This document shows positions 1-56,170 of a DNA stretch of 56,170 nt, piece after piece. A model generated the notes under the pieces. It saw only the letters and a program-made list of their open reading frames with translations. It was not told the DNA's origin and searched no databases. Position numbers and translations under genes: made by a program. Within the stretch, counting starts at the first letter, position 1; each line of letters starts with the position of its first letter. Source of the DNA: Prorocentrum cordatum (Eukaryota); NCBI GenBank assembly GCA_963575745.1, contig CAUYUJ010000106.1:62001-118170 (forward strand). Reading direction: 5' to 3'.

Positions 1-430
1 CGGTGCGCCTCCGGACCAGGGGCTCTCCAGCGTGCTCCGGGGGAGACGGGGGGCACGGGTCTTGCTAGCCATCGCTCGGACGTCCACTCCCCGTCTACTC
101 GTCGGCTTCGCGCGCTTACTCTTCGCAGAGTGGTCCAGGACACTCCTCGATGGCCCTCGTCGAGTAAAAATGTACACGCCCGAGCGATGCCAAATGAGAC
201 CAAGATGGCGCCGCTCGCTTGCTGCCAACAAGGGGCTGCCGACTCCACACGCGCGTGCACACGCACACACAAAAGCAGGCACAAGCAGCATTCACAGGCT
301 TTTTGCGCCATTGGCCGAGTGACGTCACACCACGGCGAGAGCCGTAGAGTGGGCTACAAAAACTGGCCGAACTCGAGCGCGCACACACAAGAAGCAGGCA
401 CAAGCGCTCGCAGGCAGGCGCACACTCGCG

Positions 431-448
431 AGCACACACACACACACA

Positions 449-499
<51 letters not shown>

Positions 500-603
500 G
501 CGCGCGCGCACACACACATACACACACGCACGCACACACACACACACACAGACACAGACACAGACACAGACACAGACACACACACACACACACACACACA
601 CAC
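431..603. repeat. (CA)n/(CACG)n/(CAGACA)n microsatellite
   Basis: Read directly. Confidence 0.95.
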
Positions 604-769
604 TGGCGGCGCGCACAAGGGGGTGGAGGGAGGGGGGAGGGCTTCGTAGGAAGCTGTTTCTTAGAAGGCGCCGGCCTTATATCTACAGATCAGGCCCGCA
701 CCTTCTAAGAAGCAGGGGTGCTTCTAAGAAACCCTCCCCCCTCCCCCCCCCTCCGGGCGCCGCCCTCGA

Positions 770-1404
770 GGCTCCCCAGAGAGCCCCAAGGGCCGCAACG
801 CCGACAACAGCCCTCCAAGATGGTTCAAGAGTGCTCCGAGATGCCACGCGCTCGCTTCAAGACGTCCAAGATGGCTCCCAGACGCCCCAACAGGCCCCCA
901 AGAGGCGTCCCAAGAGGGCATTAAGAGGACAAAATCGTGAGATTCCTTTGGCAAAACGTATATTTTTAGCAGATTCGCCACTTGAGCTTTCGCAACGTCA
1001 AAAGCGGCCCAACAGGCCCCCAAGATCGCCCAAGACGGCCCAAAAGGCCCCCAAGAGAGCCCAATACCGCCCCAGAGGGCCCCAAGACGACCCAATAGGC
1101 CTCCAAGACAACCCAAGAGGCCCCCAAGACGGCTCCAAGAGGTGGTGCAGACGGGAGACCCGCACGGATATTTCGAGACCTCGGCCCCGAGAGGCCCCCA
1201 GGAGCGCCCAAGAGGCCCTCGAAAGGCTCCCAAGAGGCCCCAAGAGGCCCCCAAGAGGCCCTAAGATGCCCCTGCGAGGCCCTCAGGAGGCCCCCACGAG
1301 GCCCCCAAGCGGCCCCAGGAGGCCCCCAAATGCCCTCCCAAGCACGCAAGCAAGTGCCAGCGATGCTACAATATGGGCCGGCGGAATGAGCGAAGCGATT
1401 GAAT
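770..1404 (+). mobile_element. 3' part of a CCAAGA-repeat element ending in a GCGAAGC hairpin
   Basis: A degenerate ccaagaggcc/ccaagacggc array ends in GGGCCGGCGGAATGA-GCGAAGC-GATTGAAT. A homologous end lies at 45293-45324. Confidence 0.55.
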
Positions 1405-3283
1405 AATCCATGACCTGCTCCGTCGGAAAGAACGGGGGGAAGTCAGCTCGGACGCGTTGGGCAGATTGCTCCATCGTATCTCCGTCGAAGAGTGGATGCA
1501 CCGACATGATTTCTTCTGTTCTGCGGTTTTGAATCCTCAGAAGCTGGGCTGCCGCCACCTCCTCGAACTCCGCCCAAAATCTACTCTTGTCGGCGGCGTC
1601 TGCGTCGTCCGCGTGCGTCGGCTTGAATGCAACATTCGTGTCGAAACCCAAGTCGGCAGCGACTTGTGCAAATGAAACGTTCGCGCCCAAGTGGGACACA
1701 GCAGCCTGGACCTGGTCGTTACCGTGAAACCCGCGGACGCTGACGGCGGCGGTCTCCCTCAAGCTGTCGGAGGCTCCGCCGCTCCGCGGGTAACATGCGC
1801 CTTCAGCAGCTTTTTCAAAACGATACTCGGTGCACCCGTCGTTGCCCGCCAGCGCCCTCCGTTGGGCGGCTCGCGGGCTGCCGCGGGATCCTCCGGCCCG
1901 CAGCGCCACAGACGGCTTCGCGATAGCCGCAATCGTATCTGTGGAATACAAGGATGCTCCGCTCTGGCTCTTGGGCAGGACGCGATCCGCTTGTCGGCGT
2001 CGGAGTGAGGAGTAGTACGCGGAGGGGCGAATCCAATGGTCGGGCGTCCAAGTTGCCCAATCCAGAACCTCCATCGACGCGATCTTGGTCTGCACATGCG
2101 ACCTGATCGTGGCCTTGCTGGCGGCGTCGCAACCGTACTTCTCCGAGAGGTAGTCCGGCAACTTCTCCCTCACGATCCTCTGGCCGAGCGCCAGGCCGGC
2201 ACGGTTGTCAGAATCGTAGTGAACGCCTGCGAACGTGCGGAAGTAAGCAACAGAGTAATCCAGGAGTCGCACCTCATTACGCTGCGCTGGGGTCAGGAGG
2301 GCCACGACGTCGAGCCAAGTCGACAGAGAGGAGGCCGCCGAATGCATAGCCGGCCAAGCTGGGTGCACGGGGCACCCTTCTGAATAGGCGGTAAAAGACT
2401 CGCGCGTAGTCAAGCCCATGCCGTCCACCATCGCCCTGACGTTGGCTGGGGCCTGGCTCAATCCCCCCTGGCTGAGGTTGTACGCAACCTCCTCGGGCCG
2501 CGCGCGGCCGACGTACCACTTGCACCCGAAGGCGGCGGGCGACACCTCTGCGATCGCCCAACCGATAATCCTCCCCAGAGCCACCGGGCCGTTCACAAAC
2601 TCGACCGTGCTCGTGCAACTGGCCTGGCCGAAGATTTCCGGGTCCATTGTGAGCGCCATGCTGCTCAAATAGCTCGTGATCTGCTCCGTAGGAAACTGCG
2701 TGGGGAAGTCCGCACGGACGCGCTGGGCGGACTGCTCCATCGTGTCCCCGGCGAAGAGCGGATGCACGGACATGATATCCCGAGTGAGGGTCCCGTTCCT
2801 CCTCAGAAGTTGGGCCGTCACCACATCCTCGAACTCATTCCAGAAGCTGGCCTGGTCTGTTGCGTCCGCGTCGTCCGCATGCGTCGGCCTGTACGCGGCG
2901 TTCGTATCGAAGGCCAGATCCGCAGCAAGGTGGCCAAACGAAACGCTATCTCCCAAGTAGGACACTGCGCGCTGGACCTGGTCGTTTTCGAAGCCACGGA
3001 CGCTGACGGCGGCGGTGTCAGCGAGGCTGTCAGAAGCTCCGCCATCCCTTGGATAGCACGCAGACGGGGCAGCCTTGGCGAATCGGAACGTGCTGCAACT
3101 GTCGGTGGCCTCCTGGCGCGAGGGAAGGAAAACCTGTAAAAGTTGAATGTCCTGCGCACTGACGTTGTCACCTTGCTGGGCGCGACTTTCCCACAGTACT
3201 TGGCCGCACACGTAACAAGTCAGCAAATTGTGGATAAGGAGTGCGCGGTGGCGTCCGTGCATGATGAAAAGCATGTGGGTCAT
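1405..3283 (-). CDS. Vanadium-dependent haloperoxidase / PAP2-superfamily protein: one complete domain plus a partial tandem second domain
   Basis: ORF 1283..3283 has the three PAP2/VHPO motifs in order: KWYVGRARPE (K~2520), HPAWPAMHS (~2342-2365) and RTFAGVHYDSD (~2207-2239). The block SCSTFRFAKAA...FPTEQ (~3100-2681) recurs as GCTEYRFEKAA...FPTEQ (~1840-1415). Below ~1405 the ORF runs into repeat DNA, so that tail is not counted. Confidence 0.85.
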
Positions 3284-3308
3284 CGTCGTGGTGTCGAACC
3301 GGAAGTAG

Positions 3309-3323
3309 CCTGAGCCAAACTGA
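3309..3323 (-). other. Degenerate relic of the dinoflagellate spliced leader (DinoSL)
   Basis: Minus strand TCAGTTTGGCTCAGG matches the DinoSL 3' end CCATTTTGGCTCAAG at 12/15 positions, 25 nt upstream of the ATG at 3283 and in the gene's orientation. Confidence 0.6.
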
Positions 3324-3409
3324 TGCCCCCGAGTAACGCCAGCTTCGTGTTACCAAAGCCAGAATCTGCAGTAACGTACGCTTGGTGTGCCAAATACAAA
3401 ATTGCGCGG

Positions 3410-4185
3410 CCAGGTTCGCGCTCCCGAGGCCAAAATCCCTCGTAACATACACATACACAAAATTCGCGCTCCCAAGGACAGAACCCAATTGAAATACACT
3501 AGAATTGCGCCCCCGGAGCCAGATCCCGTCCTAATGTACGCCGCACTCGCCCCGCCGACGCCAAACTCAACTCCTTGCAATTTGACCCAGTTTCCCGAGG
3601 CCCAAGACCGAATCCCAATCAGAGGATGCTGGAATTGCGCTCCAACGGCTACAGCCCAGCGCAAACTACGGCAGATTCGCGCTCCCGCGGCCAGAAGCCC
3701 GTGTGAATTACGCCGCGTGTGTGCTGCCGTTGCCCAGAGTCCCGCTCGTAGGTTACGCTTGAATTGCGCTCCCGAGGCCAGCACTCCACATCAGTTTCGC
3801 CAGACTCGCGCTCCCGACGCCAGACGCCCTCTTTGTACTACGCGCCCAACTCGCGCCCCCGAACCTAGAACCCGGTATACATTACACCAGGGTCCTGCTC
3901 CCGATGCGGAATCCCACGTCAGATATGCCAAGTTCGTGCCCCCGAGGCCAAAACACCGCGCAAACTAGTTCAGATTCGCGCTCCCGAGGCAATAATTCCT
4001 AGAGAAACGCGCCAGGTTCGCGCCCCCGAAGCCATGCCCCCTGGTGAAATACACCAGGTTCGCGCTCGAGGCCACATCCGTCGTAAATTACGCCAGCCCG
4101 AGGCCGCAATCCTTTTTCGCAATTTGCGGCAGATTCGCGTTCCCGAAACCACATTGTACATTGCTCCAGATTCGTGCCCCCTGTC
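3410..4185. repeat. Degenerate ~42-bp minisatellite, about 18-19 units
   Basis: Core AGATTCGCGCTCCCGAGGCCA recurs at ~3412, 3461, 3503, 3672, 3762, 3802, 3848, 3930, 3972, 4014, 4056 and 4131. Confidence 0.8.
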
Positions 4186-4634
4186 GTACCGAAAGGGCCG
4201 CATATGCACGGTATGAGGAGAAAGGTCTTAAAACGTAGCGAAGTGTTTAGTAATCCGCCGTGCCTCTGGGCACGGAGTGGGCGTGTCCTCAAGTCATCTG
4301 CCAAATCCCCCGAGCTTCAGTCCTCAGTCCTGAAGACTCTTTAGGTGCCCGGGACCAAAATCCCACCAGCCCTCTGGGCGTCGGTTGTGTAGAACGTTTC
4401 TTCTTCCACCCCTCCTTTTTCCCCTTCGGGGAGGGGTTGATCACTGTTCCCTATTAGTATACACCCCCTCCCCCTGGCGACTGGGAGCCAACCCGGGTCA
4501 ATGAGGGCCCCCCCCACCATCCCTTGCAAAAAACAATACAAAACACACTCTGCCTCCAAATTCGTAGCATGCGCAGCGAACCCGATGCGGCCTCCCCCCA
4601 CCATCCCTGTCAAAAAACAATACAGAGTACACTT

Positions 4635-4716
4635 GGCGGCGGCGGCGGCTGCAGCGGCTGCGGCGGGGGCAGCGGCTGCAGCGGCTGCGGCGGTGGCGCC
4701 GGCGGTGGCGGCGGCG

Positions 4717-4751
<35 letters not shown>

Positions 4752-4868
4752 GGGGGCGGCGGCGGCGGCAGCGGTGGGCAACGGCTGCGGCGGCGGCGGC
4801 GGCGGCGACGGCGGCGGCGGCGGCGGCGGGCGGCGCGGCGGCGGAAGCGGCGGCGGCGGCGGCGGCGG
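4635..4868. repeat. (GGC)n microsatellite
   Basis: Read directly. Confidence 0.95.
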
Positions 4869-6665
4869 ACTGGCACCCACCAAGAGCCCCCCAAGGGGTC
4901 GGCGGTGCGGCGTAAGCTCAAGAATCTCGACGGCAGATTGCTTGGTTACTTTCTGCCTCTGGGAGCCCTCCCCGATAAAAAAAATCCCGGATGAGGCGCT
5001 GGTTCCATGGAGTGGTTCGAAACATCTGTCGGGTCGGGCGAAAGGGGGGGATAGCAAAGGGGGGGTTTGAGAATCAGCTCACGTAGCTGATTTTCCCAGC
5101 GCCTCCCAGCGCCGTGAGGCGCCCATGTATCGAGGAATGGGCCCAGCGGCGGGGCCGAAGCCAGCTGCATGCAGCAGATTTCGTAACCCCCCCTTTCCCT
5201 ATCCCCCCCTTTCAATCGGCCCGAAAAACCCGGATGAAGCGCTGGCTCCAGGGCGTGGTTCGCAACATCTGGGGGTCGACGTTGCACAAATCAGGACGTC
5301 GGGGGTCCCCTGCAATCTTTGCACGCTGGGCGCTCTCGCCAAGCTTCTGGCCCTGGGGCTCTCGCGGAACGATCCGGCTCCGGAGATGCCGCAGGAAGCT
5401 GCGGAGATAAAGACCCGCCCTCACAATGAGCACCCCGACATGCGGAGCCATTTCGCAAACGCACCCAAGGAAGGAATCGAACAGGGCAGGGTTGCTCAGT
5501 AAACGCCCAGGGCCGTGGAGCGATCGCCAGTCATCGGGGCCGGGGGGAGGCTCTCCTCTCGAAGATGGAGCCACCGTGATCTTCCACGCTGTTGGAATGT
5601 TTGCTCGCGGCGTCGGGCCCCAGGGGAAACCGCGGTCTTCGAGGCCCCACGCCTGGACCCGCTCTGGAGGCGGGCGCTCGGGGCCCGGTCTGGACCGCCC
5701 GGACCTCCGACGGCAGGGTCTGTGCAGTCCGCGGCCCCCTCCCAGCCAGAGATCCAGCGCATTGAAGAAGTCAAGACAGAGGTGCTTCGTCCTCTTCGGC
5801 CTCCAGAGGCCCCCGCAGGGCCCTGGGACTGTCAACAAATAAATTGCACTACCGAGGAACCCCACATACTTGATTTTATGCCCTTTGTGTACTATGCTAC
5901 CACTACCACCGCCACCACCACGAGCCACACGAGCCACCCATCAAACATTTAGAAGCAGCTGCAGTGGGAACCTGGGCTGAGGGTGCTGACTTCGATCTTT
6001 AAAACCGGCCCTGGGGAACGGGTCGGAGTTTCCCGGGACCCCGCACTGAAAAAATCACGACGTCGGATTTGGACGCCCGAATTGCGTACTGAAAAAATGG
6101 GTATAATGCCCAACAACAAATGTTGTCCCACACCAACAACGGCCGCTGTTGGGCAGGCGGCCTTCCGTCTCGAATGGACACGGGCCGCGGCGGCGTGGAC
6201 AGCGAATCCTCTGTTCAGAATGAACAGGGACTGCTGTTGGGCATTGTACCCATTCTTTCCGTACCCATTTCGGGCGTCCAGATCGGCTCTCTGGGAGTGC
6301 CCCTCAGCGAACTTCAAGGTGTTTCGTCCTCTTCGGCCTCCAGAGGCCCCCGCCGGGCCCCGGGACTGTCAACAAGTGAAAAAAACTGGCCCCGGGGAAC
6401 GGGCCGGAGCTTCCCAGGGGCCCCGGACTGACAGAAGGCACGGCGTCGGACCTCTGGGAGTGCCTCGACCACACTCCCCCCCCGGGGGAGAGTTCGCGGC
6501 CTGGGCGGAGCCTTCCGGGCCCCCCGGGGCCCGACAGCGGTCCCCCCGGAGCAGGGAAAAGCTCCAGGACCGAGCAGAGAGAGACCACCCAGACCCTCGA
6601 TGTCATGAGTTTCTCGCATCGTCGACCGCCTGGAGGTCTCGACCCACTCCCTGGGACTAGCTTGA

Positions 6666-6819
6666 AGTCGGGCGCGTCCCTCTACACAGGGGGATCTTCG
6701 ACAAAAATGAACAAATACTAAAAGAGTACTCTAAAATGGTTGAAAAACGCCGCCAAAAAAGCCCCCTGACTATCTTTGACTATTTTTGGATATCCCCCTG
6801 TAGAGGGACCGGCCCGACT
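6666..6819. mobile_element. MITE family A (~150 bp; TIR RGTCGGGCMTGTCC...TACAGG)
   Basis: Inverted ends AGTCGGGCGCGTCCCTCTAC / GTAGAGGGACCGGCCCGACT with an AT-rich interior. Confidence 0.7.
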
Positions 6820-8619
6820 TAAGACCAGCCCTTCCTGCTGCGTCGCTCTCGGGCGGCCCCTGGGCCAGGCGAGGGCCCCCGGGAGCCGAGAACGGGCCAC
6901 GACTGGCTGCGCCAACTTTGTTCGGAGCCTCGGATCTCTGGGGGAGGGGGGATAAGCTCCGATGTTAAACACGCCCTCCCGCACACGGACATTAGATTCG
7001 AACCCTGTGGCCCAAGGTGCGCCCCAGACCCCTCCGAAATTCATATTCGTGGCGTGGCGACGGGGGGGGGTGTGAGTGGACAGACATGTTCGAACCCCAA
7101 GAAGCACCGCCTTTCCTGAGATCAGCATTGATGTCGGGGGCGCGGGGGTGATTTGGAATCTCCCTCGAATGTGTAAGGGTTCGAATACGTTGTCCATCTG
7201 CTGTCCGTCGTACTCTTTGGCCCGCGACCCGCGGGGAGCTGGGCACGGGAGCAGGGCCCGCTGCACGGTTTCCCCCGGGGCCGTAGGCGACCCGAGGAGG
7301 AGGAGGCGGAGGAGGAGGAGGAGGAGGCGGAGGAGGAGGCGGAGAAAAAGGAGGAGGGGGAGGAGGAGGGGAGAGGGAGGAGGAGGAGGAGGAGGAGGAG
7401 GAGGGGGAGGAGGAGCCCGGCGCCCGCGCGCTGGAGCCCGCAGCCACCTCTCCACGGCTTCTCCTCTCCTCCTCCTCCCCCCCTTCCCCCTCCCCCTCCC
7501 CCTCCCCCTCCCCCTCCCTCCTCCTCCTCCTCCTCCTCCTCCTCCTCCTCCTCCTCCTCCTCCTCCTCCTCCTCCTCCTCCTCCTCCTCCTCCTCCTCCT
7601 CCTCCTCCTCCTCCCCCGCCCCTCTTCCCTCGTCGCGCCCTCCCTCCCGGAGGACTCTGCGGAAACCTGATCGGACAAGAAGGGGAAGCGCCGCTGTTGT
7701 CAAACGGGCGTGTTGGGCGGAGAAGAAAGAGGACGGCGAGGACGACGAGGAGTCGATGACGAGGACGGCGTGGCGAGCGTGAGGATAGCGAGGGGGAGCA
7801 TGAGGACAACGAGGAGGAAGAGAAGCACAAGGACGAGGACGAAGAGAACGGGGGCGAGTACGAGGAATGCGGAGAAATCCGCCGATCTGGCGCGTGAGTT
7901 TCAAAGACCCTCAGAACATCCTGAGCCTCAACTCCTGAGCTTCAGCTCTACTGGGGGGCGGGTGCCCGGGTCGCTCTGCAGGGGGGGGTCCATTTAATTC
8001 CCGGGGCGGAATCGGAGCTCCAGGTCACTCCGGGACGGCCCCCGCGCCCAGGAGGGCCCCGACATGGGCCAACAGGGCCACGAGTCGCCGAACAATCGCT
8101 ACAAGACGCCCAAGATGTCCCCAAGACGGCTCCAGAAGCATCCAACATGCCTCAGAAGGCTTGAGAAGGCCCCCCGAAGAAGGCCCAAAGAAGCGTCAAA
8201 TGTCCCATTCCCCCGGGAATGCGTACACTTTTAGCATCTTCGCCTCTTGGGCCTTCCGAGCGTCGCAGGCGCCCCACGAGAGCCCCAAAACGGCCCAAGA
8301 AGCCGCCAAGAGGGCTCCAAGACAGCCCAAGACGGGCCCAAGATGGCCCAGGAGGCCCCTCGGAAAAAGGCCCGCCACGAGAGCCCCAGGACGGGCCCAA
8401 AAGGCGCCCGAGAGGGCGCCGAGGCAGGGAAAAATGCCGAATGCGTTTCAAAAAGCCCCCAGCTGGCCCCTAGAGGCTCCCAAGAAGCATGAAGAAAGAG
8501 GCCCCAAGACGCTTCCAACTGGCCTCGAAAAGGCCCCCTGAAGCCCCCTAAAGGCCCCCGAAGAGTTTCAATCTAGCCTGAACTGTGAATACCGCCAATA
8601 AAAATATCATCTTCGCCCG

Positions 8620-9655
8620 CGCTCCCTATGGGGCCACGAACCGTGTGCGGGGCGTGCCGACATGCGTGGCGGGGCACACAACGCGAGGTGTAACAAAATT
8701 CGGGTGCGCCAATGGGACCTTAGATGGAGCTCCCTATCGAGCCACGAAGCGTGAGGGGTGTGCCAAAATGGGGCGGCGCCGCCATGCGGGCTGCGCCACT
8801 GGGACCCTAGATGGAGCTCCCTATGGGGCCACGAAACGTGTGAGGGGTGTGCCAAAATGGAGCGGCGCCGCCATGCGGGCTGCGCCACTGGGACCTTACG
8901 TGGAGTTCCTTATGGGGCCACGAAGCGTGTGAGGGGTGTGCCAAAATGGAGCGGCGCCGCCATGCAGGCTGCGCCACTGGGACCCTAGATGGAGCTCCCA
9001 GTGGAGCCACGAAGCGTGTGATTGGTGTGCCAAAATGGGGCGGCGCCGCCATGCGGGCTGCGCCACTGGAACCTTCGGTGGAACTCCCTATGGGGCCACG
9101 AAACGTGTAAGGGGTGTACTGAAATGGAGCGGCGCCGCCATGCGGGCTGCGCCACTGGGACCCTCGATGGAGTTCCTTATGGAACCACGAAGCGTGTGAT
9201 TGGTGTGCCAAAATGGAACGGCGCCGCCATGCGGACTGTGCCACTGGGACCTTGCGTGGAGCTCCCTATGGGGCCACGAAACGTGTGAGGGGTGTGCCAA
9301 AATGGGGCGGCGCCGCCATGCGGGCTGCGCCACTGGGACCTTGGGTGGAGCTCCCTATGGGGCCACGAAGCGTGTGATTGCTGTGCCAAAATGGGGCGGC
9401 GCCGTCATGCGGGCTGCGCCACTGTGACCTTAGATGGAGCTCCCTATGGGGCCACGAAACGTGTGAGGGGTGTGCCAAAATTGGACGACAGCGCCATGTG
9501 GGCTGCGCCACTGGGACCTTAGGGCTCCCTATGGGGCCACGAAGCGTGTGAGGGCTGTGCCAAAATGGGGCGGCGCCGCCACGCGGGCTGTGCCACTGCG
9601 ATTTTAGGTGGAACCCCCTTATGGGGCCACGAAACGTGTGAGGGGTGTGCCGAAA
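8620..9655. repeat. 89-bp tandem repeat, about 11-12 units
   Basis: Unit GGGACCTTAGATGGAGCTCCCTATGGGGCCACGAAACGTGTGAGGGGTGTGCCAAAATGGGGCGGCGCCGCCATGCGGGCTGCGCCACT at 89-bp spacing. Confidence 0.95.
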
Positions 9656-11001
9656 CAGAGACATGCGGAGAGCAAAGGCAAGGAGGGGGAGGAGGGAGGA
9701 GGAGAAGGAGGAGGAGGAGAAGGACGAGGAGGAGGAGGAGGAGGAGGCGGAGGAGGAGAAGGAGGAAGGAGGCGGAGGAGGAGAGGAGGAACGCGGGGGC
9801 CGTCTCTTCAAAAGTCCTCCAAGACGCCTTCTAGAGTCCTCCCAGCTGCCTCCAAAAACCGCCCCGCAAAGCCCAAAACCGGCAACCGCCAAATTCCTCC
9901 TCCTCCTCCTCCTCCTTCTCCTCTTTCCTCCTCCTCCTCCTCCTCCTCCTCCTCGTCTCCTCCTCCTCCTCCTCCTCCTCCACCTCCTCCTCCTCCTCCT
10001 CCTCCTCCTCCGGGAGAGTGGGGAGATGCCTTCTCAGAAGGCGGCGGGGCTTCTCAGAAGCCATCCCGCCTTCTAAGAAGGCTCTCGTGGCGCGTGGGAG
10101 GAGACTCAGAAAGCTCCCCACAGAAGGGCGGATGCCTTCTGAGCCTTCTGAGAACCCTGAGATCCAACGTTGCGAAAAATGTGCAACATCCCGACAAAAC
10201 ACGGCCGTCACTCATGACACTAGACCGCATCAGTCTGCGTTAATTCTCAAAACCAGATCGATCTGTGATGGTCCCGGTGCCCGAAACTCGGCGAAAACGC
10301 CCGGTGCGAAAAACATGCAACGCCTAGCCGCACCTGCCTTCCCCTGTGCGTGCCGCCGAAAGGGAGAGAGAGAAAGAGAGGGTACAAGCGCCAAGGCAGA
10401 CGGGCGAACGATGTGGGAGCGCAGAATCATAGCGATCCCAGTCCAGCTGCCCAAGGCGTCACAGGAAAAACATAATGCGCCCCCATCTGCAAGCCAGCAG
10501 CCAGACACGCGGCGCTCCCGATGCGTGGGCCCCCAGAGGTATGGACCACCTCCCTGGGATACAGTCGGGGCGTTGACCTAAGGAACCCTAAATAAGGACC
10601 GAGGCCCCTTCTTTCCATCAGTTAAACTTCGACTTCCGATCGAACGCATAAGGACAACCTGAGGCACGCTGTGAAACACGTAAGGAACGCGGAGCCCCTC
10701 CCCAACCAAAAGGGTTCCTTCTTCAGGGCCCCGACTGTAGGTTTTCGTCCTGAGCAGTCTTGTGACGGTCCAGGGTGAGGGTCCGCGGAGGAGGAGGAGG
10801 AGGAGGATCGGGGGAGGAGGAGGAGGAGGAGGATCGGGGGGGAGGAGGAGGAGGAGGAGGAGGAGGAGGAGGAGGAGGAGGAGGAGGAGGAGGAGGAGGA
10901 GGAGGATAGGAGGAGGAGGAGGCCAGAGATGGCCAAACACTGGCCGCTCCGATGTCTGCCCGCGCCTCGGACCCCTGGGCACACGCCGCCCCCCACCGCG
11001 C

Positions 11002-11046
11002 CTGCACGTCCCACGAGTTCTGCAGCGCGTGCCCCACGAGGTCGGC
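11002..11046 (-). CDS. PP2C micro-exon (ADLVGHALQNSWDVQ)
   Basis: cag|G acceptor, CAG|GC donor, 45 bp, phase 0, all G/C-ending codons. Fits the segment preceding the SG(S/T)T motif. Confidence 0.7.
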
Positions 11047-11090
11047 CTGAGGGGTGCGGCAACGCGTGGCAGGGCAGTGCCGACCACGCG

Positions 11091-11155
<65 letters not shown>

Positions 11156-12165
11156 GTCGTTGTGTTCGTCGTCGTCGTCGTCGCCCGCGGCCGGGTCCAG
11201 GGACGATGGCGACGCGGCGGACCACTGCTGCGAACCCGAGAACCAGGCACAGCATCGTAACAGAAAGATCGGCCCGAGGCCCAGGCGAAGACGAAGCCAG
11301 GACGAGGACAGCATCGGGTGAGGAGAAATCAAGAATCGCTGAGATCTGGCGGCTCTGGAGGACGTCTCGGGCGCTGCGGCCTTCTCAGAGCGTTCCCGAA
11401 CGCTCTGAGATCGTTCTGGAACGGTCTGGAACGGATGTATCCTCGTCCCAGCACCGTACGATAGAACCTATCTCTCTGCGTCACGCTTCGAGCCAGCTCG
11501 GTGCGCTATGGCGAAAGCGCCTGGTGCAAGGAAAATGCCACGCCCATACCTTCCAGACTGTGATTACTGGACTGGGAAGAGCCATCGCTCGGACGTCTCT
11601 CTAGAGAGCAGAAAATCCACCCCGATAATAACCACCCCGACACGCGAGGCCTTTAGTAAACGCGCCCCAAAAGGAATTGCGGCTCTCCCTCGCGATGCTC
11701 GGGAACGAAGGGTCCGGCGTATGCCCACCGAGGCACTCCGTCTGCACGCATATCTTCCTGCATGTGTTCAGGTATGTCTTCAGCACGTTTTTTTTGTTTT
11801 TCCTCGCTCGGTGGTGCAACGACGGGACAGAGAGGTTAATGAAATGTCCCCCCACAGGGGGAGGTTACAAAATGACTCCCCCCCTGTCTCCTCCTGCTCC
11901 TCCTCGCCCTCCCCCTTTCCTCTTCTCTTTTCCCCCCCCGCACCTCCAGAGAAGGGGTCGGCATGTCTTCAGCACGTCATGCTCTGCCGATGCGCCGTCG
12001 GGGCGCGGCTCGTCTCCCTCCTCTCTGTCCTGATCCTGCGCCTCCTCCTCCTTCTCTTCCTCCTCTTCCTCCTCCTCCTCCTCTTCCTGTTCTTCCTCCT
12101 CCTCCTGTTCTTCCTCCTCCTCCTCCTCCTCCTCCTCCTCCTCCTCCTCTTCCGGTTCCTCCTCC

Positions 12166-12200
<35 letters not shown>

Positions 12201-14538
12201 CTCCTCCTCCTCCTCCTCCTCCTCCTCTTCCGGTTCCTCCTCCTCCTCCTCCTCCTCTTCCTCCTCCTCCTCCTCTGCCTGCGGTCGCCTGGCTGCTGGA
12301 CTGGGACATGCCACCGCTCGGGCGCCTCTCCCCCGTGCACTCTCCAATCGGCGGTGGACTGAGGGGCAACGTCAGGGGGGGATAGGCATAGGGGGGAAGC
12401 GGGGAGGAGGACGAGGAGGAGGAGGAGGAGGAGGAGGAGGAGGAGGAGGAGGAGGAGGAGGAGGAGGAGGAGGAGGAGGAGTTGGAGGAGGAGAGGAGGA
12501 GGAGGAGGAGGAGGAGGAGGAGGAGGAGGAGGAGGGGAGGAGGAGGAGGAGGAGGACAGGAGGAGGAGGAGGAGAGGAGGAGGAGGAGGAGGAGGAGGAG
12601 GAGGAGGAGGAGGGGGACAAGGAGGAGGACATCCCTCCCCTCCTTGTAGAAGCACTTGCCGCCCACGGGGGGGCTGCCGAGGGGAGCGCGCTGCGCGCCT
12701 CGCTCCGCGCCCCCCGGCGAGCGCGGCGCCTCCCGAAGCATCGACCTGGAATCGGCGATACATCGCCGATAGATCGGCGGTAGGCCTCCGATAACGAATC
12801 CGGGCCGACTGTAGTCCGGGTACGTTTGTGGGAATCTGTTTGACTACGTTTGATGGTGCTTTGCTTATCTGATACTTTTCGTCCAGAATCCGCCTGTAGG
12901 GGGACATGCCCGACCTGAGGCCAAGACGCAGCCAGGACGAGGACTACACCGGGCGAGGACAAATCGACCTGGAATCGGCGATACATCGCCGATAGATCGG
13001 CGGTAGGCCTCCGATAACGAATCCGCACCTTCCTGGGCAGGTTGGGGCCATCGGGCTCCTAACGGCGATCCATGGGCGATTGGGGGTCGATGCATCCCCC
13101 CCCTACCCTATGCCCTATGCCTAATCCCCCTCCTATCTTTGCCCCTGATGGGCACACCTGCCTTTAGTTAGCCTCCCCTCAGTGAGAGCGGCCTGGGACC
13201 CAAAACCGACGGACCTGGACCCGCAAAAATGACGGCCGCGCCGCCCTCTCGCGAACCGAAAACGGCCGCTTCACCGAGCGACGTGTCAGGGTAGGACGTC
13301 TATCCACCCCCGATGATAACTGGACTGTCGGGTCGGGCGAAAGGGGGGGATAGCAAGGGGGGGGGGTGAGAAGCAGCTCGCGTAGCTGATTTTCCCGGCG
13401 CTTCCCTGCGCCGGAGGCGGCTGTGTATCGAGGAATGGCCCCCTCGGTGGGGCCGAAACCAGCTGCATGCAGCAGATTTCGCAACCCCCCCTTTCCCAAT
13501 CCCCCCCTTCCGTCCGGCCCGAGAGCTGGAGCTGATCCGAGAGATACGAGCCGGCGCCGACCCTGACGTGACGGCGCCCAGCCGATGGAGGAGGAGGAGG
13601 AGGAGGAGGAGGAGGAGGAGGAGGAGGAGGAGGAGGACCGAGAAATCTCTGGGACTGGGAAACGGAAACGCCCAGAGACTGGGAAACGCCATCGGTCGGA
13701 CGCCTCGCCCCCGTGCGCTCTCCGGCCCCGTGCGCAGCGGGCTCGCTGGAGGCCTCCCGACGGGTGCCCCCCGCGACGGCCCACGGGCGCTCCCCGGCGC
13801 TGGCCTCGCCGAGAGGAGGACCCACGCGCGCGCCCGGGCGGGGCCAACGCAGCCTGCAGGCCAGGATGCAGGTCGGGCCTGTCCCCCTACAGGCGGAGTG
13901 TGCAGAGAGTGCGCAGGGCAGCTTTTAATACATAGGTTCTTTTTGTTACAAAAGAAAGGATTTGTAATACATGACGAACTTATGCTATGAGTACATGTAT
14001 GCACGACCTCCTCGTTGTCTTTAGTGCTAAATCCCGGCATTTTTAATACATGATCCGCACGCGGAGCATGTATCGAAAACGGCACTGTAAGATTCAAGTC
14101 GGGCCTGTCCGTCCACAGGAGGAGTGTGCAAAACGTGTAGGGAAATGCAGTCGGCCTTGATTGGGGAGGGCACGCGAGCCGAAGGCCACATCGCCACAGG
14201 AGCGCGAGAAGGCACGTGTCGCGAGGCACAGGACACAAGGGGTACCCTTGAGCTGGCAGGGTCGACCTACCAATCCGGGCCGACTGTAGTCCGGGTACGT
14301 TTGTGGGAATCTGTTTGACTACGTTTGATGATGTTTTGCTTATCTGATACTTTTCGTCCAGAATCCGCCTGTAGGGGGACATGCCCGACCTGAGGCCAAG
14401 ACGCAGCCAGGACGAGGACTACACCGGGCGAGGACAGATCCAGGGCCATTGAGCTCTGGCGGTTCTGGAGGATGCCTCGGGCGCCGCGGCCTTTCAGAGC
14501 GCTCCCGAACGCTCTAAGAGCGCTCCGGAACGCTCTTA

Positions 14539-14689
14539 GGGGGCCACATGCGAAGCCTACCCCTACCCCCCACGATTTCTGAGGGGGAGGGGTGGGGTTC
14601 ACTCCATGCGGGAGCTCCCGAGTGAAGTGAGCCCCACCCTCCCCCTCAGAAATCGTGGGGGGTAGGGGTAGGGTTCGCATGTGGCCCCC
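14539..14689. repeat. Foldback element (~55-bp arms) flanked by TA
   Basis: GGGGGCCACATGCGAA.CCTACCCCTACCCCCCACGATTTCTGAGGGGGAGG is mirrored at the right end, with TA on both sides. Confidence 0.75.
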
Positions 14690-14908
14690 TACTGGAACGG
14701 ACTGATCCTCGTCCCGGCCCCGTCCGACAGGCTCCCAACGGACGGAGCTCGCAGGCGCTTTCCGGGGCGTGGCGCGCAGCTCTGCCGAGGCCACGGGTGC
14801 GCTGCCCGGTCTGGGGCCGTCCAGGTCGCTGTGTGGTGGCCCAGGAGGCCGACTTGGGGTCCCCTTGGGGGCCTCGTGGGCCTCTCGAGGCCCTCCCCTC
14901 CTCTGTGG

Positions 14909-15248
14909 AACACACACACAGACACACACACAGACACACAGACACACAGACACACAGACACACAGACACACAGACACACCAGACACACAGACACACAGAC
15001 ACAACAGACACACAGACACACCAGACACACAGACACACCAGACACACAGACACACCAGACACACAGACACACCAGACACAACAGACACACAGACACACCA
15101 GACACACAGACACACCAGACACACAGACACACAGACACACAGACACACCAGACACACCAGACACACCAGACACACAGGCACACAGACACACAGACACACA
15201 GACACACAGACACACAGACACACAGACACACAGACACACAGACACACA

Positions 15249-15292
<44 letters not shown>

Positions 15293-15300
15293 CGCACACA

Positions 15301-15332
<32 letters not shown>

Positions 15333-15556
15333 CACACACACAACACACACAACACACACAACACACACAACACACACAGACACAACCCACACACACACAC
15401 ACAACACACACAACCCACAACACGCAACACACAACACACACACACACGCACACACGCACACACGCGCACACACACGCGCGCACACAACACACAACACACA
15501 AAACACAACACACAACACACACTACGGAAACACTATACACACAGACACACACACAC
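14909..15556. repeat. (CAGACACA)n/(CA)n compound microsatellite
   Basis: Read directly. Confidence 0.95.
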
Positions 15557-16480
15557 ATTGTGGACAAAAAACACACTGTGGGAAAAGCACACACATATAT
15601 ACAACACACACAGTGGTTAAAAAAAACGCGCACCCACACAGTTTCCACAGCGTGGGTGTTTTCCCACAGTTTCCACAATGTGTGTTTTTGCCCACAAACT
15701 GTGTGTTTTGTATGCGTGTGTGTGTATGTTTGTGTGTGCATGTTTTTCCACGTGCATGTTTTTGCCCCGCGGTCGGTTCCGCCTGTTTTTTCCTCCTCCT
15801 GCCGCCGGTGAGTTTGCGCCTTCCGTTGCCGGGACCGCCTGAGCGCGGGTGAGGACTGCATCTGCCGCGCTGCGGCGTAAAAAACAACGGGCCTCTCGAG
15901 ACGCGGCCCTGCTGCAAACGAGACAGGGCCGACCTACTCTGCGAATGGCGCATCACTGGCAGCGCTCGGCCTCTACTGGGTGGAACCGAAACCGTGGGCC
16001 ATCTCTGAGCCCCTGGGGGGCAGCCTAGGAGGTCGAAATCGTTGGGAAGCCTGCGACTTGCATTATTCTAGCACGCTCGCCGTTTCGGTATACTCAGAGC
16101 CTCCGAGGCAGCCTAAGAGGTCCACAGCCTCGGCCCAAGGCTGCTCCCAAACCCCCCCAAGCTTCGGGGCCCAACCTCGGGGCCCTGAGAAGAGGGGCCA
16201 CCATGGAGGATCTCGAAGGGACCCCAGAAGGACCCCCCCCGAACACGGCACCCCGCAACCAGCAGCAGGCCCACCCAAGGCCTCCGAGAAGCCCCCACGA
16301 GGCTCCAGGAGGCTACCCCCCCGAAAGAAGAAGGGACCCCAGGAGGCCCCTCCCCGAATACGGCACCCCGCAACCAGCAGCAGGCTCACCCGAGGCCTTC
16401 GAGAAGCCCCCCACGAGGCTCCAGGAGGTCTCCGGTCCGCGACCTGGGCACGGTGGCTTGATGGGCCGAGAGCAGCTGGA

Positions 16481-18057
16481 TCCGCCGCCCCCTTTTGATT
16501 TATCAAAGCGGTGCCTGGCGTGTTAAACCCCTTGGTTTGGGTTTTGGTTCTTTTCCAAAAGAACTCACCCTAGGGCTTCGGCCCGTCCCGCCGGCCACCC
16601 GGAAAGATCTTCCAGAGGTGGTTGCAAAGGGTTGTTCCGTTTCAGACGGCTCCAAGATGCCCTAAGATGGCCTCCAAGACGGCCAAGATGGCCTCCAAGA
16701 CAGCTACGATGGCCCCAAGATGCCTCAAAGATGGCCCAAGATGCACCCAAGACGGCCTAAGATGGCCTCAAGATGACCCACAACGGCCCAAGAGGCTCCC
16801 AAGAGGCCTCCAAGACGGCCCAAGAGGCCTCCAAGAGGTCCTCCAGGAAGGCCCGAAGAGGCCAAAATTATTGATTTCCCCTTAGGTTTTTGAAAGATTT
16901 GGGCATTTGCGCCTTTTCGGCTTTCCGACGGCCCAAGACGGCCCAAGAGGCCCCCAAGATCGCCCAAGAGGCCCCCAAAAGGGCCCCTATGACGGCCCAA
17001 GTGGCCTCCAAGACGGCCCCAAGAGGGCCCCAAGACGGCCCAAGAGGCCTCCAACACGCCCAAGATGGCCTCCAAGACGCCCAAGATAGCCTCCAAGACG
17101 GCCCCGAAGCGCCCCAAGAGGGCCCAGAAAGGCCCCCAAGACGGCTCCCGACGGCGTCAGACGTGCCAGGAACTCACCAAGATGGCCGAAGTTGGCTCAA
17201 AGCTGGCCCAAGAGGCCCCCAAGAGGGCCTCCAGGAAGGCCAGAAAAGGCCCAAAACATTATTTTTCCTAATGTTTTTGCCGTATTTTGACATTTGCTTC
17301 TTTTCGGCCTTCCGACGGCCCGAGACGGCCCAAGAGCCCCCGAAGATCGCCGAAAGATCGCCCAAGAGGCCTCCAAGATGGCCCCGGAACGGCCCAAGAG
17401 GGCCCCAAGACGGCCCCAAGAGGCCCCCAAGACGACACAGGAGGCCTTTAAGACGCCCAAGATGGGCCTCCGAGACGGCCCTGGAGCATTCCAAGAGGGC
17501 CCCAATTCGGTCCATAGAGGCCCTCCAAACGGCTTCCGACGGTTCAGACGGACCAGGAGCCCACCAAGACGGCCGAACATGGCCCTAAGATGGCGCAAGA
17601 CGGCCCAAGAGGCCTCCAAGAGAGCCTCCAGGAAGGCCCGAAAAGGCCAAAAACATTGATTTCCCATGGGCTTTCGAAGGATTGTGGCATTTGTTTTTTT
17701 TCTGTCTTCCGACGGCCCGAGACGGCCCAAGTGCCCCCAAAGATCACCCAAGAGGCCCAAGACACGGCCCCAAGAGGCCCCCAAGACAGCCCAAGAGGTC
17801 TCCAAGACGCTCAAGATGGCCTCCAAGACGGCCCAAGAGCCCTCCAAGACGTCCTCCAAGAAGGCCCGAAAGGGTCAAAAAGGTCTCCAGACGGCCAAGA
17901 TGACCTTCAAGATGCCCACGTGTTCCCCGAAGGCTTTCCAAACCGATTCGGGGAACACATGGTCTGACAGCTTGGCAGGTCTGGACTCAACGTTCGGCCA
18001 CATAGGCGCTTCCACAAAGGCAGGGGGCGGCGGTGATTCGCCGTAGGCGTCTTCGAT
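16481..18057 (+). mobile_element. Second family of asymmetric-IR/hairpin element with a CCAAGA-rich interior
   Basis: 5' CCGCCGCCCCC (16482-92), 3' GGGGGCGGCGG (18023-33), hairpin CGCC-GTA-GGCG (18039-49), end TCTTCGAT. Related ends occur at 19495-19540, 20791-20833 and ~21322-21352. Confidence 0.55.
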
Positions 18058-20251
18058 CCGCCGACCCGATCGATGCGCATGGCGGCTCGTCCACCTCCTC
18101 CTCCTCCTCCTCGTCCTGCTCCTCCTCCTCCTCCTCCTCCTCCTCCTCGTCCCCCTCTTCCTCCTCCTCCTCCTCCTCCTCCTCCTCCTCCTCCTCCTCC
18201 TCCTCCTCCTCCTCCTCCTCCTCCTCCTCCCCTCCTCCTACTCCTCGTCCTCCTCCTCCTCCTCCTCCTCCTCCTCCTCCTCCTCCTCCTCCCCTCCTCC
18301 TCCTCCTCCTCCTCCTCCTCCCTCCTCCTCCTCCTCCTCCTGCTCTTCCTCCTCCTCCTCCTCCTCCTCCTCCTCCACCTCCCCCCCCTCTTCCGATCCC
18401 GAAGGCAGCTAGATCAAGTGAGCGTTTCCTTTTTCGGCGTTTCGAAATTGGGCGGAAGGGGGGGAGGGGGAGGGGTCTGGCTCTGGACCTCTGCCTAATG
18501 CGCCTGTTTGCAACAGGGCGTCCTACGTATGGGGGAGACTCCACCTGCCCGAAAAAGGCGCCCAAAACAGCCAAGATCTACTCCACGGGGGACGCGGAGG
18601 GGGGGTATGCAAGGGTCCGCGCCGATCGCCAAAACAAGGAACAAGAACACGATCACCAAAGGGGTGCCTGGCGTGCCAACATCTTACTGCTTGAAACATG
18701 TTCTGAACGTTCCCGGCGGGGTTTGGGCCAGTCGATTCGGCCAGCTATCCGGAAAGGCCCACAACGACCCGCACTGTCTGGTCCGTCAGTTGTTCTGCTC
18801 CAGACGGCCCCAAGATGGCTAAGACGACCAGCATGGCATCCAGGACGGCTCAGGTGGTCCCAAGAGCGTCGAAGATGGCTTCACGACGGCCTTCAAGACG
18901 GCCCAAGTTGCACCCAACACGGCCCAAGATGTCCCTAAAATGGTCCAAGAAGCCCCCAAGACGCCCCATGGCTCCCAGAGGAGCTCCAGGAGGCCAAATA
19001 CATTGCTTTTTCGATTGTGTTGCAACGATTCTGTGGTTCTCGCCCCCAACAAGGATCGTCCAAAGACGGCCCAAGAGGCCCTCACGAGGACCGCCAAACG
19101 CCCCAAGTGGGCCCTAAGACGGCCCTATATAACTCCAAGACGGCCATAAAGCGCCCAAAGAACTGCCCAGAGAGGGCCCGAAAACGCCGAAGCCCAAGAG
19201 GTAAGAGACGCCCAAGAGGTCCCTAAGAGGCCCCAAAGGACCCAAGAGGCCCCTGAGATGCCCTCAAGAGGCTCCCAGGGAGCCCCCAGGAAACAACAGG
19301 ATGGCCCCAAGAGGCTTACATTTCCTCCTCCTCCTCCTCCTCGTTCTCCTTCTCCTCCCTCTCATCCTCTTTTCGCTTTCTCTCCCAAGTGTTCCCCAAG
19401 GGGTTCCACAACGGCTGGGGGAGCACAGTCACATTGTCCAACAGCTTGGCAGTGGCCGGCGGTGGTTCGCCGCATGGGCGCCTCCAAAAGGCAAGGGGCG
19501 GCGGTGGTTCGCCGCAGGCGTCTTCGATCCGCCGCCCCCTGTTGGGTCCGCACGGCGTGCCAGACTGAAGGGGCCCTGGGACACGCAAATACATAGACAC
19601 AGATAACAGGATTCCCCATGTTTTCCCACATGTTCTAGGTTTTTGTCTTCCCCCCCATTTCCCATTTTTTCCCGCAGCTTCTGGGAGATCGACGATTAAT
19701 TGTGTCTGCATGTTTTTTCCCTCCTGACAGACGTTGTCGTTTTGATTGCTTCAGGTTCTTGCCATGAGGTCTCGGCCCAGCCCGCCGGCCGGCCGCCAGG
19801 AGAGCCGCACAAAGACCTCAACATCCACAACTCCCCAAGACGGCCAAGATGGCCTCCAAAACGCCTCAGATGGCCTCCAAGACGCCCTAGACGGCCTCCA
19901 AGACGCCCAGAATAGCCTCAAAACAGAATTTAAGATTGCCGGAGAGGTTCCTAAGACGGCCCGAGAGGTTCCGACCACGCCCCAAGACACCTCCAAGAGG
20001 ACCCCCCAAGAGAGCCCAAAGAGAGCTCAGAGAGACCATCACCTCCTTCGCCTGCACAGGGGTGCTTGGCGCGCCAGATGCTCGCGCCGAGATGGCCCTA
20101 AGACGCCCAGAATTCCCCCAAAGGCCCGAGATGCCCTCAAGAGGCACCAAGGAAGCCACAAGAGGATCAGGGGCCCCCAGGAGGCCTCCTCCTCCTTTTC
20201 CTCCTCCACCTCCTCCTTCTCTTCTCCTCCTCCTCCTCCTCCTCCTCCTCC

Positions 20252-20600
<349 letters not shown>

Positions 20601-21487
20601 TCTCCGTGTCTTCCTTCTCCGTCCTTTCCTCGTGCTCCTCCTCCTCCTCCTCCTCCTACTCCTCACAATCCTTTTGCTCTCACAAGTGCCCCCCCCAAGG
20701 ATTTCCACACTGGCTGGGGGACACACATCGTCCAACAGCTTGGCGAAGCCGTGGCCCAACGTTTGGCCACATCGGCGCTTCCAACAGGCAGGGGCGGCGG
20801 TGGTTCGCAGTCGGTGTCTCGGGTCCGCCGCCCAAGCAGCCCGCGGAGCGGTGCTCGGCCGTCCACAGGGGTGCCAAGCGTGCCAACTATTCCAGCCACC
20901 GGGGGCTGTTGCAAGTCATTCGGCCCAACACGCCGCTCCCAGCTAGGCCGCACCCTTCAGTGCTTGCTCCGAGCAAGGTGGACTCCAAGACGGCCAAGAT
21001 GGCCCAGGAGATGGCGCAACGAGGCCCCCAAGACGCCCCAGGGAGCCTCCAGACCGCTCTGAAAGTTCAAGGCTCAGGTATCTCACATCCACTGCTAACA
21101 CGTCTAAGCATTCTCGCCGTCTCGGTCTTGAGGGCGGTCGAGACTGCCCACTGTCCAGACGGCCCAAGAGTGCCCCAAAGACGGCCCATGATGACCCCAG
21201 GATGGCCCAAGAAAGCTACAGGAAGCCCCCAAGAAGGTTCACGAGGGCCCAACAGAGACCCGAGACGGCCCCAGGCTCTCCCGAGGGTCCCTCCAGGAGC
21301 CGACCTTTCGGTGGCGGCGGTGAGCGGTGATTCGTCTTAGGCGTCTTCGATTGTTGCAACTGAGGCGATGACAGCGGTGACGGCAGCGGCGCCGACGATG
21401 TCCATATTGGAAACCACTGTGGCTCGTGAACAACGTTTGTCAGGCAATCTGGCGCGACGGCGACGGTAACAGCGGTGGAACACATGC

Positions 21488-21545
21488 CTGGGCTGTCTCA
21501 AACGCCTCGATCAGCGCCTCCTTGATGTTGCTCGGGAAGGACGGA
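21488..21545 (-). CDS. PP2C micro-exon (S-PSFPSNIKEALIEAFETAQ)
   Basis: cag|T acceptor, CAG|GC donor, 58 bp, phase-compatible with the preceding exon. ALxxAF helix typical of PP2C. Confidence 0.8.
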
Positions 21546-21966
21546 CTGTCAGTGCATTCGTCAAGTGGCGATCCAGTCCACGAACAGGCAATATGCAACA
21601 TGTCTCAAAGGGAAGCCACTACAACTGACCGCATCATCTGCTGTGGATTGTGGGACAATCGGCACAAACAAGAACACTGCTAATGTGTATCACGATAACG
21701 GACAGTGCGATTGCAGGATCTACGGAACACACATGGGAAACAGTTCCACGGAAACAGTTCCACAGAACATGGCGCAGCTCTGTGGAACAACTGCTTAATC
21801 GCACTCCCATGGAAGCGAAGGAGGACAAGCAACAGGAAAAACGGACGGCAAATGGATACGATCCAACTCTGCCGCTGCCCTCGGGCTCCAACGTGTTGGA
21901 CTGCAAGCTTGGCTGGAAGCCACGAGGCACTGAGAACACATGCGCACGCGCGAAAAAGAGCATGGC

Positions 21967-22063
21967 CTCTGGGATAAATAAAATGGCACCGTCTGGCAAC
22001 ACCGGTGCGAGACTATGTGGCCAAATGGGCCGTGCCCGTCCATCACCATGGCCAGCGTATAAC
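21967..22063 (-). CDS. PP2C exon with metal-binding DGHG motif (YTLAMVMDGHGPFGHIVSHRCCQTVPFYLSQ)
   Basis: cag|G acceptor, AG|GC donor, 97 bp (2+93+2). DGHGxxG is the PP2C signature. Confidence 0.85.
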
Positions 22064-22510
22064 CTGGCGGGCGACTCAGAGCCCTTCCCGTCTTCCAGCG
22101 GCTCCTCGCCGCCATCAGGGCGCAAGCACGTGCAAGGATAGAAACTACAGTCGGGGTGGATTGGAGAGGACACGCGAGAGGACACAAGACTCTTCCGATG
22201 GCCACATTGCCAGTGGAACGTAGAGGGCATGGGTCGCGAAACACAGGACACAAGGGTACCCTTGTTTGGGCAGGGTCGACCTACTAATCAAACTCGACTG
22301 TATGCAAACAGAAACTTTCGGAGGTCCACGAAGATTATTTGGATCGGCGCGGGACCCCCCTCCCTGGCGAACGGAGTGTGCCGGGGGCGACGCCAGAGGC
22401 GCCACCAATAGGGCCCAGCGCGCTCAGGCAGGGGGGATGGCCTGGGCACAGGAAATAATAATGAGAAGAAGAAACGGCGAAAGCCCGAGAGAAGAAGAAG
22501 GAATAAAAAC

Positions 22511-22852
22511 AAGGAGGCAGACGCTACAATCCCGAGGGTTCAGTTCCGCTCAACGTCGAAACATCGAAAGGTCAATAATGGAGAACAAGAGTAATCAGAA
22601 GAAGAAACAGCGAAAGTCCAGCAGAAGAAGAAGGAATGATAAGGAGGCAGACGCTACAATCCAGAGGGTTCAATTCCGCTCAACGTCAAAGCAATTAGAA
22701 GGAAGATAATCATGGATAACCACAATAAGAAGATGAAGACATGGTGAAAGCCCAGGATATTAATAATAATAATGATACGATTGTAAATAATGAAAATAAG
22801 AAGGAGGCAGACGCTACAATCCAGAGGGTTTAACTCCGCTCAACGTCAAAAA
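22511..22852. repeat. Three copies of a ~50-bp block separated by AAG/AAT-rich spacers
   Basis: AAGGAGGCAGACGCTACAATCCAGAGGGTTCAATTCCGCTCAACGTC at 22511, 22641 and 22801. Confidence 0.85.
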
Positions 22853-23609
22853 CATTTGAAACAGAGGAGAAGAATGGAGATTGATAATAATAAGAAGAAC
22901 CAGAAACGGCGAGAGCGTTCGGGAACTCCTGGTGGCGCTGGGCACCCCTACTGGCGCGGGGCTGGGACCCCTGTCGGCGCCCCCGGCGACGCCTCTGGCG
23001 CGCTCCGCGCGCCAGGTAGGGGGGACCAGCGCCGACCCAAGGAATCCACGCGGACCTGCGAAAGTTTATGTTTCTATAGTTTATATCCTTGCACGTTCTT
23101 GCGCCCTGATGGCGGCGAGGAGATCCGCGTGAAGACGGGAATGGCTCGGGGCTGGGACCCCTGTCGGCGCCTCCGGCGACGCCTCTGGCGCGCTCCGCGC
23201 GTCAGGTAGGGGACACCAGCGCCGATCAAAGCAATCCACGCGGACCTCCGAACATTTTATGCTTATGCTGATTGCTCCCATCTGGAAGAAGGTCAAGGTA
23301 CGCGCCGGCGCTCGAAGGCGGACCCGCGGCCGTCACAGTGGGCCAATTTGCTGGGGCTCGGTCAGGCCGCCCCTCAGCCGCGTTTTCAAGATTCCTGAAG
23401 GGGGGCCCTGAGGTCCCGGCGTGCGTTGCAATATTTTCACTCCGGCCATTTCCGCCCAGATTCGGGCCCCGGGACCACCACAGATCGATCCAGCTCGAAA
23501 CATGCTGCAGAAAGATGGGGTCCAGAACTCCTGTCGCGATTGCTCTGTGCGTTACATTCTTGTGCGCAACGTCGGGTCTCAAAGGCACGATTCTCTGGAG
23601 AACGGCTCA

Positions 23610-23987
23610 GGGGGAGGGGGGAAGGGGGGAGGAGGAGGAGGAGGAAGGAAGGAGGGAGGAGGGGAGGAGGAGGAGGAGGGAGGAGGGGGAGAGGAGGAGG
23701 AGGAGGAGGAGGAGGAGGAGGGAGGAGGAGGAGGAGGAGGAGGAGGAGGATGAGGAGGAGGAGGAGGAGGAGGAGGAGGAGGAGGAGGAGGAGGAGGGGA
23801 GGAGGAGGAGGAGGAGGAGGAGGAGGAGGAGGAGGAGGAGGAGGAGGAAGGAGGAGGAGGAGGGAGGAGGAGGGGGAGGGGGAGGGGGAGGGAGGAGGAG
23901 GAGGAGGAGGGAGGAGGAGGAGGAGGAGGAGGAGGAGCGAGGAGGAGGAGGAGGAGGAGGAGGAGGAGGAGGAGAAGGAGGAGGAGA
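23610..23987. repeat. (GAG)n microsatellite, representative of more than 15 (GAG/CTC)n tracts in the window
   Basis: Read directly. Others lie near 7294, 9680, 10787, 12040, 12405, 13587, 18093, 35700, 37729, 46197, 54797 and 55340. Confidence 0.95.
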
Positions 23988-24704
23988 ACACGGGCCTGGC
24001 ATCGGCGGCACATCACCGAGACGTCGGCGACAGGCGCTCGGCAGCGAAGCCGCCCGCTCCTTGGGGTGGGCGAGCTAAGGCCCCTGTCGCCGAGGAGTGG
24101 GCGACCGAGTGTCCTTGCGTACCCTTTGTGGGCCCCAGAAACGGCAGGGCCGTTTTTTCTTGGAGGTCCCTTGGGGGGCAGCGTTGTTTCCAGGGCCAAA
24201 TCCCAATACGCTCAGCCGGCGCGCTTGATCCGTCAATAACAATCCTTACGACACCCATTCGCGACAGGTTCGGACCTTCGGTGTGCTCCTACCGACGATT
24301 GGGCTGCTAAGGTTTGCTCTTACGCTACGAGCAGTATCTCCTCCTCCATCGCCCCAGAAACACAGATCGCGTTCGCTGCCCCTCAGCGAACTGAAAGTTT
24401 TTTCACCGTTTCCCAAAAAAGTGTCCCTTGAAAATGAAAACGGCAAAAAAACGGCGATCGGAAACGGCCAAAAACGGCTCCAAGATTGGAGCCAGAGCTG
24501 GAACCGGTCAAACAACGGCGACGGAACCCGTAGAAACACGGCGTCGGAACCGGTAAAAAAACGGCAAAACGGAACCGGTAACAAAAACGGCCCTGTCGTT
24601 TCCAGGGCCCACTAAGTACGTACCCCCTGAAGCCTACTCCTCCCCAGCGCTTTCTTTAAGACGCGGACAGCCGATGGCCCGAGCACCACCTGTCATCAGC
24701 TTTA

Positions 24705-24846
24705 GGTCGGGCATTTCCCCCTCCAGGCGGAGCTTGAACGACAAATAAGAAATACTCAAAACATATTCACGAAACTATCGAAAATAGTCGAAAAATCGTC
24801 TCCGTACGATTTTGCGACTATTTTTGAATGAGGGACAGGCCCGACT
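24705..24846. mobile_element. MITE family A
   Basis: GGTCGGGCATTTCCC ... GGGACAGGCCCGACT, AT-rich interior. Confidence 0.65.
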
Positions 24847-25384
24847 TAACATCGGGTGACCGAGCTCTATACACACCGACGCTGCACACGGAAAAAGGCG
24901 GACAAGTATGCGCCACACAACCCCGACGTCACAACTGAACCTCAGAACATCTTGGGGTCGAAAAGCAGCCTGCCACTGGTACTGTGTACGTTCCAGTTTC
25001 CGAGGCTTGTCTCAGTGCACTGGCAAGGCGCGGGCATGGGTGAGCAGCCTGCGGCCAGAGGCCGAACAACCGTCCAGGCCTGGATGCTTCGCGCCGAAGT
25101 GGTGGAATTGGGCGGCAGATTTCCGCGCCCGCGTGCCGACAGAGCAAGATCACGGGAAGACCGCGCCGTCGCGCCCTTCAAAGCCAACCTGGAGGGAGGA
25201 GGCAGACCGCGAGGGAGAAAATAGGCAGAAACGGTACGACTCGTCCCTTCACCAACCGGCAGGCGAATACCCCAAGCTTCGCCGGCCAGTTGCACACCTG
25301 GACCGCCGACGGAAGGCCGCTCTGAGGCACGACCTCTCTCTGACTACCTACCAAACCACCCCAACCCAACCCGAAGACCCGAAT

Positions 25385-26625
25385 CCCACCAGCCCTTTGG
25401 GCGTGAGTGGTTTAAGGAGCTCTCTCTGTTCTCAACCCCCCTTTTTCCCCTTCGGGGAGGGGTTTACCCCTCCCCCTACCCCCTCCCCCTGGACCTGGAG
25501 AGGGGGTTTCGCGGGTCGTTGGAGGGGTCTTTTTCGACTCCTGGGAGGGCTAAAAAACGACGACCCTCACGAGGATTCTGGCCCCGACGGGGGGACTTAG
25601 TTTGGCCCCTCTGCTCTTCTTTAAAACCAAAATCATTGATTTTACTACGGTTTTAGCCCCATTTTGGCGTCCTGGGGGGGCCGCGCTCATGTTCCGTCAT
25701 AGCAAAATCATTGCTTTTACGAAGGTTTTGGCCCCATTTTGTCCTTTTCAGGGGGCAGCTCTCGCTTCCGCTTCTGAGGAGGCCCCCAGAGGGGCCAAGA
25801 TGGCCCCCTAAAGGCCCCCAGGAGGCTCCCAAGAGGCCTCCAAGAGGCCCCCCAGAGGCGCCCAAGCGGTCCCAGGAGGCCCCCAAGAGGCCCCCAAGAG
25901 GCCCCCAAGAGGCCTCAAGAGGCCCCAAGGGGCTCCCAAGAGGCCCCCCAGAGGCCCCCAAGAGGCCCCCCAGAGGCCCCAAGAGGCTCCAAGAGGCTCC
26001 CAAGAGGCCCCACGAGGAGCCCGAACGACTCACACCAGGCCGAGGGGCCCGAACGACTCACACCACGAAGAGCCCGAACGACTCACACCACAAGGAGGGG
26101 CCCGAACGACTCACACCAGGACGAGGCGCCCGAACGACTCACACCACGAGGAGCCCGAACGACTCACACCACGACGCGGGCCCCGAACGACTCACACCAC
26201 GAGGAGCCCGAACGAGTCACACCAGGAGGAGGGGCCCGAACGACTCACACCAGGACGAGGGGCCCGAACAACTCACACCACGAGAAGCCCGAACGACTCA
26301 CACCAGGACGAAGAGCCCGAACGACTCACACCACGAAGAGCCCGAACGACTCACACCAGGAAGAAGGGCCCGAACGACTGACACCAGGACGAGAAACCCC
26401 AAACGACTCAAATCACGAGGAGCGCTTTCTCTCCCTTCTCCTCCGCCTCGTCCTTCTCCCGCTCCCCCCACAAGGAGGATGTACAAGGAGGCGGGAGGAA
26501 GGAGGAACAGGGGAGATATGCGGGGCCAAGCGGACACACGCCTGAAAAACACGACTGTCGGCATGCTTCGCCAGAGTTGCTGCTGTGAGATGGGCTGGTG
26601 GGGATACGCGAAGCGTCAAGAACTT
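25385..26625 (+). mobile_element. Non-autonomous element with asymmetric inverted repeats and terminal hairpins (Helitron2/Helentron-like)
   Basis: 5' CCCACCAGCCC (25385-95) overlaps hairpin GCCC-TTT-GGGC. The subterminal complement GGGCTGGTGGG (26592-602) is followed by ACGC-GAA-GCGT (26606-16). The interior is tandem repeats, and the element interrupts a MITE. Confidence 0.7.
26010..26420. repeat. 25/28-bp tandem repeat inside the asymmetric-IR element
   Basis: CCCGAACGACTCACACCA followed by CGAGGAG or GGACGAGGGG, about 15 units. Confidence 0.95.
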
Positions 26626-26879
26626 GTCCCGAATTTCGGGTTGGGGGGGGTACGGGTTCCATGTTTTTTTTCGACGTTCCCCGACCCCCCCCCACTGGAA
26701 ATGGAAATGGCTCAAGGCCCACGCTGGCCCAAGACTCAAAGGTCAGATTCAGGTCAGATTCAGGTCAGATTCATTTTCGGATTCCGCGGTTCCTGGTGAG
26801 CCCCAGGGCACCGCCTGCCTCCTTGCGGCCAGCAGGTGAGCAGTCTTCTTATCGTACCCGCGCAGCCCTTCTGAGGATC

Positions 26880-28037
26880 ATGGCTTCGAGTGCTTCTCAT
26901 CCAGGTGGCCCCTCTCGCGCACACACACGCGCTCCGGGCACGCCAGTGGGAGTTGGAAGGGAAAGTATCTTACGTAGACGCTTATTCAGTCCTCTGAACG
27001 AGATGGACGGCGACGCCGACGGCCCCGAGGTACACACACTTGCGACTCCTACCCCTACGACTTCACCGGGAGCGCCCCCACCAGCACGTGTAGCCGCACA
27101 GCAGGAGCAACGAGGACAGCAGCCACATCCACCGTCTTTGGACGAGATTGCCAAGATGTTCCGCAAGGTGCAGCCTCTTCGCAACACCATTAGCAGCCTC
27201 GAACGACGCCTTACTGACATGAGCGGGATCATCGAAACCAGGTTCGAGGAGGCGGAGGAGCACATCGAAGACATCTCCATTCGCCTCACCAACCTCGAGA
27301 ACCACCAGAACGCCGAGTTCGAGGATATCACCGCTCGGGTTGCCGCTCTTGAGTCACATCATTCGCGTGCTGATGCAGATTCTGCCGGAGCCGGCTCTGC
27401 ACGCAGTATGGGTTCCGCAGTTGAGGAGAAACTCATTGAGCTCGAGCCCCAAATGGCGGGACTCACCACGGGCAAGCAAATCGAATGCAATGCAATAGTT
27501 GGGGGTCTCGGCAATTTCGATACCTTGCAGCACGCTGCCACATGGATAAACGAACGTGCTCTTCAGCTCGGAGCCCCTGAACCGTCCGATATCTTCATCA
27601 AAGGCGAGTCGTTCCAGCAGATGGCTTTCGCAAAGTTTGATTCCATGAGCGCCCGGGACAAATACGTAAGCATCTTGGGGAGGGCACAGCTGAAGCACCA
27701 AGAGAACAGTATCTGGACACGTCCGGATCAGCCTTTGGAGAAGAGGGTGCCTGAGAGCTTCTTGTGCGGACTCCGGAAGACTTTTTGGGGATGGGGTTAT
27801 TCCAAGAGTGAGGTGCGCGTGGACACGGTGGAACAGAAGCTCAAAGTGGCTAAAGAACCAGTTTGTCATGCACATGTGGCCGGGACGGCTCTCGAAGTTG
27901 CTTGGGAAGGACCTTGGGCAGCCTGGGGCGACCTCACCAACAGCCAGGAGGTGGCCGACCTGAAAGACCGCGCCAACGGGGTTCTGCAGAGGGCCTCTGC
28001 GAAAGGCGGGGGCAAGGGGAAGAAGGGAGGCCACTAG
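26880..28037 (+). CDS. LINE ORF1 protein (coiled coil plus RRM-like region)
   Basis: Open from ATG 26880. Heptad-like segment LRNTISSLERRL...ITARVAALE, then IVGGLG and MAFAKFDS, and a basic GKGKKGG tail. Lies directly upstream of ORF2. Confidence 0.75.
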   Translation: MASSASHPGGPSRAHTRAPGTPVGVGRESILRRRLFSPLNEMDGDADGPEVHTLATPTPTTSPGAPPPARVAAQQEQRGQQPHPPSLDEIAKMFRKVQPLRNTISSLERRLTDMSGIIETRFEEAEEHIEDISIRLTNLENHQNAEFEDITARVAALESHHSRADADSAGAGSARSMGSAVEEKLIELEPQMAGLTTGKQIECNAIVGGLGNFDTLQHAATWINERALQLGAPEPSDIFIKGESFQQMAFAKFDSMSARDKYVSILGRAQLKHQENSIWTRPDQPLEKRVPESFLCGLRKTFWGWGYSKSEVRVDTVEQKLKVAKEPVCHAHVAGTALEVAWEGPWAAWGDLTNSQEVADLKDRANGVLQRASAKGGGKGKKGGH

Positions 28038-28061
28038 GAAATACGACGGCGCATTGGTGAT

Positions 28062-31036
28062 GTGGCAATGGCGCCTACACCCAGCAAATGGGTTACATAC
28101 TCGTGCCGGCCTATAACATGCAGCCGCATTGCGTCCTGGAATGTCGAAGGCATTAGCTTGGACAATACGGTAAAACTATACGAATTAGTTCGGCACATGC
28201 GAAATATGGGCATAGCGGTGCTATGTCTCCAAGAGACACATTGCAAAGGCTCACCCGTATTTGATTTCGAGGGGCACCTCATCATTTTATCTGGCGCCGA
28301 AGGGGACGGAAGAGAGTACGCAGGAGTTGGATTTATTGTGGCCCCTTGGGCTCGCCAATCTATCAAAAGATACCGGCAACAAGACAACAGAAAGGCTTGC
28401 ATTCGTTTACGGGTCACAGGCGGGGTATTGACGCTTGTCACGGCGTACGCGTGGACGAACGAGCACGACTACGACGTCAGGCACGACTTCTTTATGGATC
28501 TTCTGGGGTTCACCAACATGTGTGCTTCACATGGGCCCACTATACTTTTGGGCGACTTCAACGCGAGGCTCTTGCGTCGATTTCCCGGGGAGGAACACAT
28601 CCTAGGAGAGCATATTTTCCAATCCGCGAGGGAAGTGGGATCCCACATCGAACCGAGAGCTACTCATAGAGCTATGCGGGGCATTCGAAGCTACTGTGAC
28701 AAACACGTTTTTCAACAACGGGGACGAGTCCAAGATTACGTACCATGATCTGGGGGTGAAGCCGTCGGAACCGATCGTGCCAGGCAGGTTTGAACAACTC
28801 GACCACGTGGTTGTCGCCAGCACTTGGCTATCTTGCCTTGCAAACGTCTGGAGCGACCGCGGGCGACAATTACAGTCGCATCATTTTGTAAATGTGGTGG
28901 ATATGGAAATCAGCATCGAGAAGCAAGCACGACCAGCACCGCCTCCGAAGTATGACATGACAACTCTACGCTGCCCAAAAACGGCAAAGACGTATGCGGA
29001 GCACTTGGTCGCACATTGGACTCCGGAACACGCTGCCCTGGACCTCGAAGGTAAGGCCGAAACATTGGCCTCATGCATGAAAGAAGCCATGGCGAAATCG
29101 GTACCACTACAACCAGCCGCGGCCCACCGACCGTGGATATCGACCAGGACGTTGAACTTCATTGAGCAGAGGAATGCAGGACGACAGCGTGGAGCCAATA
29201 ACACTGAATTGAGATTACTGAACAAGCATATTCAAAAATCGGCCCGTGCAGACAGACGAAAATGGCTCGACGAAGCAATCGAAAAGGATGGATGGCGGGC
29301 CATTCGGTCCCTCCGGAAAGGGAGACAATTTACTCAAGGTCGTCTTCGAGATCTGAACGGCGACCTGGTGGATGCTACACGGAAGGCCGCCACAATGGCA
29401 GACTACCTTGAACAAGTCCAGTGGCATCTTCCGCCGGCTGTGGATCTGCCTCCTCACGTCGATGTTGAAGACGGTTACTTGAGTATCGATACGAATAACA
29501 TCACCACGGAGGAAGTCAAAAGCGTAATCAAACAACTCCGAGTACAGAGAGCTCCTGGTAACGATGGCGTGCCACCAGAAGTTGGCAATGTTTATGGAGA
29601 GACGTCCAAGCAATAGAGATTCTAAGAGATCTGTGCAACACGTGTTGGCGACAAAAAGACATACCCACGAGCTGGAGGGAAGCATCCATTGTTTCAATGT
29701 CAAGAAAGGGGACACGTCCCAGCCGTGCAACTACAGGCCGATATCGTTATCATCAGTTGGATATAAAGTTCTTGCGAGCATACTTTTGCGCAGATTCCAA
29801 CACGGAGGAACAGAAGAGGCATTACGGGAGTCACAGTACGGATTCAGACCAAAACGTGGCACGAACGACGCCCTCTTTCTGGCAAGGCGGTTGATCGACG
29901 CCGCCTTGGAGGACAAGGATGGCTCCCTTTTGCTCTTGTTGCTGGACTGGAGCAAACAAAGCCTTTGACCGCATTCGGCCAGAAGGACTTCTTCACGCAC
30001 TTCGGCTTTTCCGCGTGCCGCCGCCTATGATACACATGATTGAAGCAATTGATCGGGTGCGAACTTTCGTGGTCAAGAGCGGGACCTCCACGACTTCGAG
30101 CAGAGCCCAAGCGGCAGGGATAGCACAAGGGTGCCCGCTCTCACCATTCTTGTTCATTATCGTGATGTCAATTCTTTTGGATATTGTTGACAAGCAGATG
30201 GCGGAGCACTCGTTGGAGAAGTCCTCCAAACCGTACTTGATCACAGAGGACGTGCTCTATGCAGACGACACATTGTTGATCGCAGACAATCCGGGCTATC
30301 TGCAGAAGCATTTGGATACAGTAGTGCTGGTTGGCCAAAAAAATTGGATTGGACCTCAATGCTGGGAAGACCATCCTTTTACGGAACCGCTCAGACGCCA
30401 CCATCATAGGGCCCGGCGGCGCGGTCATCCCGTGCAAAGAGAGCGCCGTGTACCTTGGCGGGCTTCTGAGTGTAGACGGCCGGCCACGCAGTGAATTGAC
30501 CAAGCGGCCTGGAGAGGCCAAAGGGGGATTTGAGAAAATGCGCACGGCATGGAACCATGCGAACTTAAGTAAACAGCGCAAGTTGCAAGTTGCTGTACGG
30601 CCTCGAATCGTGTATGTTGTTGACGGCAGATAGGGCGAAGCTAGATGCATTTCAAGCGCGATGCCTGAGAATCATCTTCAAGATACCACCGGCGTATTTG
30701 TCTAGAGTCAGTAACGCGGCCGTTCTGCAAACAGCGAATGCACACAGCCTCTATACAATACTGTTGCAACGCCAACTTTTGCTATATGGTAGGCTCGCCC
30801 GGGAATCTCCGAGCAGTCTCCCAAGACGTATGTTGTTTTCCACAGGGAGCCACTCAACCGTCTTGCCTAGAGCGTGGGGTAGCGCGCGTGCCAGAGGCAG
30901 GCCGCGTCTGCAATGGTCAACGTACATGCATTCGCAAGCGTCGGAGCTGTCCGGGCGAAGCCCGGAGCGACTCCAAGGTCTTCTAGGCGACCAGGGGAGC
31001 TGGCGCCTAGCTGTCAAAGCTTGGTGCAATATTTGA
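28062..31036 (+). pseudogene. LINE ORF2 (APE endonuclease plus reverse transcriptase), about 5 frameshifts
   Basis: Motifs across successive frames: IASWNVEG, LCLQETH, GVGFIV, LLGDFNA, TNTFF, APGNDG, KKGD..NYRPISL, QYGFRPKRGT, KAFD, GIAQGCPLSPFLF, LYADD (30258-30269), YLG, LYGLES, RGRPR..W. Confidence 0.92.
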
Positions 31037-31995
31037 TTGATTGATGTTTGCCTCTGCTTCGCTCCTCTCTCCCCCTCCCTCCCTCTCCCCTTCTCCCTTT
31101 CCTCCCCCCTCCTCCTTTCCAGCTGTCTGCAGGTCAACGCATCGCGTCCCATGGGGTACAAAGTCTTCCCGTGGCCGGCAACCGAGCCACCTGCAGCGCA
31201 ACTGATTGTTTACATGTTTTTTGTATATGTTTTGCATGTGCCCGCACGTTGCCATCTGTCACAGTTTTCCTTGCCAATGCGCCGTCTGGGCGCGGCTGTT
31301 GTGTGGGTTGGGTTGGGGTGGTCTGGTAGGTGGTGACCCTCGGGCCCCAAACCGACTTGGGGCTTCGGAGCATCCCCGGCCCGTCAGGGCACCACACGGT
31401 GAGCACGTCGAGAGTACAAGAACCCACTGCTTGGAGTCCACGCTGGCACAAACAGTAAGCTCTGTGCAAACTCTGCCTTGCTCGCGGGGGAGGGGGGAAG
31501 AGGACGACGGGGGGGCCGCGAAAGGAGGAGCGAAATCTGGATGAGGGGCAAGAGGAGGATAGCCAGCGGCCCGTCCAGAACCCCCCCGCCCACAACCAGA
31601 CCCGCACCGGCCCCTCGGCTTGAACTCCACCGCTCGATCCTGGTCAGAATGAGCTTCAATAAGGAGTGAATGTCTTGAGCCTTTTCCACACTTGCTCCCG
31701 AACATCTTCTCCATGCTTTGCCATTCCACCCAATACCCGCAACCTGTGACATGACTGCTTACGCAAATGGCAATATTGATATCGTGAGCTGGGGGGGGGG
31801 GCGAAGGTATCGCCGTCGGTTGACCCGCGGCCCATTTCTGACAACATCTCGACACTTCGCTCTGTTGCCGACCGACTCACCATGATGCTCCATGGTGGCT
31901 GTACTGCTTGTGCAAGTGCCTACACACCGTCCCCGCAGTGACTGCAAACATCAACTCTGCGTTGGCGCGCGGCATGGCAACAGAAGGCGGTGAAC

Positions 31996-32026
31996 CATTC
32001 TTGAAGTAGGTAATGGAGAAGTTGTC
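31996..32026 (-). CDS. PP2C micro-exon (DNFSITYFKN-G)
   Basis: gag|G acceptor, G|GT donor, 31 bp. Its phase-1 end matches the start of the DGHG exon. Confidence 0.8.
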
Positions 32027-32200
32027 CTCCCAAAAGCATTTGCAACTGTGCGAGACGAGCACTCACTCCGAGCACAGTCGAAACGAAGCCAGACCACGTA
32101 CACATGTTGTCAAAAGCCTTCAAACCAAGGAGCATGGTCGAATCGATGTCAAGCTAAGAAAAACAACATCACAGCGCACTTACAACGGGTGGGAACTGTC

Positions 32201-32246
32201 CTGGTTGGGCGTAGTATCTCGATGTCCCTTGCTGCCTTTCTGGCAC
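32201..32246 (-). CDS. PP2C/PPM phosphatase micro-exon (xCQKGSKGHRDTTPNQ)
   Basis: cag|G acceptor, CAG|GA donor, 46 bp. Joins in phase to the DNFS exon to give PNQDNFS, the first PP2C motif. Confidence 0.8.
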
Positions 32247-32565
32247 CTGCACCCCAGAGGAAACAGGACACACACGAGAGAACGTGCAAATGCCGCCGGA
32301 GATGATTTGCGAGGCTGGGATGTACCCCGTGACCACCGCCTCGGGAATCTTCTTCGAGGACGTCCGCAGGCGCTGGTTCTCGTTATACTTGGCCCGCAGG
32401 GCCCGCACAAATCAGTATCCACCGTCTGCCGAGGTCCCCGACGATCGATTGCGCATGCGGTGGTCATGAAAAATCACATCCTCGGAGGGAAACGGAAGAC
32501 GCCCCACCCAGTAGGCCGTCGCTCAGCTTAACACTGAAGAGCACATCGACGCGAGGGTAACACTC

Positions 32566-32585
32566 CAAGTGGCCACGCTGTGACG
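32566..32585 (-). CDS. Candidate micro-exon upstream of the CQKG exon (RHSVAT-W)
   Basis: tttctcacag|C acceptor, TG|GA donor. The phase-2 end would give HSVATWCQKG. The donor context is weak. Confidence 0.35.
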
Positions 32586-33059
32586 CTGTGAGAAATAGCA
32601 CACTGGGCTGATGCACCTACGGACGAGTACGGCCGTTTGCCACTCAATGAAAACGAGCATGTCCCATCCAACATACGCGCGGGCACCTCATCGGCGCACT
32701 TCTTGCGAGGCTGCCAGAAACAGAGGGGCCATAATCTGGGTCCTACCAGAGGCTCCAAGCACAGGAGCCAGCATGGAAGCCGAAATACTGATGTGTCCAG
32801 TGCCCAACCGTTTCGTTTCTTATCCGCCTCTGGCTCGAGATTGACAGAAGACGAACGTCTGCATCATCATAAACGTTCGGCGGCCCGCGCGGATTCCTTG
32901 ATAGGCGCTAGACCACCATCCCTGGCGCGCGGAGCGCGCCTAGGGCGGTGCAGGCGCCGCCGCCAGGGAGGGGGGCGGGGGCCGCGGCGAGGATACCACG
33001 GAACTCCAAAAATGCACGTTGATGCAGCTGTTTTTGGTCCGAACTGCGGCAGGACATGA

Positions 33060-33231
33060 CTACATACCAAGCCACCCCAACCCAACCCGAAGACCCAGAG
33101 CTCGGATTGGGGGGGGGTACGGATTCCATTCGTGTTTTTTGTTTTCACGATATTCCCCGACACCCCCCTCCCACTGAAAATGGATCGCAAATCGACACCT
33201 TCGGGTTGGGTTGGGGTGGTTTGGTGGGTGG
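33060..33231. mobile_element. Intact 172-bp MITE (family B), ~33-bp TIRs, TGA direct repeats
   Basis: TGA|CTACATACCAAGCCACCCCAACCCAACCCGAAG ... CTTCGGGTTGGGTTGGGGTGGTTTGGTGGGTGG|TGA. Confidence 0.8.
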
Positions 33232-33554
33232 TGAAAACAGGTCGGCGGTCCAACTTTTTCAAGTGCAGACCTCGCAACCTCCTGGCCTGGACCAGGACCG
33301 CCATGGACACCGGATTGGCGAAAGACTGGCGGGCTGCGAGGCCTCTGGTGGTCCAAAGGTGATGGTCGTGGGAAAAGGTGCCCAAGCTGCCGCTTGTGCT
33401 GCGAAGTGTTTGGGGGGGGGCTAACAGACGTCGGCATAAACACAAATTCTCGGAGGTCCGCGCGGGGCGGGGTGTCTCGGATCGGCGCTGGACCCCCTCT
33501 GGCGACGCCTCCGGCGCCTCCGAAAAAAAGGCCGCCCCCCTCTGCCTTCCCTCA

Positions 33555-33723
33555 AGTCGGGCATGTCTTCCAAAAATGCGGCTTGTGGACGAAAAATGAA
33601 AAATTAAAATGAAAAACGATCGACAAATATTCAACAATTGTCAACGCACAGTAGTAAATCGTCCCCGGACTAAATTGTTTGACCATTTTTGAATGATTCT
33701 CCTGAAGCAGGACGTGCCCGACT
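33555..33723. mobile_element. MITE family A
   Basis: AGTCGGGCATGTC ... GACGTGCCCGACT. Confidence 0.6.
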
Positions 33724-33884
33724 TAAGCCTTCCCCCTGGGCGCGACGCCAACATTGGGGAGACAAGAAGAGACCGATGCCGCTACTCCGCGGAAGTCTCC
33801 CGAAACCGACCCTCCGAAAATTATGCTGGCGAAATTCCCAACCGCTTGCAAGTGCGAGTACGGCGAGGCAGGAGGACAGGTGGA

Positions 33885-34260
33885 AGGGGAACTCCACATG
33901 GGTGCGCGGGGGGCGTGCCAAAATTGGAGGGGCAACGCAGGCGGACTTTGCCACCGGGGCCTTCGGTGGAGCTCCCAGCGGAGCCCCGAAGCGTGTGAGG
34001 GGTGTGCCGACTGATGCGGGGCCGCCACGCGGGCGCTGCCACTGGGGCCTCTGGCGATGCTCCCTATGGCGCCACGAACCTCGTGAGGGGTGCAGCGACG
34101 TGGAACTGGGCCGCCACGCGGGCGTTGCCATTGGGACCGCAGGTGGAGCTCCCTACGGGGCCACGAAGGCTGGGAGGGGTGAGCCGAAATGGGTGCAGGG
34201 CCGCCGTGCGGGCGCTGCCACTGAGGCCTTCGGCGGAGCTCCCTGCGGGGCCAGAGAGGG
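33885..34260. repeat. Diverged copy of the 89-bp satellite (about 4 units)
   Basis: GGAGCTCCC...GGGGCCACGAA..GTGAGGGGTG...GCCACGCGGGCGCTGCCACTG motifs are shared with 8620-9655. Confidence 0.75.
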
Positions 34261-35966
34261 GTCCCGAGACGGACTTGCGGAGGGCAGAAGCAGAGGTGGG
34301 AAGAGGGATGAGGGGGGAGTGGGAGGATTGTCTCTTTCATAATGGGGGGAGAGATGAGGAGGGATTCATGCGGGGAGCTCTCTTCCAAACGAAGACCCGA
34401 CAGCACGGAGCGCTTAGGAAAATGGAGCACTGTTTCAAAACAGCGCAAGAGGAACCCAGTGGCAGCGACAGGAAACGACACGACGACGAATGACGGGCGA
34501 CACGCGAAAACGACAGGGGCGCGCGGGGCGGGGGAGGCGCGCCGGCCCGCGCGGCCGGCTGGCCTCCGCCCCGCCCGCCGCGGCCCTGCGCAGCCCGGCC
34601 AGCCGGCGGCCCCAATGGGCAAGCGCCTCGGCGAGGCCGCGGAGCCCCGGCGCCGCCCGGCGCGGCGCCTGCCGGCCCACCCGGCCCCGCGCCAAGGGCA
34701 AGCGCTGGCCCTCGGCCACGCCGAGGTCCTGTCGCGCTCGAGGACGGCGTAGACCTCCGCGCGCACCGCCTCGGTCGCCTCCGCGGCCGCCGCGTCCGCG
34801 GCCGCGGCCGGGGCCGCCGCGCCGAAAGGCTCCGCCGACGGGCAGAAGAACAGACGTCGGCAGAATCACAAAACCTCGGAAACGCCGCGGGGCTTCTCGC
34901 ATCGGCGTCAGATCCCCCTGGCGGCACCTCCGGCGCATCCGAGCAAGGCCGGCCCACCTTGCCTTCCCCCTCCCCCCCCCGGGCGCACCGGCGGCATGGG
35001 GAGGACAAGGAGATGCCGATACTGCTAGACTCCCCAGACATCGCCCAGAGCGCGATCTCACTAACAAATCGAACCGAATGCAGACATGGCGACGAGAGCT
35101 TGCCTGGAGGTCCCATAAAAGCAATAACGAAATTGCCTCCTCTGGGACATACAGTCGAGGCTCGGCCACAATAATTCTTCCACAAGAAACCCAACCTGAG
35201 ACCCCAGGACGTCCACTGATATTTGGTGCGGGAACGTCACGATTTCCATAGCCAAACCAACGACAAGCAAGCAACCCAGAGCACCCCGGAGGCAAGCAGG
35301 GTGTTTCTTGGCGTTGGGTCTCCACTGTATATAGTCGGGCTGCTGAAAGAAGGAGCGCTAAATGAGGAACGAAGCCCCTTCTTGGCCCGGTAAGCGCCTC
35401 CGTGCCCCAGGAGGGCAAGAGGAACAGCACCGGAGGAACCTGAGGAACATCGAGCCCCTTCCGAACCTAAACCGTTCCTTATTTCAGCGTCTTGACTGTA
35501 GAACTTTCTCCCTCCCTCCCATCACTGTCCCCTTTGTGGAGGCGCGGGCAGACGGAGGCACATGACAACCGGCGGCGTGCTGCCCGGCAACTGGCGCGCG
35601 CCGTGCAGGAAGGACCACTCCTGCGGCACGGGGCCGCGATCAGATGGGATGAGCCTTACGACCGCCAACGGCGCACGTTCACATGTCATCCAGCTTCTCC
35701 TCCTCCTCCTCCTCCTCCTCTCATCCTCCTCCTCCTTCCTCCTCACTCTCACTCCCTCCTACTCCTCCATTTTTGCCTACTCCCCATCCTCCTTCTCCTC
35801 CTCCTCCTCCTCCTCCTCCTCCTCTGCATCCCCCTCCTCCTCCTCCTCCTCCTCCTTTTTCTCCTCAGCATCCTGGCCTCGAGGCGACCACGCAACTCTT
35901 CGGTGCCGCGGGTGCCGCTGGTGCGGCCCTCCAGGTCGCGGCGGCCATCACCGAGGCCCTGTGGTG

Positions 35967-36066
35967 NNNNNNNNNNNNNNNNNNNNNNNNNNNNNNNNNN
36001 NNNNNNNNNNNNNNNNNNNNNNNNNNNNNNNNNNNNNNNNNNNNNNNNNNNNNNNNNNNNNNNNNN
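35967..36066. other. Assembly gap (~100 N)
   Basis: Run of n characters; true size unknown. Confidence 0.97.
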
Positions 36067-39000
36067 CGAGGCCATCGTACGGTAGTCGGCCTGACCGAAG
36101 GAACGATGAACAAGGACTATGTTGTTCCCGACCTACTCAAGGACCGCACCCCAGAAGTGGTTTCGAGCACCCAGGAAAAAGTGTCAAAAGAGTGTCGAGA
36201 CAGCGTCGCGACAGTGTCAGGCGAGTGTCTCCCAGGGCCCGGCACGTGAAAACCCTCGAATTTCGGTACTTTTTGGGGCGCTCGAAATTCTTCCTGGTGA
36301 TCAAGGCTAAAGTAGGTTGGAGCATCCAAGGAACGGAGCCCCTTATTTTCCAAAGTAAGTCTAGGAAGTCCAACGTAGCACCAGGGGGACTCGCCGCCAG
36401 AAAGGTAGTGGGACGCATGCAAACCAAAGAAATGGCCGAGCCCCTTTTGAAAAGGAAGTGTTCCTTATTCAAGTCGGACCCTGTAAGGTTGGCGCAGGAT
36501 CCCAAACGCAACCAGCATCGTGGCTGCGGCATCGCTGGCAGCGTGACTGATTCGGCATCAGCACGCGGGAGGTGCAGTACTCCGAATACGCGGATGGGAA
36601 GGCATCGTCGGCGCTGGAGGTCGCCGAGCCCGAGGAGGAGGCTGGCTGGGCGCTCGCCGACTCCTTGGCTGAGGGCCTCATGGAAGCCAGAGCTGCGGCT
36701 TGGGCCGCCAGGGTGCCGGAGGACGACACCGACCGCTGCGTGATGGCAGCGCGGACTGCTACGCCGCCGAGGCTCCCGCTCTCCCCCGCGCCGGAGGCCC
36801 CGACGAAGGGGAACATCGACTTCCTGGAGCGGGCGCAGCCGACGTCCGCCGTGACGAACAAGGAGAGCATGTTCAAGAAGTTTGAGGAGGCCCTCGATGA
36901 CTGCGACCCAGCGGGCGAGGAGAGGGAGAAGGGGCATGGCGAGATTGAGGAGCCGGGTGTGTAGCACTTCTTCATTGGGGACGGATGCGACGAGGCCGAC
37001 GGCATCAGTAAGACCGTCGAGTGGGAGACGAAGGGCTCGGATTGCGAGGAGTCCCAGGCGAAGAAGGACGTGGTAACCGTGGCCACCGTTTTGAAGGACC
37101 AGGTGCACGTGAAATCCGCGGCCGGTGCTGTGCGCTGGACGGACGCTCTGGACGAGGGCACTAGGCTGGTGCTGTCCGCGATCCTGGCGACGGACCCTGG
37201 TGCTGTCCGCGATCCCGGCTGGTGCTGCCCGCGATCCCGGCCGTAGGGTCGGTAGACACGGCCGCTGCCGGGGGCGTGCGCGCGCAGGCGCCGCAGGTGA
37301 AGGTCGCGAGTCCGAGGGCCACGGCCAGGGGGCAAGCTACGACGTGGTCGAGGAGAGCGTGCTCACGAACACGGCCGGTGCGGCAGACGCTGAAGGACAC
37401 GGCCGATGAGAAGCCGCCGCGCGTGGGCTTTCGACCGAGGAGGCGGAGGCGAAGCGGCAACGCCTTGCGGCAGGCCCTGTAGAAGCCGAACGGAACTATG
37501 AGGCGCGCCGGTCCTAAGGCGGCGTGCGGCGCGCTTGCGAGGCCAGCTGGAAGGCTGGCGTGGACTACAGGAGGGGGATGTTCCTGTTGCCTGCGAAGGT
37601 GCGTCCTGTATCAGCTGAGCGTGGCCATGTCGTACTGGGGGCTTCTGTGCGCAGCATGGGCTGGCAGTGCTCGGTTGTTGGGGTGCATGTTCGAGGCCCT
37701 CGGGACTGGCCAACAGGATCCAAAGGATCCTCCTCCTCCTCCTCCTCCTCCTCCTCCTCCTCCTCCTCCTCCTCCTCCTCCTCCCCCCCTCCTCCTCCTC
37801 ACCCCTCCTCCCCCCCCTTTCCTCCCCCTCCTCCTCATACCCCCTCCTCTTCCTCCTCCCCCTCCTCCTCTCCACCTCTTCCTCTCTTCCAGCTCCTCCA
37901 CCTCGCCACCTCTTCCTCCTCCCTCTTTTCCTCCTCCTCCTCCTGCTCCACCCCTCCTGCTCATCCGGCTCATCCACCTTTCGCCTCCTCCACCTCCTCC
38001 TCCTCTCTCCTCCTCTCCTCCTCCTCCCGCCACCACCGCTGAGATGTCCCAACAGATCCTGCGGCGTTGGGCCTCGCTTTGAATCCGCAGCCGCCCGCGC
38101 CTCCTCCCGCCCCGACTCCCCCGTGCTCCCTCCTCCGCCCCCCGGGGCCTTTGCCCTCCGCCGATCGCCAGGCCAAGAGGCCGATATCAGGCCACTGGCG
38201 GCGTTCAAGCCCCAAACGCGCGCGACGGGGTCGCCGTCGCGTCGACGCGACACGAACATACCGCACACGTCCGTGCTCCCACTCTTGCACAGAACAAAAC
38301 GCCACAGACAACTTTTTGGCGCGCCGCGCGGATGTCTTGGATCCGCGCTGGACCCCCCTCCCTGGCGCGCGGAGCGCGCCGGGGGCGGTGCCGGAGGCGC
38401 CGCCAGGGGGGCCCAGTACGGATCCAAGAAGTCCGCGCGGATCCAAGAAGTCCGCGCGGCGCGCCAACAAGTTTTGTGTCTATGGCTCTTTCATCTGCGA
38501 CGCTCGCAATCCCCCTCCACTTCTCGGAGCTCCGCGCAGATCGCCCGGATCCGCGACGGGCCCACACCAACCCGGGCGCGCGGAGCACGCCACGGGGCGG
38601 CGCCAGAGGCGCCGCCAGAGGGCTCCCGCGCGGATCCGAGAAATCCGCGCGGATCTCCGGAAACTCAGCGAGGGCGCCAACTGCTGTTGGGCATTGTACC
38701 CATTCTTTCCGTACCCATTTCGCTCGTGCCGAAAAACGGGGGGGGGGAGGGGGGGTTGCGAGGGCCCGCGCCGATCGGCAAAACGCGAATCAAAAACTAT
38801 CACCTTGGGTTAGGGCGGGCCTGTCCCCCTAATTACAAGGGGATTTTCAATGGAACAGAGGTCCGCCTGGACCTCCGCGCGCTGGCGCAGCCTGCCGAAC
38901 CAAACGACCGCCGAGAGATTGCGACGCATCCACCGGAGTGTTCGCTGCCTCTGATGGGCGCTCCGTCCCCCCCGTCCTCCCTGGTCCACACCCCCTTCCC

Positions 39001-42000
39001 CCCATCCGGCTCACGATCCTACTTATGTATGCTGGCGGACTGGTTGCAGGTCTTCGGCAGGTTCCGACTCCGGCTCTCATTTTCCCTCCGACTCCTGGTC
39101 CCTTCGGTGATCTTCTGACCCGGGTCAGTCCAGACCCGGGTCAGTCAGGCCTTGCAGAACCCTGCAAGATCCTGCACCCAAACCCGGGTCAATGCTAAGG
39201 ATCCTGCAAGATCCTGCAGGATCCTGCACCCGAACCCGGGTCAATGCGACCCTGTCCCTGCAGGATCCTGCAAGATCGGGCGCTCTGGCTGACCCCCGTT
39301 TGCATTGACCCCCGTCTCAAGGCTCCCGATCCCTTCCCACCTCTCTGTCTCCGGCTCCGACTCCGACTCCGCCCGGCACGCGCGCCCTCGTCCAGCAAGT
39401 GCAGCCAGCGGGCCCCGGCCCACCCCGCGCTGCCCCCAAGGGGCCTGCTGGCCGACCGGCCGGCGGACTCGGCGCGCTCCTGTTCCTGCTCCTGTTCCCC
39501 TCCCTCAATGAACCCCTTTCCCTCGACGGCGCCCTGTCACGCTCTCCCTGCTCCTCCTGCGCCGCACATGCCTCGCCCACCGCCTCGACCGCAGTGCCGC
39601 TCTGCACGCGGTCACCTCCTCGAGCGAGGCGTGGCAAGAGAGGCGCGCTCCCGCTCGTCCATGTGAGACTGGCCTCGGCAAGTGTCATACTTGCAGGACG
39701 GCGGCAGTGAAAGCTGAATGATGATAAGATGGCCTGACCATGCGCATGTGCTTCTCACTGCGCCGGAGCAATAACAAGAGGTCGAGGCTATGTTGCATGC
39801 GCGTGGCAACAAACAACGCCTGCAACGTCAAATGACGTGCAACCTCTTGACAACAAACAAACAGGCTGGCAAAACTGAACCGTGCAGCCCTGAATATCTG
39901 TCAAGCCGTTCCACGAGCCAACATGAACAAAAAGACTGCGTCACGCTTCCCATCATACGCGACGCGACGCGCACAGACAGGCCTTCGACGTTGAGCCCGT
40001 GCACGTGGCAGGTGGCACTTTCCCTCAGTGCGTTTGCAATCTCCTGGCAAGTGAGTGCTGGGGGGGATGCGAAAAGAGGATGCTCATCCTCCCTCCTCCA
40101 TCCTCCTCTCGGCCACCCGCCAGCGTGGCCCCAGGCAAGAGCGACCTCTGGTGCGCAGCTTTCGGGGGGGCGCGGGGGCGGGGGGGAATGCGCGAGCCCA
40201 AGCGCGCAAGCCGCTGCTGCGGCCAGAGCCAGGACAGAAGAACATCCAGCAACAAGAACACGAGAACCTCCACCTGCCGAGCCGAAGAGCACTCGAGGGT
40301 ACCCCCCCCCCCAGGATGCACAAGAACATGCAGCAAACACGAAGAGCGCTGGTGTGCCCTCTCCGAACCGACCTCGATCTTCTACCCCGGTCCGACCGCA
40401 TTGCACCGTCAGCGATGCCGGGGACCCTAGCGGGCCCGCTCTCAGGGGTCACCGAAAGGCCACCCTTACGCCCCTCTCCTCACTCCTCGTCTCCGCCTGG
40501 CCCCCAAACGATCCTCCATCCTTCGCCCAACTCGGAAACATGGCACGCAAGAAAAAAACGGCCGCAAATACATGTACAACAGCACATGTTGCCCGAAGTC
40601 TGCAGCGGCCGCTGTTGGGTACCCGCAGTGCTGACGGTCAGGTTCGGATTTGCAGCAGAATCCTGGTCAGTGCGCACAGCAGGAGAGGACCAGGGAGTGG
40701 CGGCATCGGCATCCTTTCGATCCCCTGAGGGGGGTAAAGGATGGAACATGAGCGTTAGTTTGAGGAGAGGGGGGGAACAGGAGGGGGGAGAAGGGGAGGA
40801 GGGGGAGGAGGAGGAAGATGAGAAGGATCAGGGAGGAAGAGAAGGAGAAGGAGGGGGAGAGGAGGAGGAGGAGGGAGAACAAGGAGAAGGGGGGGATGGA
40901 CGCGGGGTAAAAGCGAGAGCCCTGTGGGGCGGGGGAGGTAGAAGAGCCTCCCAAGCGGCAGGCTAGGAACAGGGGAGAAGGCGGGGAGGCAGACGGGAAG
41001 GGCACGCGAAACGACAGGGGGCAGAGGACAAGAGGAGGAACACCGCGCGGGCGGCAGTTAACGCCACGCTATACATGTGTCAAGGTGTGGAGGTACGTCG
41101 CGTCGGACCCTCCTCCAGGGGCCGAATATATCCAGATCCAACGCCCGTGGAGGTCCGCGACGATCGTATTCCCAGGCGGTGGCTGTGGATAAATCCCGTC
41201 GCAGAGTCTATTCCGACCCAATCTAGGAGGCCTAGAGCGTTAGGTCGGGCATGTCCCCCTACAGGCACATTTTGGGCGAACCATATAACATTGCCAAAAC
41301 ATATTCACAAGTATAAAAGACGCTCAAAACATCTTCCCCAGACTACAGTGCGGGCGCGGCCGCAAGAAACCCAGAAACCCTGAGAACCCGTGCGAGAGAG
41401 ATCCACCTGAGGGGAAACCCGGAGCACCCTGAACGAAGCAGCTCCTTCAACGGCCGCGGGAAGTCGCCGCGCAGCGCGCGGAGCGAAGAAACCCGAGGAT
41501 ACCCTGACGAAAAGTACATGGCTTCTTGATGCGCGCCCCTACTGTATTTTCAACACATGTTTGCATATTCTAGGGAGCCGAATTCTACACACCGACGCTT
41601 TTCCCGACCCTGCACTGAAATTCGCCCAGGAACGCGGATTCTGGTGTATACGGGATCCTGGTGTATACATGTTTCGTTGGTTCCCTTGGAAAACGGGGGA
41701 AAAGTGTACACCACACCAACCCGCCGCCGTCCCCGACCCTAAAAAAAAGTCGTGGGATGGAAAAAAACGCTCCGCCACTGATAGTGTACATGTTCCAGCT
41801 TGCGAACAAAAATGCTCCAGACAGCTTACCCAGACTATCTTAAACGTGTGTGTGCGCATTGTCCTCCTGCACAGGTTGGCGGAGGACAAACCTCCCTTTA
41901 GTAAACCTCCCTTTAATTAATGAATACGGCCTGGGACCGAAACACCGACGGACCCGGACCCGCGAAAACGACGGCCGCGACGCCCTCTCGCGAACCGAAA

Positions 42001-43920
42001 ACGGCCAATTCCTTAATCGACGTGTCAGGGTAGGAGGTCTATCAACCTCCGATTCCGTGACTTCTGAGGACGCACTCCTTCTCACGACCCCCCCCCCTGG
42101 CGCGCCGCCGACTAGAGTCACCACCCCCCTCTTTGAAGGGGGGGCCCTGGGACACACAAATAAATACACACAAGTAAAAATATTCCCCACATGTTCCAAT
42201 GTTTCCTGGATTTTTGTGTTCCCCCCTTCCCATATTTTCCCATATTTTCTCGGGAATCAACATGTCAGGGTAGGAGGTCTGTCCACCCCCGAATAGGGAC
42301 GTGCCCGACGCAACGCCCGGAGCCTCGGGCCGAGCTGCCACTGGTTATGTATATGCTATGGAAAAACCCTCCGCCACTGGTTATGTATACGTTCCAGCTT
42401 GCGAACAAAAAATGCTCCAGACATCTTCCCCAGACTATCTTAAACATGTGTTTGCACACTCCTCCTGTGACCCGCACCGCCCTGGGGCCCTGCAACTGAC
42501 GCCCAGGGATGGCGGTGACGCTGGTCGAATGGCGAGGGGCGACGGGGGCCCTCTGCAAGGCAGGTGCCCGGCGAGGAGCCATCGTCTGGATGCTGGGTGC
42601 GCCGGGGGCTCCGAGCGCGAGCCACTCAGCTGACGTAACGCCTGGAGCCTCGGGCCGAGAGCTGCCACTGGTTATGTATGCGTTCCAGCTTGCGAACAGA
42701 AACGCTCGAGACATCTTCCCCGGGCTATCTTAAACATGTGTTTGCGCGTTGTCCTCCCGCAGAGGGACGTGCCCGACGCAACGCCCGGAGCCTCGGGCCG
42801 AGCTGCCTCGCGGGCGCGGAGCCCCGCCGCGCCTCCCGCCCACGGCCGGCAGAGGGCGGCCCGCGGGCGGCGGCCTCTCCTCGTCGGGGGCGGCCTCTCC
42901 TATGCTGACGGAGCCGCGGCGCTTGCGCGCCTGGGCGGGGCGCGGCCGCTGCGGAGGGGCCCTGGGACGCGCAGATCAGTGCACAGAAAAAGCCTCCTCC
43001 TCCTCCCTTTCCTCCTCCTCCTCCTCCTCATCTCCTCCTCCTCCTCCCTCCTCCTCCTCCTCCTCCTCCTCCTCCCCCATTGCTCCCCCTCCTCTTGCTG
43101 CTCCTCTGCCTCCGTCTCCTCCTCCTGCTCCTCCTCATCCTCGTTTTCATCTTCGTCGTCTTCAGGGTCGGCGGCAGCGGCCGTAAGGCCTTCGCAATAC
43201 ACACAAATAACAGGATCCCCTACATTTTCCAATGTTTTCTGGGTTGTCTCGTCTTCACCCCCACTTCCCATATTTTCCCACATTTTCTGGGGAATCGACG
43301 ATGACTTGTGTCTGTGTGTTTTTGTTCCCTCCTGAGCCGTGGATCTGGATGCCTGGAGGGACGCGAGCATCCCAGTCGAGGTTGGCTGAAGACTGGAAGG
43401 TTCCAAAAAAGGGTTTGCGGGGGAGGGGTGTTCCGAAGAGCCCCCGAGGGGCCTCCGGAACCGCGTCGAAGCAGGGGGTGCGAAGCCCCTGGGGGACCCC
43501 TCGTGGAGAACGCCCTCCCCCAAAACCACCCTTGGAACCCTCCGGGTAGAGGACGCGTGCGAGGACACGAGACCCTTCGGAGGGCCCCCGTGCCCTGGGA
43601 GTGCAGAAGGCATGGGCCGCGAAACACAGGACACGAGCGTGCCATCGGGGAAACCAAAAAGTCACCGATGCCGCTACTCCCCGGACCTCTCCCTGGGCCC
43701 GTTCTGACCAGGACTTCGGCGAGAATCCAGCGGTGGCAGCGAGGGCCTTCCAGGAGGCCCAAAAAGAGGAAAACGAGGCAAGGGTAGACGTATGGTACCT
43801 TTTTTCTTCCTCTGATTGATTTCGCAGGGTCGACCTACTAATCGGCCTCGACTGTATCGGCGGCGAGCCCTGGGGGGGAAGCGAGAAGGAGCGAAGGCAT
43901 TCGAGGAGGTGCTTGGGTTA

Positions 43921-44058
43921 AGTCGGGCCTGTCCCTCTACAGGGGAAATATAACAAATATTAAAAAAATCGTCAGGGGACGATGTTGTAGTATGTTTTGG
44001 GGATCTTTTTGGGCATTTCCATTTTTTTGTACAAAATCCGTAGGAGGACAAGCCGACA
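43921..44058. mobile_element. MITE family A (degenerate right TIR)
   Basis: AGTCGGGCCTGTCCCTCTACAGG ... CCGTAGGAGGACAAGCCGAC. Confidence 0.55.
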
Positions 44059-44766
44059 CACAAACGAATACACACAAATAAACAGATTCCCCATATTTTC
44101 CCATATTTTCTGGGTTTTTGTCTTCCCCCCCGCTTCCCATATTTTCCCTATTTTTTCTGGGGAGTCGACGATTCATTGTGTCTGTGAGTGTTTTTTCCTC
44201 TCCTGAAGGCCCAAACTAATGCTTGGGTCGGGTACGTCGCGAACGGCCTTCCGAGCAGCCTCTGCAGCCCTCGGCGCCCCCGGGGCCGCGGAGGCGCCGC
44301 ACGTACTGCCTCCCGGGCTGCCGGACGCTTCGGGCCCTCGAGGCCCACTGGACTGCCCAAGAAAAAAGGAAAAGACTTTCTCGGAAGTCCCCCGGTCTTC
44401 TGAAGAGTCTTCTGGGCTGTCTCCGCACGCACACACACACACAAACAACAACAAAAAAAACTTCTCAGAAGGCCGCAGCAGGCCTCCTCAGAAGCCCCGC
44501 CGCCTTCTGAGAAGGCCTTTCCCTTCTCACGTCCCTCCCCCTCGATCGCCGCCGAGTCAGAAGGGGGGGGCGCTCGAATGTTCGAAGTTCGAGGTCCCCG
44601 GACGCTTTGGTTGGCCCCCGGCGGCTTTGCAGCCTGGGGATGCCTCCCAGCGGGTGCGCCTCGCCGAGACCGCTCCCGGGGGGCCCCAGGTCCTCCCGAA
44701 CGGCCACCAGGGAGGCCGCCAGGGGACCGGCTCAGGGGGGGGGGGGGACATCGGCCTGGATAGGAA

Positions 44767-44922
44767 GGCACCAACTATACACCAACACCGATCCTGGCCA
44801 GGATCACCCTGGGCCCAGGATCGGTGTATACGCCCTCCTGCCTTGCGCAAGAAGGCATATACACCGATCCTGGGCCCAGGGTGATCCTGGGCCAGGATCG
44901 GTGTTGGTGTATAGTTGGTGCC
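44767..44922. repeat. Near-perfect 156-bp palindrome / foldback
   Basis: GGCACCAACTATACACCAACACCGATCCTGG... is mirrored by ...CCAGGATCGGTGTTGGTGTATAGTTGGTGCC, with nested internal IRs. Confidence 0.85.
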
Positions 44923-46130
44923 CTCCGACTGGAATCGGCGATGCGTCCCCGACAAATCGGCGACAGGCCCCCGATGGCGGAACCAGGCCTTCCTTTCCTG
45001 GGCGGGGTGGGGCCGTCGAGAACACGAACCGACAATCTGAGATTTCCATGCCGAGAGGCCCCCCGAAGACCCCAAGGAACACCCCAGCGGCCCTCCCAAA
45101 AAAACCGAATGAGCCCCGAGAGGCCCCCAAGAGGCCCAAGAGAGGCCCCAAGGAGGCCCCCAACACGCCTCAAACCGGCTTCCACGAGGCTCCGCCAGGC
45201 ACCCAAACAGCTCCCAAAACGCCGACAAGAAACCCCACGGAGTGCCCAATAATCCCGCAAAGCCTCAAACCATGTACTCCGCGCCTCTTCTGGGGGCCGG
45301 CGGAATGGCGTAAGCCTCTTGAATACACGTTCGGAGGTGACGTGCTGAGCGGCAGCGTTTTTTTCGGCGCATGCCTTAATGCAAGGTATCCATTGTATCC
45401 GATAGTTGTACAATTGTTACATATTGTACTGTGATATGTTTTATGTATCCCCCTAACCCCCACTTAGGGTCGCGCCATCCCGCCGATCCAAAGTGTACCC
45501 CCCCATCTCGTGCTCTGAAAACCTTGTTGAAAAAACATATCTGACATCGACGATTTGGGCATCTTGGGCCTCTTGGAAGCTAGAGACTGCTGCAAAAGTG
45601 ACCAGGATGGCCTCGGGGCCGTCCAAGACAGCCCTAAAACAACCCAAGATGGCCCATCCAGGGCTCATGAGGCACTCCAGACAGCCGAAGAGGGCCCCGA
45701 GAGCACCCACAACAGCGCCTCCAGAGACCAAGCTCATTGATTTCCATCGGTCTTTGGCGGATTGTACCGTTCTCGCCTGCTTCGACTCTCAAAAGCCGAT
45801 AACGGCCAACGCAGCGGCCAAAATTGCCCCAAGAAGGCCCAATAACCCTCCAGAAAAGGCCCGAGACAGCCCCGGACCAACCGCAAACGGCCCCCAACAC
45901 GGTCCAGGAGGCCGCCAAGACGGCCCCAGAGGACAAGGCGGCGCGAAGAAACCCAAAGACGGCCTCCGGAGGTGTCAGACGGGCTCCAAGCCCGCCAAGG
46001 CGGCCCCCAAACGGACCGACATGGCCCCGCGAGGCCCTACAGAACCCCCGAGAAACCTCCCAGGGGCCAAGAGTTCCCCAAGAACGCTCCCTGAGGTGCG
46101 CGCAAATACCCTTGCGCATCGTGCGGGAAC

Positions 46131-46191
46131 CTTCATCAAACAGCTCCGCAAGCTGGTCCTCCGTGCATGTGCGACGCTTGTACAGTCGGAT
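46131..46191 (-). CDS. Candidate micro-exon (IRLYKRRTCTEDQLAELFDE)
   Basis: cag|A acceptor, AAG|GT donor, 61 bp, protein-like composition within repeat DNA. Confidence 0.55.
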
Positions 46192-46815
46192 CTGGGAGGG
46201 GGGAGGAGGAGGGAGGAGGAGGAGGAGGAGGAGGAGGAGGAGGAGGAGGAGGAGCAGGAGGAGGAGGAGGAGGAGGAGGAGGAGGATCTGGGGCAGAGCG
46301 TTGCAATTCTGCACCCAGCTCGACGCACGCGGCGAGGTCCAGCGCACCTCCTCCTCTCGGGTACTTCACTTCGCGGCAGAGCTGGGCACAGGCGTGGCCC
46401 CCGAGACGGCTCTCGAAGGACCCCTGCAGCCCCAGCGCGCCCGAAAACTGCCGGAGGCTCCCCCAGAAGTCAGGCAGGTCTCGTGAAGCCGATGCCCACA
46501 AGAAACGCCGAACATCCTCCAAAACGAGCCAGACGCCCGCGCTCTCCGCAAATCCGGACGTGCACCCCGTGAAGCGAAAGGAATCCGCCCGCCCACCCGG
46601 CCGAGGGGCGTGTGGGACCTAACTGCGCGAGCTTCTTGCAGCGCTTTAGTAGCCCCCTTGATCCCCCCCGGAGGGCTTCGCCACTCCGCCGCCCGGCTGC
46701 GCCCAGGCCCCTCTTTGGTCCCCTGAGACGCCTCCAAGACGGCTTCCACGACGAGCTCGAGGTTCGGATCGTTCCAAGGACGCCATCTGGGCGCACTTTG
46801 GCTGCATTTCGAACC

Positions 46816-46879
46816 CGTCGGGGCCCCTTCATTTCGAACTCGTCTTGAATATCTATTTGATCAGCGGCGAGCTGGATCT
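46816..46879 (-). CDS. Candidate micro-exon (IQLAADQIDIQDEFEMK...)
   Basis: ctgccag|ATC acceptor and protein-like codons. Donor position uncertain, so boundaries are approximate. Confidence 0.4.
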
Positions 46880-47731
46880 GGCAGGCGGTCAGCTATCGGC
46901 GGGACGCGTCGGAAGCGAACTGGGCACAATGGAAGCAGAAGGCAGGAGGGGCAGAAGGGGAAAGGCCACAAGACGGCCGCGAGCGCGTACAAACCCTCGT
47001 GCACACAGAGCTGACGACCAAGCTTAGGCGGCGAGCGAGTGGTGGGAATGAGAAAGAGGAGGCATTCTCAGAAGGCGGCGGGACTTCTCAGAAGCCCTCT
47101 GGTCTCCTGAAAGCTGGGTAGTCGAAGCCAATCTGGCGCCAATCTGGCAGGCCCAATCTGGCAAACGGGGGCAATCTGACGAGGGAGCCAACGCGAATCC
47201 AGTCTGGCGAATAACCCAATCCTCCAGTTTGGTCGGGCCAGATTGGCCCTTGGGGCCCAATCCAATCTGACAGTCTGGCCTTCGACTACCCAGGAAAGGC
47301 TTTCTGGGTCTTCGGGGGAGGCTCAGAAAACTTCTCAGGAGACGGTGCGGACTTCCGAGCCGTCTGAGAAGGCCTGCCCCTCCTCAACTCCCCCCGTCAC
47401 TCGCCGCCGAAAGCTGGCCGAGGTCAGGGCTGAACCTAAACGGTGTGTTTCGTTTTCGTTTTGTTTTCGCTTTCCCTCGTTTCGCCTTCAATCCGCCTCT
47501 AACGCAAAACGACATCGAAACGAAAACGGCCCACGCAATCGCCAAAAAACACTGCGTACGTCCACCCCTGGCCGAGGTGTGCCCAGGCCCGGCCACGACA
47601 CGCACGCGCACTCTCCCAGTCGAACGCGCAGTCCTCGGTCCCTGGCTCTGGAAGCGGGAGTTCGCGGAGCGGCGGGACCCGCGCCCGAAGCGGAGGCCAC
47701 GAACCCGGAACACGCTCGGTGTGATGCAGTC

Positions 47732-47839
47732 CTCAGACGTCTGGAGGTCGGAACGGGGTGCGGCAGAAAGGGGTTTGGTGCCAATGATGCAAATGGCGCT
47801 GCCGTCTGCGACAAATGGCATCGCCAACGTCCCCTCCAC
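47732..47839 (-). CDS. Candidate exon (VEGTLAMPFVADGSAICIIG...)
   Basis: ttcag|G acceptor, GAG|GA donor, 108 bp open in phase 0. Confidence 0.45.
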
Positions 47840-48061
47840 CTGAAATCTTGACACCACACCCCTTTTATACCATACCCCCTTTTCCTGCCTCCAGAAGACG
47901 AAGCCAGGACGAGGACGAAAGCGGACCCGGACAAATCGAGGGATCTCCGAGACCCGGCTGTTCTGGAGGAGCAGTGTCGGGCGCCGCGGCCGTCCCCGAG
48001 CGCTCCCGAACGCTCTGGAACGATGCCCCCCAGCCCTGGGCCCGCCGATCCGCTATCCTCA

Positions 48062-48211
48062 GGTCGGGCATGTCCTCCCACAGGGGGATCTCGGACGAGA
48101 AGTAACACATACTCCAAACATGCTTTTGAAATCATCAAATCAAGAAATCGTCCCAATACTATGTTTTGCCCAATGTTTGCAGATTCCTCCCGTAGAGGGA
48201 CAGGCCCGACT
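48062..48211. mobile_element. MITE family A
   Basis: GGTCGGGCATGTCCTCCCACAGG ... CCGTAGAGGGACAGGCCCGACT. Confidence 0.65.
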
Positions 48212-48997
48212 TAGCGCTGTCCTTTGTCTTTCCGGCAGCTCTGGGAGGGGAATCGGAGGCGCCGCTGGGTTTCTGGGCTAGCCTTGTGGATGCCACGACA
48301 ATGGACACCCTGACAGTCCTATCATTGAATTTAAACTGTGTTTAAAATGTAGGGAAATGTTCTAAACATGTCTTAAACATGTTTTACACGCTTAAGACAT
48401 GCCTAACCCATGTTTCAGACATGTGGAAATGATTCGGCAACGTGCTTCCTCTCCACTGATCGTCCTCCACAAGGCTGGCCCACCTCAGCTCCTGCAGCCC
48501 GCCAGTGCCGCCTCAGACACGCCGCCCGTCGCGGACCCCGAAGGCAGAGAGCACGGATTCCAGGCTCGAGCCCGGTGGGCTGGAGAGGCACTCTGGCGGG
48601 GCGGTGGGTCCCCGCCCGAGAGGCTGCGGAGGGAGGCCCCGCCCAGAATCGAAACGATACGACGGATCGGCGATCGAGATGAGTCGGATCGGCGGAAATC
48701 GGCAACCGAGTCGGGAAACGTCGAATCGACGGAAATTGGCAGGCTAGTAGGCCTGCGTTGAGAGATCGGAGCCCAAATCGGACTCCAGAGCCCGAATCGA
48801 ATCGGAATCGGAAGCCACCGAAGTCGAATCGAATCGGATCGGAGGCATCAGCACGAGCCCTGAGGAGGGGCTGCCGTGGCGTTTGGCGTCCCTGGGGCCT
48901 GCCTGCACGCGTGCACGCAAGCACGCTGCCAGCGTGCCGCAAGCCCCGAGTGCCCCGCGAAAGAGCCTGCATATAAACGCGGAGAGAGACGCACGGC

Positions 48998-49064
48998 CTG
49001 CATTTTGCTCTGCTTCTCGATCAGCTCAACCTTCGCCTCCTCCGACAGCTCGAAGTCTCCCCGC
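48998..49064 (-). CDS. Candidate micro-exon (RGDFELSEEAKVELIEKQSKMQ)
   Basis: aag|G acceptor, CAG|GC donor, 67 bp, strong coding-like codon usage. Confidence 0.6.
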
Positions 49065-49599
49065 CTTCGCACATCACAAGATGGCCCATGTAGAAAGAAG
49101 CACACGCACACGTATTATATAGACAGAGAGAGGGAGCGAGAGCGAGAAGAAACGCACAACAGAAAAAGAGAGAAAGAGAGAGGAACCGACACTGGATACA
49201 AACACCGAATACATACATACATACATACATACATACATACATACATACATACATACATACAGACAGACAGACAGACATACATACATACATACATACATAC
49301 ATACATACAGACAGACATACATACATATACACAAGGCTGCGTTGGCGCTGCGCGCCATGCACCTTGGTCCTGAGTTTCGCACGCAAGCGGGGTGCATGCG
49401 TGCGTACATGCGCGCATGCATGTATAGACGCGCGCGCGTGCACGCTCTGCAAACATATCTATGTGTATACCACACATGTATACTGTGTTGTGTACGTGTA
49501 AACAAATTACATATGAACATGTGTATGTATATGTATCTGTCAATCGCAGGTGTTTATTGGTGCACGCACCTCTATGTAATTATGGGTACACATACACAT

Positions 49600-50452
49600 G
49601 CGTATCTCAGGCGGTAATGGCCTGACCGCCTGCTGAGGGCATCTCGCATCTCAGAGGTGCGAGGGTCTCAGGCGAAAATAACCAGACTACTACGGGGCAA
49701 TGCATCTCCGATGTCAGCGTTGCGAGGATGCTTCAAGCGAGAGTGAACTGACCACCTCAGCTGAGGTCATACCCGAACCCAGAATTGCGAGGATGTCTCA
49801 AACGAAAATGGCCTGAACACCTCAGCTCAGGGCATCCCTGAACCCAAACTTGCGAGGATGTCTCAGATGAAAGTGGCGGACTACTCTGCGGCAGGGCATC
49901 TCGGAATCCAGAATTGCGAGGATGTTTCTAGCGAAAATGGCCGGAACACCTCAGCTCAAGGAACCCCAGAACCCAAAGTTGCGAGAAGGTCTCAAGCGGA
50001 AGTGGCCGGACAACCTTGGGGCAGGGCTTCTCTGGGGTCAGAGTTGCGAGGATGGCTCAGCCGACAGTGGGAAGGAGGAAGGCGAAAGGAAAGAGTAATG
50101 GGAGGAGTCCCGCGGACCCGAAGACAGGCAGACACGAATGCTCAGGATCGGAAATCATGGCAGGGAGGCTGGAACTGACGCGGATGCAAGACGCTGGGAG
50201 CAGGCCTCCGAGAGCGTTGAAAGACAGGAGGACCTGATAGGGACTCAACGACGGGCGCCGCCAGAACCTTTGGGAAAAATATTGAGGCCTTGTGAACGTG
50301 TCGGAGTGCTACGTGTCTGATTGCTATGCGGCAAGGCGTATCCGAGGTTGACGTTGCGAGGATGTCTCAGGCGAAACTGGCCCGAGCGGGCATCTCCGAA
50401 GTCAGCTGCGAGAGGGAATCTCAAGCGAAGAGTGGTCTGAACACCTCAGGCC
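49600..50452. repeat. 65-bp degenerate tandem array interrupted at ~50070-50325
   Basis: TTGCGAGGATG core at 49720, 49785, 49850, 49914, 49979 and 50044, resuming at ~50354. Confidence 0.85.
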
Positions 50453-52199
50453 AGAAGGTCGAATAACTCCCTTGCAAGAGCGTCCGAGCAGCCCCCGGGG
50501 AGCTTCCCAGCAGGTCGAGCAGCCCGGGAAAGGGTTTCCCAGCAGCCCGGCGAGTCCGAAATGCGTTCGGGGGGGATGTGTATGCACATGTGAATCTATT
50601 TTGCGTACGTATGCATGTGCATGTGTATGTATGTATGCATGCATGCATGCATGCATGCATGCATGTATGTGTGTATGCATGTATGTATGTACGTACGTAT
50701 GTATATCAAATTACAACGCCTTGGGGGCCCTTTTGGGCCGTTTTGGGACTCTCTTGGGCCGTTTTGGGGCCCCTTCGGGCCGTCTTGGGGCGTCTTGGAG
50801 GCCTGCGGCCGCCTTCGGGCTGTCCTCTTGGGGCGCTCTTGGGAGCCTCTCGGGGTGCTCCTGAAGCTCTCTTGGGGCCGTCTTGGGGCTCCCTTGGTAA
50901 TTTTCGGGCCCTCTTGGGCCGTCTAGGGGCCCTGTTGGGCCGTTTTCGAGCCCTTTGGGGGGCCTCTGGGGCCGTGTTGGGACGATCATTGGAGCCTCTT
51001 GGGCCGTCTTGGGCCATTCTTATCCCAAAAAATCAATTATGTTTGCCTCTTCGGGCCTCTTGGGAAGCCTCTTGGAGGCCTCTTGTGGCGTTTGGAAACC
51101 ATGTTGAAGGTTTTGGTGCGCATTGGAACTATCGACGAGCTGTCTTGGGCAATATTGGAGGCCTCTTTGGACCTTCCGAAAAGGCTGGAAGGCCGAAAGA
51201 ACCCTTTGCAAGGGCGTCCGAGCAGCCCGGGGGGGGGGGTCAAGCAGCCCGGGGAGTCCGAAATTCGTTCGGTGGTGGGGGGGGGCGTTTTTTCCAAGGT
51301 CCCCGGCCCTATAAAACCATATAATAGGAATATATACATACACACCACAATATCCTAGTACCATATTCACCGCAATGCTTGTGTACACGACAGAGCCTGC
51401 GTGCACAATTGCGCTCGCGTGCAGCGCAATGCCCGCGAAGAAAAAACAACCAAATGCACCGCAGCACTTGTGTACATCACCGCGCCTGCGTGCACCACAT
51501 TATCTGTGTGAGTTCGCCCTGCGTGCACCCCGATGCCCGCGTGCACCACGACGTTTCTGTACACCACATGTTGCCGCAGCAGCAGCAGCAGCGGCAACAA
51601 TCGTTTGCCCCACGAGACCCACGCCAGCTGGCGGAGCACGTGCAGAAGGAACGAAACATGCTAGCGAACGCAGGGCAAACAGCCGTGATACATACTGCAC
51701 GCACTGTCACGCCTGGTGGCGAAACAGAAGCATGACGGAAGAATGAGGGAACGCAGCCCTGATATTGAATGCATGCGCTGTTGTGGCAGCAGAAAGACCG
51801 GATACATGTCCCAGTAGAGCCACAAGGCGCGTTACAGTGCATAATGACCACAACCCCTGGACTGCACCTGCGAAAAACTAGCAGGATTCGCACACTCGTC
51901 AAAATTCCTCTTAAATTCAGCACTCGAGTGGAAACAGCATCCGTGGCACACTCGCGGTTGTCACTGTGCTCGATACCCCCACGAGTACGCAAAGGATTGA
52001 AAACTATACATGCGCCAGGTCACCGGCTCTCTCTGCCTGGCCGGCTAGCCGAGGAAGAGCAGGAAACGGGAGGCAAGATGGAACGGGAGAAAGGAGAGGA
52101 TGAGGAACCGACACCTCCTTCGCCACCACAGACCACGGACGCCGCCAGGCCAGGATCTCGGAACTCTTCCCAGGTGACCAGGGCTGATCGGGACTCTAG

Positions 52200-53970
52200 C
52201 TGTCTCCTCGACGCGGATTGCGATATTCCCTTGAGCTCTGGCTCGTTCCTCCTCCCCTGCACCTCTGACCTCTCGTCAATCAAGACAATCTTGCCGTGAG
52301 CCATCAGTTCAAATAGGGCTGCATTACACTTCGTTATATCATCCTGTGTGAGAGCGTCCACTGGCACTCGACTGCGCGGAATCAAACGGACTCGTCCCTG
52401 GGCTCGTCCCATGGACCCACAGATGATGGCTAGGTCTAGAGCTGTTCTCCGGTCTTTGGCCGAAACGTTGCCCTCCTTTTGCATGGTGTCGTAGATCGAC
52501 TTGGCGTCCACTACATGGACCTGGTTCTCACGACCGCCGAGACTACAGTCACGGCGCTGAACTGTCGAAAACGGACGGGCGGCACGACGACATCCGGGAA
52601 CTTCCACATCACGAAACATCACGTCCCGATACAGCACGTGGAAGTATTCCACCTCGGCCACAGTAGCGGGGAGCGCCTGTGTCTGTCCGGCCAATGTAGA
52701 TGGCACCTTACGCCGTAGTTTTTCGCTCCTCCATCCCAAGAGTGAGGCCTTCACTGAACTGCTGGTCATCACCGACTTGTCGGCCGCGAGTATCTACCAG
52801 GCTCCCTGGGATGGATCTACGGGCGTGCCCCTCTCGTCATCCATGCTCATGTCGGCACCAAGCCCCCCAACATCGGAGAAAGAAATGAAGGCGACACGCT
52901 TTGGGTCGATCTCCAAATGGTGCGGCCACGAGAGGCCGTAGGCCGGAGATGCTTCACCAAACGTTTGGCGCACGCTACATCCTTGATCCGAGGGGCGGCC
53001 AACCGACTGGCAAGGATGCTGGCGACACCGGCCGCGTCGGGTCTGCTCTCTCGTCCTACCCAATTGAATTAGTATACCTACGATCCAAGGGCCTTGACCT
53101 CGTCGGTGTCCAGCGGCGCCTGTGTCCAAGGCGACCCTTGGCCAGAGTCAGCGGTCGGATCTCTTCTCATGTATATTTTTCCTGGTCCACCACCGCCTTG
53201 CCAGGCCCGAACGTGAATCTTCCCGGGGCGAAGTCGAGACTTCCGGTATGGCAGTCTTTGCACCTCCAAAACTTCAACCTGGTCTCCAGGGTGGTCCGGA
53301 GCCACTTGCGGTCCTGGTCGCTGGAGCCGACGATCAGAAAATCGTCGACCTCCAACCGCATCATGTTCCTGACTTCGACGTTGGATCCATAGCGAATTCA
53401 CCAGCAAGGTTCGCGCAAACACTTCACGAACCCGTGCTGGCTCAGGAAAAATGACCAGTCCCCCTCCGGGCGACTGGGGCATCATCCAAACCATGGACGT
53501 CAACCAAGAGCCCGATCAGACTCCCAGGTTCCAGCTCGAGTCCTTCGCAGGGCTCCACATAGATCTCATCTTGAGCGGGGCGCACAGGATCTGACTGGCA
53601 AAACGTGATTTTGACGTCGGTGATATCCCCGAGCGTACCCAAGCACATGGGAATCTGCAGAAGCAGCATGATCGAGGAGGCCTGGGGGGTGGGAGCGTAG
53701 ACGGCCAAGGCTCCAGAGTCGGGATCCCGATGCCCATGGACGCACCAACGACTTTTGGCGTCGGGTTCCGCAAACTTAACTTCCACCGGCTTCCACCTTC
53801 GGACCATTCTACTGGAGATGATCCTCTCCGGGAGCTCCCGGCGAATGACGCGAGCCTTGCCAGGGGGGTGACGTCTACGGCTCCCGACTGCTCAATAGTC
53901 TTCCACTCCTTTCGGTCCGACAGAACAAACTTTTCCCTCTCGGCGGGAATCATCTTCTTGAGGTTCATCT
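52200..53970 (-). pseudogene. Ty1/copia LTR retrotransposon pol fragment (RT plus RNase H), decayed
   Basis: SDRKEWKTI, AKSRWCVHGHRDPD, APTP, VHGLDDAP, LEVDDFL (53341-53352), VDQEKY, FSD, WRS.KLRRKVPSTLAG, DAKSIYD, DRRTALDL, VDALT. Multiple frameshifts; no integrase or LTR seen. Confidence 0.88.
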
Positions 53971-55892
53971 CGCCGCCCTGGCTCGCGGCGAAAGTGCCCC
54001 CGTTTTCGGCCCCCTCCGGGGCCCCATCTCTCGTCGAGCCCCAGCTGCTCTCAGAGCCGACGGCCTCGGTCTTCAGTCCTCCCCCCTTGGCCACGGAAAA
54101 CCCAAAAGCCCCCGGAGCTCTCAACCCTTCCGGCGGGCGACCTCGATCTAGGTCCCCCTTGCCGCTCGAAGTCCCCGCAGTCTCTCGGACCCCCCAGGGC
54201 CGCTCACGACCCGCCGTCACCTCTCGGGCTCCTGGGACGCCTGGACCACCCTCGTGGCGGAGCCGGAGGTGAGGAGGCGGGGGAAGCCAGAAGGCGCTCA
54301 GGCCTGGCCTCCCATGGCTCCCGCCGCTCCAGTGGACGGTGGGCTCGGAGCCGGTCCTCCGCCGGCCCCGAGCCGCGGCCGCTTCGCCTCCGGGGGCGAG
54401 CTGGCTGCTCCAGACCTCATACACGTCGGGACGCCATCGGGCTGGCTCAGCCTCCTCGCGCCGGCTCTGGGGACCCGCTCCTCTGGGGACGGCGGCGGCG
54501 GGGCGAGAGGCAGAGGGGGAGGAGGGGGAGGAGAGGAAGGGAGAGGGGGGAGACCAGGGGGGAGACCCAGAGGTCTTGCCGTTGCAATGAGATTGCAATT
54601 TTCGAAAATGCTGCAACTCATAATTGCACCTTGCTCCTTCCGAAAAAATGACTGCAAGGGCCCCCCCAAAAAAAAACGCGACGCGCGAAAGTCGAATCTG
54701 ACTGCTAGCACCGGAAAGCCGTAATCGCGCCCCGTGCACGACGGAGCCCGTCGCGAAGCCTGTTGTACACCGTTCCGCTACGGCGCCAGGAGGCTCGAGG
54801 AGGAGGAGGAGGAGGCGGAGGAGGAGGAGGACGAGGACGAAGAGGCAGACGGAGGGGAGGAGGAGGAGGAGGAGGAGGAGGAGGAGGAGGAGGAGGAGGA
54901 GGAGGAGGAGGACAACTCGAGGAGGAGCGGACGGGCGCTCGGTCCTTCAGTGCTCGAACGGCGCGCCGTAAACCAGAGGTATACCTGATGACCGAGTCCG
55001 CGTGGACAAAAACACTACCCATCATGGGCAATCAAAACCCGCTTTTTAATTATCCATGTTGGGTCATTTATTCCCCCAGCTGCACAAACAAAAAGTACCC
55101 CACGCGGTGCGCCACAGCGTGCACGCCGCGTCGGGGTCGCGTTCGGGGCAAACGAGTCTGCCCACAAAAGTGCCCCAACCATAGGCTGGGCGCGCCGCCC
55201 CACCCTGGCCCCCCCCCGTCCACGCGTACGCGGCGTGGCACGCGAGAGGGCGGCGAGGGGGGGAAGGGGAGAGGGCGCCCACGAGAAGGCAGCAAGCCCT
55301 CGGGCGCTCCAGTCCACAGGATCCATTGGGCCACACCTTAAGGAGAAGGAGAACGAGGAGGAGGAGGACCACGACGACGAAGAGGAGGGGGAAGAGAAGG
55401 AGGAGGAGGAGGAGGAGGAGGAGGAGGAGGAGGAAGAGGAGGGGAGGAGGAGGAGGAGGAGGAGAGGAGGAGGAGGAGGAGGAGAGGAGGAGAGGAGGAG
55501 GAGGAGGAGGAGGAGGAGGAGGGAGGAGGGAGGAGGGAGGAGGGAGGAGGAAGGAGGAGAGGAGGAGGAGGAGGAAGAGGAGAAGGCGGAGGAGGAGGAG
55601 GAGGAGGAGGAGGAGGAGGAGGAGGGGAAGGGAGCTCAAGGCAAGGAGGAACATCAGGAGGACATGATGAGGGACGTTCAGGGAAAGGAAGAATAGATGG
55701 CGCAAAATGAGCGGGCGGGGGGTCGAGGAGAAATCCCCGGGTGGCCCTGCAGATCTGGCCGCCAGATCGATTAAGACCTCACCAGCCTGGCGGTATCCAC
55801 GTTTCTCCCTGGACTGCCCTTCCGATGGGGGCGGGGGCTGGCGATGGAGACGACAGAAAGACGGGCGAGAAAAAGGGGAGGGGAGGATCTTG

Positions 55893-55893
55893 C

Positions 55894-55932
<39 letters not shown>

Positions 55933-55967
55933 CACCACCACCACGACTACTACTACTACTACTACTT

Positions 55968-56006
<39 letters not shown>

Positions 56007-56063
56007 TTACTACTACTACTACTACTACGACGACGACGACGGTGACGACGACGACGACGACTA

Positions 56064-56095
<32 letters not shown>

Positions 56096-56170
56096 ACGAC
56101 TACGACTACGACTACTACTACATCTACTACTACTACTACTACTACTACGACTACTACTACTACTACTACT
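55893..56170. repeat. (CTA)n/(CGA)n microsatellite running off the window end
   Basis: Read directly. Confidence 0.95.

What the first reader, a model, noticed from the sequence alone, without database searches (positions are those of the whole stretch)
4236..4440. Shared terminal grammar across at least four repeat families with different IR sequences
Seen: heads read AT + CC-rich IR + hairpin + GGCGT(G): AAT-CCGCCGTGCC-TCTG-GGCACGG..GGCGTG (4252-4285), AAT-CCCACCAGCCC-TCT-GGGCGTC (4359-4382; also 25382) and GAT-CCGCCGCCCCC...GGCGTG (16479, 19526). Tails read IR + 3-6 nt + GNA/GTAA hairpin + ...GA(A)T (1375-1404, 18023-18057, 26592-26625, 45293-45324). Inferred: one enzyme class recognising structure rather than sequence, with swappable IRs. 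This is the best candidate here for an undescribed mobile-DNA system.
Basis: partly seen in the sequence, partly recalled or inferred. Interest (0 to 1): 0.7.

Follow-up and report, generated by a model that had tools for sequence, protein, structure and literature searches.

The report
Helitron2-type rolling-circle transposon ends
The shared "head" and "tail" layout is real, but it is the known end structure of small non-coding Helitron2/Helentron-type jumping genes that carry tandem repeats, here in several subfamilies in a GC-rich, probably dinoflagellate, genome, so it is not a new kind of mobile DNA.

Summary
The cited heads and tails are at the stated coordinates. A strict version of the tail grammar is well above chance: 8 hits against a mean of 2.26 (max 7) in 300 dinucleotide shuffles. 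Three hits have an exact 10-nt inverted partner upstream, against 0.010 in shuffles. A loose version is not enriched.

The layout has five parts:
- a 9-11 nt inverted repeat at the very 5' end, after "AT";
- a local 5' hairpin using that repeat;
- internal micro- and minisatellites;
- the inverted partner 19-25 nt before the 3' end;
- a C(GNA/GNNA)G mini-hairpin, then 7 nt and T.

This matches the published anatomy of Helitron2/Helentron (HLE2) elements and their non-autonomous HINE/DINE-1 derivatives (passages in PMC3627910, PMC7492417, PMC11417382).

The window holds five complete units, several in head-to-tail arrays. Two metagenome contigs carry the same families. A paralogous empty site fixes one element's ends.

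Open points:
- no Rep-helicase gene in the window (0 of 438 ORFs);
- one 9-nt target-duplication-like repeat, atypical for Helitrons.

Verdict: new member of a known kind. This scan had already noted Helitron2-type elements on other DNA of this genome (e1-7625408). Interest is low to moderate.

The parts
1375..1404 (+). Tail t1 (subfamily F4). 3' inverted repeat GGGCCGGCGG, GCGAAGC mini-hairpin (2-bp stem), 7 nt, T. The unit body upstream (about 986-1340) carries 10/11-bp satellite. No head lies inside the window.
   Evidence: The 3' boundary is supported by a paralog alignment in which homology starts at about 1403-1405.
4240..4254 (+). Degenerate tail remnant (AGCGAAGTG + 8 nt + T) directly before the F1 head.
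   Evidence: Read and compared with t1. No 3' inverted repeat is recognisable upstream, so this is tentative.
4254..4285 (+). Head of subfamily F1. T, then 5' inverted repeat CCGCCGTGCC (4255-4264), its local partner GGCACGG (4269-4275), and GGCGTG (4280-4285).
   Evidence: folds a 7-bp hairpin (z -1.98).
4361..4438 (+). Head of subfamily F2, a 5' part only. T + CCCACCAGCCC + TCT + GGGC..., homologous to 25376-25464.
   Evidence: 4353-4438 against 25376-25464, 81%. In one search homology starts at AAT|CCCACC.
16447..16481 (+). Possible degenerate F1-type tail. GGCACGGTGG is 9 of 10 complementary to the 4255 head. It is followed by 24 nt and T, then directly by the F3 head.
   Evidence: No good hairpin (z +1.02). 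Tentative.
16482..18057 (+). F3 unit 1, complete. Head CCGCCGCCCCC, 10/11/21-bp satellite arrays (16644-17866), tail 18023-18057.
   Evidence: 0 mismatches, 1541 nt apart.
18058..19528 (+). F3 unit 2 in direct head-to-tail tandem. Head CCGCCGACCC, (CTC)n microsatellite 18086-18394, tail 19495-19528.
   Evidence: 1 mismatch.
19529..20824 (+). F3 unit 3 in tandem. Head CCGCCGCCCCC, 21-bp arrays and microsatellites, degenerate tail 20791-20824. A further head starts at 20825.
   Evidence: 0 mismatches.
25385..26625 (+). F2 unit, complete (1241 bp). Head CCCACCAGCCC + 5' hairpin, 11-bp array 25779-26011, 53-bp array 26010-26423, tail GGGCTGGTGGG + ACGC-GAA-GCGT hairpin + 9 nt.
   Evidence: 0 mismatches. 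Ends fixed by the empty-site paralog and by the independent copy in L001.
25376..25384 (+). Left copy (GACCCGAAT) of a 9-nt direct repeat flanking the F2 unit. The right copy, GTCCCGAAT, is at 26626-26634.
   Evidence: Removing the element plus one copy restores colinearity with 33057-33184.
33057..33184 (+). Paralogous empty site, part of a roughly 190-nt foldback repeat (33057-33244), lacking the F2 unit.
   Evidence: the F2-deleted junction aligns across it (128 nt, 82%, E 1e-21). Also.
42104..43198 (+). F5 unit, complete. Head GCCGCCGAC (preceded by C, not T), (CCT)n 42993-43142, tail GTCGGCGGC + GGCC-GTAA-GGCC hairpin + 7 nt + T.
   Evidence: In one search the head region is homologous to the 19529 head region.
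43199..43340 (+). Start of a 5'-truncated unit abutting tail t7. It is homologous to the body about 70 nt inside the 19529 unit. The same body recurs at 44055-44206 and 42141-42264.
45293..45324 (+). Tail t6 (F4). GGGGCCGGCGG + AAT + GGC-GTAA-GCC + TCTTGAA + T. An 11-bp satellite lies at 45114-45163 upstream. No matching head was found.
46661..46694 (-). Candidate tail on the minus strand. GGGCGGCGG + A, an extended hairpin around GGC-GAA-GCC, 7 nt, T. No head was found.
   Evidence: Tentative.

Best explanation
These are the two ends of non-autonomous rolling-circle transposons of the Helitron2/Helentron group (HLE2; HINE-like). At least five subfamilies are present, several as head-to-tail arrays.

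Shown:
- Each unit starts, right after a flanking "AT", with a 9-11 nt repeat that can also pair locally into a 5' hairpin.
- Each unit carries a microsatellite and/or 10-53-bp tandem arrays.
- Each unit ends with the reverse complement of the 5' repeat, a small C(GNA/GNNA)G hairpin, and about 7 nt plus T.

Inferred from what is published for the family:
- A Rep-helicase encoded by autonomous copies elsewhere nicks the top strand at the 5' junction and peels it off.
- It stops where the 3' repeat and hairpin signal the end. Bao and Jurka propose that pairing of the 5' and 3' repeats marks the endpoint.
- It then inserts the single strand after an "AT". The same dinucleotide closes the element's own 3' end, which would explain why new units so often sit directly after an older unit's tail.
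- Because the enzyme reads a paired layout, the repeat sequence can drift so long as both copies and the 5' partner change together.
For: 1. Anatomy against the published definitions.
- Canonical HLE2 (PMC11417382, passages): 12-16 nt TIRs plus a stem-loop after the right repeat.
- Here the repeats are 9-11 nt. The 3' repeat lies 19-25 nt before the end.
- A 5' hairpin uses the repeat in F1, F2 and F3. In L002 it folds at -16.9 kcal/mol, z -4.46, with 0 of 200 shuffles as good.

2. Co-variation.
- F2 is 11/11 complementary in the window and 11/11 in L001.
- F3 is 11/11, 9/10 and 10/10 in its three units. F5 is 9/9.
- F2 and F3 differ at 5 of 11 positions, all compensated.

3. Non-randomness: one search gives 8 against 2.26 hits, 3 against 0.010 paired, and 5 against 0.46 with T at +8.

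4. HINE-type interior. Microsatellites and tandem arrays occur in every complete unit, as in Cg_HINE/DINE-1 (PMC7492417, passages).

5. One orientation and direct abutment.
- Three or more F3 units and three units at 42.1-45.3 kb lie head to tail.
- 6 of 11 tails, counting L001 and L002, are followed at once by another unit. In L001 an F3 tail is followed by an F2 head.
- Tandem Helitron insertions are known (PMC5148889 and PMC7492417, passages).

6. Discrete insertion. A paralogous empty site places the F2 ends within a few bases of the inferred head and tail. The reconstructed target is ...GAAT|TTCGGG, a T|T site.

7. Flanking bases.
- 7 of 8 window heads follow "AT".
- The Helitron2-type FoHeli1/2 insert after TNAT (PMC5148889, passage).

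8. Strand asymmetry. All 7 well-formed tail hairpins have purine-rich G..A loops closed by C-G on the same strand as the element.

9. A Helitron2-like element is reported in Symbiodinium microadriaticum (PMC8788227, one passage).
Against: - No Rep or Pif1-helicase domain was found in the window. 0 of 438 stop-to-stop ORFs of 60 aa or more matched one. The only transposon-type domains are those of a LINE (endonuclease and reverse transcriptase). So the defining enzyme is not linked to these ends.
- The only copy with an empty-site paralog is flanked by a 9-nt direct repeat (8 of 9 identical). This looks like a target-site duplication, which canonical Helitrons do not make. Bao and Jurka do report variable 7-19 bp duplications for some Chlamydomonas Helitron2 derivatives, but mainly for 5'-truncated copies. 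The site is also quasi-repetitive (CCCGAA occurs several times) and the paralogs differ by many indels, so the repeat is ambiguous.
- One head (42104) follows GC, not AT.
- The exact ends are uncertain by 1 nt, because the T could belong to the element or to the flank.
- Hairpin energies of single window copies are not significant.
- Loosely defined, the grammar is common by chance.
Confidence: 0.8

Rival explanations
1. A cut-and-paste (DDE transposase) TIR element family, MITE-like, with 11-nt terminal inverted repeats and a 9-bp target-site duplication (Mutator-like). The hairpin would be an incidental subterminal feature.
For: Short inverted repeats sit at both ends. A 9-nt direct repeat (8/9) flanks the F2 unit, and removing the element plus one copy restores colinearity with the empty paralog.
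Against: - The 3' repeat is not terminal. A conserved layout of 19-25 nt (hairpin + 7 nt + T) follows it in every subfamily.
- No flanking repeat is seen at the L001 F2 copy or at the F5 unit.
- Units in arrays are all in one orientation and abut directly, without duplicated target bases.
- No DDE transposase domain appears among the 438 ORFs.
Confidence: 0.08
2. One reading: an undescribed class of mobile DNA, moved by an unknown enzyme that reads only the structure, with freely swappable inverted repeats.
For: The enzyme is unidentified here (0 of 438 ORFs). Repeat sequences vary with compensation. The duplication-like 9-mer and the docking of one subfamily's head onto another's tail are not standard textbook Helitron features.
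Against: Every structural feature matches published Helitron2/HINE descriptions, including subfamily-specific compensatory changes, central tandem repeats and tandem insertions. Four of the five repeat variants keep the same outer CCGCCG, so the repeats are not freely swappable.
Confidence: 0.07
3. Chance motifs in GC-rich, repeat-rich DNA, or mere boundaries of satellite arrays with no mobility.
For: The loose IR-plus-hairpin scan is not enriched (503 against 558). Individual hairpins are thermodynamically unremarkable.
Against: - The strict grammar and its pairing exceed every shuffle.
- The same heads and tails occur on two independent metagenome contigs, with the same junction to the base.
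- An empty-site paralog shows a discrete 1.25-kb insertion.
Confidence: 0.02

Closest known systems
HINE / DINE-1-type non-autonomous Helentrons, e.g. Cg_HINE of the Pacific oyster (PMC7492417, passages read)
   Same: - 5' subTIR of about 11 nt with a nearby complementary IR.
- A microsatellite and central tandem-repeat arrays in fixed orientation.
- 3' subTIR followed by a palindrome.
- Subfamilies that differ by diagnostic changes in the subTIR, IR and stem-loop.
- Insertion at T-rich or TT sites.
   Different: - The host is a GC-rich protist, probably a dinoflagellate.
- The satellite monomers are very short (10/11 and 21 nt, plus 53 nt).
- The 3' hairpins are minimal C(GNA/GNNA)G hairpins.
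- Heads of one subfamily often sit directly on tails of another.
- One copy has a 9-nt flanking repeat, whereas Cg_HINEs showed no target duplication.
Helitron2 elements of Chlamydomonas reinhardtii (Helitron-1N1_CRe, CRe-1/2/3; Bao and Jurka 2013, PMC3627910, passages read)
   Same: - Asymmetric terminal inverted repeats of 8-15 bp.
- A 5' hairpin using the 5' repeat.
- The 3' repeat 20-30 bp from the end, upstream of a hairpin.
- T at the 5' junction.
- Compensatory changes between related families.
- Occasional target-site duplications of 7-19 bp.
   Different: - There the insertions follow TTTT; here they follow (A/G)AT.
- There, duplications accompany mostly 5'-truncated copies; here the one case is a full-length copy.
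- No sequence similarity was tested, since no reference sequences are held.
FoHeli1/FoHeli2 of Fusarium oxysporum (Helitron2-type; PMC5148889, passages read)
   Same: Asymmetric terminal inverted repeats, insertion after TNAT, and tandem copies reported in related fungi.
   Different: Those are autonomous 6-7 kb elements with a Rep-helicase gene. The units here are 1.1-1.6 kb and non-coding.
Helitron2-like element of Symbiodinium microadriaticum (Heringer and Kuhn 2021, PMC8788227, one passage read)
   Same: A dinoflagellate host and an HLE2-type structure without the endonuclease domain.
   Different: That report rests on a Rep-helicase protein.

Membership tests
HLE2 (Helitron2 / Helentron, incl. 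non-autonomous HINEs) | Short inverted repeats at the two ends (8-15 bp in PMC3627910; 11-18 nt in PMC11417382) | tested here: met
   9-11 nt, with 0-1 mismatch in 5 complete window units and in L001.
HLE2 (Helitron2 / Helentron, incl. non-autonomous HINEs) | The 5' repeat lies 0-2 nt from the 5' end | tested here: met
   - F2: homology between copies and with the empty-site paralog breaks within 0-4 nt of the repeat.
- F3: different upstream contexts share only ..AT.
HLE2 (Helitron2 / Helentron, incl. non-autonomous HINEs) | The 3' repeat is subterminal (about 20-30 bp from the end) and is followed at once by a stem-loop | tested here: met
   19-25 nt from the repeat to the terminal T. A C(GNA/GNNA)G hairpin starts 1-5 nt after the repeat in 7 tails and is degenerate in 2.
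HLE2 (Helitron2 / Helentron, incl. non-autonomous HINEs) | A 5' hairpin or IR complementary to the 5' repeat | tested here: met
   - F1: 7-bp stem.
- F2: imperfect stem over the whole repeat.
- F3: clear in L002 (z -4.46).
- Eroded in the window copies at 18057, 19528 and 20824.
HLE2 (Helitron2 / Helentron, incl. non-autonomous HINEs) | Insertion between T and T (or after TNAT in FoHeli1/2) | tested here: inconclusive
   - 7 of 8 heads follow AT.
- 10 of 11 tails end in T.
- One reconstructed target is GAAT|TTCGGG.
- Only one empty site is available, and it is a diverged paralog.
HLE2 (Helitron2 / Helentron, incl. non-autonomous HINEs) | No target-site duplication | tested here: inconclusive
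   1 of 3 testable copies has a 9-nt (8/9) flanking repeat. The L001 F2 copy and the F5 unit have none.
HLE2 (Helitron2 / Helentron, incl. non-autonomous HINEs) | Autonomous relatives with the same termini encode a Rep (HUH) - Pif1 helicase transposase | not testable with these tools
   - 0 of 438 ORFs in the window carry such domains.
- No whole genome is held.
- The metagenome contigs are 1.2-1.9 kb.
- The other collections gave 0 hits.
HINE / DINE-1 subtype | A microsatellite near the 5' part and central tandem repeats in fixed orientation | tested here: met
   TRF arrays occur in every complete unit, always on the same strand as the termini.
Canonical Helitron (HLE1) | 5'-TC start, 3' hairpin plus CTRR end, no terminal inverted repeats, A|T target | tested here: not met
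   The ends are ...GAAT, CGAT or CAAT, not CTRR, and inverted repeats are present.
DDE TIR transposons with 9-bp duplication (Mutator-like) | Both inverted repeats terminal; a fixed-length duplication at every insertion | tested here: not met
   The 3' repeat lies 19-25 nt inside the end. A duplication is absent in 2 of 3 testable copies and at all array junctions.

The most novel reading that the evidence does not exclude
These dinoflagellate elements may be a distinct rolling-circle lineage whose integration differs from canonical Helitrons in two ways.

- The enzyme would dock new copies precisely onto the 3' terminus (hairpin + 7 nt + AT) of resident copies, even of other subfamilies. This would build mixed head-to-tail arrays that seed satellite DNA.
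- At ordinary targets it would make a staggered cut that leaves a 9-bp duplication.

The transposase could then be something other than a standard Rep-helicase.
Probability: 0.12. Interest if true: 0.55.

Novelty: new member of a known kind. Interest (0 to 1): 0.25.

Why it matters
It gives a clear name and ends to a very abundant repeat of this genome. That helps repeat masking and assembly of dinoflagellate-type genomes. It also shows how short satellites are spread by Helitron2-type carriers in a lineage where such elements are barely described.

Two details deserve a genome-wide look: the docking of heads onto the tails of other subfamilies, and the single 9-nt flanking repeat.

Tried and rejected
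- **Generic scans.** Scans for any inverted repeat plus any hairpin were too noisy. The outside/inside control showed no enrichment, so I replaced them with the strict grammar.
- **Covariance models.** The MAFFT alignment of the 8 tails (A3) does not keep the hairpins in register, and 8 short sequences would give a weak model.
- **Own genome.** One search showed that no whole genome is held.
- **Other collections.** Scans of genome contigs and viral contigs with the F3 tail pattern gave 0 hits each.
- **Earlier notes by sequence.** Two look-ups found nothing.
- **Sequencing runs.** Names are coded. One DNA run holds 0.32 of the sampled words.
- **Laying reads.** The second, for 42900-45650, showed many short contigs and very high summed depth over element bodies. 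It gave no contig that bridges an empty site, so it says nothing about ends or copy number.
- **Heads for unpaired tails.** None was found for t1, t6 or t8. One weak candidate at 41724 is not preceded by T, and I rejected it as chance.
- **Left-flank paralog of the F5 unit.** Homology stops 50 nt before the head, so it is uninformative.
- **A LINE inserted into a tail hairpin.** This was a lead from earlier notes. Here the F2 hairpin is intact, and about 85 nt of the foldback repeat separate the tail from what follows. It is not seen in this window.
- **RNA genes.** Rfam and tRNA scans gave no hits.

Full report
**Setting**

The window is GC-rich (0.52-0.65 in 2-kb windows). It is crowded with microsatellites and short tandem arrays. 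It has no tRNA or Rfam hit and contains a 100-N gap at 35967-36066. No whole genome is held for it. Earlier notes of this scan call the genome dinoflagellate-like. I could not verify the organism, because run and organism names are coded.

**The observation**

Searching for the shared start (T + CCGCCG or CCCACCAG) and for the tail layout added more instances.

There are eight heads:

| Position | Repeat after the T |
|---|---|
| 4254 | CCGCCGTGCC |
| 4361 | CCCACCAGCCC |
| 16481 | CCGCCGCCCCC |
| 18057 | CCGCCGACCC |
| 19528 | CCGCCGCCCCC |
| 20824 | CCGCCGCCCA.. |
| 25384 | CCCACCAGCCC |
| 42104 | GCCGCCGAC (follows C, not T) |

There are nine tails or tail candidates: 1375, 16447 (degenerate), 18023, 19495, 20791 (degenerate), 26592, 43165, 45293, and 46694 on the minus strand.

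Each tail has, in order:
- the reverse complement of a head repeat;
- 1-5 nt of spacer;
- a small hairpin whose loop is GNA or GNNA closed by C-G;
- 7 nt, then T.

The distance from the 3' repeat to the terminal T is 19-25 nt.

**Chance**

Loosely defined, the grammar is not special. Of 3667 inverted 9-mers, 503 have some hairpin just outside an arm and 558 just inside.

Strictly defined, it is:

| Measure | Window | 300 dinucleotide shuffles |
|---|---|---|
| Hits of the strict tail grammar | 8 | mean 2.26, max 7 |
| Hits with T as the 8th base after the hairpin | 5 | mean 0.46, max 3 |
| Hits with an exact 10-nt complement 100-3500 nt upstream | 3 | mean 0.010, max 1 |

Two of the 8 hits (38384, 764) look like background.

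Folding energies of single copies are unremarkable. None of 16 window segments has z below -2. So the case rests on layout, pairing and recurrence, not on thermodynamics. I recall that d(GCGAAGC)-type GNA mini-hairpins are unusually stable in DNA and may be underrated by the energy model. No call tests that.

**Units**

Pairing each tail with the nearest matching head gives five complete units:

| Unit | Coordinates | Subfamily |
|---|---|---|
| 1 | 16482-18057 | F3 |
| 2 | 18058-19528 | F3 |
| 3 | 19529-20824 | F3 |
| 4 | 25385-26625 | F2 |
| 5 | 42104-43198 | F5 |

- The three F3 units are in direct head-to-tail tandem. A fourth head follows at 20825.
- After the F5 tail comes a 5'-truncated unit, homologous to the body about 70 nt inside the 19529 unit. 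A third unit ending in the F4 tail at 45324 follows in the same orientation.
- Every complete unit carries tandem arrays on the same strand: 10/11/21-bp CCCAAGAGGCC-type arrays, a 53-bp array, and (CTC)n or (CCT)n microsatellites.
- Units are 1.1-1.6 kb and non-coding.

**Co-variation**

Complementarity of head and tail repeats:

| Subfamily | Copy | Complementary positions |
|---|---|---|
| F2 | window | 11/11 |
| F2 | L001 | 11/11 |
| F3 | unit 1 | 11/11 |
| F3 | unit 2 | 9/10 |
| F3 | unit 3 | 10/10 |
| F5 | window | 9/9 |

F2 and F3 differ at 5 of 11 positions, and all five differences are compensated.

The 5' repeat also pairs locally:
- F1 has a 7-bp stem and F2 an imperfect stem over the whole repeat.
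- The intact F3 head of L002 has a nested hairpin (-16.9 kcal/mol, z -4.46, 0 of 200 shuffles as good).
In F2 and F3 it is simply the downstream partner of the 5' repeat.

Four of the five repeat variants share the outer CCGCCG. The repeats therefore vary mostly in their inner half.

**Copies elsewhere**

A scan of metagenome contigs with the F3 tail found two contigs.
- L001 reads: satellite, F3 tail, one T, F2 head, F2 body with the same kind of satellites, F2 tail, then unrelated simple repeats. This is an independent complete F2 copy. It also shows a tail-to-head junction between different subfamilies.
- L002 shows an F3 tail joined through one T to an F3 head.

Comparing the window's F2 tail with L001 places the 3' end after the 9th base beyond the hairpin.

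The same pattern found nothing in the prokaryote genome collection or the viral contigs.

**An empty site**

The flanks of the window's F2 unit, joined, align across the junction with 33057-33184 (128 nt, 82%, E 1e-21). That stretch is part of a roughly 190-nt foldback repeat.
- This fixes the F2 unit as a discrete insertion of 25385-26625.
- It also reveals a 9-nt direct repeat: GACCCGAAT at 25376-25384 and GTCCCGAAT at 26626-26634.
- Removing the element and one copy restores the paralog's length. The reconstructed target is ...GAAT|TTCGGG.
- The repeat looks like a target-site duplication, but the site is quasi-repetitive and the paralogs differ by many indels.
- No such repeat flanks the L001 F2 copy or the F5 unit, nor any array junction.

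**What it is**

The layout matches published definitions point by point.
[quoted passage not shown] The 5' one is 0-2 bp from the end and folds with downstream bases. The 3' one is 20-30 bp from the end, just upstream of a hairpin. The 5' base is T, and related families show compensatory changes.
- The HELIANO paper (PMC11417382, passages) gives the canonical HLE2 structure as 12-16 nt terminal inverted repeats with a stem-loop after the right repeat, and T-T insertion.
- The oyster Cg_HINE elements (PMC7492417, passages) add the 5' IR, a microsatellite, central tandem repeats in fixed orientation, and subfamily-specific changes in subTIR, IR and stem-loop.
- FoHeli1/2 insert after TNAT, and tandem Helitron copies are known in several hosts (PMC5148889, passages).
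- A Helitron2-like element is reported in Symbiodinium microadriaticum (PMC8788227, one passage).

I therefore read these as non-autonomous HLE2/HINE-type elements.

**Mechanism (inferred)**

- A Rep-helicase supplied in trans nicks after the flanking AT and displaces the top strand.
- It terminates at the 3' repeat plus hairpin, then integrates the strand after another AT.
- All well-formed tail hairpins have G..A loops on the element's own strand. This fits a single-stranded step on that strand.
- Because the element's own end is ...AT after a hairpin, resident tails would be good targets. That would explain why 6 of 11 tails are followed at once by another unit.

**What is missing**

- No Rep or helicase domain occurs among 438 ORFs of 60 aa or more (56 + 150 + 150 + 82). 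The only transposon domains belong to a LINE at about 28-30.5 kb.
- The enzyme link therefore rests on analogy.
- The single duplication-like repeat keeps a DDE-type rival and a "new class" reading alive at low odds.

**Earlier notes of this scan**

- One note on other DNA of the same genome had already described satellite-carrying Helitron2-type elements (e1-7625408).
- Two others reported LINEs inserted into such hairpins (e1-7693943 and e1-7627475). I did not see that here.

**Verdict**

It is wrong that the system is undescribed.
- This is a new member of a known kind.

Noticed in passing
window 28038-30491 (+), roughly 26.9-31 kb: A LINE-type retrotransposon remnant with an Exo_endo_phos domain (28038-28745, E 1.1e-10) and RVT_1 pieces (29528-29965, 29895-30491). 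It lies downstream of the F2 tail but is separated from it by about 85 nt of the foldback repeat. The tail hairpin is intact.
   Followed up: partly
window 33057-33244, and 25330-25380 + 26636-26705: A roughly 190-nt foldback repeat with arms of about 40 nt (DNA fold -53 kcal/mol). One copy received the F2 insertion at its palindromic centre. An arm-like piece also occurs at 31305-31331.
   Followed up: partly
window 8662-9655 and 33904-34253: An 89-bp tandem repeat (about 11 copies, 86-93% alike) with a diverged second array about 25 kb away.
   Followed up: no
window 14537-14691 and 44763-44926: Two long near-perfect palindromes (about 155-165 nt, 92% self-complementary in the self-blast).
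   Followed up: no
window 1283-3349 (-): The longest open frame (688 aa) has an internal duplication (1411-1780 against 2677-3043, 75%) and only a sub-threshold PAP2 match (20.6 bits against a cut-off of 27.2). The F4 tail ends exactly where this repeat's homology begins.
   Followed up: partly
window 18029-18049 and 19500-19520: In F3 tails, the last bases of the 3' repeat (CGGCGG) can alternatively pair with the left arm of the mini-hairpin (CGCCG). This gives two mutually exclusive folds, and the left arm resembles the element's own 5' start.
   Followed up: no
window 43176-43359, 44096-44187, 45108-45199: In the one DNA run that holds part of the window, contigs matching these element bodies and satellites sum to word depths of 10^4. 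Neighbouring unique bins show about 1-30. This suggests a very high-copy repeat, though summed contig depth is not a copy number.
   Followed up: partly
window 4421-4436 and 25446-25458: The F2 heads share a conserved internal hairpin, CCCCTTCGGGGAGGGG, about 60 nt inside the element. It is also present in the L001 copy.
   Followed up: no
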